DNA from: Planctomycetota bacterium
GTDB taxonomy: Bacteria > Planctomycetota > GCA-002687715 > CAIWVZ01
Reading direction: 5' to 3'
NCBI GenBank assembly: GCA_044222185.1
Contig: JBGANV010000001.1
Coordinates: 2,112,001 to 2,176,000, forward strand
Length of the DNA: 64,000 nt
Shown here: positions 1 through 64,000 of the stretch, piece by piece
Position numbering within the stretch: the first letter of the stretch is position 1
Layout of the letters: each line of letters starts with the position of its first letter
The notes under the pieces: model-generated
Seen by the model: the letters and a program-made list of their open reading frames with translations, nothing else
Told to the model about the DNA's origin: nothing
Database searches by the model: none
Program-made: the position numbers and the translations under genes

Positions 1-1662
1 CTCCGACGTCACGAGGCGCAGAGTCACGTCGCCCCGGTTGGTGCGGAGTTTCGCGCGCACCACGGCATGAGCGTGCGTGAAGTCCACGCGCTCCCAGGCG
101 GCGGCGTAGAGGCGGCGCAGGTCGTCGACGCGCAGGCGCACACCCGAGGTCTTCAGGCCCAGTGCTTCGCGGGCCTTCGCCGAGGTGTCGATCTCGGGAC
201 TCGCTGCGAGGCGTTCGAGAGCCCGCGTGCCCGTCTCGCCGCCGACGGTCTTCGCGTAGTCGATGACCGACTGCAGGCATTCGACCTCACAGGCAGGGAC
301 AGCCTTCACGAAGTCCATGGGGTCCGGGCCGTCGAACGCGCCGCGGGTCGTCGCGCTGATCCCCGCGAGGAGCTTGGCGAGAAGCGAGACCTCGACCGTG
401 TCGGTCGTGACGACGGTGAGGGTCTTGCGCTTGCCCTCGGCGGACGGCGTCACGCGAAGCATCGATTCGGGGATCAGTCCGAGCTTCTCGCGCTCGACGC
501 CCTGGGCGGCCTGATCTCCGGGCTTGCCGCTCGTGCCCACGGGCTCGGCGAGCTTCTCGAGCACGGCCGAACGCACGCGTCGGTCAGGGTCTTCGAGGAA
601 GGTGCGCACGCGCCCGACGAGGTCGGGCCGACCGGCGCAGGCCTCGCCGGCCGCCGAGCGCACGGACCACGGATCGGCGAGACGCAGCCGCGGAAGCTCG
701 GCGATGAACCGCTCCTCGTCCAAAGCCAACAGCGCGAGCACGGCGGCGCGCCGCACGTCGGCGACGGGATCGTCGGCGATCGACGCGAGGGCCCGCTCCG
801 TCAGCATCGTCTTGGCCGGCGACGCGACGCGCACGGCGAAGCCCGCGGTCGTCTCGAAGGCCGTGCGGCGCAGATGGGGATCCGTCGAGTCGAGGGCGGA
901 CGTGAGGCAGCGAATTGCCGGCGTTGGCGCGAGATAGCCGAGCGCCCGGAGCCGATCGATCTGCGCGACCCGATCCCCGCCGGCGACGTAAGCCGCCGCG
1001 ATCACCCGCGCGCTCGCGTCCACGTCGCCGCCGGCTCGCGCGAGAGCGCGCGCCGAGAGGCCCGCAATCTCTGGGTCCTCGGACGGGAGGCGAGCCATGA
1101 TGTCGTCGACCTGCGACGCCGTCGCACGCTTCCCGCGCACGAAGTAGTGCAGGGCTCCACGAACGAGTTCGGGCGGTGCGTCAGTCCGCCCGAGGATGGC
1201 GTCGGCGCGCGCGGCGTCGGCTTCGTTGGCGCCGTCCCCCGTTGCGAGTGCGCGTTCCTGCGAAAGGGTGACGGGAGCACCAGGTTCGAACATGATGGCG
1301 GACGCGAGGAAGTCGCTCGCAGCCGCAACCGGTGCGGGCGGCATCACGCCTCCAGCAAGCAGCCGCGAGTCGTACGCAGCAGGCAAACACGCGCGGGCCG
1401 CCGCGAGCACGACGGCGCGCCGCTCGTTCATGAGCGATGCCTCGTAGAGCGCGCGCCAGATCGCGGGGTCGGTCACCCGTGCATCCTCGAGAAACGCCCG
1501 TGCCACTTCCCGGGAAATGGGCGAAGCGGTGAAGCCGCGCTGCACGCCGTCGAAGAACGCCTTCACTTCCCCCGCCGGATCGACCTGCTGCGCGATCGCA
1601 CCGGAGATTGCAACGCCGAACGCGATCGCTGCCGTGATGCCGTGAATGAAATTCCGATTCAT
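1..1662 (-). CDS. Secreted HEAT-repeat protein with probable C-terminal cyclophilin-type PPIase domain (3' end runs off the window)
   Basis: Not in the ORF track (no stop in window); translated by hand. Begins MNRNFIHGITAAIAFGVAISGAIAQ (signal peptide), has HEAT-like units (DSTDPHLRRTAFETT, DDPVADVRRAAVLALL, EDPDRRVRSAVLEKL) and ends VRAKLRTNRGDVTLRL, like the first strands of cyclophilins. ATG overlaps the EamA stop (ATGA at 1659-1662). Confidence 0.75.
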   Translation of the reverse strand, partial: MNRNFIHGITAAIAFGVAISGAIAQQVDPAGEVKAFFDGVQRGFTASPISREVARAFLEDARVTDPAIWRALYEASLMNERRAVVLAAARACLPAAYDSRLLAGGVMPPAPVAAASDFLASAIMFEPGAPVTLSQERALATGDGANEADAARADAILGRTDAPPELVRGALHYFVRGKRATASQVDDIMARLPSEDPEIAGLSARALARAGGDVDASARVIAAAYVAGGDRVAQIDRLRALGYLAPTPAIRCLTSALDSTDPHLRRTAFETTAGFAVRVASPAKTMLTERALASIADDPVADVRRAAVLALLALDEERFIAELPRLRLADPWSVRSAAGEACAGRPDLVGRVRTFLEDPDRRVRSAVLEKLAEPVGTSGKPGDQAAQGVEREKLGLIPESMLRVTPSAEGKRKTLTVVTTDTVEVSLLAKLLAGISATTRGAFDGPDPMDFVKAVPACEVECLQSVIDYAKTVGGETGTRALERLAASPEIDTSAKAREALGLKTSGVRLRVDDLRRLYAAAWERVDFTHAHAVVRAKLRTNRGDVTLRLVTSE

Positions 1663-2657
1663 GATTTCACCTCCGCGCGGGGGCGGTTGAGCGCGAGCAA
1701 CATCAGGGCGACGACCACCGTGAGCGTCCCGACGACGGACGTCCACTTGGGCCACTTGTCGAAGAACATCACGTCGAACGCGAGGCCGAAGATGGGCCCG
1801 GTCATGGTGACCGCCGTCGCGCGCGCGGCCCCGGCGCGAGCGAGGCCTTCGGTCAGCGCGAACTGACCGACGAGACCTGCCGTGGCGACGGCGACGTGAG
1901 CAATCCAGTCGTGCAGATTGGTCGGAAGCGCCGGCGCCCCGGCTCGGATCGACATGATCAATGCGCCGGGAATCATCACCCCCGAGAACCAGACGAGCAC
2001 GGTGAGCGGGTGCTCGGTCTTCGCCAGGTCACGCACCGTGAGGTAGGCGAACCCCGACAGCACGGAGCCGAACAGCCCCACGCTCGCCTCGCGGTTGATG
2101 GTCCCGCTGGGTCCGACGATGAACGCCACACCGGCCAGCGCGACGACCACGAGCGGCCAATGCCAACGCCCCGTGCGTTCGTGAAGGAGGAGGGGCGCGA
2201 GTACGGCGACGAAGACCGGATGGCTGTATTGCAGCAGCACGGCGTCGCCGAGCGGAATGTGCTGGACGGAGTAGAAGTAGCAGGACACCGCGAGGTAGCC
2301 GAGCAGCCCGCGAAGCATGAGTTTGTGAGGCCGCACGCCGACGACGGACACGCGCTTCGCGAGCGCCATCCCGAGGAACACGATCGTCATGATCACGGCA
2401 CGTGAGAGCACGACCGACTGCGTGGGAACGTGCGGGAGCATGGCCTTGGCGATGGCCGCCATGAGCGCGAAACACGCGGCCGACAACACCATCAACGCGA
2501 GACCGCGCAGGTCCGCCGTCGCACGACCCGCGGCTCGCACGTTGCCCCAGATGTCGGCGACGCCCGTCAACAGGAGCGACAATCCACCGCGTCGCGGCGA
2601 CGGCGTCTCAGGGGAATCTGCGGCCCTTGCGGATCGTGGGTCGATGGGCGCGGCCAT
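1659..2657 (-). CDS. EamA/DMT family transporter
   Basis: About 10 TM helices; motifs LRGLLGYLAVSCYFYSVQHIPLGDAVLLQYSHPVFVAVLAPLLLHER and GQFALTEG. Start trimmed to MAAPID. Confidence 0.9.
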   Translation of the reverse strand: MAAPIDPRSARAADSPETPSPRRGGLSLLLTGVADIWGNVRAAGRATADLRGLALMVLSAACFALMAAIAKAMLPHVPTQSVVLSRAVIMTIVFLGMALAKRVSVVGVRPHKLMLRGLLGYLAVSCYFYSVQHIPLGDAVLLQYSHPVFVAVLAPLLLHERTGRWHWPLVVVALAGVAFIVGPSGTINREASVGLFGSVLSGFAYLTVRDLAKTEHPLTVLVWFSGVMIPGALIMSIRAGAPALPTNLHDWIAHVAVATAGLVGQFALTEGLARAGAARATAVTMTGPIFGLAFDVMFFDKWPKWTSVVGTLTVVVALMLLALNRPRAEVKS

Positions 2658-2819
2658 GGGGCAAAGGATGCCCGTCAAGGCGGTGCCGGACAAGAAGATG
2701 CGGCCGAACCCGCTCAGGTGTAGAGTCGCGACCAGACTCGGGCTTCCGGCGTCGGCATCGCGATTCTGCGGACACCGCCAACACTCCCCGCGGCTGCGGC
2801 AACGACTCCTGCAGAAGCC

Positions 2820-5800
2820 ATGAACACGACGCCTCCCATGCTCGATCAACTCCTCCACCACGCAGGTTGGGCCCATCGGCTCGCTCGACGGCTCGTGCGC
2901 GACGCCGCCGCGGCGGACGACGTCGTCCAGTCGACGTGGTGCTCGGTGGTGCGTCGAGGCGCGGAGATTCGCGTCGCGCCGAGAGCGTGGCTGACGGGTG
3001 CGATCCGGAACGCCGCCGCCGAGTGGCGCCGTGCGGCGCAACGCCGTGCGCGCCGCGAGGAGCGCGCCGCGACTCGCGAAGGAGTGACGCTCGACCCGGC
3101 AGAGATCGCGCAGAGAGCCGAAGGGCAGCGCATCCTCGCCGACGCCGTGACGACCCTCGACGAGCCGTACCGATCCACCGTCATGCTTCGCTACTTCGAC
3201 GACCTGTCCGCCGCCGACATCGGACGCCGACTTGGTGTCCCGGCGGCGACCGTCCGGTGGCGCCTGATGAAGGGATTGGATCTGCTGCGCGAACGCCTCG
3301 ACGAGCGTCATCATGGCGATCGTCGCGCGTGGTGTCTGATCTTCATCCCTCTCGCGGGGCGTCCTCTGCTCCTGGCTTCGCTGAAGGCCGGCCTGATCCA
3401 GGCCGGCAAAGGAGCCATGGTCATGAAACCCGCGACGAAGGTCTCGGCTGCCGCAGTCCTGCTCATCGCAACGCTCGGCACGGCGTTCCTGCTCACCCGC
3501 GACGGAGGCGACGATCTCCCGCGCTCACGACCCGCGACGGATGCCGGCGCGGGCAGAATCGTCCCCGTCGCTCGCAGCGAGCTGCGCGCGCCAGCGGATC
3601 CAGTGGTGCCGTCGCCATTCCGTGAGACCGACCCCAAGCCCGCCGCCACGGGTGCCGTTGCGTCCGCGGCAGCGGGGGCGTCGGTCCACGTCGTGGGGCG
3701 GTGTCTGGACTCCGACGGTCGTCCGATCGCCGGCGCCCTGGCCTTCGAAGCGCGCTTCCCGGAAACGCTCCGAGCGATGACGACTGCCGACGGGCGGTTC
3801 GACTTCCGGCTCGAAGACGCGGCGCTCATCCGATCGCTCGGTCTCGATACCCAGGAGCAGGATGGGCGGTTCGTCATCACGGCGGCCGGTCATGCGCGTG
3901 CGGTCCGCGGTGGTCGCGTTCGCGTGGGGACGCTGACCGACGTCGGCGACGTGGTGTTGAAGCCGGGCGGGTCGCTCCAAGGGCGCGTCGTCGGCGACGC
4001 TGGCCAGCCGATCGCCGGGGTGCTCGTGGTGCCCTGCACAGCCGATTCCCGCACCGGGCCCGACACTCCGACTCCCCACGTGGGATTCGAGGAGGATCGC
4101 ATCGAGGCGCGCGCCGTTCGCTCTCTCATCGGCCACCTCGCCGGCTCGATGACGAACAGCGAGTCAGAACAGGCCGCCGTGCGCTCGGCGCTGGGCGACG
4201 ACCAGGAGTTTGGCGTGAGTCGCCCGTGGGAGGTCGCGTCCGCAATCACGCGCGCCGACGGCACGTTCCAGGTAGACGGGCTGCCGGAAGGACCGACGCG
4301 AATTCACGCCACGAAGCCCGGATGGCTCGGTACGACCAGCGAGCCCGTCACCATCACCGCGGGGCGCACGGCCGAGATGCCCGAGATCGAGATGCCCCCC
4401 GAGGGTGGAAAGAAACACGTACTCCGGGGCCGCGTCGTCGACTCGGGTGGCCAGCCGGTCTCCCGACCGTGGGTCGACGTCGGGTTCAAGTCCACGTCGC
4501 CGCACGACGGCTCATCGAGGTTCGCGCAGCATGCGACGAACGAGGGCCATTTCGCCGTCTCGACGAACCTCGACGGCGCGTGGACGTTCCGCGTGCGGGA
4601 CAAGTCGGGGCGGCTGGGATCCGCGTGCGTGCCGAACGTCGGGTGCGAGACCGAGACGCTCACGATCACGCTCCCGCAACCGCGCTCGTTCCGGGTGCGA
4701 GCGACCCACGCGGGCAAGCCGATCGACGGGTTCGCCGCGACCCTCGTGGCGAAGGACTCTCCCGAAGACGCGACCGCCGCGTCTTCGGACGCGCTCGGTC
4801 ATTTCGAGGCCAGCGCAATCCGCGACGGCTGGCTGTCGGTCACGATCCCGGCCGAACCGTTCGCCGTCGAAGTGGAGGCGCCGGGGTTCAAGCGTCGCCG
4901 TTCGCCGGTGCTGACGCCCGAGACCGTCGGTGATGAACTGACGCTCGATCTGCTCCGCCTCGGCTCGTTGCACGGGCGGATCTCCAGCGCCGGCGTGGCC
5001 GTAGGCAACGCGTCCGTCGTCGTGCATCAGGCGCACGACGAAACGACGAGCGCGATGATCAACGGGTTTCTCTCGTGGGTGGAGACGCCGTCCGTCGCCG
5101 AGGGACGAACCGACGCGAACGGCGCCTACGACCTCCCCGTGCGAACGGCGGGCACGTACGTCGTCGAAGTGGTCGCGCCAGGCTTCCCGCGGACATACTC
5201 CGAGCCCGTCGCGGTAGATCCCGCGATCGGCGCGACTCACGACGTGAGAATCGCGCACGGTGGGGTCATCCGCGGGCGAGTGATCACGGCGCCTGGCCGG
5301 AGCCCGGCCGGAACGATCGTGGGCGTATCGCAGGGTGGGCCCGACGCTGAAACACGCCGAGTCCAAGCCGACGGCTCGTTCGCATTCGAGAACCTCGCCG
5401 AGGGACCGTGGATGGTTCGGGTTGTTCGTCGTGAGGTCACGCCGGACCGGACGTGGAGCGTCACGCTGAAGAAGCGCCCGCCACCGTTCGCATGGGACTG
5501 CCGGGTTCGCGCAGGCGAGACGACCACATTCGACGTCGACTTGAGTGCATCCGGCACCCCGTGCGTCGTCGAAGGTGTCGTGCCGACGCAGCTCGCGCCG
5601 AAGGCCGAGTGGACGGCTGCGCTGGTGACGACGGAAGACCCGCTCGGATACAGCACCCGCACCGTCAAGGGCACCGTCGCCTTGGACGGCACGTTCAGGA
5701 TCGACGCCGAGGGCGCGGGAACGGCCACCCTGCTGCTCACCGCTGGCGGCGGCTCGGCGCCGCGTGTCAAGATCCGCGACGAGGTCTTGCTGCGCCCGGG

Positions 5801-6065
5801 GGCGATCCGTTGGACGGGGATCACGCACTTCGGGACGCTGCGGGTGGGGGGCCGGTCGGGCGGCGACGTGCGCCACGTCCTGCGGCGCGATCCGGGCCTG
5901 ACGGTCGAGACGATGGTGGTCAGGGATCCGACCGGGAATTTCTTACCAGCCATCGTCCCCGCCGGAGCCGCGGAACTCACGCGAAAAACGGCCGATGGCG
6001 AGGGGCCGTCGGCGGTGCCCGTCGTCATCGCGACGGAGGGCACCCTCGACTTCCAGATCCAGTGA
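2820..6065 (+). CDS. ECF sigma-70 factor with TM segment and long extracytoplasmic extension (carboxypeptidase regulatory-like beta-sandwich repeats)
   Basis: Region 2 (LARRLVRDAAAADDVVQSTW...RAWLTGAIRN), region 4 (LDEPYRSTVMLRYFDDLSAADIGRRLGVPAATVRWRLMKGL), hydrophobic AAAVLLIATLGTAFLL, and repeated GRVVxxxGxPIAG...TxADGxF modules. Confidence 0.9.
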   Translation: MNTTPPMLDQLLHHAGWAHRLARRLVRDAAAADDVVQSTWCSVVRRGAEIRVAPRAWLTGAIRNAAAEWRRAAQRRARREERAATREGVTLDPAEIAQRAEGQRILADAVTTLDEPYRSTVMLRYFDDLSAADIGRRLGVPAATVRWRLMKGLDLLRERLDERHHGDRRAWCLIFIPLAGRPLLLASLKAGLIQAGKGAMVMKPATKVSAAAVLLIATLGTAFLLTRDGGDDLPRSRPATDAGAGRIVPVARSELRAPADPVVPSPFRETDPKPAATGAVASAAAGASVHVVGRCLDSDGRPIAGALAFEARFPETLRAMTTADGRFDFRLEDAALIRSLGLDTQEQDGRFVITAAGHARAVRGGRVRVGTLTDVGDVVLKPGGSLQGRVVGDAGQPIAGVLVVPCTADSRTGPDTPTPHVGFEEDRIEARAVRSLIGHLAGSMTNSESEQAAVRSALGDDQEFGVSRPWEVASAITRADGTFQVDGLPEGPTRIHATKPGWLGTTSEPVTITAGRTAEMPEIEMPPEGGKKHVLRGRVVDSGGQPVSRPWVDVGFKSTSPHDGSSRFAQHATNEGHFAVSTNLDGAWTFRVRDKSGRLGSACVPNVGCETETLTITLPQPRSFRVRATHAGKPIDGFAATLVAKDSPEDATAASSDALGHFEASAIRDGWLSVTIPAEPFAVEVEAPGFKRRRSPVLTPETVGDELTLDLLRLGSLHGRISSAGVAVGNASVVVHQAHDETTSAMINGFLSWVETPSVAEGRTDANGAYDLPVRTAGTYVVEVVAPGFPRTYSEPVAVDPAIGATHDVRIAHGGVIRGRVITAPGRSPAGTIVGVSQGGPDAETRRVQADGSFAFENLAEGPWMVRVVRREVTPDRTWSVTLKKRPPPFAWDCRVRAGETTTFDVDLSASGTPCVVEGVVPTQLAPKAEWTAALVTTEDPLGYSTRTVKGTVALDGTFRIDAEGAGTATLLLTAGGGSAPRVKIRDEVLLRPGAIRWTGITHFGTLRVGGRSGGDVRHVLRRDPGLTVETMVVRDPTGNFLPAIVPAGAAELTRKTADGEGPSAVPVVIATEGTLDFQIQ

Positions 6066-6183
6066 AGCCGCCCGGGTCGGTGCCGACGTCGGCTTCCGCG
6101 TCGCCTCTCACAAACGACCGCGGCATGACCCTGGTTCATCGTCGAGACCACGTATCATGCCGCCCACCGAGAGGCCCCACGGA

Positions 6184-6846
6184 ATGCCCGAAAAGGAATC
6201 CATCACCGTCTATCTCGTCGATGACCAGGCCATGATCCGGGCCGCATTCGCGAGCTGGATCCGCCAGTCAGATGGGATGACGGTGGTCGGAGAACAGGGC
6301 GATCCCCGTATCGCCATCACCGAGATCGCGCGTATCCGACCGGACGTCGTGATCCTCGACATCGCCATGCCGGGGCTTTCGGGTCTCGACGCCATCCCTT
6401 CGATCCGCGAGAAGAACCCCCACGGTCGCGTGCTCATGATGAGCAACCACGAGGGCGAGACGTTCGTTCAGCAGGCGCTCACGCAGGGGGCTGACGGCTA
6501 CCTCTCGAAGGATTCGAAGCCCGAGGAGCTGGTACTCGCGATCAAGTCCGTGCGACGCGGGATGCCGTACATCTCGCCCAAGGTTGCCGGCGGCCTGCTG
6601 CCGCGCGCCAAACCGCGCGAAGACGCGCCCGCGACGAGCAGTGGCGTTCAGTCGCTGACGGGTCGTGAGCGGGAGGTGTTCCTCCTCCTCGCCGTCGGCA
6701 AGAGCAACAAGGAGATCGCGCGCGAACTCGGCATGTCCATCGGGACTGCCAAGAAGCATCGCGAGAACCTCCAGCGCAAGCTCGACTGCCACTCGCCCGC
6801 CGACCTCGCCCGCCTCGCGATTCGCGAAGGCCTCCTGGGCGCCTGA
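6184..6846 (+). CDS. NarL/LuxR-family response regulator
   Basis: Receiver domain (LVDDQ, ILDIAMP, GYLSK) plus LuxR HTH (LTGREREVFLLLAVGKSNKEIARELG). Start trimmed to MPEKES. Confidence 0.93.
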   Translation: MPEKESITVYLVDDQAMIRAAFASWIRQSDGMTVVGEQGDPRIAITEIARIRPDVVILDIAMPGLSGLDAIPSIREKNPHGRVLMMSNHEGETFVQQALTQGADGYLSKDSKPEELVLAIKSVRRGMPYISPKVAGGLLPRAKPREDAPATSSGVQSLTGREREVFLLLAVGKSNKEIARELGMSIGTAKKHRENLQRKLDCHSPADLARLAIREGLLGA

Positions 6847-6863
6847 TCCGCGGGGCCGACCAG

Positions 6864-7262
6864 AGCGCCAGGCTCTGCATGGCCGGACGGCAGGGCTCCA
6901 GCCCTGCCGAGAATGCCCACCGGGCTTCATCGGCTGCACGCAGCACGCCGCACCGGCCGACGACACTCATCGGGCGCAGGACTCCTCGTCGATCCTCCCG
7001 GCAGGGCTGGAGCCCTGCCAGCCAGCCACGCGCAGCGTGGCGTTCCGGCGCGGCAACACTCACGTGGATCCGCTGCAAGCAGCGCCAGGCTCTGCATGGC
7101 CGGACGGCAGGGCTCCAGCCCTGCCCGGAGCGGCGACACTGATCGAGGCCGCGCCTCTGCATCGGTCCGGCCGACGACACGCACGCACGGATTGAACGGT
7201 CACCTTCAAACCCGGCAGGGCTGGAGCCCTGCCAGCCAGCCACGCGCAGCGTGGCGTTCCGG
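6864..7262. repeat. REP/BIME-like palindromic array (A-B-A-B)
   Basis: Identical 45-bp unit A at 6864-6908 and 7081-7125; identical 52-bp unit B at 6997-7048 and 7211-7262. All contain the hairpin GGCAGGGCT-CC/GG-AGCCCTGCC in alternating orientation; intergenic. Confidence 0.88.
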
Positions 7263-7516
7263 GCGCGACAGCCAAAGTGGAAAAACGCGGCGGGGGTGGC
7301 TGGGGCGTTCGGGTATTCGCCAATTGGCGCGAGGGCGGAGTGACGAACGCGGACCTGCGACTGAGGCGGCGGCGGCGAGCGCTGAATCCAATCCGGCACC
7401 CTGGTGCAGTCGATCGACGCCGACTATTCTCCTGCCTCGAAGCGTCGGCACGGTCGCCCGCCACGCTTCTCGACGGCGCCCCACCCGCCGATTTCGCGCG
7501 CGACGTCCCGCTCGCC

Positions 7517-10500
7517 ATGCCAACAAGAAGAAGGTGCACGGTCCCGGTTGGGGTCGTGTTTCTCTGTCTCGTTTCGGTACTGAAGGCGCAGACGACCGTC
7601 ACGTTCCAAGCAGGCGGTGCTGCCGGAACGACGAACACGCTCTGCAGGTCCTGCTACATCAACCAGACTGCGGCCATCACCGGCGGCAGTGCTTGGGTGG
7701 CCGAGTCGAACACGCTCGTCATCCAGAACCAGGGTGGCGTCGGACTCGTCGACTTCCCGGACGTCATCGGCACCGGAAGCGGCCGCATCCCACCAGGCTC
7801 GACGATCACGAGTGCCGTGCTGCAGCTCTACTGCCTCTCGGCAAACGGGACGCTTTCGTCTGCGCGCACCATCACGTGCACCCCGATCAAGGACATGGAC
7901 CGCCTCGGCACCTGGCGTGAGCCCGAGATTCCGACGACCGTCGCGACGGGCGTCGAACAGGGCGTGATGTGGCGCCGCCGCAACCGTTATCGCGACGCAA
8001 GCGGGCAACTGACCGACGACGTGCCGTGGGACCTCGGAACGAGCACCGGGCCGTCACTCGCGAACGACCCGTCGATCGTCGCCGCGTTCCCCACGATCGT
8101 GTCGTCGTTCACGTCGACGCCCTCGTCCGGCACGACCGGGATCAACTTGTTTCACACGTGGAACGTCACGACGGCCGTGAGTTTCTGGGCACAAGGGCTT
8201 CCGAATCAGGGGTTCCACTTGTCCTCGAGCTCGACGCAGGCGTTGAACTACGCCTCGGACGATCACGCGACCGTCGCACAACGTCCCAAACTCGTCGTCA
8301 CGTACGTCCCACCCGGCCCCGGAGTGCAGCCATTCAATCACGTACCCGTTCTCGGCAACGTGGGCGCGCTCAGCACCACCGTCGGCGTCGACATCCCGAT
8401 CATCCTCGCGGCCGCCGACCCCGATCCCACGCCACTCGAGTTCCTCATCACGACGAACCCGCTGAAGGGCACGATCGTCGGGACACCTCCGTACATCACC
8501 TACCGGCCGAATCCCGGCGCGACGGGAGCGGACTCGTTCGCATGGACCGCTCGCGACCAGGTGACGACGGCCTACCCGCAGACCGTCGCGATCAACATCG
8601 CCACGAGCGCCTCGACGGTGACGGCGACCTTCCAGGAGGGCGTCGCGCCAGCGGCGAACCTCGCAGTCGGTGCGACGAAGAACTGCTCGACGGATTTCGT
8701 CGCGGCGCCGGGCCCGCAGCGTTGCATCAACGACATCGAGGTCCGCATCATCCCCGACTATCGCCAGGGCTTCCTCCAGTTCCCCCAACTGATCGGGAGC
8801 GGCGTGGGCCAGGTTCCCGCGGGCTCCAACGTCCTGTCGGCGCGGCTCGAGCTCAAGACGAAAGACATCTGGACGGCCGGTAGCCCGGAGCGCGTCATCC
8901 AGCTCCGCCGGATACTCGACCCGCTGGCCCGCGGAACGTCGTGGACCGAGCCACCGACGCTCACGCCGATCGAGCCCACGGGCTGTACGTCGTGCGCCGT
9001 CTCGTTCAGCTACCCGGACTCCACGCAAACGTCGCAGCCGTGGCACATCCCGGGCGGCGACGTCCACCCCTACGAAGGTTCGAGCTTCACCATCACACCG
9101 ACGGAAAGCGGCCAGATCTGGAAATCGATCGACGTCACGAACGCCGTGCGCGCGTGGGCTTCTGGTGAGCCGAACTTCGGTTGGCAGATCCGGATGCCGA
9201 ATCTGAACGCGAGCGCGAGCGGCATCGTCCTGTGGACCGACGACGCGACGGCGCCCGCCGATCGCCCGCGGTTGAGCGTGAGCTATCGCCCTGCAGGCCC
9301 CCTGGCCGGCGCACCGCCGCACGTGATCGCCGGGCCGGCACAGCTCGTGTTCTCCGACCAGACGGTGACTCTGGACGGGCAAGGAACGACGTACCCCGGT
9401 GGGACGCTCGCCTCGACGATCTGGCTGCAAGTCGCCGGACCTGCCGTCCAGCTCTCTTCCACCTCGTCGATGACGACGACGTTCACGGCGCCCCACGTCG
9501 CGGGCACGAGCAACGTCGAGCTGCGCTTCGTGCTCGGCGTCATCGACAACACGGGTCACTACGCAGCAGACACGGTGCGGATCATCGTGCAACCCCAGCC
9601 CGGCTCGGGGTCGATCCCCTCGCCCACCGTCAGCGCCGGCGCAAATCGAACGGACCCCGAGCTCACGACCGTCACCCTGAACGGCACGGCGTCGGGCGGC
9701 ACCGGCGCGCAGAACCTCAGCGTTCGCTGGACGCAGTTGTCGGGCCCGCACGTCATCATGACCGGGGCGCAGACCCTCACGCCCAGTTTCATCACGCCTC
9801 CGCTCGCCGTTCCGAGCACGCCGCTCGTCTTCGACCTCGCGGTGACGGACGACGGCGTGACACCGCCCCTCGTCTCGGTCGTTCACGACACGATCACCGT
9901 GACCGTGACCAACGCTTTCAATTCGCCGCCCAACCCATCCACCGCCGGCACGCCGTCCACCGTCGAGTCGGGATCGTGGATGGTGCTCGACGGCTCGTCC
10001 AGCACCGACCCGCAAGGTCAAGTGCTTTCCTTCGCCTGGTCGCAGGTGTCGCCGTCCTCGCCGGCTATCCCGCTTTCGGCCTACGTCACTCACCCGTCAG
10101 TCACCGCGGCGCACACTCCGCTGCTCGCGCCGCAGGTGGCAGCGCCGACGGTGTTCACGTTCCACCTCGTGGTGAGCGACGGCGAGCTCTCGGCCTCGAC
10201 GAACGTCTCCGTCACGGTGACGCCGTCGCCTCAGCCGTTCCAAGGCACGAACTCCATGACGCCCTACAGGGACCAGCTCTCACGGGAGGAAGCGCAGCAT
10301 CTGCTCCGCCGGATGGGAACCGGGTGGCACCCCGACGACGTGGCCCAGGTCCGGAGTGCGGGCCTCGCGGCGACCGTAGCCTCCGCGGTCGTGCCGGCCC
10401 CGCGTCTTGTCGGCGGGCAACTGTCGCCAGCGCTCCAGGAAGCACTGTTCTATGCGTCCACGGTCTCGTTCCCGTTCCTGGGGCCGCCCCCGATCTTCAA

Positions 10501-11872
10501 CCCCAGCTTCGATCCCTACGCCCAGTATCTGCCAGAACACGTCACGGCGCAGTGGCTGATCCACGCGTTCCGCACGACGAGCCCGTTGCATGAGCGCATG
10601 TGCCAGTTCTGGCACGATCGGCTCGCAGTCAGCATCGGCAACCTCGTGGACCAGAAGCGGCACTGGGGCCCGATCCACCAGGACATGATCCGGTTCGGCG
10701 CGACCCCCGGTGGCGGCGCGCTGGGCAACTTTCGGACGCTGCTCGTGGACTTCGTTCGCGACCCCGCCTGCCTGGCGTTCATCGATGGTTTCGAGAACTT
10801 CAGCTTCGCGCCCAACGAGAACTTCGCTCGCGAGTTCATGGAGCTGCACACGCTCGGGATCCTCGACATCGCCACGGGACAACCGAACTACACGGAGACC
10901 GACGTCCGTGAGTGCGCACGCGCGTTCACGGGCTATCGACCGACGTGCTACCCGGCGAGCTCGCCGACGCCCACGTGCTACCCGAGCTTCGTGCCGTTCT
11001 TCCACGACACGGGCGTGAAGACGATCCTGGGACAGGTCGGCAACTTCGACGACGCCGGCGTCGTCGACGTCGTTCTCGGTTATGCATCCAACGGGATCCC
11101 GGGCCAGAAGGCGTCGCGATATCTCGCAAAGAACCTCCTCCGCGCGTTCGTCATGGACGCGCCGTCGCTCTCGCTCATCGACGAACTCGCCACGATCATC
11201 CGCTCCAACAACTGGGAGCTGACGCCGGTGATGAGCGCACTGCTCCGTTCCAACGCCATGTTCTCGCCGGCCGCGCGACGGTCGATCGTGAAGAGCCCGG
11301 TGGAGGTGGCACTCGGCATCGTGAAGACGCTGAAGGTGCCGGTGCAGACGCACGACATCGTGGCGCCCTCCTACGAAGGCATCCGGTACAACCTCGCGTT
11401 CATGGGACAGGTCCTCGGTCAGCCCATCGACGTGAACGGATGGCCGTCCGGTCTGGACTGGCTCACCGAGTACTCGATGATCCGGTACATGGAACTCGTC
11501 CGGAGCATGCTGAACCTCGCGCGAGCGCCGACGAATCCGGCGACGCTCACGGGTGCATTCCCCGGCATCCCGCCCACTCCGACGGACATCACGAAGTTCC
11601 TTCCGCCCATCAGCGCGCGCACCGGGACGAACACCGTCGCCTACCTCGCGAAGACGCTCGACGTCGACCTCGCGACCTCACCAGCCAGCGGGGCGTCGTC
11701 CTCCGAGTTCCAGCTCTTCGTCGATTACATCGATCATCAGGCTCTCTACTCGGCGACGGTGCCCTACGTCCTCGGCGGCACGCCCTTCAACGGAGACAAC
11801 CCCAATCACCTCGACAAGCTCTGGAGTACGGTGATGCTCTTCCTCCTCCACCCGGACTTCCAGAAGCTGTAG
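7517..11872 (+). CDS. Large secreted protein: 2x DNRLRE/CBM96-like domains, Ig-like domain, 3x PKD-like repeats, C-terminal DUF1800
   Basis: Signal peptide MPTRRRCTVPVGVVFLCLVSVLKAQ; two IP/VPxGSxI/VxSAxLxL...VTxAVxxWAxGxPNxG...RPK/RLxVT/SY domains; VTLDG/NG...WxQVxGP PKD repeats; DUF1800 motifs HERMCQFWHD, PNENFAREFMELHTLG, YTETDVRECARAFTG, HDTGVKTILG. Confidence 0.87.
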   Translation: MPTRRRCTVPVGVVFLCLVSVLKAQTTVTFQAGGAAGTTNTLCRSCYINQTAAITGGSAWVAESNTLVIQNQGGVGLVDFPDVIGTGSGRIPPGSTITSAVLQLYCLSANGTLSSARTITCTPIKDMDRLGTWREPEIPTTVATGVEQGVMWRRRNRYRDASGQLTDDVPWDLGTSTGPSLANDPSIVAAFPTIVSSFTSTPSSGTTGINLFHTWNVTTAVSFWAQGLPNQGFHLSSSSTQALNYASDDHATVAQRPKLVVTYVPPGPGVQPFNHVPVLGNVGALSTTVGVDIPIILAAADPDPTPLEFLITTNPLKGTIVGTPPYITYRPNPGATGADSFAWTARDQVTTAYPQTVAINIATSASTVTATFQEGVAPAANLAVGATKNCSTDFVAAPGPQRCINDIEVRIIPDYRQGFLQFPQLIGSGVGQVPAGSNVLSARLELKTKDIWTAGSPERVIQLRRILDPLARGTSWTEPPTLTPIEPTGCTSCAVSFSYPDSTQTSQPWHIPGGDVHPYEGSSFTITPTESGQIWKSIDVTNAVRAWASGEPNFGWQIRMPNLNASASGIVLWTDDATAPADRPRLSVSYRPAGPLAGAPPHVIAGPAQLVFSDQTVTLDGQGTTYPGGTLASTIWLQVAGPAVQLSSTSSMTTTFTAPHVAGTSNVELRFVLGVIDNTGHYAADTVRIIVQPQPGSGSIPSPTVSAGANRTDPELTTVTLNGTASGGTGAQNLSVRWTQLSGPHVIMTGAQTLTPSFITPPLAVPSTPLVFDLAVTDDGVTPPLVSVVHDTITVTVTNAFNSPPNPSTAGTPSTVESGSWMVLDGSSSTDPQGQVLSFAWSQVSPSSPAIPLSAYVTHPSVTAAHTPLLAPQVAAPTVFTFHLVVSDGELSASTNVSVTVTPSPQPFQGTNSMTPYRDQLSREEAQHLLRRMGTGWHPDDVAQVRSAGLAATVASAVVPAPRLVGGQLSPALQEALFYASTVSFPFLGPPPIFNPSFDPYAQYLPEHVTAQWLIHAFRTTSPLHERMCQFWHDRLAVSIGNLVDQKRHWGPIHQDMIRFGATPGGGALGNFRTLLVDFVRDPACLAFIDGFENFSFAPNENFAREFMELHTLGILDIATGQPNYTETDVRECARAFTGYRPTCYPASSPTPTCYPSFVPFFHDTGVKTILGQVGNFDDAGVVDVVLGYASNGIPGQKASRYLAKNLLRAFVMDAPSLSLIDELATIIRSNNWELTPVMSALLRSNAMFSPAARRSIVKSPVEVALGIVKTLKVPVQTHDIVAPSYEGIRYNLAFMGQVLGQPIDVNGWPSGLDWLTEYSMIRYMELVRSMLNLARAPTNPATLTGAFPGIPPTPTDITKFLPPISARTGTNTVAYLAKTLDVDLATSPASGASSSEFQLFVDYIDHQALYSATVPYVLGGTPFNGDNPNHLDKLWSTVMLFLLHPDFQKL

Positions 11873-11883
11873 GAGCCAACGTC

Positions 11884-13197
11884 ATGACTCTCTCCCGTCG
11901 AAAGTTCCTCGGTCGAGTCGCCGCCGGCGTCGGCGCTGCGGCCCTGCACCCGATCTTCGCGTCCGCCGCCGCTGCCGCTCCGGCCGTGCGCCGGCCCGGG
12001 CTCAACAATCTCGTTCTGCTCAACCTGGAAGGCGGGCTGGATGGTTTGTCGCTGCTGATCCCGCAGCCGTCGCTCCCGGCCTACGCCACCTACGCAAGCC
12101 GGCGCTCACGGATCATCCCGGATCTGGCTGGGGCACCACGAACGTTGAACGGTGTTCCGGATTACAAGCTGCACCCGTCCCTGAACGTCATCCAGTCCGA
12201 GTTCAACCTGGGCAAGTGCGCCATCGTCCGGAAGGTGGGGAACCCGATCCCCAACTTCTCGCACTTCTCGTCGAAGGACCTGATGTCGCTCGGTCGCAAC
12301 GACCTGAACCACCCGGATCACCGGGGATGGCTCGGGCGGGTTGCCGACGTGCACTTCACATCGGGGCCGCCGACGACGAATGCGCTTCGCATCGTCGGAC
12401 TCGGGGTTCCCCGGCTGTTGGATTTCAACTCGAACGTCGTGCGGCCGGTCGTCATCAACAACCTCAGCAACCTCGTCTCGTTCAACTACGTTTCCGCGAT
12501 GGAGAGCGCCTATCGGAAGGACACGATCCAGCAGATGCTGCCGCAGACGTTCGCGTCTCGAGGCCCCGCCGACGCATCGATCCGTCAACTGATGGCGCAG
12601 GCGACCGCGATGCAGTCACTGCTGGCCCCCGCCCTGAACGTCACGCTGCCGAACGCGGCCTCCTACCCGACGAACGACCTCTTCGCCGGCGCGCTGAAGG
12701 ACATCGCGCGGATGATCGCGCTGAACGTCGGAACGCGCATCTACTACGCCGGGACGTCGCAGTTCGACACGCACATCGGCGAAGAGAATGCGAGCTTGAG
12801 CGCCGGCAGCAAGCCCACGCTCACGATGCGTTTGAATGCCGTCATGCAGGCCCTCTCGGCCTTCGTGGCGGATCTGAAGTCGGCATCGATCGGCGCCTGG
12901 AACCAGACGGCGATCGTGCTCTTCTCCGAGTTCGGCCGTCGCAACTACGACAACGAAGCGGGCGGGACGGACCACGGGTACGGCAGCCACTGCTTCGTGC
13001 TCGGTGGAAGTGTGCTCGGCGGTCTGAAGGGCAACGGCCTCGTCACCGCCGATCTCACGTCGGACAACCTGCCCGTCGAGATCGACATCCGCGCCGTGTA
13101 CAAGGCGTGCCTGGGGAACTGGCTCGGCTTGGACCCCGTGCCGATCTTCGACGACTTCGTCGCCTCACCGCAGCAGCCTGCGTTCCAGTTGTTCTGA
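11884..13197 (+). CDS. DUF1501 family protein with Tat signal
   Basis: MTLSRRKFLG Tat motif; LVLLNLEGGLDGL, PNFSHF, FDTH, FSEFGRR, GTDHG; directly follows DUF1800 as in the usual pair. Confidence 0.92.
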   Translation: MTLSRRKFLGRVAAGVGAAALHPIFASAAAAAPAVRRPGLNNLVLLNLEGGLDGLSLLIPQPSLPAYATYASRRSRIIPDLAGAPRTLNGVPDYKLHPSLNVIQSEFNLGKCAIVRKVGNPIPNFSHFSSKDLMSLGRNDLNHPDHRGWLGRVADVHFTSGPPTTNALRIVGLGVPRLLDFNSNVVRPVVINNLSNLVSFNYVSAMESAYRKDTIQQMLPQTFASRGPADASIRQLMAQATAMQSLLAPALNVTLPNAASYPTNDLFAGALKDIARMIALNVGTRIYYAGTSQFDTHIGEENASLSAGSKPTLTMRLNAVMQALSAFVADLKSASIGAWNQTAIVLFSEFGRRNYDNEAGGTDHGYGSHCFVLGGSVLGGLKGNGLVTADLTSDNLPVEIDIRAVYKACLGNWLGLDPVPIFDDFVASPQQPAFQLF

Positions 13198-13240
13198 GCG
13201 TCGCGGCTGCCGCCGCATTCTCGCCGTCTCCCGCCGCAGT

Positions 13241-13948
13241 TCAGGTCGGTGGCGGCGGCTGCTGCGACCGGCTCTTCTCGTACGCCGCGACGGCTGCGGC
13301 GGTGAGCGGGGCCATCTTCGACGTCGCGTTCACGGTCTGGAGCACGAGCAGGAGTCCGATCCTGTGAGGCATCACGTCCTTCACGGCGATCAGGGCCTCT
13401 GCGATGGCGTGGGCGGCGGCCCGAATCCGCGCCTTGAGGTCTGCCCCCACCGGCTCGAGCGCGAGATCCACGGTCGCACGCAGATCGTAGGCGATGGCCA
13501 TCGAGTGGACCGTTGGATGGCCCTCCGGCGGGATCGAAAGCGGAGCCCGATTGCGGAGTTCTTTCCTGCCGCAGTTCGCCGCGAAGAACTCGAACACTTC
13601 CCTCTTCAGGTCCGGGAACTCGGCGAGCGAATAGCCGATTGGACTGAGCCGGTCACGGAGGATGCCGACGACGGAGTCCGCTGGGGCCTTGGAAACGTCG
13701 AGGACATCCCCGCAGATCGTGGCGTTCGCGTGGTCGCCAAGGATCAGCGTGCCGGGATTGACCGAGAGTTGCCGGAGCGAGGTCTTCATCAGGGAGTCGA
13801 GGCAGAGCTCGCCCGTGACGCTGGCGAGGGCCGTGAGGAGGTCCTCGGCGCGGATGCGCCCCGCCGGATCGCGCATCTTCCCGCAAACCGCATTGAACAG
13901 GGCCTTCCCGGCCGCGCTTTCCTTGTCGCCCGCCTTCTTCCAGAACAT
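13241..13948 (-). CDS. Hypothetical protein
   Basis: Clean 235-aa ORF (MFWKKAGDKES...) with protein-like composition; no motif recognised. Confidence 0.65.
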   Translation of the reverse strand: MFWKKAGDKESAAGKALFNAVCGKMRDPAGRIRAEDLLTALASVTGELCLDSLMKTSLRQLSVNPGTLILGDHANATICGDVLDVSKAPADSVVGILRDRLSPIGYSLAEFPDLKREVFEFFAANCGRKELRNRAPLSIPPEGHPTVHSMAIAYDLRATVDLALEPVGADLKARIRAAAHAIAEALIAVKDVMPHRIGLLLVLQTVNATSKMAPLTAAAVAAYEKSRSQQPPPPT

Positions 13949-14038
13949 GGACCTCTCCGTCGGTGCGGAGATTACCACGCCGATTGCCGCGCGGCCCTCA
14001 CTGGCGATGGCCGGCGCTGATGAGGGCTCGCCCGCGAA

Positions 14039-14857
14039 CTACTTCGCCAGCAGCACGGGGCACGGTGCCAGTTGCAGGAGCTTCTCGCTCACGCTGCCGA
14101 CGAGGAGTCCCTCGAGGAGTCCCAATCCCCGACGCCCCATGACGATCATGTGATGGCCCCCGCGCTTCAGCTCGGCCATGAGCTCCATCGCCGGGTCGCC
14201 CGCGACGTCGCGCGTCGTGACGTTCAGCCCGGCGAGGCCCGCCGCGCCCACGGCGTCTCGGAGGATCGGCTCGGCGGACGGCGCTCCGGGCGACCGCACG
14301 TGCATCGCCACGATCTCCGCCTTGGGGAAGAACGTGTGGGCCGAGCGCAGGGCCCGAACGCTGTGGGACGACCCATCGACGGCCACCAGCACTTTCCGCA
14401 TGGGTCCCAGCGGCGGGTGATTCCCCGTCACCAGCACGGAGCACGGCGCCAGCCGCACGACTTCCGTGCTGACGGTGCCGATGAGGAGCCGCTTCAGCTT
14501 CCCGGCGCCCCGTTGGCCGATCACGATCAGCTCGGCACCGACCTCCAGCGCCTTGTCCAGGATCGTCTCCACGGGGAGCCAGTTGCGGACGTGCTCGAAC
14601 GCGACCAGGCCCCGGGCCCGAAGCGCGTCGGCCGCGTTCTTCAGCATCGCTGACGCCTCTCGGGACGAGGTCGCGATGAGCTGCTCGACCACCTGGGCAC
14701 TGGCGTGGGATGGCACGGCCTGCAGGTGGACGGAGTTGACGAGGTGGACCTCGGCCGGAACGGTCAGCGCGATCTCACTCGCCCAGCCGAGCGCGCATTC
14801 AGCATCCGACGTCTGGTTGTATGCAACGACAATCTTCACGTGGCCGCTCCTTTGCAT
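14039..14857 (-). CDS. Universal stress protein, two Usp domains
   Basis: KIVVAYNQT...LIVIGQRGAGKLKRLLIGTVSTEVVRLAPCSVLV and KVLVAVDGS...IVMGRRGLGLLEGLLVGSVSEKLLQLAPCPVL. Start approximate. Confidence 0.92.
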   Translation of the reverse strand: MQRSGHVKIVVAYNQTSDAECALGWASEIALTVPAEVHLVNSVHLQAVPSHASAQVVEQLIATSSREASAMLKNAADALRARGLVAFEHVRNWLPVETILDKALEVGAELIVIGQRGAGKLKRLLIGTVSTEVVRLAPCSVLVTGNHPPLGPMRKVLVAVDGSSHSVRALRSAHTFFPKAEIVAMHVRSPGAPSAEPILRDAVGAAGLAGLNVTTRDVAGDPAMELMAELKRGGHHMIVMGRRGLGLLEGLLVGSVSEKLLQLAPCPVLLAK

Positions 14858-15199
14858 CGCATCGCTGTCCGACTCGCGCGGACTGTATTCGCTCGCCGAA
14901 CGCGGTGACACAACCGACGCGCCGCCTACGCAAAATGTCGGGAACGTCGGAGACGGCCGACGGCAGCGCGGAAGCGGGCCGTCGCGTGCACCGCCTGAGC
15001 CTCATGACGCGGTGATTCGACGGTGGATCGGCGGCGCGCCGCTCGATCGGCCGCCCCAGCGCTCAGCCACGAGCCGCACGACGCCGCCGCGCGGGCCGAT
15101 CGGACGGCGCGCCACGCGGTACGCACTGTTCCGTAGCTCCTGGCAACACCATGTATAAGAGCGGCCCTCGCACTGGAACAATGACGCGGGAGCCACTTC

Positions 15200-15811
15200 A
15201 TGCAGCACAGCCACGAGCCCAAGCCGAGCCAAGATCCAAGCACTGCTGACCGGCGCACGTTCCTCTCGACGGCCTCGTCCGTCGTCATGGCCGGCGGCCT
15301 TCTCGCGGGTTACGGCACGTTCGCAGGGTTCGCCGCGCGCTACCTCTATCCGGCGAAGCCGACTCCGAAGGGCTGGATGTTCGTGGCGACGACGACGTCG
15401 CTGAAGCCGGGAGAATCGCTGGCCTACAAGACTCCCGCCGGTGCCGCCGTGGCGATCGCTCGCCAGGGCGCGGGCGAAACCGCCGCGGATTTCATCGCGC
15501 TCTCGAGCACGTGTCCTCACCTGGGCTGCCAGGTGCATTGGGAGTCGAAGGACAGCCGCTTCTTCTGCCCGTGCCACAACGGTGCGTTCGACGGGAACGG
15601 CGTCGCCATCGGTGGTCCCCCGAAGGAGGCCGGCCAATCCCTGCCGCGATACCCGCTCAAGGTCGAACACGGGCTCCTGTTCATCGAAGTGCCGACGGGT
15701 CGAGAGATCGCGTCCGCCGATCGACCCGCACGCGAGGCCCCGTGCCGTCCCCGTCGGGACATCCAAGCGTTCGACGGGCCCCTCGGCGACACGACGGAAA
15801 TGCGAGTCTGA
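15200..15811 (+). CDS. Rieske [2Fe-2S] subunit of a Rieske/cytochrome b complex
   Basis: Tat-like DRRTFL plus TM anchor; CPHLGC and CPCH cluster boxes; GGPP...LPRY. Confidence 0.95.
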   Translation: MQHSHEPKPSQDPSTADRRTFLSTASSVVMAGGLLAGYGTFAGFAARYLYPAKPTPKGWMFVATTTSLKPGESLAYKTPAGAAVAIARQGAGETAADFIALSSTCPHLGCQVHWESKDSRFFCPCHNGAFDGNGVAIGGPPKEAGQSLPRYPLKVEHGLLFIEVPTGREIASADRPAREAPCRPRRDIQAFDGPLGDTTEMRV

Positions 15812-15814
15812 CCC

Positions 15815-16864
15815 ATGGCGACGATCAAGGCATGGCTTCGTGAGCGCATTCCGCTCGACCCCGCGCAGCTGCGCGAGATCACGAATGAACCCGTCCCCTA
15901 TCACCTGAAACGTTGGTGGTTCTGCCTGGGCGGAACCCCCATGTATCTCTTCGTCGTCCAGATCGTGACGGGGATCCTCCTGGCGTTCTACTACGAGGCG
16001 TCACCGGGTCGCGCCTACGACTCCGTCCGCTTCATCACGGACCACGCGGCCTACGGATGGTTCCTGCGCAGCATGCACAAGTGGGCGGCGACGCTGATGG
16101 TGGCGGCCGTCATCCTCCACCAGATGCGGATCTTCTTCACGGGCGCCTACCGGAAGCCGCGCGAACTCAACTGGATGATCGGCATGTGCCTGCTCTTGTG
16201 CACGCTCGTCGCCGGGTTCACGGGCTACAGCCTCGTGTTCGAGCAGTTGAGTTTCTGGGGCGCGACGGTCGCGGCGAACATCACGGACACGATCCCGGTC
16301 GTCGGTGGGTTGTTGAAGCGCATGCTGCTTGCCGGCGATGCCTACAACGAGCAGACGGTTCCCCGGTTCTTCATCCTTCACGCCGCCGTCCTGCCGGTGA
16401 CGATGACGCTGCTCCTCGCCATTCACATCGGCCTGATCCGGCTCCAGGGAATCACCGAGTTCAAGTTCCGCGACGAACCGGAAGGCAAGCCGCGCATCTT
16501 CGCCTTCTTCCCGGATCACTTCTTCACGGAGCTCATGATCGGGCTCTTCCTGATGATCCTGCTCGGCGCGCTCTCGGTCGTCCTCCCCGCGGACATGGGC
16601 CCCAAGGCCAACCCGCTCGCGACGCCCGAGATCATCAAACCCGAGTGGTACTTCTACGTCGCATTCAGGTGGCTGAAGCTGTTCTCGGGCGTCTTCGCCG
16701 TGCTGAGCATGGGGCTCGTGGTGTTCACGATGTTCCTCTGGCCCTTCATCGACGGCTGGTTCCGCAAGCGTGCGAGATTCGCCGAAGCGAGCGTGTGGAT
16801 CGGGATCGTCGCCGTGTCGCTGATCGTCAGCCTCACGGTCTGGGAAGCCGCGGTCGCGCACTGA
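15815..16864 (+). CDS. Cytochrome b (b6-like, fused to subunit IV)
   Basis: WFCLGG, heme ligands SMHKW...ILHQMR and FFILH-x14-H, YRKPRELNW, GFTGYSL, KPEWYF Qo-site motif. Confidence 0.95.
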   Translation: MATIKAWLRERIPLDPAQLREITNEPVPYHLKRWWFCLGGTPMYLFVVQIVTGILLAFYYEASPGRAYDSVRFITDHAAYGWFLRSMHKWAATLMVAAVILHQMRIFFTGAYRKPRELNWMIGMCLLLCTLVAGFTGYSLVFEQLSFWGATVAANITDTIPVVGGLLKRMLLAGDAYNEQTVPRFFILHAAVLPVTMTLLLAIHIGLIRLQGITEFKFRDEPEGKPRIFAFFPDHFFTELMIGLFLMILLGALSVVLPADMGPKANPLATPEIIKPEWYFYVAFRWLKLFSGVFAVLSMGLVVFTMFLWPFIDGWFRKRARFAEASVWIGIVAVSLIVSLTVWEAAVAH

Positions 16865-16891
16865 ACCCCAAACGAATACCGGAGATCGTGA

Positions 16892-18502
16892 ATGTCCCTG
16901 GAAACCAAGCGCTTCGTGATCGGGATCCTCGGCGTCGTGTTCCTCGCGTCGCTGATCTTCGTCCAGTACATGGAGGTGACGCGACGACGCGCGGAGGCCG
17001 GCCTCGATCCCGCCACGATCTCGGTGCCATCGAATTCCAAGCAATGCGTCGATTGCCACAGGCAGTCGAATCCGGCGATCGTGGAACACTGGACTGGCAG
17101 CACGCACGCAGCCAAGGGCGTGGGTTGTTTCGAATGCCACCAGGCCCAGCAAGGCGAAGCGGACGCGTTCGAGCACTACGGCCAGACGATCGCCACCGTC
17201 GTGACGCCGCGGGACTGCTCCCGCTGCCACGACGAGGAGACGAAGCAATTCGCCGCGAGCCATCACTCGAAGGCCGGCGACATCCTGGCGTCCCTCGACA
17301 ACTTCCTCGCCGAGAACGTGGAAGGCATGCGCGGCCGCTTCAACCCGCACTCGCCCACACCGGGCAAGCCGAACGACATGGTCAACGGCATGGCCAGCGT
17401 GAACACGGGCTGCAAGCAATGCCACGGCGGCAAGGTCGGGATGCAGACCGATGATGGCGGCATGGTGACGGTCGACGACCTCAAGCCCGACGAGACCGGC
17501 AAGCCCACGAACAAGGAAGCCGTCGCGAAGATCTTCAAGGATCAAAACGGCAAGCCGCGCCTGCACGCGAGCACGTGGCCCAACACGGGGATCGGCCGCA
17601 TCAACCTGGACGGGTCCCGAGGATCGTGCTCCGCGTGCCACAGCCGTCACGACTTCTCGCCGCGACGCGCACGGCAGCCCGAAAACTGCGGCAAGTGCCA
17701 CCTCGGACCGGACCACCCGCAGGAGGAGATCTACAACGAATCCAAGCACGGCGTCGCCTATCGCGACCTGCGCGACAAGATGAACCTGGACTCGAAGACG
17801 TGGGTCCTCGGCAAGGATTACTCGGCAGCCCCCACCTGCGCCACGTGCCACATGTCCGGGAACACGCGCAACGGGGGCAAGAGCACGCACGACCCGGGTG
17901 AGCGCATCTCGTGGACGAACCGCCCGCCGATCAGTCTCGTGATGGACACGGACGCGAACCACAAAGTCATCACCGAGGCGGATCCGGCCAAACGAGCCGC
18001 GCAGACGGCGGACAACGCGGAAAACAAGCGCACGCGCATGAAGGAGGTCTGCTCGCACTGCCACACGCCCGACTACATCAACGGGTTCTACAAGCAGTAC
18101 GACGACTTCGTGATCCTCTTCAACGAGAAGTTCGCGAAGCCCGGCAAGCAGATCATCGACCTCCTCCGCGCCCAGAACCTCATCACGAAGCCCGACTTCG
18201 ATGAGGAGATCGAGTGGACGTGGTACTTCCTCTGGCACCACGAGGGTCGCCGTGCGCGCCACGGTGCATCCATGATGGCGCCGGACTACGCGCACTGGCA
18301 CGGCATGTACGAGGTCGCGGACCGCTTCTACATGCAGCTCCTCCCTCAAGCGCGTGAGATCGCCAAGCACGCGGCAGAGTCGGGCAAGACGGAACAAGCC
18401 GCGGCGGTGAACGGGCTACTGGATTCGATCCTCGCCCGCCCCGAGCACAAGTGGCTCCCCGACCAGCTCGCGACCCTCAAGCCGACGGCGCCGCCGAAGT
18501 GA
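16892..18502 (+). CDS. Membrane-anchored octaheme cytochrome c, hydroxylamine oxidoreductase (HAO)-like family
   Basis: Eight CxxCH motifs (CVDCH, CFECH, CSRCH, CKQCH, CSACH, CGKCH, CATCH, CSHCH); HAO-family motifs PENCGKCHLGPDHPQEEIYNESKHG and APTCATCHM; N-terminal TM helix. Confidence 0.92.
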   Translation: MSLETKRFVIGILGVVFLASLIFVQYMEVTRRRAEAGLDPATISVPSNSKQCVDCHRQSNPAIVEHWTGSTHAAKGVGCFECHQAQQGEADAFEHYGQTIATVVTPRDCSRCHDEETKQFAASHHSKAGDILASLDNFLAENVEGMRGRFNPHSPTPGKPNDMVNGMASVNTGCKQCHGGKVGMQTDDGGMVTVDDLKPDETGKPTNKEAVAKIFKDQNGKPRLHASTWPNTGIGRINLDGSRGSCSACHSRHDFSPRRARQPENCGKCHLGPDHPQEEIYNESKHGVAYRDLRDKMNLDSKTWVLGKDYSAAPTCATCHMSGNTRNGGKSTHDPGERISWTNRPPISLVMDTDANHKVITEADPAKRAAQTADNAENKRTRMKEVCSHCHTPDYINGFYKQYDDFVILFNEKFAKPGKQIIDLLRAQNLITKPDFDEEIEWTWYFLWHHEGRRARHGASMMAPDYAHWHGMYEVADRFYMQLLPQAREIAKHAAESGKTEQAAAVNGLLDSILARPEHKWLPDQLATLKPTAPPK

Positions 18503-18706
18503 GGAATTCACCCGCGATTCACCGCGCGGGTGCTCCGGGCTCCGCCCGAATCGACGCCTCGGGTACGCACCGCTGACGCACGCCGATCTGCCGTTGTGCG
18601 TAGAGATCCAATCGCGTCATCGGACGAAACTAAAGACACGTTCGGGCCCCGCAGAGCCCCTTGTGGCGGTGCGATGACCGGGCACCAACGTGTGGTCATG
18701 ATCGAA

Positions 18707-19363
18707 ATGGCGAAGACGACCGTTTACCTGCTGGATGATCAGGCGATGATCCGGGCAGCGTTCCGGCATTGGCTGAGCCAGGCCGACTGGCTCACGATCG
18801 TTGGAGAGCAGGGCAACCCGAGGACCGCGATTCACGAGATCGCGGACATCAAGCCCGACATCGTCCTCCTCGACATCGCCATGCCCGAACTCTCGGGCCT
18901 CGACGCCATCCCGTTGATCCGGGACGTCGCGCCACAGGCGCGCATCGTGATGATGACCAATCACGAGGGCGAGTGCTTCGTTCGCCAGGCCATCGACCGC
19001 GGCGCGAGTGGCTATCTGTGCAAGGACTCCGATCCCGACGAACTCGTGACGGCGCTTCGGGCCGTGCGCGGCGGGACGAGATACGTGTCACCGAAGGCCG
19101 GCGCGCAGAACCCGACGGCTCCGCCAACCACGCATCCCGAGACCCAAGCGGCGAACGGACTCGACGCCCTCACGCCCCGCGAGCGCGAGGTGTTCCTTCT
19201 CCTCGCCATGGGGCGGTCGAACAAGGAAGTCGCGCGCGAGTTCCACATCAGCCTCGGGACGGCCAAGAAGCACCGCGAGAACCTGCAGCGCAAACTGGAC
19301 TGCCATTCGCCCGCGGATCTGGCGCGGCTCGCGATTCGCGAGGGGCTGCTCCCCGCGAAGTGA
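18707..19363 (+). CDS. NarL/LuxR-family response regulator (paralogue of 6184-6846)
   Basis: YLLDDQAMIRAAF, LLDIAMP, LTPREREVFLLLAMGRSNKEVARE. Start may be 18698. Confidence 0.93.
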   Translation: MAKTTVYLLDDQAMIRAAFRHWLSQADWLTIVGEQGNPRTAIHEIADIKPDIVLLDIAMPELSGLDAIPLIRDVAPQARIVMMTNHEGECFVRQAIDRGASGYLCKDSDPDELVTALRAVRGGTRYVSPKAGAQNPTAPPTTHPETQAANGLDALTPREREVFLLLAMGRSNKEVAREFHISLGTAKKHRENLQRKLDCHSPADLARLAIREGLLPAK

Positions 19364-19366
19364 CGC

Positions 19367-20293
19367 TCACCGCACGGTGAAGCGTGCGACGACGGGGCGG
19401 TGATCGGAGACGGTCGTCGCGACGACGCGCGTCTCCAGGTGCTCCCAGGAACCGGGCGCCAGGACGAAGTCGATGCGCTCCTTCGGATCGTCCGCCGGGA
19501 AGGTGAACGCGCGACCGTCGAAGTCGCCGCTGAACGCATGGGTCTCGCGGAACGCCGCCATCGACGGGCTGGGCGGATCCGCATTGAAGTCGCCCGCGAC
19601 GATCGCGGGCGCGCCCCCGAGCCACGCCACGATCTGCGCGGCCTGGCGCGCGTTGTTCGTCCGGCTGAAGGAGTCGGTGTGCATGGCCCCGAGAAGCACG
19701 GGGCCCGAGGGCAGGCTCAAGCGCGCGCGTAGGAACCTCCGATTGTTCGTCGTCACCCAGAACGGGCGGCGGCCGGCCAGATCCTGGTTGTCCACGGGTT
19801 CGATCGGATAGCGCGAGAGGATGGCGTTCCCGCCGACGATGCGAAGGAACGGGACCCCGAAGTTGTAGTTCTCGCCGAAAACCCAATGGCGCAGCCCCGC
19901 CGCCTCTGCGATGCCGATCACCTGATCCGTCGCGCAGGGCGTGCACTCCTTCACGGCTTCGGAGAGGAACACGATGTCCGGTCGCTCACGACGAACCACG
20001 TCGGCGAGGTCATCCAGTCGCCTGCGAGCTTCCGCCCGCGACGCGAACCGCACGCCTCCCCTGTGAACGAATCCCTTCGCCACGTTGTAGGCAAGCACGG
20101 TGACGGTCGTGCCCACGGCCGGCGGCGGTGCGGCCACGGCGGTCGTGACTCCGGCCGTCGGTGTCGTGCCGGCAGCGAGCACCAGCCCGTTGACGACGAA
20201 CAGCAGCGGCGGTGCGACGAGAAGCACCAGAACCGACACGATGATTCGGCGTCGGCGGGTTCGAGACCGAGGGGAAAGGCTCTCATCGACCAT
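19367..20293 (-). CDS. Endonuclease/exonuclease/phosphatase (EEP) family protein with N-terminal TM
   Basis: VLAYNV, DIVFLSE, GNAILSRYPI, AGDFNA, RIDFVL, SDHRPV. Confidence 0.92.
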   Translation of the reverse strand: MVDESLSPRSRTRRRRIIVSVLVLLVAPPLLFVVNGLVLAAGTTPTAGVTTAVAAPPPAVGTTVTVLAYNVAKGFVHRGGVRFASRAEARRRLDDLADVVRRERPDIVFLSEAVKECTPCATDQVIGIAEAAGLRHWVFGENYNFGVPFLRIVGGNAILSRYPIEPVDNQDLAGRRPFWVTTNNRRFLRARLSLPSGPVLLGAMHTDSFSRTNNARQAAQIVAWLGGAPAIVAGDFNADPPSPSMAAFRETHAFSGDFDGRAFTFPADDPKERIDFVLAPGSWEHLETRVVATTVSDHRPVVARFTVR

Positions 20294-20475
20294 CGGTGAA
20301 CTATACCCCGCCCCATCTCAGCCTGCCCGATCCGGCGCGCAGGCAGGAGGTTGGAGCAGCTACCCACGTCGCCCCCGCACGGGGTGCCCAGGTTCGTAGC
20401 GTCGTCCGAGGACCGCCGAGCGATGATGAAGCCATGGAGCCGCCCCGACGTGCCCGGCTCCGGAAAGGTTCGGCC

Positions 20476-20937
20476 ATGTTCGCGATCAAGAAGATCCTCG
20501 TGCCAACCGATTTCTCGCCCAGTGCACGCGATGCAGTCCTCTACGCCGTGGACCTGGCGAAGACGTTCGGAGCCGACCTCGTGGTGATGCATGCCCTCGA
20601 GCCTGTCCTCGCCTATCCGGTGTACGGCATCGAGACGCCCATCACGATTCCCCAGCAGGACGAGGTGCGAAAGAGCATCGACGTCCAGATGAAGAAGCTG
20701 CTGGAGAACGACATCAAGGGAGCCGTGCGCACGAAGACGCTGGTTCGTGAGGGTCGCGCACCGGTCGAGATCGTCCGCGCCGCCAAGGAAGAGCACGTGG
20801 ACCTGATCGTGATCGGGAGCGCGGGCTACTCCGCGTTCACCTACGCGCTCCTGGGCAGCACGGCCGAAAAGGTCGCGCGCAAGGCGAGCTGCCCCGTCCT
20901 GCTGTACCGCGAGAAGGGTCGGGAGGAGCCTCGGTAG
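20476..20937 (+). CDS. Universal stress protein UspA family
   Basis: IKKILVPTDFS...VDLIVIGSAGYS...LLGSTAEKVARKASCPVL. Confidence 0.95.
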   Translation: MFAIKKILVPTDFSPSARDAVLYAVDLAKTFGADLVVMHALEPVLAYPVYGIETPITIPQQDEVRKSIDVQMKKLLENDIKGAVRTKTLVREGRAPVEIVRAAKEEHVDLIVIGSAGYSAFTYALLGSTAEKVARKASCPVLLYREKGREEPR

Positions 20938-21029
20938 CCCCACGGCGGCGGGAGTCCGGATCGACCTGACGCGCACGCCGGCTTCGATCGGAGGCTCGCA
21001 CCAAAGAAATTCGGCCTCTCGCCGTGTCC

Positions 21030-22160
21030 ATGGGTGTGGTGCCTCGTCTCACGACTCGCGGTGCACTCACGGCGACGGTCGCTCTCGCAGCCTGGGTGCT
21101 CGCCGCCGCGATCCTGCTGGCTCCCCCGCCGCATGACGGGTCGTTCCCGGTCGGCCGTGGCGATCCGCCGGCAACCGTCGTCGCGGCGTCGTCGCCGGAT
21201 CCGCAGCCGCCGATTGCCGCCTGCCGGTTCGCTCCGGCCGCAGAGAGCGTGGAAATCGCCGGCTCCGAAACGGGCGTGGACGCGCCTCCGCCGAGCGGTG
21301 GCGCGGTCATCGTCACCGTGACCGCCGTCGGCGTCCCGATCGCCGGCGCGAGCGTGCGCGTGTTCAGCGATGGCGCCGTGCCATTCCGTGCGGGCGAAAC
21401 GGACGCGCAGGGCCTGGTCCGCTTCGAGAACCTCGAGGAGGGCGACTACTTCGCGACCGCGGCGCCACCCAACGCGATCGCGCCCGGTGCTCGAAGCGAG
21501 GAGTCCTTCCACGTCGGCAAAGGCGAGACGGCGCATGGCGTCGATCTCGGCCGGCCGACGACCGTCACGTTCCAGTTCGTCTGCGAAGGACCCGCGTGCA
21601 CGCCAGCGGACCTGGAGGTCGCACCGGGATGGGACGTCGTCGGAACCTGGAGTCTGGGCCTCGCGACCACGTCGGACTGGGTCCTCGACGCGCCCGCCTG
21701 CAACGCGACGCTCCGCTGGTGGGCGCCGCCGGGCGCCGACGGTTTCGTGGTGCAGTTCCAAGCTCCGAGCCTCGCGAAAACGCGAACGGAGGTCCGCCTC
21801 ACGGGCCGGGCTATCGATGGCCCGATCCTGGTGACGCTCACGCGCGCGCCCGCGCAACTCGGCGTGCGGGTGATGCGCCCGCTCGGTGGCCTCCGGGCCG
21901 TCGACCTCTGCCTCGACCGCCTGGACGAGGGCGGAGATTCCCTCCTCGGTACGGAGGTCTTCTGCCCGCCGCGGGACCCGGAGGCCCGGCTCGTGGGCGG
22001 CCCGCCGGATGGCAGCGTGCGCCTCCGCCGCGCTGCCCTGCCGCCCGGCGTCTATTCCGTGCGCCACACGCCGTCGGGGCTGCGCACACGCCCTGTCGAC
22101 CTCCGGCTCGGCGGGTCCGCCGCCGAGGTGAGCTTGGACCTGTCGTCGCTCGACCGCTGA
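21030..22160 (+). CDS. Membrane-anchored protein with carboxypeptidase regulatory-like domain
   Basis: N-terminal TM; GVPIAGASVRV...GETDAQGLVRFENLEEGDYFATA module. Confidence 0.6.
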   Translation: MGVVPRLTTRGALTATVALAAWVLAAAILLAPPPHDGSFPVGRGDPPATVVAASSPDPQPPIAACRFAPAAESVEIAGSETGVDAPPPSGGAVIVTVTAVGVPIAGASVRVFSDGAVPFRAGETDAQGLVRFENLEEGDYFATAAPPNAIAPGARSEESFHVGKGETAHGVDLGRPTTVTFQFVCEGPACTPADLEVAPGWDVVGTWSLGLATTSDWVLDAPACNATLRWWAPPGADGFVVQFQAPSLAKTRTEVRLTGRAIDGPILVTLTRAPAQLGVRVMRPLGGLRAVDLCLDRLDEGGDSLLGTEVFCPPRDPEARLVGGPPDGSVRLRRAALPPGVYSVRHTPSGLRTRPVDLRLGGSAAEVSLDLSSLDR

Positions 22161-22393
22161 GGTTCCGCTCGGCGGCCGCATGCCGGTCGAGCGCGATTTC
22201 TTGCGCCTGAGCAAAAGTCGAGACCGTATCTCGCCCGATACTCATCCGGTCCCGATGTGTGGGACGCGCCACCGTCCTGGAGCGCATGTCCGAAGCGATC
22301 GACTCGACCGCACGCGGACGACCCGACATCCCGTGAAGTCCCGAACCCTCCCGGCGAGGGGCGTTCGCCGTCCACCACGACCGAGGTTTCAAC

Positions 22394-23935
22394 ATGTCAC
22401 GCAAGGCGGTTTTCACTCCACTGGCGCTCGTCTCATGTCTCGTCATCGCGGGCACCTCCGTCGCGCAAATCGGTGTGCCGGTGATCGTTCACCCGACGCT
22501 GTCGGCAACGGTCGGCGCGACCGTCGTCTTCAGCGGCTCGAATGATCCCTCGGCCCTCGCCGTCGACGTGCGCATCGACGGGAGCCTGAACACGGCGACG
22601 GTGAACGGCACCTCGTGGGCGTTCCGCACGACGCTCACCGACGGTGTCCACACGGTCGACGTGCGGGCGGGCGACGGCTCCACCTACAGTGCATTCTCGA
22701 CGGCACAGTCCATCACCGTGGACAGCGTCAGCGTGCCGGCGACCACCAGCCCGCCGTCTGGAGTCTCCCCGACGGCCGCCGTGATCGCCATGGAGTGGAG
22801 CTCGGCACCGACGGCGGTGTCGTACAACGTCTACCGCAACGACGAGCTGGTCGTGAACGTCGCCGTGACGTCGTTCACGGAAAGCGCCGTCCTCGCCGAC
22901 GGGACGTACAGCTACAGCGTCGCCGCGATCGACCAGTTCGGGTTCGAGGGATCGGTGAGCTTCCCCCGCGACTTCCAGCAGAATGCCACCTGGCCTTCCA
23001 ATGTGATGACCGTGGGGTCCCAATCCGGTGACGGCTTCGGAGAGATCGACGCCGCCGTGAACTGGATCGCGAGCCATTCGCTCACGAATCAGACCATCCT
23101 CGTTCACGACGGCTTCTACCAGCCGTTCGCGGCATACAACGGCGTCCGCATCCACGCCGTTCCCGGATCGTCGGTCGTGGTCGACACGTCGACGGCAGGC
23201 GCCATCGTCTCCGGCGGGGCAGCCTCCGAGAGCTTCGAGGTCGTCGGGATCTCGTTCGTCGGATCGGCGACGCCGCAATTCGACGTGAGTGGATGCTCCG
23301 TTCCCGTCGTCCTCGAGAGTTGCGGCTTCAGCGGCTCTGCCGGGACGGCCGTCAACGTCTCGGGCTCGCGCAGCGTTTCGATCCAACGTTGCACGATCTC
23401 CGGCAACGCTCCCCTCGTGCTCGGAGGTTACTCGCTCGCGTCCATGATCGCCGGCAGTCTGACCACGACGGGTACGGATGCCGTCACGCTCTCCCAGGCG
23501 TCGCAGCTGTTCAGCCAGGGTGCGACCGTCAGCGGCAACGCCTCGGTATCGCCGAACTCGCAGTTCGTGACGCTCGGCGGCACGCCGATGGAGATCGACG
23601 CCCCGTGCACGGTGACGGCTGGAGTCACCTTCCAGCTCACGTTCCGTGGTCCGGCCTCGCAGGTCTGGGGGCTGTTCGCGCACGGTACGACGAGCCTCGG
23701 CTACGCGTACAACCCGTGGGCTTCGATCGACGGTGCATTGCTGCTCGACTCGACGTCCGTCGTACTCGCATACGCGGGCATGACCGACGTGGCGGGCCAG
23801 GAACAGGTGAACGTGAGCATTCCGAACGACTCGTATTTCCGCGGGTACCCGTTGCAGGTGCAGGCCGTTGGCTTCGAGCCGACCGCGAGCGCGTGGAGCC
23901 TCAGCAACGAACTGACGGTCGTCGCAATTCCTTGA
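22394..23935 (+). CDS. Secreted Ser/Thr/Val-rich protein (Ig/FnIII-like, beta-helix, C-terminal beta domain)
   Basis: Signal peptide ending SVAQ; SYNVYRN...GTYSYSVAAID FnIII-like; TILVHDGFY beta-helix start; C-terminus PLQVQAVGFEPTASAWSLSNELTV. Confidence 0.78.
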   Translation: MSRKAVFTPLALVSCLVIAGTSVAQIGVPVIVHPTLSATVGATVVFSGSNDPSALAVDVRIDGSLNTATVNGTSWAFRTTLTDGVHTVDVRAGDGSTYSAFSTAQSITVDSVSVPATTSPPSGVSPTAAVIAMEWSSAPTAVSYNVYRNDELVVNVAVTSFTESAVLADGTYSYSVAAIDQFGFEGSVSFPRDFQQNATWPSNVMTVGSQSGDGFGEIDAAVNWIASHSLTNQTILVHDGFYQPFAAYNGVRIHAVPGSSVVVDTSTAGAIVSGGAASESFEVVGISFVGSATPQFDVSGCSVPVVLESCGFSGSAGTAVNVSGSRSVSIQRCTISGNAPLVLGGYSLASMIAGSLTTTGTDAVTLSQASQLFSQGATVSGNASVSPNSQFVTLGGTPMEIDAPCTVTAGVTFQLTFRGPASQVWGLFAHGTTSLGYAYNPWASIDGALLLDSTSVVLAYAGMTDVAGQEQVNVSIPNDSYFRGYPLQVQAVGFEPTASAWSLSNELTVVAIP

Positions 23936-24079
23936 GCACGAGCCTCGGCGCTCGTTGCAGATCCACGGCGCGGACGTAGCCTTGCGGCTCATCCGCGTCG
24001 CGGAGCTTCCTCGCAGGTGCGCGGCTCGACGCCTCGCGCTGGGCGACGGCGATCTCCGGCGGGTGCGCCGGAGATCCGC

Positions 24080-25726
24080 ATGAACACCCGCCTCACCCTC
24101 GGCACGATCGTCGCGCTCTGCGCACTTCTCACGAGCTGCGCCCACACGGATGCGGAGAAGGCGCCGCTCGCCGCCGAGCCGGCCGGCTTCCATCGCGCCG
24201 TGACGACGAAGTCCCCGTCAGCGCAGGACGCGTTCGATCGAGGGCTGCTCGCCTGCTTCGCGTTCAACCACGAGCAGGCGATCGCGGCGTTCCAGGAGGC
24301 CGTCTCGCACGATCCATCGTGCGGAATGGCGTGGTGGGGCCAGGCCCTCGCGGCCGGACCGAACATCAACAATGCGGAGATGACGCCCGACAGTCTGCGC
24401 ATGGCGGTCGACGCCGTCGGACGGGCGCGCATCCTCGCGCCGGCTCAAAGCCCGGTGGAACGCGAGCTGATCGAGGCCCTCTCGAAGCGCTACACGGACC
24501 CGCCGCCGGCCGACCGGGCCGCCCTCGATCGCGCCTACGCCGATGCCATGCGCGAGGTGTGGAGGCGCCATCCTGATGACGCCGACGTCGCCGCGCTCTT
24601 CGCCGAATCCATGATGGACCTGCGTCCGTGGGACCTGTGGACGCCCGCCGGCGAACCCCAGCCAGGCACGCTCGAGATCGTCTCCACGTTGGAGGCCGCG
24701 CGACGTCTCGCTCCCGACCACCCCGGAGCCCTGCACTACACCATCCATACGCTCGAAGCGTCCCCCGAGCCCGGCCGTGCGCTTCCCGCAGCCGATCGCC
24801 TGCGCGACCTCGTCCCCGATGCCGGCCACCTCGTGCACATGCCGTCGCACATCGACATCCGCATCGGGCACTACGAAGAGGCCATGAAGGCGAATCGACG
24901 CGGCATCGCCGCCGACCTCCGCCTCGTGGAGCGCGTGGGTCGCGGACACTTCTACGACCTGTACCGCGCGCACAACTACCACTTCCTCGTGTACGCAGCG
25001 ATGTTCGACGGGCAGAGCCGCGTGGCGATCGAAGCCGCGCGCGAGCTGCAACGAGAGCTCGCTCCCATGCTCGCGACCGACGCGAAGCGATACGTCGACG
25101 GGTTCGTGGCGACCCCGTACTCGGTGCTCGTCCGCTTCGGCCACTGGCAGGAGATGCTGAACGAGCCGGCGCCGGACCCGGAGCTGAAGTACACCGTCGC
25201 CATGTGGCACCACGCTCGCGGAATGGCGTTCGCCTCGCTCGGGCATCCGGAACAAGCCTCGGCCGAGCTGGCCGCCTTCAACGCCGCAGCCAAGGAGATC
25301 GCACCCAGCGTTCACATCGGCAACAACGCGGCGCAGACGGTGCTCGACGTCGGACGTCCACTCCTCGAGGGAGAGATCGCGTACCGCCTCGGCCACTTCG
25401 ACGAGGCGTTCGAACGGCTGCGCGAGGGCGTGGCGCGGGACGACGCGCTGAAATACGACGAACCCTGGGGCTGGATGCAGCCGGTCCGGCATGCGCTCGG
25501 CGCGTTGTTGCTCGAGCAGGGGCGGGCCGAGGAGGCACTCGCGGTCTACGAAGCCGACCTCCGCGCCCACCCCGAGAACGGCTGGTCGCTGACGGGGCTC
25601 GCGGACGCGCTCACGCGCATGGGTCGCCTCGAGGAGGCGAAGGTGGTCGAGGCGCGGTTCGCGAAGGCCTGGGAGCGCTCCGACACGCGGCTTCCCGGCT
25701 CGTGCTTCTGCAAACGGCCCCGCTGA
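24080..25726 (+). CDS. TPR-repeat lipoprotein
   Basis: Lipobox LTSC; FNHEQAIAAFQEA, DHPGALHYTIH, GHLVHMPSHI, PENGWSLTGL; TPR helices throughout. Confidence 0.85.
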   Translation: MNTRLTLGTIVALCALLTSCAHTDAEKAPLAAEPAGFHRAVTTKSPSAQDAFDRGLLACFAFNHEQAIAAFQEAVSHDPSCGMAWWGQALAAGPNINNAEMTPDSLRMAVDAVGRARILAPAQSPVERELIEALSKRYTDPPPADRAALDRAYADAMREVWRRHPDDADVAALFAESMMDLRPWDLWTPAGEPQPGTLEIVSTLEAARRLAPDHPGALHYTIHTLEASPEPGRALPAADRLRDLVPDAGHLVHMPSHIDIRIGHYEEAMKANRRGIAADLRLVERVGRGHFYDLYRAHNYHFLVYAAMFDGQSRVAIEAARELQRELAPMLATDAKRYVDGFVATPYSVLVRFGHWQEMLNEPAPDPELKYTVAMWHHARGMAFASLGHPEQASAELAAFNAAAKEIAPSVHIGNNAAQTVLDVGRPLLEGEIAYRLGHFDEAFERLREGVARDDALKYDEPWGWMQPVRHALGALLLEQGRAEEALAVYEADLRAHPENGWSLTGLADALTRMGRLEEAKVVEARFAKAWERSDTRLPGSCFCKRPR

Positions 25727-25735
25727 CTCGCCCGC

Positions 25736-26206
25736 TCAGCCCGACAACGCGCGGAGCAGATCGAGTGCGGTCGCGATGCCGATGGGGTGACGATCCTCGT
25801 CGACGACGATCACCCGGTGGATCCGCCCCTCGACCATCTGGCGCGCGACGGACTTGACGGACGCGCTCTCCTTCGCACAGACCGGCGTCGTCGACATCAG
25901 GTCCTCGGCGACTCCGAGATCGTCCGGGTTGAACGCCGCCTCGGACGGCCCCGTCCGGAGGCTCTCCCAGAAGTCGGTGCTGCCTGGACCGCCGGCTGGC
26001 CCTTCCACGCATCGGCGGATGATGTCGGTCTTCGAGATGACGCCGACGACACAGTCCATCTCGTCGACCACGGGCACGCCCGAGATGTCGTTCTCGGTGA
26101 ACACCTCGGCGATCCGCTGCAGCGACGCGGAGCGCAGCACGCAGATCGGGTCCTTGGTCATGACCTCGCCGACGGTCATCACTTGGCTCTTGGACTTCGT
26201 TGTCAT
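25736..26206 (-). CDS. CBS domain pair protein
   Basis: TVGEVMTKDPICV, ISGVPVVDE...VGVISKTDI, IHRVIVVDE...IGIATALDLL. Confidence 0.92.
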   Translation of the reverse strand: MTTKSKSQVMTVGEVMTKDPICVLRSASLQRIAEVFTENDISGVPVVDEMDCVVGVISKTDIIRRCVEGPAGGPGSTDFWESLRTGPSEAAFNPDDLGVAEDLMSTTPVCAKESASVKSVARQMVEGRIHRVIVVDEDRHPIGIATALDLLRALSG

Positions 26207-26423
26207 GGACGTGTCTCCGGTGCCGGCGAAAGCCGGGTTGTGTTCCACGCGAACGATTGTCCGAGCGACACGACGACGCGTCCCTCCGTTGAAGTTCGTA
26301 ATGGTGCCGGAGATGGGACGAGTGCGAACGGTTCGATGAGACCGGTCGCGAGACGCAGTGCGCGCTCGGTGCCCGCCCCGCGTGCCGCTTGCGAGCCCGC
26401 CCCGAGCAGGCACCATCGTGCCC

Positions 26424-26702
26424 ATGGACTGGAAGCTCATCGCCACGACGTTCGTCACCATCTTCCTGGCGGAGCTCGGCGACAAGACGCAGCTCGCGAC
26501 GCTTTCGCTCGCGGCCGACGGGACGTCGAAGCGCAGCGTGTTCGTCGGGTCAGCCGCAGCCCTCATCGCCACGTCCGCCATCGCCGTCCTCGGCGGCGAG
26601 ATGATCGCCCGCGTGATCCCGCCGATCTGGATCAAACGGGTGGCGGGCGCGTTGTTCGTCGTGCTCGGCGCGCTGATGCTCTTGCGCAGCGGCAACGACT
26701 GA
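26424..26702 (+). CDS. UPF0016/GDT1/TMEM165 family, single-repeat Ca2+/Mn2+ transporter-like
   Basis: Signature IFLAELGDKTQLATL; 92 aa, about 3 TM helices. Confidence 0.92.
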   Translation: MDWKLIATTFVTIFLAELGDKTQLATLSLAADGTSKRSVFVGSAAALIATSAIAVLGGEMIARVIPPIWIKRVAGALFVVLGALMLLRSGND

Positions 26703-26765
26703 GGCGCGGCGCGGAGCCGCGCCGCTCCGAAACTGCGGGCGCCTGCGTGCAGGCGCTCGAGCGAA

Positions 26766-27944
26766 TCAGGTCTTCTTCGCGGCCGTCAGACGGGCCACCG
26801 CGAGCTTCAGCAGCGCCTCGTTGCCATCGCCGGAACCGACGACGACGATCACGACCTTGCCCTCCTTGTCGACCAGCGCCAGCGTCGGGATTCCCGGCAC
26901 CTTGTAGTTGTCGAAATCGGACTTCTGCGCGATCACGAACGGATAGGCGATCTCGGTCACTTTCTTGAACGCCTCGACGTGCTTGGGGAACGCCGCCTCG
27001 TCCATGCCCTTCACGGATTCGCCGCCCACGTCCATCTGGGACTTGTTCGCCGGCATGTAGCCGTTGTCGTAGAAGCGGGTGACGCCGATGACCTCCAGGC
27101 CGTCCTTCTGATGCGCGGTGAACATCTCGCTCAGCTTCGGCATGACGTGGCGGCACGGTGGGCACCAGGTCGCCCAGAAGTCGACGAGCACCACCTTGCC
27201 CTTCATGGCGCTGAGGGCCTTCGCGTCGCCACCGATCCATTGCTTCGAATCGATGTCGGGGGCCTGCTTTCCGACGAGCGCGATCCGCAGATCCGTGTAG
27301 CGCTTCTGCTTCTCGTCGACCTTCGCTGCCTCCTCGAACTTCGCGATGGCGGCTTTCGTATCGCCGTCGATGGCCGCGAGGTCGCCCAGCGTGACCATGG
27401 CACGGAACTTCTCGGCGGCGGCCCCATTCTTCACCACCTCGTCGAGCGCCTTGCGCGCGTCGTCGACTCGACCGGCCGAGAGGAGCGCCGTCGGATAGGT
27501 GTTGTTCCGGATCATCTTCGCCGACTCGTGCTCGCCGAAGTTCTTCAGGATCGCTTCGCAGGCAGCGACCTTCGTCTCCGGCGCACTCTCACCGTTCGCG
27601 AGGCCGACGAGCCCATCGCGCATCATGTCGCCGTCGGTCTTCGGATCCATCTTCTTCCAGTCCGCGGTCGCGAACTGTTTGTGGAACGACTCGCGCGCGG
27701 TGTTCATCGCCTTGCGAAGCGGGTCGATCTCGGCGGTCAGTTTCTTCCGTTCGTCGGCGGGCAGGCTGCGATCCTGCATCTTCGGCGACGCTTCCTTCAT
27801 CGCGGTGGTGAACTTGTCGGAAGCGGCCTTGTACTCCGAGTAGGACTTCGACAACGGCGACGCTGGAGCGGGCGCGGCGCCAGGCTCCTGCGCGACGACG
27901 AACGCACAACAGAGCAGCGCGACCGAGATCGGAAGCAGACGCAT
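26766..27944 (-). CDS. Secreted TlpA-like thiol-disulfide oxidoreductase with N-terminal helical/TPR region
   Basis: Signal peptide; GKVVLVDFWATWCPPCR; VPGIPTLALVDKEGKV. Confidence 0.9.
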   Translation of the reverse strand: MRLLPISVALLCCAFVVAQEPGAAPAPASPLSKSYSEYKAASDKFTTAMKEASPKMQDRSLPADERKKLTAEIDPLRKAMNTARESFHKQFATADWKKMDPKTDGDMMRDGLVGLANGESAPETKVAACEAILKNFGEHESAKMIRNNTYPTALLSAGRVDDARKALDEVVKNGAAAEKFRAMVTLGDLAAIDGDTKAAIAKFEEAAKVDEKQKRYTDLRIALVGKQAPDIDSKQWIGGDAKALSAMKGKVVLVDFWATWCPPCRHVMPKLSEMFTAHQKDGLEVIGVTRFYDNGYMPANKSQMDVGGESVKGMDEAAFPKHVEAFKKVTEIAYPFVIAQKSDFDNYKVPGIPTLALVDKEGKVVIVVVGSGDGNEALLKLAVARLTAAKKT

Positions 27945-28144
27945 GATCGAGTCTCCTGGGGTTCTTCGGCGGGTGACGTTCGACGGCCTCTGGCCAGGCG
28001 CGAATCCCATGCCCTGAGGGCAGACTGCGCGACGAGGGGCCAAAGACTGAGGACGCAATCCGCGACGCGGTTATTCACGGCGACCGGTGCGAGCCGCGCC
28101 TCGCCGCCACGGCGAGTGAGTCGCACCGGAGACTGGGTGGATTC

Positions 28145-29647
28145 TCAGACCTCGAGCGGCGCCCGGATCCGGACGTCCGTCGCCTCGATTCCTGAGAATG
28201 GGAGGTCGGAGGTGTAGAGGCCGGGCGTCTCCTGGCGAGCGTGGTAGGTCGCCATGCCGAGGTAGTTCCCGAACGCCTCCCACAGCACGTTCGCGACCCG
28301 CCCCTGCGTGATCGCCACGTGGTGCGGGAAATGGCGCAGCAGCACGTTGCGGTAGAGCCGCTGGAGGTCTGGGAGTCGACACCAGCCGTAGCACCCGAAG
28401 GTGACGGCCGGGTTCTCCTCGATCCGCCCCTCGGCAACCATGGCCTTCATGGTGCCGTCGGCGTCCTGCGTGACCCGGCACAGCGTCAGCGGCGTCTCGC
28501 GGGCGACGAACTCGATGGTGCCCTCCGAGTCCTCGTAGCGCGCCGCTCCGCTGGAAGCGATGATTTCCTGAACGCCCAACTTCACAGGCGTGCGGGCGAA
28601 CGCCGCGGGGAACACGCCGCAGTGCCAGACGTTCACCAGTTCGTCGTCGTCGTTGTGGACGTTGTTCCAGTCAGCGAGCCCCGCTGGCGAATCGCTCGCG
28701 AGCATCGCGGCGTGCATGGAGAGCGTTCCCATGATGTCCGCCTCGCAGGCACTCGGCATCCCCTCGTCGCCGAACCGGCTCATCGTCGTACACGAGCACA
28801 CGCCGTAATTCGCCTGCAGACTCGTCCAGCACTGGATCGCGAACGCATCCAGGGCGTTGGCCTTGGCCCAGCGCCGCAGGAACAGTTCGAGCTTGGCGCT
28901 GCGCAGGATCGACGCGTCCTTCACCGCAGACGTGTCGGCGTATCCGCGGATCGAGGTCGCGACCTGAATCACCGCCGGATCGTCGTCCGCGAGCTTGCCG
29001 GCTCCTCCGATCACCTCGCTCAGGTCGAGGGTGACGACGGTCGGTCCCATCCGCTGAAGCCGTTTCTCGTCGTAGCGGCAAGTCCAGAATGCGTCGGGGC
29101 GGGCGCCCACCTGTCCGTACCGGGCGCCGCGAATCCCGCGGACGACGCGACACAGCCTGATGAAGAAGTCGATGTCCTCGGCGAACGAAGGATCCGTCGG
29201 GAAGCAGATCGGCCGCTGCGCCACCGTGTACTTCGCACCGATCTGGCGGAGCACCTCGCCGATGCTGAGGAGGCCGCAGAAACTGTCGCGACGACGTGTC
29301 GTCATCGTGAGCCGTTCCTCCTCCTGGCAGCCGTAGATGAGGATCGGAACGTCGAGGCGGGCGCGCCGCACGCACCACGCCACTCCCTGCTCCTCGCCGA
29401 AGTTCACGGCACCGATGAGGATCCCATGGACGTCTTCGCGCCGGAACATCTCGGCGGTGAGTTCGGCCTCCTCACGGGTCTCGACGCAGCCGACCTTCGT
29501 CTGCCCGGGTGACGGGACGACGACGTCGACGCCGAGCTTCGCGAGAACCTCGAGCGTCTCGTTCCGCATCTTCGCGGCCAGTTCGCTCGAGAAGAACCCG
29601 CGATTCGCCGGGATGTAGCCGATCTTCACTCTCTTCGATGAATGCAT
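28145..29647 (-). CDS. L-fucose/arabinose isomerase family protein (probable non-AraA L-arabinose isomerase)
   Basis: NFGEEQG, RRDSFCGLLSI, AIQCWTS, PSACEADIMG, DWNN, WHCG, FPHHVAI; third gene of the araB-araD operon. Confidence 0.82.
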   Translation of the reverse strand: MHSSKRVKIGYIPANRGFFSSELAAKMRNETLEVLAKLGVDVVVPSPGQTKVGCVETREEAELTAEMFRREDVHGILIGAVNFGEEQGVAWCVRRARLDVPILIYGCQEEERLTMTTRRRDSFCGLLSIGEVLRQIGAKYTVAQRPICFPTDPSFAEDIDFFIRLCRVVRGIRGARYGQVGARPDAFWTCRYDEKRLQRMGPTVVTLDLSEVIGGAGKLADDDPAVIQVATSIRGYADTSAVKDASILRSAKLELFLRRWAKANALDAFAIQCWTSLQANYGVCSCTTMSRFGDEGMPSACEADIMGTLSMHAAMLASDSPAGLADWNNVHNDDDELVNVWHCGVFPAAFARTPVKLGVQEIIASSGAARYEDSEGTIEFVARETPLTLCRVTQDADGTMKAMVAEGRIEENPAVTFGCYGWCRLPDLQRLYRNVLLRHFPHHVAITQGRVANVLWEAFGNYLGMATYHARQETPGLYTSDLPFSGIEATDVRIRAPLEV

Positions 29648-29661
29648 GGCGTTCCTGTGGT

Positions 29662-30366
29662 TCAGCGACCCTGGCCGTAATAGGCGCCGGGTCCGTGCTT
29701 GCGATCGTGGTGTCGTTCGAACAGCGGTTGTCTGGACGACGCGCCAGCGGGCGCGACGAGGAGCGACAGGGTCCCGAACGCCATCTGGGCGACGGCCTCG
29801 AGGGCGACGGCGTTCTCCAGGCTCTTCGTCGCCGTCTCCCCAAAGCAGAATGGAGCGTGCTGGCGGACGAGAACGGCCGGCATGCGGAGCGGGTCGCGCG
29901 AGCCAAGCACGTCGAGGATCGTGCGCCCCGTGGCCTCCTCGAAGCTGCCCTCGACCTCTGCGCGTTCGAGGGGACGCGTGACTGGGATGTCGCCTTCGAA
30001 GTGGTCCGCGTGCGTGGTGCCGAGACAGGGGATCCACCGCTCGGCCTGCGCGAACATGCAGGCGTACGCACTGTGCGTGTGGGTGATGCCGCCGACGGAC
30101 GGCAGCGCGCGGTACAGCATCCGGTGAATCGGCGTGTCGGTGGATGGCCGCGCCGAGCCTGCGCAGTGGCCGCTTGCCGCGTCCACGACGCACATGTCTT
30201 CGGGTCGCAGCGCGGCGTACGGCACGCCGCTCGGCTTGATGACGAGTGTGGAGCGGTCACGCGTGATCCCGCTGACGTTCCCCCACGTCAGTGCGACGAG
30301 GCGATGGCGTTCCAACCCCCGATTCGCCTCGCAGACCTCGGCGCGCAGATCGTCGATCTCGCTCAC
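29662..30366 (-). CDS. araD: L-ribulose-5-phosphate 4-epimerase
   Basis: LTWGNVSG, VIKPSGVPY, RPSTDTPIH, GGITHTHS, GTTHADHFEGDIPVTR, RKHGPGAYYGQ; GTG start overlaps the araB stop. Confidence 0.95.
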   Translation of the reverse strand: MSEIDDLRAEVCEANRGLERHRLVALTWGNVSGITRDRSTLVIKPSGVPYAALRPEDMCVVDAASGHCAGSARPSTDTPIHRMLYRALPSVGGITHTHSAYACMFAQAERWIPCLGTTHADHFEGDIPVTRPLERAEVEGSFEEATGRTILDVLGSRDPLRMPAVLVRQHAPFCFGETATKSLENAVALEAVAQMAFGTLSLLVAPAGASSRQPLFERHHDRKHGPGAYYGQGR

Positions 30367-32072
30367 GACGAACCTCCGTGTCCGCGCCGGGCCTCCGTGC
30401 GGATCGAGATGAGCTCCTTCATGACGTCGTGGAGCGCGCCCGACGCGCCGACGACGCCGAAGGCATCGTGGACGCGCCGGTACAGCGCGTAGAGCCGGCG
30501 GTAGACCGCGACCCGCTCCGCCTGTGGCTCGTGAACGCGCGGCTTCCACCCGGTCATGGCTCTCTGCGCAGCGGCGAAGTCCGCGTGCGCCCCGCCGACG
30601 ATCGCCCCGCAGATCGCGGCCCCCAGGGCGCAGGTCTGCGCCGAGCGAGACGTCACCATGGGTCGGTTGCACACGTCCGCGTAGATCTGCATCAGCACCG
30701 GGTTCTTCTCCGCGACGCCGCCGCAGTTGACGACGCGATCGACCTTCACACCGTACTCCTCCACGCGCTCGAGGATGCGCAGAGCTCCGAACGCCGTCGC
30801 CTCGATCAACGCGCGGTAGATTTCGGCCGGCGTCGTGGAGAGGGTCTCGCCGACGATGAGCCCGGTCAGCAGCGGATCCACGAGAATCGTGCGATTCCCG
30901 TTGTGCCAATCGAGTGCGAGGAGGCCCGACTCCCCTGGGCGCAGGCGACCCGCAGCGTCCGACAGCGCGGCGTGCGCGGCGTCGCCAGTCCCGAATCCAG
31001 CCGGCGCGATCTTCGCGACGAACCAGTGGAAGATGTCGCCGACGGCGGACTGCCCTGCCTCGATGCCCCAGGCGTTGGAGACGACCGATTCGGGCACGAT
31101 GCCGCAGACGCCGGGGATGTCCGGAAGCGCGACATCGAGTGGCGCCACGAGGATGTCGCACGTGCTCGTGCCGATGATCTTCACCAGGGTGCCTGGCGCG
31201 ATTCCCGCCCCGACCGCGCCCAGGTGCGCATCGAACGCTCCGACGGCGACGGGAATGCCGGCGGGAAGTCCCACCTCCGATGCGATCGGGGAAGACAGTC
31301 CGCCGGCGCGACGGTCGGCAGGCAGGCACGGCTGTCCGAACGAGCGACGGTGTCGGGAGAGCCCGGGCGCGAGGCGGTCGAGGAAGTCGGCCTGCGGCGG
31401 ACCGTCCCATGCCGCGGCGTACAGCGCCTTGTGGCCGGCGGCGCAAACGCTTCGGTTCAGACGGAACGGGTCGAGCCGGCCCGTGAGCCACGCGGGCACG
31501 AAATCGCAGCACTCGACCCAGCTCGCCGCGGCCGCCGCGACCTTCGGAGCCGCGCGCTCGCAGCGCAGGACTTTCGACCAGTACCACTCGGACGAGTACG
31601 TCCCTCCGCAGCGCGCCAGGTAGGGTCGATCTTCACGGCGGGCGCGGTCCGTGATCTCGGCGGCTTCGGCGAACGACGTGTGGTCCTTCCAAAGCCATGC
31701 CATGGCGGACGGGTTGCCTCGAAACTCGGATTTCCAGGCGAGAGGCTCGCCATCGGCGGCGACGGGCATGGGGGTCGAGCCGGTCGTGTCCACTCCGATG
31801 CCGACGACGCGCGCGGGATCGAACCCGGGAACGGCGCGGGCGGCGCGGATCGCGATCCTGACGGACTCGAGGAAGCCCGTCGTGTATTCGCGTGGGTCCT
31901 GCCGCGCCACGTTGGGGTCGGCCGAATCGCCGATCACGCCGGCGTCACCGCAGGCGTACGGATGGACTCCGGTCGCGATCTCCTCGCCGGAGTGCGTCTC
32001 GACGACGAGCGCACGAACGGCCGAGGTGCCGTAGTCGATGCCGATCGCGAAGGTGCGGGAATCGGACGTCAT
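30363..32072 (-). CDS. araB: L-ribulokinase
   Basis: IGIDYGT, GIGVDTTGSTP, LWKDHT, GGTYSSEWYWSK, GAFDAH, GIEAGQSAVGDIF, LDWHNGNRT. Confidence 0.95.
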   Translation of the reverse strand: MTSDSRTFAIGIDYGTSAVRALVVETHSGEEIATGVHPYACGDAGVIGDSADPNVARQDPREYTTGFLESVRIAIRAARAVPGFDPARVVGIGVDTTGSTPMPVAADGEPLAWKSEFRGNPSAMAWLWKDHTSFAEAAEITDRARREDRPYLARCGGTYSSEWYWSKVLRCERAAPKVAAAAASWVECCDFVPAWLTGRLDPFRLNRSVCAAGHKALYAAAWDGPPQADFLDRLAPGLSRHRRSFGQPCLPADRRAGGLSSPIASEVGLPAGIPVAVGAFDAHLGAVGAGIAPGTLVKIIGTSTCDILVAPLDVALPDIPGVCGIVPESVVSNAWGIEAGQSAVGDIFHWFVAKIAPAGFGTGDAAHAALSDAAGRLRPGESGLLALDWHNGNRTILVDPLLTGLIVGETLSTTPAEIYRALIEATAFGALRILERVEEYGVKVDRVVNCGGVAEKNPVLMQIYADVCNRPMVTSRSAQTCALGAAICGAIVGGAHADFAAAQRAMTGWKPRVHEPQAERVAVYRRLYALYRRVHDAFGVVGASGALHDVMKELISIRTEARRGHGGSS

Positions 32073-32127
32073 GGGACTGCTCCGGGAGGGCAACAGTGTA
32101 CGCGCTGATCCGGCTGGCGCTTCTCCT

Positions 32128-32684
32128 CCGGAACGCCGCGTTCCAACGCGGCTGGATCGGCAGGGCTCCAGCCCTGCCGCGATTGGCGGACGGCAGCGCG
32201 CAAACGCCGTCGCCGGGCTTCCGTCTTGCCACGCGCGCGCGAGTCCGGAGGCCTCGCGGTCCGGCCAGGCTGGTGCCTGGCGCTCCGGCTCCGGAACGCC
32301 GCGTTCCAACGCGGCTGGATCGGCAGGGCTCCAGCCCTGCCGCGATTGGCGGACGGCAGCGCGCAAACGCCGTCGCGCGGCTTTCGTCTTGCCACGTGCT
32401 CGCGAGTCCGGAGGCCTCGCGGGCCGGCCAGGCTGGTGCCTGGCGCTCCGGCTCCGGAACGCCGCGTTCCAACGCGGCTGGATCGGCAGGGCTCCAGCCC
32501 TGCCGCGATCGACGGACGGCAGCACGCAAACGCCGTCGCCGGGCTTTCGTCTTGCCACGTGCTCGCGAGTCCGGAGGCCTCGCGGTCCGGCCAGGCTGGT
32601 GCCTGGCGCTCCGGCTCCGGAACGCCGCGTTCCAACGCGGCTGGATCGGCAGGGCTCCAGCCCTGCCGCGATCGGCGGACGGCA
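32128..32684. repeat. Tandem array of a 163-bp REP/BIME-like unit (about 3.4 copies)
   Basis: CCGGAACGCC unit starts at 32128, 32291, 32454 and 32617 (period 163, not a multiple of 3). Near-identical copies, each with GGCAGGGCTCCAGCCCTGCC and further hairpins; lies between divergent araB and GH146. Confidence 0.93.
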
Positions 32685-32703
32685 TCGGGTATCCTCCGCG
32701 GCT

Positions 32704-35091
32704 GTGAACGAAGGCGAGATCCAAGCGAGCGCGGTGTGGCTCAGGGCGTCGGGCGCGGATCGCGCCCGGCGGACGACCTTGCGGCCTACGGCGATCGCCC
32801 GCCGCGGCAGCGTGCTCGCGCTCGTCGCCATCGTGACGGCGGCAGGGGGACAGACCACGAGCCGGCCGGCGTCGGTGCTGACGGCGTTCGCACCGCAGGA
32901 CGTGACGATCACCGGCGGCCCGGCGCTCGCCGCCTTCGACACGAACCTGCGGTACCTGAGATCGCTGGACCCCGACCGCCTGCTCTGGACGTTCCGCAAG
33001 AACGCCGGTCTGCCGACGCCGGGCACGCCCTACGGCGGCTGGGAAGCCCCGGACTGCGAGCTGCGGGGCCACTTCGTCGGGCACTACCTCTCGGCCTGTG
33101 CCCGCGTCATGGCGTCGACGGCGGATCCCGAGATCGCGCGCAACGCGCGACGGGTCGTCGCCGGCCTCGCGGAATGCCAGCGCGCGCTCGGCGGCGGCTA
33201 CCTCTCGGCCTTCCCGTCCGAGTTCCTCGACCGCGTCGAACGACGCCAGGCCGTCTGGGCGCCCTATTACACCATCCACAAGATCCTCGCCGGCCTGGTC
33301 GACATGCGACGGCTCGTCGGCGACGAAGAGGCCCTTCGCGTCGCCGCGGGCCTCGCCGCAGGGATCGCCGCCCGCAGCGTTCACCTCGACGACGACGCAT
33401 TCCAAGCCATGCTCGGAAACGAGTTCGGCGGCATGCACGAGGCGCTGCTCGATCTCTTCGAGTTCACGCATCAGCCCGGTCACCGCATCCTCGCGGAACG
33501 GTTCCAAAAGCGTGCATTCCTCGATCCGCTCGCACGCGGAGAGGATCCGCTCGCCGGGCTCCACGCGAACACGCACCTACCCCAGATCCTCGGTCAGTGC
33601 CGCGCGTACGAACTCTTCGGCACTCCGGCCTGCGGCGACCTGATCCAGCACTTCTGGGCGACGCTCGCGCTGCGGCACAGCTACGTCACCGGCGGATCCA
33701 ACGAGGGCGAGTCCTGGGGCCCGGCCGACAAGCTCGCGAACACCCTCTCCGACGCCAATCAGGAGTTCTGCACGAGCTGGAATTGGCGCCGCATCAACCG
33801 CAGCCTCCTCCTCGCCACCGGCGACGTGAAATACGCCGACATGCTGGAGCGAGTCCTCTTCAATGGACTGTTCGTGAGCCAGCATCCGGAGAGCGGCCAG
33901 TTCATCTACTTCCTCGGACTCCGCGCCGGCAGCACCAAGGTCCACGGTACGCCCACGGAGACCTTCACGTGCTGCTACGGCACGGGACTCGAGGCTTGCA
34001 CGGCGTGGGCCGAAGACGTCTTCGCCCACGAGGGCGATGCCGCCCTGCGAGTCGTCCTTCCCATCGACGCACGCGTGTCGTGGCGGCGCGCCGGCGGCGT
34101 CGTGCAGATCGCCCAGGCGACTGACCCGGTGGATGTGGGACACGTGGTGATCTCCGTGACACCACCTGCGCGCGACACGAACTTCGTGCTGATGCTCCGC
34201 AGGCCCGCGTGGGCGAAGACCGGCGGTGCCATCCGCGTGGGCGCCGATCCGCTCGCCGTCGAGACGAAGGCCGGAAGCTGGATCAGGATCGACCGCGCCT
34301 GGAATCCGGGCGACGTCGTGGACGTCCGATGGGATGCGCCACTGTCCGTCGTCCCGATCAACGACGATCCGAATCTCTGCGCCGTGATGGCCGGGCCGCT
34401 CGTCCTCGCCGGCGTACTCGACGACGGCGACCTTCCCTTCGCCGACGTCCCGCCGCCCCCGCTCACGGGTGACAAGCTCACGCCCAAGCACTGGCTGAAA
34501 CCGATGGAAGGGTCTCCGCGCCGCTGGCGGACGCGCAATCAACCGAAGGATCTGACCTTCATCCCGCTCATGGACGTCGTCGAGCAACGCTACGGCGTCT
34601 ACTGGCGATTCGGCGTGATGGGTGGCTCCAATCAAAAGGCCTACGAGACGGCACTCGCGACGGCCAGGGACCGCGAAGCCCGCACGATCGACCGCGTCCT
34701 GATCGGCGACGAAGCGAGCGAGGCTGCGCACGTCTTCGTGGGGCGGAACTCGCGAACCGGGCGGCACGAGGGCGCACGGTGGCGCGACGCCGGCCCGGGC
34801 GGGGACTTCAGGTTCCGCCTCTCCGTCTCCCCCGATGCGCCGAACTCGCTCGCCGTGAGCTATTGGGGAAGCGACGGGGGCGCCCGGGTCTTCGACATCG
34901 AGGTCGAGGAACGTCGCATCGCGACCGAGAAGCTCGCGAACTCCGCGCCCGGCCGGTTCTTCACGGTCGAGTACCCGATTCCCCCGGGCCTCACGCAGGG
35001 CAAGACTCACGTGACCGTGCGGTTTGCCCCGGCGCCGAACGGCGAGATCGCAGGCGGCGTCTTCGGCCTCGCCTCTCTGCGCCGCAAGTAA
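32704..35091 (+). CDS. Beta-L-arabinofuranosidase, GH146/GH127-like, secreted
   Basis: YGGWE, LRGHFVGHYLSA, WAPYYTIHKI, EFGGM, HANTHLPQILG, EFCTSWN, FTCCYGTG; C-terminal YWGSD beta-domain. Start uncertain (GTG 32704); the longer ORF reads through the repeat. Confidence 0.87.
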   Translation: MNEGEIQASAVWLRASGADRARRTTLRPTAIARRGSVLALVAIVTAAGGQTTSRPASVLTAFAPQDVTITGGPALAAFDTNLRYLRSLDPDRLLWTFRKNAGLPTPGTPYGGWEAPDCELRGHFVGHYLSACARVMASTADPEIARNARRVVAGLAECQRALGGGYLSAFPSEFLDRVERRQAVWAPYYTIHKILAGLVDMRRLVGDEEALRVAAGLAAGIAARSVHLDDDAFQAMLGNEFGGMHEALLDLFEFTHQPGHRILAERFQKRAFLDPLARGEDPLAGLHANTHLPQILGQCRAYELFGTPACGDLIQHFWATLALRHSYVTGGSNEGESWGPADKLANTLSDANQEFCTSWNWRRINRSLLLATGDVKYADMLERVLFNGLFVSQHPESGQFIYFLGLRAGSTKVHGTPTETFTCCYGTGLEACTAWAEDVFAHEGDAALRVVLPIDARVSWRRAGGVVQIAQATDPVDVGHVVISVTPPARDTNFVLMLRRPAWAKTGGAIRVGADPLAVETKAGSWIRIDRAWNPGDVVDVRWDAPLSVVPINDDPNLCAVMAGPLVLAGVLDDGDLPFADVPPPPLTGDKLTPKHWLKPMEGSPRRWRTRNQPKDLTFIPLMDVVEQRYGVYWRFGVMGGSNQKAYETALATARDREARTIDRVLIGDEASEAAHVFVGRNSRTGRHEGARWRDAGPGGDFRFRLSVSPDAPNSLAVSYWGSDGGARVFDIEVEERRIATEKLANSAPGRFFTVEYPIPPGLTQGKTHVTVRFAPAPNGEIAGGVFGLASLRRK

Positions 35092-35135
35092 GATCGCGGC
35101 CGGCCGACGACCTCGCGTCGGCGGACTTCATCACG

Positions 35136-38100
35136 ATGCTCAACCCTCTCATCCGCTGCGTCTTCGTCGTCGTCCTGTGTGCCTCGGCCCTCGTGGCGCA
35201 GTCGACGGAGTCGCGGCCCTCGCGCCTGGACCCCGTTCCGTTCACTCACGTCTCCGTCGCCGACGCGTTCTGGTCCCCGCGACTCACGACGAACCGGACG
35301 GTCACCATCCCCTACGCCATGAAGATGTGCGAGGAGACGGGGCGCGTGGCGAACTTCGAGGCGGCGGCGAAGCACGCGGGCACGATGCGGGGGCTCTACT
35401 TCAACGATTCAGACGTGTACAAGGTGCTCGAGGGCGCAGCCTACGCGCTCGCCGTCGAACGCGACGCCGCGCTCGAATCTCGCTGCGACGAGATCATCGC
35501 GAAGATCGCCGCGGCCCAAGAACCCGACGGCTACCTCTACACGCCCCGGCAGATCCTCGACCGCAAGAACATGCCGCCGGGCGGCAAGGAGCGCTGGTCC
35601 GACATGGGCGGCGGCCACGAGCTGTACTGCCTGGGCCACCTGTACGAAGCGGCCGTCGCGTACTCGGATGCCACGGGCAAGAACGCCCTCCTCGACGTCG
35701 CGACGAAAAGCGCGAACCTCATCGTCGGCGTGTTCGGACCGGGCCGGAACACCCACCCCTGCGGCCATCCGGAGATCGAGATCGGCCTCGTCAAGCTGTT
35801 CCGCAAGACCCGCGATCAGCGCTACCTCGACCTCGCGAAGTTCTTCATCGACGCCCGAGGGCACGCCGACGGACGCGAGCTCTACGGCGAGTACGCGCAG
35901 GACCACCTGCCGTTGCTCGAACAAAAAACCGCCGTCGGCCATGCCGTCCGCGCCGCATACCTCTTCGCCGGCATCGCCGACGTGGCGGGGCTCACGGGCG
36001 AGCCGTCCTACCTCGTGGCCATCGATCGTCTGTGGCGCGACGTCGTGGGAACCAAGCTCTACCTCACCGGCGGGATCGGCAGTCAGGGCAACAACGAGGG
36101 ATTCGGTGCACCGTTCGACCTCCCGAACTCGAGTGCTTACGCGGAGACGTGCGCGGCCATCGCCAACGCCCTGTGGAATCACCGCCTCTTCCTCGCGTTC
36201 GGGGATGCGCGCTACGTCGACGTGCTCGAGCGCGTGATCTACAACGGATTCCTCTCCGGCTGGTCGTCGAAGGGCGATCGCTTCTTCTATCCCAACCCGC
36301 TGGAATCGGCGCACGGGCGGGAGCGATCACCGTGGTTCGACTGCTCGTGCTGTCCTTCGAACGTCGTGCGCTTCGTGCCCTCGATCCCGGGTTTCGCCTA
36401 CGCCACGTCGGGCGACGGCGTTCACGTCAACCTGTACCTGGGCGGGGCGGCCCGCGTCCGCGTCGCGGATCACCCGGTGACGCTGACGCAGGAGACCAAC
36501 TACCCGTGGGATGGGCGCGTGAAGATCCGCGTCGACCCGAAGGAGCCAACCGCATTCAAGCTCCGGCTTCGCATCCCTGGGTGGGCGCGCGGTGAAGTCT
36601 TCGCGAGCGACCTCTACACGTTCGCCGATGTGACGGACGCGCGCGCGACGATCGCCGTCGATGGTGTGGCCGAGCCGATCACGCTCGATCGCGGCTACGC
36701 GGTGCTCGAACGCCAGTGGAAGGCCGGCGACGTCGTGGAGTTGGATCTGCCCATGCCGGTCCGTCGCGTGATCGCCAACGCATCCGTCCGCGCCGATCAG
36801 GAACGAACGGCCTTCATGCGAGGGCCGATCGTCTACTGTTTCGAGGGGCATGACCAGCCCGATGGCCGCGTGCTCGATCGCGTCGCGACGGACACGGCAT
36901 TCAAACCGGTGGCGCGTCCAGGGCTGCTCGGGGGCGTCACCGTCCTCGAAGGTCGCCTCACGAGGTCACGGCGAACGCTCGCTGGCTCGATCGAGGGTGG
37001 CGAATCCGTCGAGGCCACGGCCATCCCCTATTTCGCGTGGGCCAACCGGGGCCGATCGCCCATGAGCGTCTGGGTCGCGCGTGCGCCCGCAGCCGCGCGC
37101 CCAGACGGCGCCCCCACGCTCGCGAAGCGCTCGAGGGCGACATCCTCCTTCGGCGGTGAGTTGGCCGCACTCGCAGATCAGTTCGAGCCGGCGTCGTCCG
37201 GCGACCACGCCAACCCGTTCCTCCACTGGTGGCCCCGGCTCGGGACGAAAGAGTGGATCCAATACGACTTTCCCGGACCGACGCGCGTGCACGGCGTCGA
37301 GGTGTATTGGTTCGACGACACGGGCCGTGGCGCCTGCCGGCTGCCCAAGTCGTGGCGCCTGCTCGCCAACGTGGCCGGTACGTGGCGCGAGGTCGACCAC
37401 CCGTCGGCCTTCGACACGCGGGGTGACACGTACAACCGCTGCACGTTCGACCCGTTGACGACGCTCGGCCTCCGGATCGAAGTCCAATCTGTCGCCGAAT
37501 TCGCTGGCGGCGTCCACGAGTGGCGGGTCCTGGAAGCTCCTCTCGCCGAGCCCCCATCCGCGCCGCAGGACGCCGGGGAGAATCTCCTTCCAAACGGATC
37601 CTTCGAGCGCGCCAGCGGCGGCCGGGCCGATGCATGGGCGACGGCTTCGTGGAACGGTCAAGCCACGTTCACGGCCGATGAGCCGGGTCGGAACGGCGGT
37701 CGGAGCGTCGCCATCACATCCGACGCCGGGGCCGACGTCGCGTGGGGCTGCACCGTGCCCGTGTCTCCCGGCTCGCGGTATCGACTCTCGGGGTGGATTC
37801 GCACAGAAGACGTGACGACGAAACGCGGAGGTCGCGGCGCGCTCTTCAACCTTCACGACCTGCAACCGATCCAGACCGCACCGGTCCTCGGGACGACCGA
37901 TTGGACCCGCGTCGAAGTCGAGTTCGAAACGGAAGACGTGGACGCAGTGACGGTGAACGCGCTGTTTGGCGGCTGGGGCCAGGCGACCGGCAAGGCCTGG
38001 TTCGACGACGTGTCGCTGACACTCGTTCGGAGGGCCGCGCCGCAGCCGCCGTCGATCACGATCCACGCCGACCAGCGCCTCGAACCGCTCTCGAAGTACG

Positions 38101-39857
38101 TCTACGGACAGTTCATCGAACACCTGGGCCGTTGCATCTATGGCGGAATCTGGGCCGAGATGCTCCAGGACCGCAAGTTCTTCGACGCCATCGGATCGCC
38201 GGGATCGGCATGGCGCATCGTGGGCCCGCCTGGCGCCGTACGCATGACGACGGACCGCCCGTTCGTGGGCGAGCACTCCCCAGAGGTCGTGCTGACGCAT
38301 GGCATCGGCGTCGGGATCGAACAGACGGGCCTCACGACGGAGGAGCGAGCGCGATACGTCGGCCACGTGTGGCTCGCAGGCGACGCGGCCGCCGGCCCCG
38401 TGGAGATCACGCTCGTCACGGCGGATTCCGGCTCGGTGCAGGCACGAGCCCTCATCCCGACGGTCGGGCCCGAGTTCCTACGCACGGACTTCGAGTTCGA
38501 AGCCACGTCGTCCGGGTCCGCAAGCCTCCGGATCGTCGGCCGCGGGAAGGGCTCGTTCCGGATCGGCACCGCGAGCCTCATGCCAGCCTCCAACGTGAAG
38601 GGCATGCGACGCGATACGTTGCGCCTCCTTCGGGACCTCGACGCGCCCGTCTACCGCTGGCCGGGCGGCAACTTCGTTTCGGGTTACGACTGGCGCGACG
38701 GCGTCGGCGATCGAGACCGGCGTCCGCCGCGCAAGAATCCCGCGTGGTCGGGGATCGAGCACGACGACTTCGGGATCGACGAGTTCATGATCCTCTGCCA
38801 GGAGCTCGGAACCGAGCCCTACGTCGTCGTGAACACCGGGCTCGGGTCCATCGAGAGCGCCGTCGCCGAGCTCGAGTACATGAATGGCTCCGCCGACTCG
38901 CCGCACGGGAAGCTGCGCGCACGAAACGGACATCCGACACCCTACGCCGTCAAGTGGATCGGGGTCGGCAACGAGATGTTCGGCTCCTGGCAACTGGGCA
39001 ACATCCCGCTCGCGGAATACACGAAACGTCACAACGCCTTCGTCGATGCCCTGCGTGCGAAGGATCCGTCGATCAAGGTCATCGGCGTCGGCGCCGCGGG
39101 CGAATGGAGCGAGCGGATGCTGACCGACTGTCAGGATCGACTCGACCTCCTCTCCGAGCACGTCTACTGGCAGGAACGCGCCGGGCTGCGCGCACACGTG
39201 GGGCAGCCCGCTCGCACGCTCGGTGAGATCGCGGCAGCCCACCGCGACTACCGCCGTCGCGTGCCGGGCCTCGCCGCCCGTGACATCCGCCTCGTTCAGG
39301 ATGAATGGAACTACTGGTACGGGCCGCACGTCTTCGGTGAACTCGGCACGCGCTACTTCCAGAAGGACGCTCTCGGCTGCGCCGCCGCGCTCAACACGTT
39401 CGCGAGGAACTCGGACCTGTTCTTCATGGCGAACTACGCGCAGACGGTGAACGTGATCGGTGCGGTGAAGACGAGCGCTACGCGCGCCGCGATGGAGACG
39501 ACCGGGCTCGTCCTCCAGATGTACCGCGAGCGGTTCGGCGTGGTTCCGTGCGCGACGGACGCGACCGTGGGACTCGACGCCGTGGCGGCGTTCACGGCCG
39601 ACGGCCGCGCCCTCACGATCGCCATGGTGAACGCATCGAATGCTGCGGTGGTCGTTCCGTTCGTGCTGAAGGGAACCTCGATCGACCCGGTCGGCGACAC
39701 GTGGTTCATCGCTGCCTCTCCGGATGCGTACAACGACCCGGATCAGGCGGCCCCATCCGTCCGGATCCAGACGGCGAAAACCGGCGACGTGCTCGCAGAA
39801 CACGGCCTCCGCCTCGCGCCTTGCAGCGTTACGATGGCCCGCTTCACGGTCCGATGA
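35136..39857 (+). CDS. Multimodular glycosidase: GH127 beta-L-arabinofuranosidase, discoidin-like domain, CBM4/9-like domain, GH51 alpha-L-arabinofuranosidase
   Basis: Signal peptide; GH127 motifs FNDSDVYK, HELYCLGHLYEAA, GHAVRA, YAETCAAI, WFDCSCCPSN; NLLPNGSFE CBM-like; GH51 motifs YGQFIEHLGRCIYGG, RWPGGNF, GVGNEMFG, DEWNYW. Confidence 0.92.
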   Translation: MLNPLIRCVFVVVLCASALVAQSTESRPSRLDPVPFTHVSVADAFWSPRLTTNRTVTIPYAMKMCEETGRVANFEAAAKHAGTMRGLYFNDSDVYKVLEGAAYALAVERDAALESRCDEIIAKIAAAQEPDGYLYTPRQILDRKNMPPGGKERWSDMGGGHELYCLGHLYEAAVAYSDATGKNALLDVATKSANLIVGVFGPGRNTHPCGHPEIEIGLVKLFRKTRDQRYLDLAKFFIDARGHADGRELYGEYAQDHLPLLEQKTAVGHAVRAAYLFAGIADVAGLTGEPSYLVAIDRLWRDVVGTKLYLTGGIGSQGNNEGFGAPFDLPNSSAYAETCAAIANALWNHRLFLAFGDARYVDVLERVIYNGFLSGWSSKGDRFFYPNPLESAHGRERSPWFDCSCCPSNVVRFVPSIPGFAYATSGDGVHVNLYLGGAARVRVADHPVTLTQETNYPWDGRVKIRVDPKEPTAFKLRLRIPGWARGEVFASDLYTFADVTDARATIAVDGVAEPITLDRGYAVLERQWKAGDVVELDLPMPVRRVIANASVRADQERTAFMRGPIVYCFEGHDQPDGRVLDRVATDTAFKPVARPGLLGGVTVLEGRLTRSRRTLAGSIEGGESVEATAIPYFAWANRGRSPMSVWVARAPAAARPDGAPTLAKRSRATSSFGGELAALADQFEPASSGDHANPFLHWWPRLGTKEWIQYDFPGPTRVHGVEVYWFDDTGRGACRLPKSWRLLANVAGTWREVDHPSAFDTRGDTYNRCTFDPLTTLGLRIEVQSVAEFAGGVHEWRVLEAPLAEPPSAPQDAGENLLPNGSFERASGGRADAWATASWNGQATFTADEPGRNGGRSVAITSDAGADVAWGCTVPVSPGSRYRLSGWIRTEDVTTKRGGRGALFNLHDLQPIQTAPVLGTTDWTRVEVEFETEDVDAVTVNALFGGWGQATGKAWFDDVSLTLVRRAAPQPPSITIHADQRLEPLSKYVYGQFIEHLGRCIYGGIWAEMLQDRKFFDAIGSPGSAWRIVGPPGAVRMTTDRPFVGEHSPEVVLTHGIGVGIEQTGLTTEERARYVGHVWLAGDAAAGPVEITLVTADSGSVQARALIPTVGPEFLRTDFEFEATSSGSASLRIVGRGKGSFRIGTASLMPASNVKGMRRDTLRLLRDLDAPVYRWPGGNFVSGYDWRDGVGDRDRRPPRKNPAWSGIEHDDFGIDEFMILCQELGTEPYVVVNTGLGSIESAVAELEYMNGSADSPHGKLRARNGHPTPYAVKWIGVGNEMFGSWQLGNIPLAEYTKRHNAFVDALRAKDPSIKVIGVGAAGEWSERMLTDCQDRLDLLSEHVYWQERAGLRAHVGQPARTLGEIAAAHRDYRRRVPGLAARDIRLVQDEWNYWYGPHVFGELGTRYFQKDALGCAAALNTFARNSDLFFMANYAQTVNVIGAVKTSATRAAMETTGLVLQMYRERFGVVPCATDATVGLDAVAAFTADGRALTIAMVNASNAAVVVPFVLKGTSIDPVGDTWFIAASPDAYNDPDQAAPSVRIQTAKTGDVLAEHGLRLAPCSVTMARFTVR

Positions 39858-39886
39858 TGCCGACCTCCCGCGCAACGGAGAAACTC

Positions 39887-40876
39887 ATGCCCGACAGCCA
39901 CCGCACGGCGTCCGCCCTTCCCTGGATCCTGCTCGTCCTCTGCATGGGGCTGACCGCATGCTCGAAGGATCCGGGAACGAAAGAGGGCGGCGGAGGCGGT
40001 GCCCCGTTCCGCGTCGGGTTCGCCCAGATCGGGGCCGAGAGCGACTGGCGCCGCGCCAACACGGAGTCGATCCAGGCGGAAGCTTCGAAACGCGGGATCA
40101 AGCTCGAGTTCTCCGACGCACAGCAGAAGCAGGAGAACCAGATCAAGGCGCTTCGGAGCTTCATCGCGAACGGCGTCGACGTGATCGCATTCTCGCCGTG
40201 CAAAGAGACGGGGTTCGAGCCCGTGCTCCGCGAGATCAAGCAGGCCGGCATTCCGGTGATCCTGACTGATCGCGCCGTCGACGTGTCGGATCCGTCCCTG
40301 TTCGTGACTTTCATCGGTGCGGACTTCGTCGAAGAAGGACGACAGGCCGCGCGTTGGCTGATCCAGGCCACGGGTGGCAAGGCCACGATCGCCGAGCTTC
40401 AGGGAAGCCCCGGGTCGGCACCGGCCATCGATCGGAAGAAGGGGTTCGAGGAAGCCATCGCCAAGGCCCCGGGGATGAAGATCGTCAAATCACAATCCGG
40501 CGAATTCACGCGGAGCAAGGGCAAGGAAGTGATGGAGTCCTTCCTGAAGTCCGACGGCGGGCGCGACATCACGGCGTTGTTCGCGCACAACGACGACATG
40601 GCGATCGGTGCCATCCAGGCGATCGAAGAAGCCGGACGCAAGCCGGGGCAGGACATCCGCATCGTGTCGATCGACGCTGTCCGCGCGGCGTTCGACGCGA
40701 TGATCGCCGGGAAGCTCGACTGCACCGTCGAGTGCAATCCGCTCCTTGGGCCAGCGCTCTTCGACGCGGTCGAAGCCGTGCGGGCGAAGAAGCCCGTCTC
40801 GCGGCGCGTCGTCACGCCGGCGGTCGTCTTCGAGAAGGCGGGCGCCGCCGAGGCGATCAAGTCGCGCAAGTACTGA
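39887..40876 (+). CDS. ytfQ: Sugar ABC transporter substrate-binding lipoprotein, YtfQ-like (furanose)
   Basis: Lipobox LTAC; GFAQIGAESDWRRANT, DAQQKQENQIKALRSFI, AHNDDMAIGA, VECNPLLGP. Confidence 0.88.
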   Translation: MPDSHRTASALPWILLVLCMGLTACSKDPGTKEGGGGGAPFRVGFAQIGAESDWRRANTESIQAEASKRGIKLEFSDAQQKQENQIKALRSFIANGVDVIAFSPCKETGFEPVLREIKQAGIPVILTDRAVDVSDPSLFVTFIGADFVEEGRQAARWLIQATGGKATIAELQGSPGSAPAIDRKKGFEEAIAKAPGMKIVKSQSGEFTRSKGKEVMESFLKSDGGRDITALFAHNDDMAIGAIQAIEEAGRKPGQDIRIVSIDAVRAAFDAMIAGKLDCTVECNPLLGPALFDAVEAVRAKKPVSRRVVTPAVVFEKAGAAEAIKSRKY

Positions 40877-40877
40877 C

Positions 40878-43391
40878 TCAGCGCAGCGTCGCGCGGCTCG
40901 CTTCGTCCACGGGGCGGAAGTGGTCCAGAACGGGCCTCCAGAGCGTCGCCGCCACCGCCGATGCGGACGCGATCGCCCAACCAAGCCCGTCCAACGGCGC
41001 CACGTGCAGCGCCGCCGCCATCGAGGGGACGTAGAAGACGGCGGGAAGGGTCAGTCCCGCGATCGACCAGGTGACCCAGGCGAGCCAGCGGGCTGCGAGG
41101 AAGGGCACGTCCGTCCCCTTCAACGCGTGACGCTCGATCCACACGGCGAGCTGGCAGCCGAGGAGCACCGTCGCGAAGGCCGTCCCCCGCGCGAGCGCCT
41201 CCCCCGCTGGGAGGCGGGCTCGAAACACCCCGAACGCCGCGGCGGTGACCGCCGCCCCAAGCAGCGCGGCGCGGATGACGGCCGCCCTGGGGAGCAACGG
41301 CGCGTTCGGTGGTCGCGGTCTGCGGCGCATCAGTCCCGCGTCCGGCTTGTCGCCCTGGAAGACGAGCGCCGACACCGGATGGATGATCAGCTCGAGCCAG
41401 ATCAGGTGGATCGGCATCAGCACCAACGGCGACCCGGTGAGTGGAGACAGGAGCGACAGTCCGACGATCGGCACGTGGAATGCGATGACGTAGAGGAACG
41501 CCGCGCGCAAGTTCGAGAAGAGGTGGCGCCCGTCGCGCACTGCGGTGGAAATCGACCCCAGGTCGTCGCCGAGGAGGACGAGGTCCGCCGCGCCGCGCGC
41601 CGTGGCGGTTCCGCGCTTCCCCATGGCGACCCCGACGTCGGCCCGCCGCATGGCCGGCGCGTCGTTGATGCCGTCGCCGGTCATCGCGACGATTTCTCCG
41701 CTGCGGCGCAACGAATCGACGATCGCATGTTTCTGCGCCGGCGTCGTCCGCGCGAAGACGACGGCATGCGAGATCGTCGCGTCGAGCGCCGCCCCGCTCA
41801 TCGTCTCCAGCGTCGCACCACTGACGACGGTGCTGGGATCGGTCGTCAGGCCCGCAGCCTCGGCGATGGCATAGGCCGTCAGCGCGTGATCACCCGTGAT
41901 CATCTTGACGGTGATCCCGGCACCGTGCAGCTCGGCGGCCGCGGCCTTCGCCTCCGGGCGGAGCGGATCCTGGAACCCCAGGAGGCCGAGGAATCGAAGA
42001 CCGCTCTCGTGCGACTCGCGGTCTCCCTCGGCGGTCGGAAGGTCCCTGGCCGCAACGCCGAGGACGCGCATTCCCCCGCCTGCGAGCCCCGCGTTGGCCT
42101 CGTCGGCGCCCCTCCGCGTCGCCTCGTCGACGGCACAGTGAGCGAGGATTCCCTCGAGCGCGCCCTTTGCCGCGATGCGCGCTGCGCCCGCACCTGGTGC
42201 ACCCCAGACGTGCGACATGTGCTTGCCGACCGGGTCGAAGTCGTAGTCCAAGAGCAGCTGCCAGCCAGGCCCGGGCGCGGCCTCCCTGGCCCCGTGCTCA
42301 GCGGCAAACGCGACGATGGCCTTCTCCATGGCATCCGCGGGACTCAGCTCGCACGCCGCGAGTGCGGCGTCGAGAAGCGCGCGCTCGGTCACACCGGCGG
42401 CGGGGACGCACTCCTTCAGGTCGAACCTCCCCCACGTCAACGTTCCCGTCTTGTCCGTGCAGATCACCGTGACGGAGCCCAACGTCTCGACGGCTGCAAG
42501 GCGTCGCACGAGGATCCCGTGCCGCGACAGCCCCCAGGCGCCCATGGTCAGGAACAGCGTGAAGACGATGGCGAACTCCTCGGGGATGGCTGCCATCGCG
42601 AGGCTGATGGACCCGAGCAGCGCGGTCGTCCAATTCTGGCCGCCGAACCACGAGATCAGGAACACGATCACGGCTACGGCGGTGGCGACGACCGAAAGGC
42701 GTCTGACCAGACGGCCGGTCTTTCGCTGAAGCGGAGTCGGAGCCGCATCCACCTGCGAAAGCAGCGACGCCACGGCGCCAAAGCGGGTCTCGCGCCCCGT
42801 CGCCACCACTTCGCCGAGCCCCTGTCCCGAGGACATGGTCGAGCCCGCGAAGAACCGCGCGTCCTCGGGAGCGACCTCCGGCGCGCCAGAAAATGCTTGC
42901 TTGGTGACGGGGGCGGATTCGCCGGTGAGCGGCGACTCGTCCGCCGAGAGGTTGGCGGCCGTGCGAATCACTCCGTCGGCATGAAGGGCGAGACCTTCGC
43001 GCAGGACCAGGACGTCGCCGGGCACGATGTCCCGCGGCGCGACGGTCTGCTCGACTCCGTCGCGAACGACGACCGCCAGGGGAGCCGTCGCCTCCGCAAG
43101 TCTCTTCAACGCGGATCGCGATCGCGCCTCGAGAATGACGTCCACCCCGAGCACGGGGACGAGGGCCGCGAGCATGAGCCAGCCATCCCGAGTCTCGCCC
43201 ACGATGAAGTACACCGTTGCGACGGCCGCGAGCATCACGGCCATCGGGTCGGCGAGCAATCGCAACGAATCGCGAAGCCAGCCGAGGCGTTCACGCTCCA
43301 CGAGTTCGTTCGCGCCATGCGCACGCAGACGCGCCCGGGCCTCGGCCGCGGAGAGTCCGGCCAGCGGCGCCCTGCCCGCCGGATCCCTCAT
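40878..43391 (-). CDS. P-type cation-transporting ATPase (type II, Ca2+-like)
   Basis: DESPLTGES, IPEEF, ICTDKTGTLT, KGALE, FQDPLR, MITGDH, MTGDGINDAPA. Confidence 0.95.
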   Translation of the reverse strand: MRDPAGRAPLAGLSAAEARARLRAHGANELVERERLGWLRDSLRLLADPMAVMLAAVATVYFIVGETRDGWLMLAALVPVLGVDVILEARSRSALKRLAEATAPLAVVVRDGVEQTVAPRDIVPGDVLVLREGLALHADGVIRTAANLSADESPLTGESAPVTKQAFSGAPEVAPEDARFFAGSTMSSGQGLGEVVATGRETRFGAVASLLSQVDAAPTPLQRKTGRLVRRLSVVATAVAVIVFLISWFGGQNWTTALLGSISLAMAAIPEEFAIVFTLFLTMGAWGLSRHGILVRRLAAVETLGSVTVICTDKTGTLTWGRFDLKECVPAAGVTERALLDAALAACELSPADAMEKAIVAFAAEHGAREAAPGPGWQLLLDYDFDPVGKHMSHVWGAPGAGAARIAAKGALEGILAHCAVDEATRRGADEANAGLAGGGMRVLGVAARDLPTAEGDRESHESGLRFLGLLGFQDPLRPEAKAAAAELHGAGITVKMITGDHALTAYAIAEAAGLTTDPSTVVSGATLETMSGAALDATISHAVVFARTTPAQKHAIVDSLRRSGEIVAMTGDGINDAPAMRRADVGVAMGKRGTATARGAADLVLLGDDLGSISTAVRDGRHLFSNLRAAFLYVIAFHVPIVGLSLLSPLTGSPLVLMPIHLIWLELIIHPVSALVFQGDKPDAGLMRRRPRPPNAPLLPRAAVIRAALLGAAVTAAAFGVFRARLPAGEALARGTAFATVLLGCQLAVWIERHALKGTDVPFLAARWLAWVTWSIAGLTLPAVFYVPSMAAALHVAPLDGLGWAIASASAVAATLWRPVLDHFRPVDEASRATLR

Positions 43392-44710
43392 TTGGATGCC
43401 ACATCGGCGCCGGAGAGGGCGAACGCCTCGTGGAGATCCCGCAGGATGTCCTCCGGCGGTTCCAAGCCGATCGAGAGTCGCACGAGCCCAGGCTCGATCC
43501 CGGCCTCCAACTGCCGTTCGACCGGAATCGGCGCGTGCGTCATCGACGATGGGTGCTCGATGAGCGTGCGAATCTGACCGAGGGAAACGGCGAGCGTGAT
43601 CGAGAGCGAGTTGTCGGCGAGGAAATTCATGGCCGCGCGCGCCTTCCGCTGAGCGGCCTCCGGCGCTCCGCGAACGACGAACGAGATCACGATCCCCGGG
43701 GCGAAGTTGCCATCGGGATCGCGCATCTGCCGCCTGGCGACCTCGTACTCCGGGTGACTCTCGAGCCCCGGGTAGATCACACGCTCGACGAAGGCATGTC
43801 GTTGGAGGTCGCGTGCGACGATCATCGCCGTTTCCATCTGGCGACGCGAACGGACCGCGAGCGTCGGCAGCCCGTGAACGAGCGGCGGCCACGCCGACTT
43901 CGGTGCCAACGGTGCCCCGAAGTCCTTGCGGAACAGAAGCAGGTCCGGCTCGAGCAATCGCGGACCGACCACGACTCCGCCCATGTCCGTGCCGAATCCA
44001 CCGATGTTCTTCGTGAGCGAGTGGCAGACGAGGTCGACCCCGAACTCGATGGGGCGCTGACAGAACGGAGTGGCGAACGTGTTGTCGACGACGATGAACA
44101 CCTTGCGCCGCTTTCCCCGCTTCGCGTTGACGTCGTCGACGAGACGCCGGAGCGCCGCGAGGTCCACGATCTCCAGCGTCGGATTGGCGGGTGTCTCCAG
44201 GTAGACGGCCATCACGTCGTCCGTGATCGCGTTTCGGAGCGCCGCCAGGTCCCGGAAGTCGAGCATGGCGGATTCGACGCCGAACCGGGGGAGCCAGTTG
44301 GTCAGCAGCGACCACGTGCAGCCGTAGAGCGACCGATGCGCGAGGATCCGATCGCCGGAGCGGACGAGAACGCCGAGGGCAGCGCTGATCGCGGCCATTC
44401 CGGTGGAGAAGCACACGCCGCACTCGGCACCCTCGGCGTGGGCGAGCGCCTCCTCCAGCATGGAGCGCGTCGGTTCATCCAGGCGGTCGTAGATGTAGAT
44501 CGGTGGATGCTCCTCGCGGTTGAACTCGGGGTTCGCGAACTCGAGGAACCCCGTCGCGCCTCGCTCGGCGCTCTCGAGCCGGTATGCCGCGGACGAGGAG
44601 ATCGGCGGCACGATGTGGTCGCGATAATCCCAGTGCACGCTGTGGAACGTGCCATGGATCATGCGGGTCTCGGGGTGGTAGACGCGTTTGGGATCCTTGG
44701 CGGAAGTCAT
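43388..44710 (-). CDS. PLP-dependent trans-sulfuration enzyme (methionine gamma-lyase / cystathionine gamma-lyase-synthase family)
   Basis: YIYDRLDEPT, FSTGMAAI, LYGCT, YLETPANPT, VDNTFATP, HSLTKNIGG (PLP lysine), AVSLG, HPSSMTH, LVRLSIGLE. Confidence 0.93.
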   Translation of the reverse strand: MTSAKDPKRVYHPETRMIHGTFHSVHWDYRDHIVPPISSSAAYRLESAERGATGFLEFANPEFNREEHPPIYIYDRLDEPTRSMLEEALAHAEGAECGVCFSTGMAAISAALGVLVRSGDRILAHRSLYGCTWSLLTNWLPRFGVESAMLDFRDLAALRNAITDDVMAVYLETPANPTLEIVDLAALRRLVDDVNAKRGKRRKVFIVVDNTFATPFCQRPIEFGVDLVCHSLTKNIGGFGTDMGGVVVGPRLLEPDLLLFRKDFGAPLAPKSAWPPLVHGLPTLAVRSRRQMETAMIVARDLQRHAFVERVIYPGLESHPEYEVARRQMRDPDGNFAPGIVISFVVRGAPEAAQRKARAAMNFLADNSLSITLAVSLGQIRTLIEHPSSMTHAPIPVERQLEAGIEPGLVRLSIGLEPPEDILRDLHEAFALSGADVASK

Positions 44711-44891
44711 GTGATCCTCGATGCGGCGCGACGGCCGCCGATCGAATCTGACGCCGATAAACCCGTGCGCAAGGAGCGGCCGGGCCCGAAGGCCCCCCCA
44801 AGTCCGTAGACCGCGCCTCAGCCGTTCGGCGGAGCCCTCGACGTCGCGCGGTCTCGACGATCGACGCCGATGGATCGTGTGCGGCCCCACC

Positions 44892-45717
44892 ATGCTCGAT
44901 GAGCCGGACACGCCACGCTTTTCGATCGCGCGCTGGATCGACTACCCACGCGCGTTCATGCACACCGGGCTCGGGTTCTTCCTGTCCGCTTTCGTGGCCG
45001 TCGCCGCGGTCGTTGGAGTCGTTCGCTGGGGCCGCGCAAGACCCGTCCCCAGCGCTCATCGAGGGGGCCCTTCGAACCCCGGATGGCTGCTCGCCGCGGA
45101 TGCGATCGTCGCCGACACCCTGACGCCGATCGGACAGGTCGCGGGCCACAGCCAGTACGTGATGAACCTCGTGCCCGGCGCCGCCATCCTCGCGGCAGCC
45201 GCCGTTCGGTGGCCCGCGCGACACGCCGTCAGGATCGAACTTCGAATCGGGCTCGGCGTGATCGCCGTGTGGAACGTGACGGTCGCGACGCGTCCGTTCG
45301 ACCACGATCTCGCCACGACGGAATGGAACGGCATCGAATTGGTCCCTGGCGTCGACCACTACATCACCACCCGGGCCCGCGAATGGCGCCTTCCGGCGTC
45401 CTCGGACTGCGAAGACGGGCACGTCCGTGAGATCGTCGACACGATCGCGCGTGCTCCTGCCGAGCCCGGGCCGATGGTCCGCGCGCCGCATCCCTACGTT
45501 TCCGACGCTGGCGCTCAAGGCGGATCGAATGAAACGGACGTCGGCATCGGCTCCGTCGGCGGCGGAATCGGACGACTGCATCGCCGACGCGTACCACTTC
45601 TCGGCGGACCAGATCCTCGGCGCCCTGCGGCGCGTCGGCGGAAGCCCATCCATCCTGCTCGACCGACCGGTGACGCCTCGCTTTCGGATCCTCGTGATCC
45701 GGACCGGCGCGAGGTGA
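44892..45717 (+). pseudogene. Possible frameshifted remnant of a membrane protein
   Basis: Hydrophobic segments in one frame from 44892 to about 45497, then protein-like sequence in another frame (FPTLALKA...FRILVIRTGAR) to a stop at 45717. Confidence 0.3.
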
Positions 45718-45809
45718 GGTGGCAGAGCCGCGCGGCCCTCGGCGTCAGAGGAGTCAGTGCACACCCACCGCGGCGCACCGTCATGCCGCGAGCGCTACAC
45801 CGTCGGCGC

Positions 45810-46979
45810 TCAGTGCCACGCGGACGAAAAGAACGGAAGGATCAGGGAGATCAGGATCAGGATGATGACGATCCACTCGAGCGCCTCCAGGCGACGCGCA
45901 GCCTGCTCATCGGCGGTCTTCTCGTAGAGCCGCTGGAGGATGTCGAGCTTGCGACGGATCGTCTTGTCCCAGTCGTCGAGGTGGAGACGGCGTGCGGCGA
46001 GGCGGTAGAGGCGGCAAAGGAAGTTGTCGCCGAGGAGCTTCAGCGCGTTGTTGACTCCTTCGAAGAGAAGCGCGCTGTCCATTTGGAGGATCGCGAGCCG
46101 CCGGCGTTCCGCTCGGACAGAGGCGCCGGGCGTCACGCGGAACGCATGACGCGCGTCGCCACGGGCGATCGACCGGTAGGCGCGATCCAGCACGGCGTCC
46201 AATCGGTCGTCGAGGAACCGCATCTCCAGGAGCTGAACGTTCGCGAATTCGAGGACGGCGAGGACGTCCGCGGCGCTCGATGGGTCCGACTCGAAGGTGA
46301 TCGTGGCGTTCCAGTCGATCACCGTGAGATCGCGCAGGCCGTAGGCGATCGCACATCCGAGGGCGTCGGCGACCTCGTCCGCCGAGAGTGGCTCCGTCGC
46401 AGCCCGCAGGCTTGCAGCGATCTCGGAGCCGATCGTGTGCACGTCGAGGGCCTGGCACTGGGATCCCTCACCCGGTTCTGCACCGTCCGACGACCAACGC
46501 GCAACGTGAAAGACGCGGTAGTCCTCCACCAGGTCCGTGACGCACGGGCGAACCACCGCGGACCCGAGCTCCGAGACGAACGCGTGCACGCGATGACGAG
46601 CATCGGCGAGCAGGGCCTCGCATTCGAAGACAGCGTCCGCGAAGGTGGCTAGGCCGTCGAGGCGGGCGCCGTCGAGCGTGATGCCATAGGCGATGGAAAT
46701 CGCCCCGAAGTCGTAGAGCGTGAACTGCACGCTGGGGACGGTGCACCACGACTCCGAACCGGCCCCGGGCGCAGAGATCGGAATCGACTCGGCCGCCCGG
46801 GTCGTGCGGACGGGGCTCGGCCGGAACTGGAACGACGAAGCCGTGCCGCGCGTCGTCGACAGCGTCTCCCGCTCGGCCCCGGCGCTCGCACGCAGGGTAC
46901 GCTCGGCGGCGTCCAGGTCGATGGAGACCCCCACGTCGAACGCGTAGTGACTCCAGCAGGTTGCCGACGTCAGCTCCAT
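45810..46979 (-). CDS. Conserved hypothetical protein with C-terminal TM (RMD1/CorA-like architecture)
   Basis: YAFDVG, LYDFGAISI, VIDWNA, LEFANVQLLEMRFLDDRLD, RLEALEWIVIILILI. Start may be 47012 or 47037. Confidence 0.8.
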   Translation of the reverse strand: MELTSATCWSHYAFDVGVSIDLDAAERTLRASAGAERETLSTTRGTASSFQFRPSPVRTTRAAESIPISAPGAGSESWCTVPSVQFTLYDFGAISIAYGITLDGARLDGLATFADAVFECEALLADARHRVHAFVSELGSAVVRPCVTDLVEDYRVFHVARWSSDGAEPGEGSQCQALDVHTIGSEIAASLRAATEPLSADEVADALGCAIAYGLRDLTVIDWNATITFESDPSSAADVLAVLEFANVQLLEMRFLDDRLDAVLDRAYRSIARGDARHAFRVTPGASVRAERRRLAILQMDSALLFEGVNNALKLLGDNFLCRLYRLAARRLHLDDWDKTIRRKLDILQRLYEKTADEQAARRLEALEWIVIILILISLILPFFSSAWH

Positions 46980-47710
46980 CGGCACCAAGCCGCGTCCACC
47001 CGGGCGTTTCATCAGGCCTTCCGCGCTCGCGTCCATCACGGCATAGGATCGCACCGCCCCGCGGCGAATGGAAATACGAAGCAGCGCCCAGCGACGTCGG
47101 TTGAACCTGGCGTCGACGGTATCGAGATCGCGAACGCCATCCGCGCCGGCATCGTGTGGCCCGTCGCGAGGATGTCGACGGCGAAACCGTCGGGCCCCCC
47201 TGGGCCGAGGCCGGCGAGCAGGCCTGCACGCAGACACGGGTGGAACGAAGCTGCGAGGGGGTTCGGACTGCGCTCGTGCATCGAGGGTCAAGGGACGTGC
47301 GACCGGCCTCGGGTCGACGGCGTTCGGACATCGCCCCGGTCGGCGCGGCTGCCCGGCGTCGGGAACGACGCCGTGAGGCCACCGGATCGATGGACGGCGA
47401 CCGAGGTGCGCGGGCCGAGTTCCCAGCCGAATCGGGAAACGTCCCCCCAGGGCTCGTGCCCATTCGCGTTGCCGTCGTGAGCAGGATGCACGCGGCGACG
47501 GCCACCCGCGCAACCGCTGCCGTTGCGCCATGCGAGGTCACGCCGCGCGCTGACGTGGATCGCGCCTCGGGCGAGCCGCGGTCGTTCGCGACGACTCTCG
47601 GAGGCTACACACGAGGGATTCGATCGCCCGGGGGCGAGTCGTGCTCGGGCGCTCGACGCGGTCGTCGGGTCCGTTTGGACGGGCCGGGCGCTCGCCTTGG
47701 GGCTCAGGCA

Positions 47711-47745
47711 GAAAAAAACCCCTCGCGGTTCACGCAGGGGGTTTC
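47711..47745 (-). terminator. Intrinsic terminator after tRNA-Ala
   Basis: Minus strand AAACCCCCTGCG-TGAAC-CGCGAGGGG-TTTTTTT: GC stem followed by a U-tract, just 3' of the tRNA. Confidence 0.8.
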
Positions 47746-47752
47746 GGTCCGA

Positions 47753-47825
47753 TGGAGCTGATGGGGGTCGAACCCACGACCTCTTCGTTGCGAACGAAGC
47801 GCTCTCCCAATTGAGCTACAGCCCC
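47753..47825 (-). tRNA. tRNA-Ala: tRNA-Ala (anticodon CGC), CCA not encoded
   Basis: GGGGCTGTAGCTCAATTGGGAGAGCG CTTCG-TTCGCAA-CGAAG AGGTCGTGGGTTCGACCCCCATCAGCTCCA; G3:U70 pair and TTCGA T-loop. Confidence 0.97.
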
Positions 47826-47838
47826 AGGAAGGAGCCGG

Positions 47839-47867
47839 ATGCTATGGGGCCGCGATCGACCCTTCAA
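47839..47867 (-). promoter_or_regulatory. Sigma70-like promoter for tRNA-Ala
   Basis: TTGAAG-N17-TAGCAT, 13 nt upstream of the tRNA. Confidence 0.65.
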
Positions 47868-47945
47868 GGATGACCACGCGCCCGATGGCCGGGGAGTCGA
47901 CGAACGAGGAGGTGTCCGACGACCGGGCGCGTGATCCCTGATGAT

Positions 47946-49355
47946 TCAGAAGTCGAGCTGCGTGTAGAAATTCAGCCGGACCGCGTTCCCGAGGGCGACG
48001 TCCTTGTACTGAGTCTCCCAGTAGATCGCGTCGAGGCCGAGCTTCAGCCCGCCGCCGGCGTCGTAACGCGTGCCCAGGTACATCGACCAGTTCAGGTCGG
48101 CGTTCCCCGTGGAGAGATCGTTGGCGTCCGGGTTGTCGACCGTTCCACCGACGACCACGGTGAAGCTGTCGGTGAGCGCGCATTGGAGCTCGCCCCAGCC
48201 GCCGATGGCTGCGATCTCATCACCGAGGGCCGTGTTGATCGCCTGGCCGATCCCGCCGCGGAAGTCGCCGAGCGCCTTCCCGATCCAGAACTCGCCCTTC
48301 GCGGTGATGGGTCCGAACAACGGCAGGGTCGCGTCCAGACCGCCGAGCCATGACGTGAACGAGTCCTGGCCCTGGAACTTCGTGTCGGTTTCGAGGCCGG
48401 CGAGTGCCCCCCACACCCCGACGGTCGCGGTCTTGCCCTCGACCCAGGACTTGAACGTCACGCCCGCGCGCGTTTGTCCATGCGGATGCCCTGCGTCGAA
48501 ACCGTCGCGCTCGGTCGTCGACAGCAGCGGCGGTGCGCCGGTCGTATCGAGGTCCTGATTGTTGATCGCGCCGGTGAGGCCCGCGGACAGGACCCACTGG
48601 AACGCGAATTCCTTGGGATCGCCACTGTCGTAGCGGAGCTCGATCTGCGGGCGGCGGTCGCCAAGGTTACCGGCGTTCCACATCAGCAATTCGGCGTTCA
48701 CCCAGGGGAAGATCGGCGAGATGACGTCCCAGTCCTGGCCCATGCGCACGGCGAGCGCCCCGAAATCGATGTCGATGTAGGCCAGGCGGATGCGCGGCGT
48801 CTCGCGTGACTCGGCGATGCCCGCCGGGAAGTTCGCGAAGTCCGTCTCCAACTTGCCCATGACGTCCGCGCTCCCGATCTTGCCGGCGTTGACGTCGAAT
48901 CCGAAACGCGTGAGGCGCGCGTCGAGCGCGAATTGATCGTCGTTGTCGCGCGCGGCAACGCCGTTCTCCGGCTGTACCTTCGACGGAACGATCACGCTGT
49001 CGAAGCGGGCCGAGTTGTAATACGCGTCGAGTCGGATGAACCCGTAGAACTTCAGGGGATTACCCGAGCGAACGAGGTTCTTCCACGTCACGCCTTCCTG
49101 GAGGGATGACGATACGCGATTGACCTGCGTCTCGAGCGTCGCGTCGTACACGGCCGAGTTGTCCTCGTGAAGGCGCGACACCTCCGCTTCGAGGGCCGCG
49201 TTGCGCGATTCCGCGGACTGCAATCGATCGAGGATCGCCCGGTTCTGCTCCTCGAGCTGGCGGATTCGCTCCTCATGACTCTGCGGGGTGGTCGTCTGCG
49301 CCGTCAGGAGCGTCGAGACCAGGGAGACCACTACGAATGTCCAACGAGCACGCAT
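47946..49355 (-). CDS. Outer-membrane porin, DcaP-like, with N-terminal coiled coil
   Basis: Signal peptide; coiled coil EERIRQLEEQNRAILDRL; KFYGFIRLD, ARLTRFGF, GKLETDF, PRIRLAY, GQDWD; terminal Phe (TQLDF). Confidence 0.85.
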   Translation of the reverse strand: MRARWTFVVVSLVSTLLTAQTTTPQSHEERIRQLEEQNRAILDRLQSAESRNAALEAEVSRLHEDNSAVYDATLETQVNRVSSSLQEGVTWKNLVRSGNPLKFYGFIRLDAYYNSARFDSVIVPSKVQPENGVAARDNDDQFALDARLTRFGFDVNAGKIGSADVMGKLETDFANFPAGIAESRETPRIRLAYIDIDFGALAVRMGQDWDVISPIFPWVNAELLMWNAGNLGDRRPQIELRYDSGDPKEFAFQWVLSAGLTGAINNQDLDTTGAPPLLSTTERDGFDAGHPHGQTRAGVTFKSWVEGKTATVGVWGALAGLETDTKFQGQDSFTSWLGGLDATLPLFGPITAKGEFWIGKALGDFRGGIGQAINTALGDEIAAIGGWGELQCALTDSFTVVVGGTVDNPDANDLSTGNADLNWSMYLGTRYDAGGGLKLGLDAIYWETQYKDVALGNAVRLNFYTQLDF

Positions 49356-49417
49356 CACGGAAACTCCTTCTCCAGAAAGTGCGGCGGGCGATCGAACGGT
49401 GCTGGGCGTCGCGACAC

Positions 49418-50473
49418 TCAGAGGTCGCGGTACTTGAAGTCGTGCTTCTCGGCGAGCGGTTTCCCGTCCGCCTCGACGAGTGGGTAGATGAAGAAGTTCT
49501 GGCGGCCGGACGCGGGCGCCGGAACGAGGTCGAGGTCGCGCCCCTTGGTGAACGCCACGCGGTCCTCGGTGAGCGCACCGAAGTAGTACTGGGCGAGTTC
49601 GGGGTGCTTGTCGGCCTCCGAGATGTCGACGGGGACCCATCCCATCTCCGGAACGAAGAACTCGGCCCAGCAGTGGTAACCGCCGATGGCGCCGGCGCCG
49701 CGCTCGGGCGGGAGCGGGATTCCCATGTGGAATCGCGCCGGCACGCCGCGGGCACGGGCGAAGCTCATGAACATGCTGTGGAAGTCGGTGCAGTTTCCGT
49801 AGCCGTTGTCGCAGGCCCAAAGCGTGTCGCCACGCCCCCAGCCGGTGCCCGTCTTCTTGTATTCCATGCGACCGAGGACGCAGTCGTAGAGGCTCCGCGC
49901 GACGTTCACGGAGTTCTTCTCGTCCTTGGCGACGGCCCCGGCGAGTTCCTCGACGCGACCCGTCGTCGGCACGAGGGAGTCGGCCTGCAGGTATTCCGCC
50001 ATCTGCTGGCGCTGCTCGGGCGTGAGGGGCTTCGTGCCCGCGCCGCGGAAGTAGTTGTTCACCTGCTCACGGCGGTTCACGACGTGCGTCGCCGTGAGGG
50101 TCACGCTCGCCGGAGGATTGGGGATCGTCACGAACCAGAAGTGGTTCTCCCCCTTCTTGTCCGTTCCCTCGGTGACCATGGCGCCGGACACCGGAGCGAG
50201 CGTGGACTGGATCACCTCCTGCTGGCCATCGACGGTCACCGGCCGCGGCATCCAGACGCGGAGTTCCTTCGTCCCGGCGGGGATGTCCGCGATCGTCGAT
50301 GCGTACGTCAACTCGAACTTGCGTGAACGCGCCGCCGACCACCCGCTGGCCGACGCCGCGGATTGTGGTGCAGCCTGCGCGGACGAGGCGACTGCGAGCT
50401 CAGACTGGGTCGAGGTGTTGGAACACGCTACGAGGGCAACACCGACGAGCGTGATGAGGGAACGCCGAGGCAT
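49418..50473 (-). CDS. Transglutaminase-like domain lipoprotein
   Basis: Lipobox LVAC; intact triad GNCTDFHS, GYHCWAEF, GWVPVD. Confidence 0.9.
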   Translation of the reverse strand: MPRRSLITLVGVALVACSNTSTQSELAVASSAQAAPQSAASASGWSAARSRKFELTYASTIADIPAGTKELRVWMPRPVTVDGQQEVIQSTLAPVSGAMVTEGTDKKGENHFWFVTIPNPPASVTLTATHVVNRREQVNNYFRGAGTKPLTPEQRQQMAEYLQADSLVPTTGRVEELAGAVAKDEKNSVNVARSLYDCVLGRMEYKKTGTGWGRGDTLWACDNGYGNCTDFHSMFMSFARARGVPARFHMGIPLPPERGAGAIGGYHCWAEFFVPEMGWVPVDISEADKHPELAQYYFGALTEDRVAFTKGRDLDLVPAPASGRQNFFIYPLVEADGKPLAEKHDFKYRDL

Positions 50474-50626
50474 CGAGCTTCTCCTGGGCGGCTCGTGCGA
50501 CGACGGGGGTATGGCCTTCTGGGCCTCTCAGGATCCGGACCGGACCCACCCGCCGGGCGCAAGCCGGCGGGCCATTCAGGTCGGGTGAAGTGGGCGGGTC
50601 ATGTTCATCGGGATCCGAAGGCGCAC

Positions 50627-50656
50627 AGGTTAGGGGCGAGGTATCGCTCCAGTCAA
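50627..50656 (-). promoter_or_regulatory. Sigma70-like promoter ahead of a ~150-nt structured leader
   Basis: TTGACT-N18-TAACCT; AGGAGA RBS upstream of the ATG at 50473. Confidence 0.5.
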
Positions 50657-50734
50657 GAGGGAGCGTCCCGATTGCCCGATCACCCGTCGGACGGTGTCTT
50701 CGGATGCTCGGGGGCCTCGGCCGCCGACATGCCC

Positions 50735-52201
50735 TCAGCGGACCGCGAGCCGTGCGCTTTCGATTTCGAGGAGGACCTCCTCGCTGACGTCACCCGTCGG
50801 GTACTTGCCCGTGAAGCACGCGTTGCAGAAGTGCTCGAACGTGGCCTGACCCTCACGAACCGCGGCATTCATGTCCGAAACGGTCTGGTAGAAGACCGCG
50901 TCCGCCCCAAGGGCCTTCGCGATCTCCTCGTTGTTGCGTTCACGCGCCATGAGCTCCTGGCGGGTCGACATGTCGATGCCGTACACGCACGGGAACTTGA
51001 TCGGCGCCGAATAGGACGCGAGGTAGATGCGCCGCGCGCCAGACTTGCGGGCCATGGAGACGAGCTCGCGCGACGTGTTCCCTCGCACGATGGAGTCGTC
51101 GAGGATCAGGACGTCCTTGCCCTCGAACTCGAGCTTGATGGCGTTCAGCTTGTGCCGAAGGCTCCGCTTGCGCTCGAGCTGCCCGGGCATGATGAACGTG
51201 CGACCGATGTAGCGGTTCTTGACGAATCCCTCGCGGTAGGGAACGCCGAGTTTCGCCGCGAGACCCGTGGCCGCGGCGCGCGCCGAGTCGGGAACGGGGA
51301 TCACCGCGTCGATTCTCAGCCCGCTGGCCACGATCTGGTTCGCGAGGGCCTCGCCCAGTCGGACGTGCGTGCGATAGACGCTCACCTTGTCGATCAGGGA
51401 GTCGGGCCGCGCGAAGTAGATCCACTCGAAGACGCACGGGTGGTGGTTGGGAGTCGCCATCATGCGGCTGTGCACTTCTCCCGCATCCGTGATGTAGACC
51501 ACCTCGCCCGGCTGGATGTCGCGCGTGACCGTGTAGCCCATGAGGTCCAGGGAGACGCTCTCGGATGCGACGCACCACGACGCCTTGCCTGACGGCTCGA
51601 CCCGCGTGCCCATGATCGCCGGCTTGATGCCGAAGGGGTCGCGGAAGGCGACGAGGCCCTGGCCCGCGATGTAGCCGACTGCGGAGTACGCACCCTTGAT
51701 GTCCCGAAACACGCGGGCCACCGAGTTGAAGATGACCTCCGGCGACAGCGCCTGCCCCATCCCGCCCTTGCCGATCTGGAGCTCGAGCTCGTCGGCGAAC
51801 ACGTTCAGGATGACTTCGCAGTCGCATTCGCTGTCGATGTAGCGCCGGTGGGTCCGGGCGAGCTGCTCCTTCACCTGGCGGAAGTTCGTGATGTTCCCGT
51901 TGTGGGCCATCGCGATTCCCAGCGGCGCGGTGACGATGAACGGCTGCGCGTCCTCGGCAGTCCCGTTGCCAACCGTCGGATAGCGGACGTGCCCCACGCC
52001 GACGGTTCCACGAAGTCGGTCCATGTTCTTCTGGCGGAACACGTCCCGGACGAGGCCGTCACCCTTCTTCAGGTGGAAGCGCTGATCGAAGGTGGCGATT
52101 CCGGCCGCGTCCTGACCGCGATGCTGGAGCGCCAGAAGACCGTCATAGAGTGCTGAAACCGCCGGGTCGTCCCGGCCGATGATGCCGATGAATCCGCACA
52201 T
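50735..52201 (-). CDS. purF: Amidophosphoribosyltransferase
   Basis: MCG start, LQHRGQDAAG, GHVRYPT, AHNGN, CVFEWIYFARPDS, DDSIVRGNTS, CVYGIDM, CNACFTGKYP (four Fe-S-type cysteines). Confidence 0.97.
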   Translation of the reverse strand: MCGFIGIIGRDDPAVSALYDGLLALQHRGQDAAGIATFDQRFHLKKGDGLVRDVFRQKNMDRLRGTVGVGHVRYPTVGNGTAEDAQPFIVTAPLGIAMAHNGNITNFRQVKEQLARTHRRYIDSECDCEVILNVFADELELQIGKGGMGQALSPEVIFNSVARVFRDIKGAYSAVGYIAGQGLVAFRDPFGIKPAIMGTRVEPSGKASWCVASESVSLDLMGYTVTRDIQPGEVVYITDAGEVHSRMMATPNHHPCVFEWIYFARPDSLIDKVSVYRTHVRLGEALANQIVASGLRIDAVIPVPDSARAAATGLAAKLGVPYREGFVKNRYIGRTFIMPGQLERKRSLRHKLNAIKLEFEGKDVLILDDSIVRGNTSRELVSMARKSGARRIYLASYSAPIKFPCVYGIDMSTRQELMARERNNEEIAKALGADAVFYQTVSDMNAAVREGQATFEHFCNACFTGKYPTGDVSEEVLLEIESARLAVR

Positions 52202-52282
52202 TCTTTGAGCCTCGCCGCCGACTGGAGGTCGCGCGGCGGAACGTAGCACCCTGAACCTGGAACCGGAAGAAGTCCGAGGGCG

Positions 52283-55200
52283 TCAGCCATCGAGCTTCTT
52301 CAGCACGATCTGCCGTTGCTCGGCCGCATCGATCTCCTTCAGATTCCGTGCGAGCTTCGGAAAGTCGGATGCGGGGATGTTCGCGGGCTCGAGCGCAACG
52401 ATCCGCTGCAGCGTGATCTTGCGTCCATCCAACGACCTGCGCAGCGAGAAAGAGCCGAGCGGTCCCCGCGTGACGAATCCCTCGGGGAACTCGCCCACGG
52501 TCCACGACGGCGCGAGCGTCACGTGCGCCGTCTGATCGAGGACCTCGTAGTTGTGGAACCACAGCGGGTGCTTGCGTTCCGAGCGGTCCACGAACGACTT
52601 CGACAGGTTCATGGGGATGAGCGGCGACTGGAGCGCCACCTGGTCTCCCTTCTTGCGCAGAAGCTTCGAGAGCTGGAGCTCGACGCTGAACTCCAACGGT
52701 TCGTTGCGGTCGGCGCCATTGCGCACCTCGACGGGGGACGTGGGTTTGGCGCTGAAACGGCCGAGCTCGCGCACCATCAGCATGAGGGCCACCTCTTCCA
52801 CCTTCTTCTTCTCCATCCGCTCGAGCATGTCCTTCAGCTGAGAGGCCTCGACGCCGTGGAGCTTCATCGAGATCCGGCCACGCGCGATCCCGGCGTCGTC
52901 GAGCTCGAGGTCGAGCGTGGACTCAACGCCCCCGGCCTCGCGGATCGGAGCGGCCGGTGTCCGGTCGATCCACCCACCCTCTCGGGAGCAGACGAACACC
53001 GGAGCATCGGTGAGCGCAAACGGAATGCTTCCGAACGGGGCCCAGCGAAGTGCCGTGATGACGTAGATCGGTTGACCCATCGCCGGCTGGATCCTGACGA
53101 GAGGCGAATCGAACAGGGCCTGACTGACGGCCGACCAATCGATGGGTGCCGACATGCGCTCCTGCGTCCTCCCCATGGCGAGTTGGTACGGCACGTCGAC
53201 GGCGCGGAGCATCGCCATGTACAGGCCGAAGCGATCCCCGCTCTTCTCGATCAGCGTCTCCGTCGGGCGACCGCGCCCCTCCTCGGACGGGATCGTGTCC
53301 ATGATCCAGTCGTAGAGCTTGCGGGCACACTTCACGGGATCCTGCTCGTCGCCGACGACCTTGCGGGCAGCGTCCACGATGGGTGGCGTCGGGCGCGAGA
53401 CCGACTCCCATTCGTCGAGCCAGCGTCGGTTGATGCGATCCCAGGCGTCGGGCCGCCGGAACTCCACGTACGGCGCGATCTCGCTCGGGTCGGGCATCAA
53501 CGGCTCCTGGACGAGGCGCGGCACCCGCTCGAGTGAGAAGTCGTAGACGATGTCGTCCCCGCGCTCCTCGCGCTTCCACTTCCCCGGGAACCGCAGCACG
53601 CGGGGTTCGAGGCCCAGCTTCTTCGGCACGATCACCACGTAGCGCGTGTAGTGGTACGGCTCGACGAGCTGGGTGTCCTGGAAGTAGAAGCCTCCAAAAT
53701 CTTCCGGACGCCCGGGCTGGCGCTCGTGGAACGTGCGCACGTGTTTCTCGACGACGACACCGGGCTCGAGCCCGGCCATCTCGAATGCACCGCGGTTCAC
53801 CGAGTTCGGAACGAGGCGCGTTCCATCGGGCTTGATGGTCTGGACGGCGATGATCTCGCCCGTGGCTTCGATGGTTCCGAGCTGGTCCTTGCCGCGCGGG
53901 TCCTGAAGCCGGCGGAGCTGGTGGACCTCCTGCACGAAGGTTCCATCTTCGCGCACGCGGACGATCATCTGATCCAGGAGCAGGGCGACCGCCGAGTCGG
54001 AATAGGCGTCGATGCCCGGCACGGTCTTCAGGAACTCCTTGGTGTCGACGCCGTACTCCTTGAACCAATCGGGCTCAGTCCGTTTCGCGAGCTCGATCTC
54101 AGCACGCACATGGCGGAGGTTGGGGTCGCGGGCCAGTTCCTGCTTCCAGAAGCCGAGCGCCTCGTCGAGCCTCCCTGCGAGCTTCGCCCGCTGCGCGAGG
54201 AGGTCCAGCGCGGAGGTCTCGAAGGGAAAGTCGGCGACGATGCCTTCGAGGACCTGGCGGGAACCCGGTCGGTCCGATTGCTCGAGGCGAAGTGTGGCCA
54301 GATCGTGTCTGAAGGTCGCCGTCCGGGGGAACGCACGGATCAGGAATGAAAGCTCGCGCTCGGCACCGGCGAAGTCCCGCCTGGCGATGAGACGGCGAGC
54401 GAGCCGCGTCCGCACGTCGGCGTTCGACGCGTCGAGCGCGAGCACGCGCCGCATGAGCGCCACCGCGCCGTCGACGTCGCCGCGACTCTCGAGGATCCGC
54501 ATGCGGCTCTCGATGGCGGCAATCGCGCCCGGGTAGTGCGCGAGCATGGCGTCGACCGACCGCTCATGATCGACGTCGAAGCCGAGCCGGCGCAGGATCG
54601 CAGCCTCGGCCGTGCGGAGGAGCGCCGACTTGGGCGCGACCTTCAATGCCGCCGCGATGAGCTCGAGGCCAGCCTCTCCCCGGTCGTTCTCGGCCTCCTG
54701 ATCCGCGAGCACGGCGGTCGCGAAGGGCCATGTGTTCTCCGGCGCCAGCACGCTCTGGGCCACCTTGAGCGTCCGCGCTCGCCGCGCCGTCTCCGGGAGC
54801 TCGTCCGCATTGGAGAGGACGTCGAGCGCGAGGAACGCCTCGGCAGGCGTGAGGTCGGTGGCATCGACCGCGGAATCGACGCGCGCCAGGGCTTGCATGG
54901 GCAGCCCGCGTCGGGAAAGCAGCGCCGCATGGAGCAGCGCCCGCAGGCGATTCTGCGAGGGTGGAAATCGGCGCCGCGCGTCCGTGAGCTCGTACGAGCC
55001 GCCGGACTTCGGAGGGGCAAGCGGCGCCTCGGGCTCGTGCAGCACGCCACCCGTCTCCACGAGGATGCCATCCCTCGCGGACGACGGAGCCAGCGCGAGC
55101 GGCCCGTCGTTCTGGTCGCGCAACTCGAGCGAGAACCCGTCCGCGTCGCGACTCGCGAGCTTGACGAGAATCCGGTGCCAGCCACGTGCCAGCGGCAAGG

Positions 55201-55948
55201 CGGTCTCCACGCCGTTGCCACGGAACTCCCGTGCGCGATCCAGGACGATCACCGAGCGGCCATCGACGAAGACCTCCGCGCTTCCCGGCGTGTGAAACGA
55301 GAGGCTCACGGCCCGGTCCTCCGGGATGCGGATCTGTGCCAGGGCGTAGGTGACGCCGGGAGCGGACTTCAGCACGTCGAGCGGCCGAATTTGCGAGTCG
55401 AGGGGCGCCTCGGTGTACGGCGTCCAGTGAACCTTGCCGTCCGTTCCATCGAGGACCTCGTCGAAGGCGATGCGCCGCTCGGGCGGAAACGGAATGCCGA
55501 GGAAGTTGTCTCCCTCGAAACCAAGAGGCCCGACCACCATCCAATCGCGGACGACGCCGTCGCGGCCTGCGGTGCGCTCGAGCCCGACGAGGTCCCCCGC
55601 CCGGCGCAGAGACTCGCGGCGATAGCTCGCTGCCAGTCCGCGTCGCCAGGCCGGCGGCTCGCCCTGCCCCGAGGCTTCGGAGTCCAGTCGGTCGAGCCAG
55701 GCGTCCGTCGGCGGAACGACGTTCGTGAGCCCGAGCCACGTATCACCGGCGAAGACTCCGAGCGACGGATCCGTGGTCGTCGTCATGATCTCGAACGTCA
55801 GCGCGGCGACGCGCTCCGTGTCGGTCGATTCGGCGATCATCCGGTCGAGCGCGGCCTTCAACGCCGCGTCGGCATCGAGCGAGGTCTGCGCGACGGCGCC
55901 GGCCGTGATCCAACCGCAGATCGCGAACACGAGGTGGTGGCGTTTCAT
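52283..55948 (-). CDS. Secreted TPR + DUF3857 + degenerate transglutaminase-like protein
   Basis: Signal peptide; WMVVGP...FPPE beta-domain; TPRs; ALLLDQMIVRVREDG...GLEPGVVVE; catalytic region reads KSGDRFGL (no Cys). Confidence 0.82.
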   Translation of the reverse strand: MKRHHLVFAICGWITAGAVAQTSLDADAALKAALDRMIAESTDTERVAALTFEIMTTTTDPSLGVFAGDTWLGLTNVVPPTDAWLDRLDSEASGQGEPPAWRRGLAASYRRESLRRAGDLVGLERTAGRDGVVRDWMVVGPLGFEGDNFLGIPFPPERRIAFDEVLDGTDGKVHWTPYTEAPLDSQIRPLDVLKSAPGVTYALAQIRIPEDRAVSLSFHTPGSAEVFVDGRSVIVLDRAREFRGNGVETALPLARGWHRILVKLASRDADGFSLELRDQNDGPLALAPSSARDGILVETGGVLHEPEAPLAPPKSGGSYELTDARRRFPPSQNRLRALLHAALLSRRGLPMQALARVDSAVDATDLTPAEAFLALDVLSNADELPETARRARTLKVAQSVLAPENTWPFATAVLADQEAENDRGEAGLELIAAALKVAPKSALLRTAEAAILRRLGFDVDHERSVDAMLAHYPGAIAAIESRMRILESRGDVDGAVALMRRVLALDASNADVRTRLARRLIARRDFAGAERELSFLIRAFPRTATFRHDLATLRLEQSDRPGSRQVLEGIVADFPFETSALDLLAQRAKLAGRLDEALGFWKQELARDPNLRHVRAEIELAKRTEPDWFKEYGVDTKEFLKTVPGIDAYSDSAVALLLDQMIVRVREDGTFVQEVHQLRRLQDPRGKDQLGTIEATGEIIAVQTIKPDGTRLVPNSVNRGAFEMAGLEPGVVVEKHVRTFHERQPGRPEDFGGFYFQDTQLVEPYHYTRYVVIVPKKLGLEPRVLRFPGKWKREERGDDIVYDFSLERVPRLVQEPLMPDPSEIAPYVEFRRPDAWDRINRRWLDEWESVSRPTPPIVDAARKVVGDEQDPVKCARKLYDWIMDTIPSEEGRGRPTETLIEKSGDRFGLYMAMLRAVDVPYQLAMGRTQERMSAPIDWSAVSQALFDSPLVRIQPAMGQPIYVITALRWAPFGSIPFALTDAPVFVCSREGGWIDRTPAAPIREAGGVESTLDLELDDAGIARGRISMKLHGVEASQLKDMLERMEKKKVEEVALMLMVRELGRFSAKPTSPVEVRNGADRNEPLEFSVELQLSKLLRKKGDQVALQSPLIPMNLSKSFVDRSERKHPLWFHNYEVLDQTAHVTLAPSWTVGEFPEGFVTRGPLGSFSLRRSLDGRKITLQRIVALEPANIPASDFPKLARNLKEIDAAEQRQIVLKKLDG

Positions 55949-58900
55949 CAGCGGGACTCCTCGATCGTGGCGGTCTCCAGATCGGCGGCGGCCACCTGGG
56001 CGACGAATTGCTTGAACGCGCCGTAGTCGGAGGCCTTGACGCGGGATTGCTTCAGGATCAGCAGGCGGTGGAAGACGATCTTCCCGTCGGTCGCCTCACG
56101 CTTGAGCTCGTACCGCGCGAACGGCTGGTCGAGAACGACGTCCGCCGGGACCTCGGCCGCCCGCATCTTCGGGGGAAGCGTCACCGTGCAGGTCGTGGCC
56201 ACCTTGCTCGGCGCGCCGAGAAGGATGTCGAAGCGACGCGTCTCGGTGACGGTGATGCTCGTCCAATCCAGGGGCGGCCACAGAGGCTTCAAGCGCGCAC
56301 GCGCGCCGTCGCGCGTCAGAGCGTCTGCGACTTCGAACCGATACGCCATCGAGACCGGCACGGAGAGGTCGTCGAGCTTCGAGAACGCGATCTTGCCGAA
56401 CTCGCCCTGCCCGAAGCGACGATTGACGCCCGCGGTCAACTGTTCCTTGCGGTCTGCCTCGTTCACGTACGTCGCCCGGATCTGCACGGCATGGTGTCCG
56501 CGAGCGGTCGCCGAATAGTCGACGGATCCCGCGCCGTCCTTGCGCAGCGCGACGTCGACGGTTTCGTCCTGACCGTTCTCCTCCGGCGTCGCCGTGGGGA
56601 TCTGCTGGGGGTCGGCGTGTCCGTCGCGCACGACGATGACCTTCGCGCCGCGGTCGCCGTCGGGGCAATCATCCGCCGAGTGGTACTCGGCCGTCCCGTC
56701 GAGGAACTGGTAGGACTTCCCGTCCTCGCTGGGCACGGCCGCGATGCAGTGGTTGAAGTGCTCCACGAGGGGAAGCGTGAGGTCTTCCTCCGGACGCTGA
56801 TCGTCGAGGCGGATCAGCACGGGGTACGCCGCGATGCCGGCGTCCTCGAGCAGGGCGCTGATCAGCAGGGCCTTGTCCTTGCAGTCGCCGAAGCGCCGAT
56901 CGAAGATCGCCGACGTGCGATAAGGCTTGTAACCGTGCACGCCGAACTCCCAGGCGACGTACCGCACGTCGCTGACGACGAAGTCGTAGATCGCGCGGAT
57001 CTTCTCCTGGCGCGAGCCCGCGGCCGCGAGCTTCTCCCGGAAGTGGGCGCGCATGGCGTCGGTGACGTCGTACTGCTCCTTCACGAGGTTCCACCACCAG
57101 CCCGCCAGTTCGTCCCACGTGCCATACGTCGACACCTGCACTTCCGGCAGGATCTCGCGAGGGTCCGGCATGGCCACCTCGGGAGTGATCGGTTTCAAGT
57201 TCGCGAGAACGTAGCGGCGCCCCTCGAACCCATCGAGGAACGCCGGGAGGGTGACGAGCTCTGGCTCGATCGTCGTGTTGCGGACGTGCGTGTGGAACGT
57301 GCGCGCTTTCGGCAGGATCAACAGGAGCTCGGAGCGAAGCACTTCCTCGAGCTTCGCGTCCTGGAAGTCGTGAACGTACCCGAAGTAGTTCCCGAAGAAG
57401 CTCTGCCGGAGGTCGTCCACGCGCCAGGCCCACTCGACCACGTCTCCGGGTTGCAACGTCGGGAACTTCGCACCGAACCCACCGAGGCGGTCGGCTTCGA
57501 CGGGCGCGGCTCCACCCCGGAACAGGCGCGCGACCTTGAAGCGCGCGCGCTGCTCGCTGCGGTCGAACCGAGCGCGCGCGACGCCGAGGGCTTCTGCGCC
57601 GTTCTGGTTCAGGACCTGGGCGATGACGTGGCGGTATTCGCCGGACGTGCCGTCGGCATTGACGCGCACGATCACCCGTTGCTGGAGCACCCGGTACGAC
57701 CGGTTGTCGGGATTCGCCTTCCAATCCGGCGCCGCCCGGACGACCGCATCCGCGTCCACGGCCCACGCGTCCTCGAACGACTTCTCGTGGCCCGACATCC
57801 AACCCTCGAGTCGCCGAAGCTTCGCGTTGCCCGGCTCGATCTGCAGCGCGTGCTCCACGGACTCGAGCGCCTTCGCCCGATCCCCCAGCCTGTCAGCGAC
57901 GAGCGTCAGGCGGCGAAGCGCCTCAACGTTGTCCGGATTCAGTTCGAGCTGCGCCTCCAGTTCCGCGCGCGCACCCGCGGTGTCGCCCCGGCCGTCGAGC
58001 ACGGATGCCACGGCCTGGCGGAACTCCGGATTCGTGGGATCGAGCACCTGTCGCGCTCGCGCGAGCTTCAACGCTCCATCATGATCTCCCGCGTCGATGC
58101 GCAGACGGATCGCCGCCGCCAGCAGCGAGGGATCGCCCGGGTGGTGCGCCCGTGCCGCATCCAGGACCGCCTGCGCCTCGCCGATTCGGTGACGGCGGAT
58201 GAGGAAGTCGGCAAACAGGCTCGCCTCGCGCGTCGCGCCCACCTCGACGGCGTGGCGCAGCGTCGCTTCCACGTCCGCGACGAACCCACGCGACTCGAGC
58301 ACCTGGGCCTTCAGTGCGAGGGCCGATGGCGCATCCGGATTTGCCGCGAGCGCTGCGTCCAAGTGCGACTCCGCGACCGCCACGTGGCGCAGCTCTTCGA
58401 AGAACGTGCGCGCGAGCTCCACGCGGACCGGGACCCGCCCCGGGTCCGCTGCGGCGGCGGCCTCCAGCGCCGCGATCCGTTCGTTGTCTTCCTTCTCGGC
58501 CGCGACGAGCACGGTGCGGCGCAGGGCCTGGGCGTGCAGCTCGCGGGTGCGCGCGTCGTCCGGCTCGAGGGCGAGCGCCCGGGCGGTGAACGACTTGGTC
58601 ATGGGGTGCGCCTGGTCATCGAGCCGCAGGAGGAGGCGCAGCGAAGCCCAGCGCAACAGATCATCGTGAGTGGCCTTTTCGCTTTCGGCTGCTGCGCGAG
58701 CGCGATGCAGCGCGTCGGTCGCGGCTGCCGGCGACGTGGGGCGTTGAACCGGACGCGAGGCTCGGGAATCGGCCCCTGGGTTCGCGGATGGGAACGCCGA
58801 CGCATCCGACTCGATGCGCGCCCAATCGGGGCACGGGCCGCCGTCCTCGGCAGCGACGCGGATCGCAAGCTGAAGCGCCCCGTTCGTCACGCCGGTCTTC

Positions 58901-59682
58901 ACGAGGAGGATGTTCGGACCCGCCACGAGGTCGCAGGAAACGTGCTCCTGGTCCGCGACGGCGTCGCGGCGGAACTCGCCCGCATACAAGAGGCTGCCGT
59001 TCATCCAAACCTTCGTGGCGCCACTCGCCCCCAGTCCGATCGCCGCGCGTCCCGCGCGCTCGGCTCGGATGACGCACGCCAAATAGGCGAGACACTGCTC
59101 GCGCGGCGTCAGGGCATCCGCCACGTCCACGATCCCCGTCGGTGACGATGCGCGGAACGAGCGCCACGCGACGGAGCGGTCCTTGCCCTTGAAGGTCTGG
59201 TCGAGTTTCGGCGGTCCGTCCTCGGGCGGCAACGCGGGAGCGAACCCCGCACCGCGCTCGTTGTCGAACGGACCGACGAGAAGGAACCGGTCGATGAACC
59301 CGTTGCGGCGCGACAGCTCCAGGGCTTCCTGCACGCGGCCCAGATTCGCGAGGGCGCGCTGGCGCTCGACGGCGATCCTCGCGGCCAGCCAGCCGTTCGC
59401 ATGCGCGCCGTCCAGCACCGCGAGGAACGCGGGAATGTCGTAGGCCGCGTACTGCGCAGTCCGCAGGAGCGCGATCTCGGCAGCGATCTCCTCGTCGCCT
59501 TCCGGGGCACGTTTGCACCGCCGGGTGAGCTCCGCGCAACCGGCCATGAGTGCACCGCGAAGATCGCCGCGGGCTGACGCAGCATCCAACGTCGAGGCGG
59601 GCGCTGACGCCGGCTGCTGCGCGGGAACGAGTACGGAAAGAGCCACTGCAACGGCGCCGCAGCGCGCCGACCATCGTCGCAT
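55948..59682 (-). CDS. Secreted TPR + DUF3857 + transglutaminase-like protein (intact triad)
   Basis: FLLVGPFDNERG...LPPE; TPRs; FPTLQPGDVVE; VRYVAWEFG, FGDCKDKA, FNHCI, FLDGT. Stop overlaps the next ATG (TGATG). Start approximate. Confidence 0.88.
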   Translation of the reverse strand: MRRWSARCGAVAVALSVLVPAQQPASAPASTLDAASARGDLRGALMAGCAELTRRCKRAPEGDEEIAAEIALLRTAQYAAYDIPAFLAVLDGAHANGWLAARIAVERQRALANLGRVQEALELSRRNGFIDRFLLVGPFDNERGAGFAPALPPEDGPPKLDQTFKGKDRSVAWRSFRASSPTGIVDVADALTPREQCLAYLACVIRAERAGRAAIGLGASGATKVWMNGSLLYAGEFRRDAVADQEHVSCDLVAGPNILLVKTGVTNGALQLAIRVAAEDGGPCPDWARIESDASAFPSANPGADSRASRPVQRPTSPAAATDALHRARAAAESEKATHDDLLRWASLRLLLRLDDQAHPMTKSFTARALALEPDDARTRELHAQALRRTVLVAAEKEDNERIAALEAAAAADPGRVPVRVELARTFFEELRHVAVAESHLDAALAANPDAPSALALKAQVLESRGFVADVEATLRHAVEVGATREASLFADFLIRRHRIGEAQAVLDAARAHHPGDPSLLAAAIRLRIDAGDHDGALKLARARQVLDPTNPEFRQAVASVLDGRGDTAGARAELEAQLELNPDNVEALRRLTLVADRLGDRAKALESVEHALQIEPGNAKLRRLEGWMSGHEKSFEDAWAVDADAVVRAAPDWKANPDNRSYRVLQQRVIVRVNADGTSGEYRHVIAQVLNQNGAEALGVARARFDRSEQRARFKVARLFRGGAAPVEADRLGGFGAKFPTLQPGDVVEWAWRVDDLRQSFFGNYFGYVHDFQDAKLEEVLRSELLLILPKARTFHTHVRNTTIEPELVTLPAFLDGFEGRRYVLANLKPITPEVAMPDPREILPEVQVSTYGTWDELAGWWWNLVKEQYDVTDAMRAHFREKLAAAGSRQEKIRAIYDFVVSDVRYVAWEFGVHGYKPYRTSAIFDRRFGDCKDKALLISALLEDAGIAAYPVLIRLDDQRPEEDLTLPLVEHFNHCIAAVPSEDGKSYQFLDGTAEYHSADDCPDGDRGAKVIVVRDGHADPQQIPTATPEENGQDETVDVALRKDGAGSVDYSATARGHHAVQIRATYVNEADRKEQLTAGVNRRFGQGEFGKIAFSKLDDLSVPVSMAYRFEVADALTRDGARARLKPLWPPLDWTSITVTETRRFDILLGAPSKVATTCTVTLPPKMRAAEVPADVVLDQPFARYELKREATDGKIVFHRLLILKQSRVKASDYGAFKQFVAQVAAADLETATIEESR

Positions 59683-59755
59683 GAGCATAAGGCGGGGATT
59701 GTATGAAAACCCCGACGCCATTCCGCGGCGGCGCCAGAAGACGGCGCGCCGAGAG

Positions 59756-61045
59756 TCACTGGGCGATGAGGTCGATGACGCTCTGCAGGGCGAGAGCGTC
59801 GACGAATCCGCCGTTTCCGCCCGTCATCCGCGCCGATCCGGTGACGGTGCGGTTGCGGGCCACCGCCGGTGACGCGAGCGCTGATGCGACTTCCGCCGCA
59901 TCCGGCGACCGCTCGCGGAAGCGATCGATCAGGCGCAGCACGTCGGGTGCGACGGAGCGCTTCGAACGGCCCAGGAGGCCGAGCGCGAGCATTGCGTAGG
60001 CCGGGTCGCCGGTGTCGCTCTCGAAGTTGCGATCGATGAGGTCCAGGCTGCGTGGGTCGGCGCGGCCCGCGAGCGAGATGAGGCTCATCACTCGCGTCGT
60101 GGCGTCACGCCCGTCCCGCGCCGCATCGGACAACGCTGGACCGATGGGGTCGTCGGGCTCCGGTGCCACGAGCCAGGCCGAACCCGCGACGCCGCGCCCC
60201 GCGCCTTTCGGGTCCGTCGCGAGGAGCGCTGCGAACGTCTGGCGCCCGTCGCGGAGCCCGCCGATCACTCGCCCCATGCCCACGGCCGCCGCCTCTCGCG
60301 CCGCGGTGCCTCCGCGCCCGTCGCGCAGATAGCGGAGGAAGAGCGGTGCATCGCGATCCTGCGTGGACAGGCCGAGCGAAAGGAGGAGTGCCGCTTCCAC
60401 GGCATCCTCCCGCGCGGTTCCGTCGGTGAGCGCTCCGCGAACCGCGCCAGCAGCCGTCGCGTGCGTGACGAGACCGAGACCGAGCGACGCCGCGATGCGC
60501 TTTTGGATCGTGATCGGCGATTCGGCGGTGACCTTCCGCCCCGCGATGTCGTCCGCGACGACCGATTCGAGGATCGCGACCACGGATGGCTGGTTCGTCA
60601 TGCCGAGCGCGACGATGGCCGCCGCCCCGTGCTCGCCGGGAAGTGCCACGCGCGGAAGGAGGTCCCCGGCCGTCATGCCGGCTTCCACGTCGTTCGCACA
60701 CGCGATGGCGAACGACTCGGCGCTCATGCCGAGCCAGGTTGCGCGCATGGCGATCGCGCTGAAGCGGGAGTCTAGCCGGGGCGCAAGCGTGCGCGACCTG
60801 ACCGGTTCACGAAGGTCGATCAGGCGACGGTTGCGCCTCCACCACGTCTTCCACGAAGTGGTGGCTGGACGCTGCACCACCGTGGGCCGATCTTCGGGGC
60901 TGTTGCGCATCGACGCCGGCGTCGACAACGCGACCGACGAGGCGACCATCGCTTGAAGCGCGCCCGCATCCTGCGCCGAAGCGCACCAGGCGAGCGCCAG
61001 GGCGGCAAACGAAGCTCTGAGGATTTGTGGTCCCAATCCGGGCAT
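59756..61045 (-). CDS. Secreted HEAT-repeat-like protein
   Basis: Signal peptide ending ASAQ; WKTWWRRN motif; repeated AAxALG helices. Confidence 0.72.
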   Translation of the reverse strand: MPGLGPQILRASFAALALAWCASAQDAGALQAMVASSVALSTPASMRNSPEDRPTVVQRPATTSWKTWWRRNRRLIDLREPVRSRTLAPRLDSRFSAIAMRATWLGMSAESFAIACANDVEAGMTAGDLLPRVALPGEHGAAAIVALGMTNQPSVVAILESVVADDIAGRKVTAESPITIQKRIAASLGLGLVTHATAAGAVRGALTDGTAREDAVEAALLLSLGLSTQDRDAPLFLRYLRDGRGGTAAREAAAVGMGRVIGGLRDGRQTFAALLATDPKGAGRGVAGSAWLVAPEPDDPIGPALSDAARDGRDATTRVMSLISLAGRADPRSLDLIDRNFESDTGDPAYAMLALGLLGRSKRSVAPDVLRLIDRFRERSPDAAEVASALASPAVARNRTVTGSARMTGGNGGFVDALALQSVIDLIAQ

Positions 61046-61274
61046 GCGGCCCCTCTACGGGAGCCTTTCGGTCGAGCGCGTCGGGCGCCAGCAGGGATTT
61101 CGTGCGCACATAGCTCGGAAGTATGGGAGCAACTGGCGGACCCAAGTATTCCCGGCGAGCGACGCCGTTGTTTCGCAGGCATTTGCGACGGGTTCGCCGT
61201 CACGGCGTCGTCCAGGCATCGCGTGTCCGCACGACGAGCGAGCACAAACGAACACCGGCGGGGACACCAGGCCC

Positions 61275-63344
61275 TCAGAGCAGGAACAGGACGTCGCGCA
61301 GCTCGGGCGTGTCTTCGTGGAAGAGGTTGCTCGCGCGCAGCCGCTGGAAGAGCGGGACGCCGTCGTGGTCGCAAAGAAGTCCGAGCGCGCAGGCGGCGGC
61401 AGCGCGTGCATCCGCAGGGACGTCGACGCGCGTCGCGATGTCCATCAGCGCGTGCGCGGCGTCGCGGTTGCCGATGAAGCCGAGCGCGAGCGAGCATGCA
61501 CCGCGGACGAAAGCAGAGCCGTCCTGGAGCGTCGCCACCAGCTCGGCGACCGCTGCGCCACGCATCCCGCAAGATCCGACTGCGAGCGCGGCCGCGTGGC
61601 GCAATCGCGGGTTGTGTTCGTCGTGGAGGAGGCGAACCAGGGCCCGGACGTCCGGGCACTCGCCGATCATCGCGATTCCTTCGAGGGCGTAGCTCCGAAG
61701 CTCGGGATCGGACCCGCTCTGCGCGAGCCGCAGCAGCTCGGCCGCCTTGCTCCGATCGTGGACGAGGCCGAACGCGATGCAGTGTGCGCCGCGCGCGTCG
61801 TTGCTCGACGCGGCGATGTAGGACGCCGAGAGAGCCTCCCGCGCGGCCGCAACCTCTTCGTCGGTCCGGGCGGAGAGCGCAAGCGCAATCGGCCCGAATC
61901 CCGTCAGCGCTCCCTTGCGACCGAGCTTTTCCCGGCATGCGGCGGCGGCGGTATCACCGCCGATACGCCCGAGCGCCACGAGAGCGAGGGCCCGTACGAC
62001 CTGGTCCTGGTGCGTGTCGACGAGCGAGATGAGCGCCTTCAGCACGCCGTCGTCCGTCGGTTTCGCGGTGATCCCGAGGGCGATGGTGGCGGCGCGCACG
62101 ATCTCGTGCGATCGCTCACCGAGCGCCCGAGCCAGGATCGATTGCACGGAGGCGCCGCCGTCGCGGATCCGGCCGAGTGCGATGGCACAGCTGGCGCGGA
62201 CGCGCGTCTCTTCGGCATCGTCCGCCAGGTGGCGGCACAGCGCCGGCACCACGGCACCGTCTCCGAGGATGCCGAGCGCCTGGGCGACGAAGACGCGGAT
62301 CGCGGGCGCCGCGTCACCATCCAGCGAACGCACGAGGATCGGTGCCGCCCGATGATCGCCCATGAATCCGAGCCCGAGTGCCGCGCCCTGCCGGACCCAT
62401 TCGGAAACAGGTGCATCGGAGGTCGTGGCCATGGCGCGACCGGCCCGCGTGTCTTCGAGGATGTCGGCGAGGATCTGCAGCCCCTCTGGCCTGCCGAGAA
62501 GCCCGATCGAGAGCGCAGCGGCGCGCGCCACGTTCAGGTCGTCATCGTGCAGCGCGGGGACGAGGTGCCCGAAGGCCTCCTTCTCGCCCGATTTCCCGAG
62601 CGCGATCGCTGCAGCCACGCGCGGGAGCGGGTTGCGGTCGCAACGCAGCACGCGACCGAGCGTGGGGACCGCGAGCCATCGGCGAAGGTCCGTGTCGACG
62701 ACCTCCTCGCCGTCGAGTCCGGCCGTGGTCCCGGTGCGGTGCCCGGCGTCGTCGAGCATCCTCCGCACGTTCATCAACTCGTACTTGTTGAAGTTCCACC
62801 ACGTGACCCAGTTCTCGATGCCGTCCGAATTTCGTTTCGTCTTGCCGGGAGCCGCGCCGCCAAGCCCGCGACCGCCGGCACTCGGGGCCGCGATCGCGGC
62901 GCCGCCGCGCGTGACGCCTCCGACGGAATTCGACGTTCCAGTGCCCGTTGGCGTCGGGTGGGTCGGCTTGGGCCCTGAGCCGTTTCCGCCGCCGGTGCGT
63001 CCGGGGTCGCCGCCACCCATGACACCGCCGTTGTTGCTGGCGCCGCCGCCGGAGGTGCCGGAACCCGGCTGACCGCCGCCCGCCGACGCCGAGTGGGTCG
63101 AATTCCCGCCGCCGTTTGCACCGCCGTAGGAGCCTCCCGTCGACGTCCCGTTCGAGCCGGATCCTGGGGGTTGTGTTGGCGAATACGACGGCGAGTCCGG
63201 ACAGATCTGGGCCGACGCCGTAGCGCCACTCGCGAGCGCGAGCACGGCGAGCGCCGCCCACGAGAGGGAGACCAGGTTCGTCGGTGCGAGGGCCCTGCGA
63301 CCGACGTTTCGAATTCGAATGATCCCGGCGAACGCACCCGACAT
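61275..63344 (-). CDS. Secreted HEAT-repeat protein with Gly/Ser/Thr-rich N-terminal linker
   Basis: Hydrophobic signal ending ASAQ; GGN/GGG low-complexity tract; WVTWWNFNK; many VRxAAAxALG HEAT repeats. Start uncertain. Confidence 0.85.
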   Translation of the reverse strand: MSGAFAGIIRIRNVGRRALAPTNLVSLSWAALAVLALASGATASAQICPDSPSYSPTQPPGSGSNGTSTGGSYGGANGGGNSTHSASAGGGQPGSGTSGGGASNNGGVMGGGDPGRTGGGNGSGPKPTHPTPTGTGTSNSVGGVTRGGAAIAAPSAGGRGLGGAAPGKTKRNSDGIENWVTWWNFNKYELMNVRRMLDDAGHRTGTTAGLDGEEVVDTDLRRWLAVPTLGRVLRCDRNPLPRVAAAIALGKSGEKEAFGHLVPALHDDDLNVARAAALSIGLLGRPEGLQILADILEDTRAGRAMATTSDAPVSEWVRQGAALGLGFMGDHRAAPILVRSLDGDAAPAIRVFVAQALGILGDGAVVPALCRHLADDAEETRVRASCAIALGRIRDGGASVQSILARALGERSHEIVRAATIALGITAKPTDDGVLKALISLVDTHQDQVVRALALVALGRIGGDTAAAACREKLGRKGALTGFGPIALALSARTDEEVAAAREALSASYIAASSNDARGAHCIAFGLVHDRSKAAELLRLAQSGSDPELRSYALEGIAMIGECPDVRALVRLLHDEHNPRLRHAAALAVGSCGMRGAAVAELVATLQDGSAFVRGACSLALGFIGNRDAAHALMDIATRVDVPADARAAAACALGLLCDHDGVPLFQRLRASNLFHEDTPELRDVLFLL

Positions 63345-63547
63345 CAGCGCATCTCGCAGCTGGGCGAGCCTCCGACTCGATCGGATCACGAACAGGCTGG
63401 AGTTCGTCACCCGAAGGATGCGGCGGAGTCTACAGAGATGAACCATGGCAGGTGAAGAGGTCTTTGGACCGACGGCCGTGTGGGCGCGCTCCCGGACCGG
63501 CCCCGGACCGTGGGAAGGATCGGCCTCAGCACGCAACATGCCGGATC

Positions 63548-64000
63548 ATGCCGACCCTCGACCTGCCGTTCGGGACGATCTTCTACCGGGAGAAGGGTTC
63601 GGGGCCCGCCCTCGTCATGCTGATGGGAACGGGCGCGGATCACACGAGTTGGGCCCGCCAGCTCCCCGCGCTGTCCGCTGCATTCCGGGTCGTGACGCCG
63701 GACAATCGCGGGTCAGGACGGAGCATTCCGCCGCCTCCACGCACGTTCGAGACGAGCGACTTCGCACGGGAAGCGATCCAGTTCCTCGATGGCATCGGCA
63801 TTCGGAGTTTCCACCTCAGCGGGTTCTCGTTCGGCTCGGCGGTGGCACTCGCGGTCGCCCTTGCGGCGCCGTCTCGCATCCTCGCACTGTCGGTTCATGC
63901 CGGCTGGGCGGGTCCCAATCCCATCACGACGCCTGCCCTCGAACGTTCCGTCGAGCGGATCGAGACGGAGGGCGTGCAGTCGTTCCTCCAAGCCGCGTGC
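63548..64000 (+). CDS. Alpha/beta hydrolase (partial, runs off the window)
   Basis: Translated by hand: MPTLDLPFGTIFYREKGSGPALVML...PDNRGSGRS...HLSGFSFGSAVA (GxSxG nucleophile elbow). Confidence 0.9.
   Translation, partial: MPTLDLPFGTIFYREKGSGPALVMLMGTGADHTSWARQLPALSAAFRVVTPDNRGSGRSIPPPPRTFETSDFAREAIQFLDGIGIRSFHLSGFSFGSAVALAVALAAPSRILALSVHAGWAGPNPITTPALERSVERIETEGVQSFLQAAC

What the first reader, a model, noticed from the sequence alone, without database searches (positions are those of the whole stretch)
15200..18502. Rieske/cytochrome b complex whose c-type subunit is an octaheme HAO-like enzyme: candidate Q-cycle-coupled nitrogen-oxide reductase in a sugar-degrading heterotroph
Seen: Rieske, cytochrome b and an 8xCxxCH protein lie 3 and 27 bp apart, and no cytochrome c1/f gene is present. 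Known: HAO-family octahemes without the Tyr-heme crosslink (epsilon-Hao type) work reductively, and anammox bacteria carry HAO-like proteins in Rieske/cyt b operons. Inference: the C-terminal MMAPDYAHWHG appears to have Trp where oxidative HAO has the crosslinking Tyr. The complex could pass quinol electrons directly to nitrite, hydroxylamine or NO reduction, as a minimal three-subunit respiratory module.
Basis: partly seen in the sequence, partly recalled or inferred. Interest (0 to 1): 0.75.

Follow-up and report, generated by a model that had tools for sequence, protein, structure and literature searches.

The report
Quinol-linked octahaem nitrite reductase operon
Three tightly packed genes encode a membrane quinol-oxidising complex whose usual small cytochrome c partner is replaced by an eight-haem enzyme of the nitrite-reducing type; it is real and widespread, and has been predicted from other genomes but never tested at the bench.

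Summary
Rieske (15200-15811), b6-type cytochrome b (15815-16864) and an N-terminally anchored octahaem cytochrome (16892-18502; 8 CxxCH) lie 3 and 27 bp apart. No other c-type cytochrome gene is in the window, and no cytochrome c1 in the genome.

The octahaem is an HAO-family protein nearest to IhOCC (PDB 4QO5). The Asp-His active-site pair is kept. The cross-link position holds Trp469 (or His468 in a second alignment), not Tyr.

The cassette is conserved: cytochrome b lies upstream in 75 of 80 related loci from many phyla, and NapA follows directly in 37 of 80. This genome has NarG and qNOR but no NirK, NirS, NrfA or sirohaem nitrite reductase. In 301 genomes of the phylum, NrfA occurs in 3 of 40 carriers against 84 of 261 others.

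Best reading: a quinol:nitrite (N-oxide) reductase, with ammonium somewhat likelier than NO as product.

The design is already in print for Caldithrix abyssi (2017), Nitrospira and anammox bacteria. This scan met it at least eight times on other DNA. It is a new member of a known, biochemically untested kind.

The parts
15200..15811 (+). Rieske [2Fe-2S] subunit, 203 aa. It has a twin-arginine motif RRTF (aa 18-21, nt 15251-15262) and cluster motifs CPHLGC (aa 105-110, nt 15512-15529) and CPCH (aa 123-126, nt 15566-15577).
   Evidence: Pfam PF00355, 42.9 bits. Motifs found by script. Best NCBIfam matches are b6f/bc1 Rieske subunits, all below their cut-offs.
15815..16864 (+). Cytochrome b, 349 aa, an unsplit b6 + subunit-IV form. 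FCLGG lies at aa 36-40 (nt 15920-15934); this is the Cys position that binds haem ci in b6-type proteins (role recalled). His88/His102 and His189/His204 are present. The Qo-site motif PEWY lies at aa 276-279 (nt 16640-16651).
   Evidence: Pfam PF00033 167 bits, PF13631, PF00032. NCBIfam cytochrome b6 204 bits and ExtP 218 bits, both below cut-off. Motifs by script. H88, H102, H189, H204 and P276-W278 are invariant in 18 orthologues; residue 279 is Y here and F in the consensus.
16892..18502 (+). Membrane-anchored HAO-family octahaem cytochrome c, 536 aa, the candidate nitrite/N-oxide reductase.
   Evidence: 8 CxxCH. PF13447 76.6 bits. PDB 4qo5 E 4e-39, and 1.3e-102 with a profile. AlphaFold2 pLDDT 94.3, with Foldseek top hits 4qo5, 6h5l, 4n4j, 1fgj.
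16913..16969 (+). Hydrophobic core (aa 8-26) of the N-terminal helix of the octahaem protein, read as an uncleaved membrane anchor.
   Evidence: The AF2 model has one helix over aa 3-35 with pLDDT 88-97. K6, L13, F17, S20, L21, V24, Q25 and E28 are invariant in 18 orthologues. Stand-alone relatives (L117, L121) match only from residue 45 on.
17411..17425 (+). Fourth haem motif CKQCH (aa 174-178), the predicted catalytic haem. That the catalytic haem is haem 4 in HAO enzymes is recalled knowledge.
   Evidence: It aligns with the fourth CxxCH of NeHAO in the profile alignment. C174, C177 and H178 are conserved in at least 90% of 89 sequences.
17711..17716 (+). Asp274-His275, in GPDHP just after haem motif 6. 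This is the equivalent of the NeHAO Asp267-His268 distal pair.
   Evidence: Profile alignment to 4fas. Invariant in 18 orthologues. D in 78 of 89 and H in 70 of 89 in the wide alignment.
18281..18304 (+). Cross-link-site segment PDYAHWHG (aa 464-471). It holds Trp469 (or His468) where oxidative HAOs have the haem-linking Tyr.
   Evidence: Y466, W469, H470 and G471 are invariant and H468 is present in 17 of 18 orthologues.
18530..19363 (+). LuxR/NarL-type response regulator directly downstream. It is a possible regulator; membership of the module is uncertain.
   Evidence: PF00072 + PF00196. A homologue lies within 6 kb in only 7 of 80 related loci.
14039..14911 (-). Tandem universal stress protein, divergent from the operon. 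Membership is uncertain.
   Evidence: PF00582 with 2 stretches. Homologues of this Usp are near the cassette in 3 of 80 loci, and of the second Usp (20296-20937) in 10 of 80.

Best explanation
The three genes encode a membrane-bound quinol:nitrite (N-oxide) oxidoreductase. Menaquinol is oxidised at the Qo site of a b6-type cytochrome b. One electron goes through the Tat-exported Rieske cluster into the haem chain of an octahaem HAO-family protein. That protein is held at the membrane by its own N-terminal helix and takes the place of cytochrome c1/f. At its open haem 4, with the Asp274-His275 pair and no Tyr cross-link, it reduces nitrite: to ammonium (my lean, about 60:40) or to NO. The second electron would go through the b haems (a Q cycle), so nitrite reduction would add to the proton-motive force.

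In this organism nitrite would come from the cytoplasmic NarG nitrate reductase. A qNOR could remove any NO. In many relatives the same cassette also feeds a NapAB nitrate reductase encoded directly behind it.

Shown: gene order, family membership, residue conservation, synteny and co-occurrence. Inferred: physical complex formation, substrate, product and the Q cycle.
For: Anatomy.

Family and type:
- Nearest solved relative is IhOCC: E 4e-39, profile 1.3e-102, Foldseek E 8.9e-22 with TM 0.64.
- Next is HAOr, the NO-forming nitrite reductase of Kuenenia.
- Asp-His pair kept and no Tyr at the cross-link position.

Conserved cassette:
- Cytochrome b directly upstream in 29 of 29 loci from the phylum, Rieske visible in 27 of 29.
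- Cytochrome b upstream in 75 of 80 and Rieske in 70 of 80 loci from many phyla.
- The anchor helix is conserved.

Nitrogen context:
- A NapA gene follows the octahaem gene in 37 of 80 loci. One example scores 943 bits against a cut-off of 904.
- A NapB-like tetrahaem follows in 28 of 80.

Own genome (93.8% complete):
- NarG 1507 bits; qNOR 891 bits to 3AYF.
- No NirK over cut-off (52), no true NirS (53), no NrfA over cut-off (54), no Hcp (61), no sirohaem NIR_SIR (94).
- Other Rieske/cytochrome b units sit beside the aa3 oxidase and inside a multihaem cluster, so this one is not needed as the general complex III.

Phylum sample of 301 genomes, where 40 carry the orthologue:
- NrfA in 3 of 40 carriers against 84 of 261 others.
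- NirK in 1 of 40 and NirS-like in 1 of 40.
- NarG or NapA in 24 of 40 against 57 of 261.

Print:
- The same wiring was proposed for Caldithrix abyssi, a nitrate ammonifier (passages).
- The same was proposed for Nitrospira, where the octahaem and the two upstream Rieske/cytochrome b genes are co-expressed (passages).
Against: - No activity, spectrum or structure exists for any member of this clade.
- The authors of the Kuenenia work report that AlphaFold3 gave no reasonable model with their HAO-like subunit (passage).
- HAO-family enzymes are trimers and Rieske/cytochrome b complexes are dimers (established knowledge, recalled), so the stoichiometry is unexplained.
- Whether haem 4 is five-coordinate cannot be read from sequence.
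- Tyr466 is invariant in the orthologues, 2-3 residues before the aligned cross-link position. Only a structure or a spectrum fully excludes a cross-link.
- 16 of 40 carrier genomes show neither NarG nor NapA.
- The co-occurrence counts come from related genomes and are not independent.
- The NapAB linkage fits a pure electron-transfer role equally well.
Confidence: 0.65

Rival explanations
1. The octahaem protein is only an electron-transfer subunit. It is a many-haem stand-in for cytochrome c1 that hands quinol electrons to separate periplasmic enzymes (NapAB, haem-copper oxidases, peroxidases) and has no catalysis of its own.
For: NapA follows directly in 37 of 80 loci and a NapB-like tetrahaem in 28 of 80. 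In the example loci whose neighbours were scanned with Pfam I saw no NapC/NapGH-type gene, except NapG/NapH-like genes in L123; the 37 loci were not all checked. A COX1-family gene lies nearby in 7 of 80 loci. In Campylobacter jejuni a Qcr complex is reported to drive Nap (PMC6195509; search listing and abstract start only).
Against: This genome has no close NapA; the best match is 31% identical and lies elsewhere. The Asp-His pair and the haem-4 motif are invariant in the orthologues. Carriers mostly lack NrfA, NirK and NirS. The cell has other Rieske/cytochrome b units with their own cytochromes for oxidases. The two roles could also coexist.
Confidence: 0.2
2. It reduces another periplasmic acceptor, such as sulfite, tetrathionate, hydroxylamine or NO only (detoxification), or a metal, and not nitrite.
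For: Octahaem relatives act on several substrates according to Soares 2022 (passages). HAOr also reduces NO and hydroxylamine (abstract). The genome is rich in multihaem cytochromes, with an MtrC-like cluster 83-103 kb away. Usp genes and a LuxR-type regulator flank the operon.
Against: The recurrent physical link is to NapA, which makes nitrite. The near-exclusion is with NrfA. Sulfite-reducing MccA and OTR are distant by fold: Foldseek E above 0.3 for MccA, and OTR not listed.
Confidence: 0.1
3. It works oxidatively, like nitrifier HAO, feeding electrons from hydroxylamine or hydrazine into the quinone pool through reverse operation of the complex.
For: Public annotations call cluster members 'hydroxylamine dehydrogenase/oxidoreductase'. 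Tyr466 is invariant near the cross-link site.
Against: No Tyr sits at the aligned cross-link position in either alignment. The NCBIfam hydrazine dehydrogenase model scores 66.6 bits against a cut-off of 900. HAOr, which lacks the cross-link, does not oxidise hydroxylamine or hydrazine (abstract). The genome has only this one HAO-family gene. Genes for ammonia monooxygenase or hydrazine synthase were not searched for.
Confidence: 0.03

Closest known systems
Caldithrix abyssi nap-Rieske-cytochrome b-epsilonHao cluster, Cabys_2564-2556 (Kublanov et al. 2017, PMC5317091; passages read)
   Same: A Rieske gene, a cytochrome b gene and a Tyr-less HAO-type octahaem gene lie side by side. There is no monohaem cytochrome c gene nearby. 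The authors propose that the Rieske/cytochrome b pair oxidises quinol and donates to the octahaem nitrite reductase and/or to Nap. The organism reduces nitrate to ammonium and has no NrfA.
   Different: There the cassette is embedded in a nap cluster (napM, A, G, H). Here no nap gene is linked or present in the genome. Their epsilonHao is described as periplasmic, whereas this protein has a conserved N-terminal anchor helix. Orthology of the two octahaems was not tested because no Caldithrix sequence was at hand.
Nitrospira moscoviensis / N. japonica octahaem nitrite reductase ('ONR') with two upstream Rieske/cytochrome b genes (Mundinger et al. 2019, PMC6606698; passages read; cites Koch 2015 and Ushiki 2018, not read)
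   Same: The same three-gene layout. The genes are co-expressed. [quoted passage not shown]
   Different: There the role proposed is assimilatory, in an autotrophic nitrite oxidiser. Here the host is a heterotroph with NarG and qNOR. Sequence relationship to the Nitrospira protein was not tested.
Kuenenia stuttgartiensis Rieske/cytochrome b complex Kuste4569-4574 with the HAO-like subunit Kuste4574 (PMC12954380; passages read)
   Same: A Rieske/b6-type complex associated with an HAO-like octahaem, proposed to reduce nitrite. Co-migration of all subunits is reported.
   Different: The anammox complex has a split b6/subunit IV, a further multihaem cytochrome and an NAD(P) oxidoreductase subunit, and is proposed to bifurcate electrons. 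None of these genes is here. In two anammox-type genomes the nearest homologue of this protein (41-42% identity) stands alone.
IhOCC, octahaem cytochrome c of Ignicoccus hospitalis, PDB 4QO5 (Parey et al. 2016; paper not seen, cited through)
   Same: It is the closest solved structure by sequence and by fold. It has no P460 haem (Soares 2022 passages) and is described as membrane-associated in the paper's title (reference list).
   Different: Foldseek gives only 23% identity. IhOCC has Asp-Val where this protein has Asp-His (alignment). Whether Rieske/cytochrome b genes lie near its gene was not checked.
HAOr (Kustc0458), PDB 6H5L, NO-forming nitrite reductase of Kuenenia (Ferousi et al. 2021, PMC8042395; abstract and passages)
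   Same: A Tyr-less HAO. It shares the GPDHP motif (alignment). It has Trp at the aligned cross-link position (the sequence was identified as 6h5l).
   Different: It is soluble, pairs with a dihaem cytochrome, and is more distant in sequence (E 3e-23).

Membership tests
HAO / octahaem cytochrome c family (Pfam PF13447) | Eight CxxCH haem-binding motifs in one chain of about 500 aa | tested here: met
   Motifs at residues 52, 79, 109, 174, 246, 266, 316 and 387.
HAO / octahaem cytochrome c family (Pfam PF13447) | Family model above its curated cut-off, and the HAO fold | tested here: met
   PF13447 76.6 bits against 21.9. AF2 pLDDT 94.3. Foldseek ranks 1-10 are all HAO-family chains, with E from 8.9e-22 to 4e-10.
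HAO / octahaem cytochrome c family (Pfam PF13447) | Distal Asp-His pair at the catalytic haem (NeHAO Asp267-His268; numbering checked by counting in the alignment, role recalled) | tested here: met
   D274-H275 align with it. They are invariant in 18 orthologues.
HAO / octahaem cytochrome c family (Pfam PF13447) | Five-coordinate (open) catalytic haem 4 | not testable with these tools
   Models carry no haems, and the ligand set cannot be settled from sequence.
Oxidative HAO / HDH (P460 type) | Tyr that cross-links to haem 4 of the neighbouring subunit (NeHAO Tyr467) | tested here: not met
   The aligned residue is Trp469 (MAFFT plus length argument) or His468 (HMMER gap placement). Tyr466 lies 2-3 residues upstream and aligns with a Trp of IhOCC.
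Oxidative HAO / HDH (P460 type) | NCBIfam equivalog hydrazine_HDH above cut-off | tested here: not met
   66.6 bits against a cut-off of 900.
Reductive HAO-type enzymes (IhOCC, epsilonHao, HAOr) | HAO fold without the cross-link Tyr | tested here: met
Reductive HAO-type enzymes (IhOCC, epsilonHao, HAOr) | Nitrite / hydroxylamine / NO reductase activity | not testable with these tools
   Needs an enzyme assay.
Rieske/cytochrome b complexes (b6f-like branch) | Rieske protein with CxH...CxxH cluster motifs and Tat export | tested here: met
   CPHLGC, CPCH and RRTF; PF00355.
Rieske/cytochrome b complexes (b6f-like branch) | Cytochrome b with two His pairs, the PEWY Qo motif and the b6-type Cys | tested here: met
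   H88/H102, H189/H204, PEWY at 276 and FCLGG at 36. Conserved in 18 orthologues. The role of the Cys is recalled.
Rieske/cytochrome b complexes (b6f-like branch) | Cytochrome c1, cytochrome f or a mono/dihaem c subunit | tested here: not met
   No PF02167 in the genome. No other CxxCH gene in the window. The octahaem gene sits in that place. Cytochrome f was not searched for.
Rieske-cytochrome b-octahaem nitrite-reductase cassette (Caldithrix / Nitrospira type) | Gene order Rieske, cytochrome b, HAO-type octahaem on one strand | tested here: met
   The same order recurs in 75 of 80 related loci.
Rieske-cytochrome b-octahaem nitrite-reductase cassette (Caldithrix / Nitrospira type) | Physical link to nap genes (Caldithrix form) | tested here: not met
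   No nap gene next to it or in the genome. The link is present in 37 of 80 relatives.
Rieske-cytochrome b-octahaem nitrite-reductase cassette (Caldithrix / Nitrospira type) | Orthology of the octahaem protein to Cabys_2556 or to the Nitrospira ONR | not tested
Anammox Rieske/cytochrome b complex Kuste4569-4574 | Split b6 + subunit IV, an extra multihaem cytochrome and an NAD(P) oxidoreductase subunit | tested here: not met
   Cytochrome b is unsplit and the neighbours are Usp, a LuxR-type regulator and an EEP-family protein.

The most novel reading that the evidence does not exclude
The cassette is a proton-motive nitrite reductase of its own architectural class. An HAO-type enzyme, normally a trimer, is bolted by its N-terminal helix onto a Rieske/cytochrome b core, normally a dimer. 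Nitrite (and, in relatives, Nap-dependent nitrate) reduction would then run through a Q cycle and conserve energy. That contrasts with the usual view, cited in the Caldithrix paper, that no evidence exists for Nap or epsilonHao being electrogenic. It would serve many phyla, including Planctomycetota, Acidobacteriota and Gemmatimonadota, as the main alternative to NrfA.
Probability: 0.35. Interest if true: 0.6.

Novelty: new member of a known kind. Interest (0 to 1): 0.35.

Why it matters
If the cassette works as proposed, many bacteria that genome surveys score as lacking a nitrite reductase do reduce nitrite, and they conserve energy while doing so. In the phylum sample, 35 of 40 carriers showed no NirK, NirS-like or NrfA gene. 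That would change nitrogen-cycle budgets drawn from marker-gene counts in sludge, soil and sediment. Databases now often label the protein 'hydroxylamine dehydrogenase', which suggests nitrification, the opposite direction. The complex would also be a good test case for how a Rieske/cytochrome b core is rewired to a catalytic multihaem subunit. For this particular window the result is confirmatory. The idea is in print, and this scan has met the module repeatedly on other DNA.

Tried and rejected
- **Complex prediction.** A cytochrome b + octahaem job with alignments A2 and A3 met a full queue and then the tool was declared unavailable. Nothing was folded, so binding is untested.
- **C-terminal fragment search.** A phmmer search of the PDB with the C-terminal 157 aa, meant to align the cross-link segment to oxidative HAOs, returned designed repeat proteins and only IhOCC.
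- **Paper not held.** Maalcke 2014 (PMC3894310), which would name the residues, is not held.
- **RNA evidence.**
  - Short contigs (151-363 nt, mostly 99% or more identical) from four metatranscriptome-labelled runs of three studies lie on parts of the region: Rieske (X19), the cytochrome b 3' end (X13, X15), the octahaem gene (X13, X15, X18), the regulator and a Usp gene.
  - The tool warns that DNA can be present in such libraries. No contig bridges a gene junction by 31 letters on both sides.
  - I count this as no more than a hint. Uncovered parts mean nothing.
- **Neighbour conservation.** It was looked for and is weak: the regulator in 7 of 80 loci and the Usp genes in 3 and 10 of 80.
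- **Anammox orthology.** The closest homologues in two anammox-type genomes stand alone, so I do not call this an orthologue of Kuste4574.
- **NosZ.** The PF18764 search found nothing, but its control rang nowhere. No conclusion is drawn.
- **Usual complex III.** I considered that this is the cell's ordinary complex III. I rejected it because another Rieske/b6/subunit IV set with an 8-haem cytochrome carrying class I domains lies beside the aa3 oxidase operon.
- **Script and call errors.** Errors were slips. They were redone.

Full report
**1. Observation**

The + strand carries three ORFs: 15200-15811 (203 aa), 15815-16864 (349 aa) and 16892-18502 (536 aa). The gaps are 3 and 27 bp, and a GGAG lies 9-12 bases before the third start.

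Pfam names them as follows:
- Rieske: PF00355, 42.9 bits.
- Cytochrome b: PF00033, 167 bits, plus the C-terminal PF00032 domain. This makes it an unsplit b6 + subunit IV form.
- Multi-haem_cyto: PF13447, 76.6 bits against a cut-off of 21.9. This is the family of hydroxylamine oxidoreductase (HAO).

Motifs found by script:
- The third protein has exactly eight CxxCH motifs.
- The Rieske protein has RRTF, CPHLGC and CPCH.
- Cytochrome b has FCLGG at residue 36, His88/102 and His189/204, and PEWY at 276.

Among 31 gene-like ORFs of the window, only the octahaem gene has a CxxCH. Cytochrome c1 (PF02167) was not found in the 93.8%-complete, 7.08 Mb genome.

**2. What the octahaem protein is**

By sequence, the nearest solved structures are:
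- IhOCC of Ignicoccus hospitalis (4qo5), E 4e-39.
- HAOr, Kustc0458 of Kuenenia (6h5l), E 3e-23.
- Nitrosomonas HAO, E 1.5e-18.

A profile of 26 diverse homologues raises IhOCC to 1.3e-102. An AlphaFold2 model built on 89 sequences has mean pLDDT 94.3 and pTM 0.87. Foldseek then ranks 4qo5 first (E 8.9e-22, TM 0.64), followed by 6h5l, 4n4j and 1fgj. The NrfA/ONR group is far behind.

The model begins with a single helix over residues 3-35. Its residues K6, L13, F17, S20, L21, V24, Q25 and E28 are invariant in 18 orthologues. Relatives that lack Rieske/cytochrome b neighbours (L117, L121) match only from residue 45 on. I read the helix as an uncleaved membrane anchor that ties the enzyme to the complex. 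This is inference.

**3. The cross-link question**

In the profile alignment to 4fas, counting along the chain places NeHAO Tyr467 in the segment NPGGWTYTEGW. The matching segment here is APDYAHWHGMY (residues 463-473).
- HMMER puts a one-residue insertion before the NeHAO Trp, which pairs Tyr467 with His468.
- From the conserved Pro to the conserved Arg-x-Tyr, both proteins have the same number of residues. That gives an ungapped pairing of Tyr467 with Trp469.

The MAFFT alignment of 89 sequences supports the second reading. It aligns this segment with VQQDVSWW-WG of HAOr; that sequence was taken from an unnamed anammox-type genome and identified as 6h5l at 1104 bits. It also aligns with GGHDYTTFKNG of an IhOCC-like protein. 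An aromatic residue sits in the same column in all three: Trp here, Trp in HAOr, Phe in the IhOCC-like protein.

Either way there is no Tyr at the position. Tyr466 is invariant in the 18 orthologues, but it aligns with a Trp in IhOCC. Soares et al. 2022 describe IhOCC as lacking the P460 haem (passages). In the wide alignment that column also varies: Y 68, W 5, V 4, D 3, F 3, H 3 of 89.

The Asp-His pair that lies over the catalytic haem in NeHAO (Asp267-His268) is present as Asp274-His275. It is invariant in the orthologues. NeHAO Tyr334 corresponds to Arg344, also invariant.

The NCBIfam hydrazine dehydrogenase model scores 66.6 bits against a cut-off of 900. The protein is therefore a Tyr-less, reductive-type HAO. 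Ferousi et al. 2021 showed that such an enzyme reduces nitrite and does not oxidise hydroxylamine or hydrazine (abstract and passages).

**4. How common and how conserved it is**

- A word-indexed search returned 7998 of 8000 scored candidates with E up to 1e-5. The best 120 are 70-75% identical, apart from the window's own protein at 100%.
- An exhaustive search of 50%-identity representatives found 1930 proteins at E up to 0.001 and 279 at E up to 1e-30.
- In 301 genomes sampled from the phylum, 90 have a match at E up to 1e-20. Of these, 40 including this genome have a full-length orthologue at E up to 1e-250, with 66-74% identity for the others.
- The phylum is Planctomycetota, judged from the names on the best hits and from the presence of anammox-type genomes in it.
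- In the 29 loci fetched from those genomes, cytochrome b lies directly upstream in 29 of 29. Rieske is visible in 27 of 29; the other two are cut by the locus end.
- A scan of species-representative genomes gave more than 598 matching stretches. The best 80 loci carry titles from Planctomycetota (Gemmataceae, Pirellulaceae, Planctomycetaceae, Phycisphaeraceae), Acidobacteriota, Gemmatimonadota, Binatia, Krumholzibacteriota, Eiseniibacteriota and others. Nearly all are metagenome-assembled genomes, at 60-74% identity for 78 of the 80 (two Bacteroidia/Bacteroidales loci are 48-50%).
- In these 80 loci cytochrome b is upstream in 75 and Rieske in 70. The clear exceptions are L113, L117 (Anaeromyxobacter sp. 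PSR-1) and L121. The rest of the misses are contig ends.
- Such high identity across phyla, together with patchy occurrence within one phylum, points to strong constraint and lateral spread of the cassette. This is inference.

**5. Genomic context**

In 37 of 80 loci a molybdopterin oxidoreductase follows the octahaem gene directly. Of these, 34 are at least 62% identical to the L064 example and 3 are 38-41% identical. The example scores 943 bits against the NapA model NF010055, whose cut-off is 904. In 28 of 80 loci a tetrahaem protein with a NapB match comes next. One Bacteroidales locus has NapA plus NapG- and NapH-like proteins.

This genome has no such NapA; the best tblastn match is 31% identical and lies elsewhere. 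What the genome does and does not have:
- Present: a true NarG at 1507 bits and a quinol-dependent NO reductase at 891 bits to 3AYF.
- Not found: NirK above cut-off.
- Not found: a convincing NirS; the best match is 42.8 bits over part of the model.
- Not found: NrfA above cut-off, Hcp or a sirohaem nitrite/sulfite reductase domain (the control rang in 11 of 14 genomes).
- Only one HAO-family gene.

It has four cytochrome b genes:
- One forms a Rieske/b6/subunit IV set with a 1107-aa 8-haem cytochrome that ends in class I cytochrome c domains. It lies divergent from the aa3 oxidase operon.
- Another forms a Rieske/cytochrome b/9-haem set inside a large multihaem cluster with an MtrC/MtrF-like decahaem.

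So the window's unit is a dedicated module and not the cell's general complex III.

**6. Co-occurrence in the phylum sample**

The sample is 301 genomes, of which 40 are carriers as defined.

| Gene | Carriers | Others |
|---|---|---|
| NrfA family | 3 of 40 | 84 of 261 |
| NirK (E up to 1e-60) | 1 of 40 | 9 of 261 |
| NirS-like (E up to 1e-40) | 1 of 40 | 12 of 261 |
| Any of the three | 5 of 40 | 98 of 261 |
| NarG | 12 of 40 | 29 of 261 |
| NapA-like (E up to 1e-150) | 19 of 40 | 34 of 261 |
| NarG or NapA | 24 of 40 | 57 of 261 |

In 17 of the 19 carriers with a NapA-like gene, that gene lies right beside the octahaem gene.

These genomes are related and many are incomplete, so I give counts only. 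The pattern is what one expects if the cassette supplies the nitrite-reducing step. The near-exclusion with NrfA is my main reason to lean towards ammonium as product. HAOr's NO production, the shared GPDHP motif and the qNOR in this genome keep NO open.

**7. Mechanism proposed**

1. Quinol is oxidised at the PEWY Qo site.
2. One electron passes through the Rieske cluster to the haem chain of the anchored octahaem protein, and on to haem 4, where nitrite is reduced.
3. The other electron passes through the b haems (Q cycle).

In relatives with NapAB the same chain would also feed nitrate reduction. The steps that are shown are gene order, family membership, residue conservation, synteny and co-occurrence. 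Everything about electron flow, complex formation, product and energy coupling is inferred. A structural puzzle remains: HAO-family enzymes are trimers and Rieske/cytochrome b complexes are dimers (recalled knowledge).

**8. What is known already**

- Kublanov et al. 2017 described in Caldithrix abyssi a nap cluster that ends in Rieske, cytochrome b and a Tyr-less epsilonHao. They proposed that the Rieske/cytochrome b pair donates to NapM and/or the octahaem nitrite reductase, and that this could make the pathway electrogenic (passages). I found this paper by my own search, before opening the scan's notes.
- Mundinger et al. 2019 report that in Nitrospira moscoviensis the octahaem nitrite reductase and the two upstream Rieske/cytochrome b genes are expressed together. 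[quoted passage not shown]
- The anammox complex Kuste4569-4574 has an HAO-like subunit proposed to reduce nitrite (passages).
- Surveys of Phycisphaerae and of subsea-tunnel Planctomycetota noted HAO-like octahaems as candidate nitrite reductases where nirK and nirS are missing (passages).
- My searches found no biochemical study of a Rieske-linked member outside anammox. Subscription journals and supplements were not covered.
- Earlier notes of this scan describe the same module on other DNA at least eight times, with the same closest relatives. One of them reads His at the cross-link position, which matches the HMMER alternative above.

**9. Other points**

- Near-identical DNA occurs in bioreactor and activated-sludge metagenomes.
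- Short contigs from metatranscriptome-labelled runs touch all three genes. This does not prove transcription.
It holds a 1692-aa GH127/arabinofuranosidase protein, an FGGY sugar kinase and a CBM96-bearing DUF1800 protein.

**10. Verdict**

This is a real, conserved three-gene respiratory module, most likely a quinol-linked nitrite (N-oxide) reductase of the Tyr-less HAO type. It is a new member of a kind already predicted from genomes and still untested at the bench. I give 0.35.

Noticed in passing
G000:C14:481000-500999 (locus L010), outside the window: A second Rieske / cytochrome b6 / subunit IV set, followed by a 1107-aa protein with 8 CxxCH and C-terminal class I cytochrome c domains. 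It is divergent from an aa3-type oxidase operon (COX1, CtaA, CtaB) and is probably the aerobic complex III of this organism.
   Followed up: partly
G000:C1:2009000-2028999 (locus L011), about 83-103 kb upstream of the window: A cluster of multihaem cytochrome genes with 4, 9, 9, 10, 11, 13 and 16 CxxCH motifs. It includes an MtrC/MtrF-like decahaem, a third Rieske + cytochrome b pair and a further cytochrome b gene. It looks like an extracellular-electron-transfer type locus, which is unusual for a planctomycete.
   Followed up: partly
L045:5260-5934, L048:3270-3863, L049:5261-5956, L051:5201-5887 (related loci): Four Planctomyces-type loci carry an extra gene of 197-231 aa with no Pfam match, inserted between cytochrome b and the octahaem gene. 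It could be a fourth subunit in that lineage.
   Followed up: no
L076:4024-4482 (related locus): A 152-aa globin-like protein (weak PF00042 match, 22.3 bits) lies between cytochrome b and the octahaem gene in one Planctomycetota genome.
   Followed up: no
L058:11447-13150 and six other related loci (L068, L077, L091, L098, L099, L109): A 567-aa haem-copper oxidase subunit I homologue lies within a few kb of the cassette in 7 of 80 loci. It scores far below the CtaD cut-off, so its type (oxygen or NO reductase) is open.
   Followed up: no
window 34779-39857 (+): A 1692-aa ORF joins a complete GH127 beta-L-arabinofuranosidase (three domains) to alpha-L-arabinofuranosidase domains at its C-terminal end.
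   Followed up: no
window 2820-6065 (+): A 1081-aa ORF has sigma-70 region 2 and region 4 domains at its N-terminus, followed by CarboxypepD_reg-like repeats. It is either a sigma factor fused to a large extracytoplasmic part or an over-long ORF call.
   Followed up: no
window 7277-11872 (+): A 1531-aa DUF1800 protein has a long N-terminal extension with PKD-like and CBM96 domains.
   Followed up: no
window 30363-33026 (-): An FGGY-family carbohydrate kinase has an N-terminal extension of about 320 aa without a Pfam match (887 aa in all, if the start call is right).
   Followed up: no
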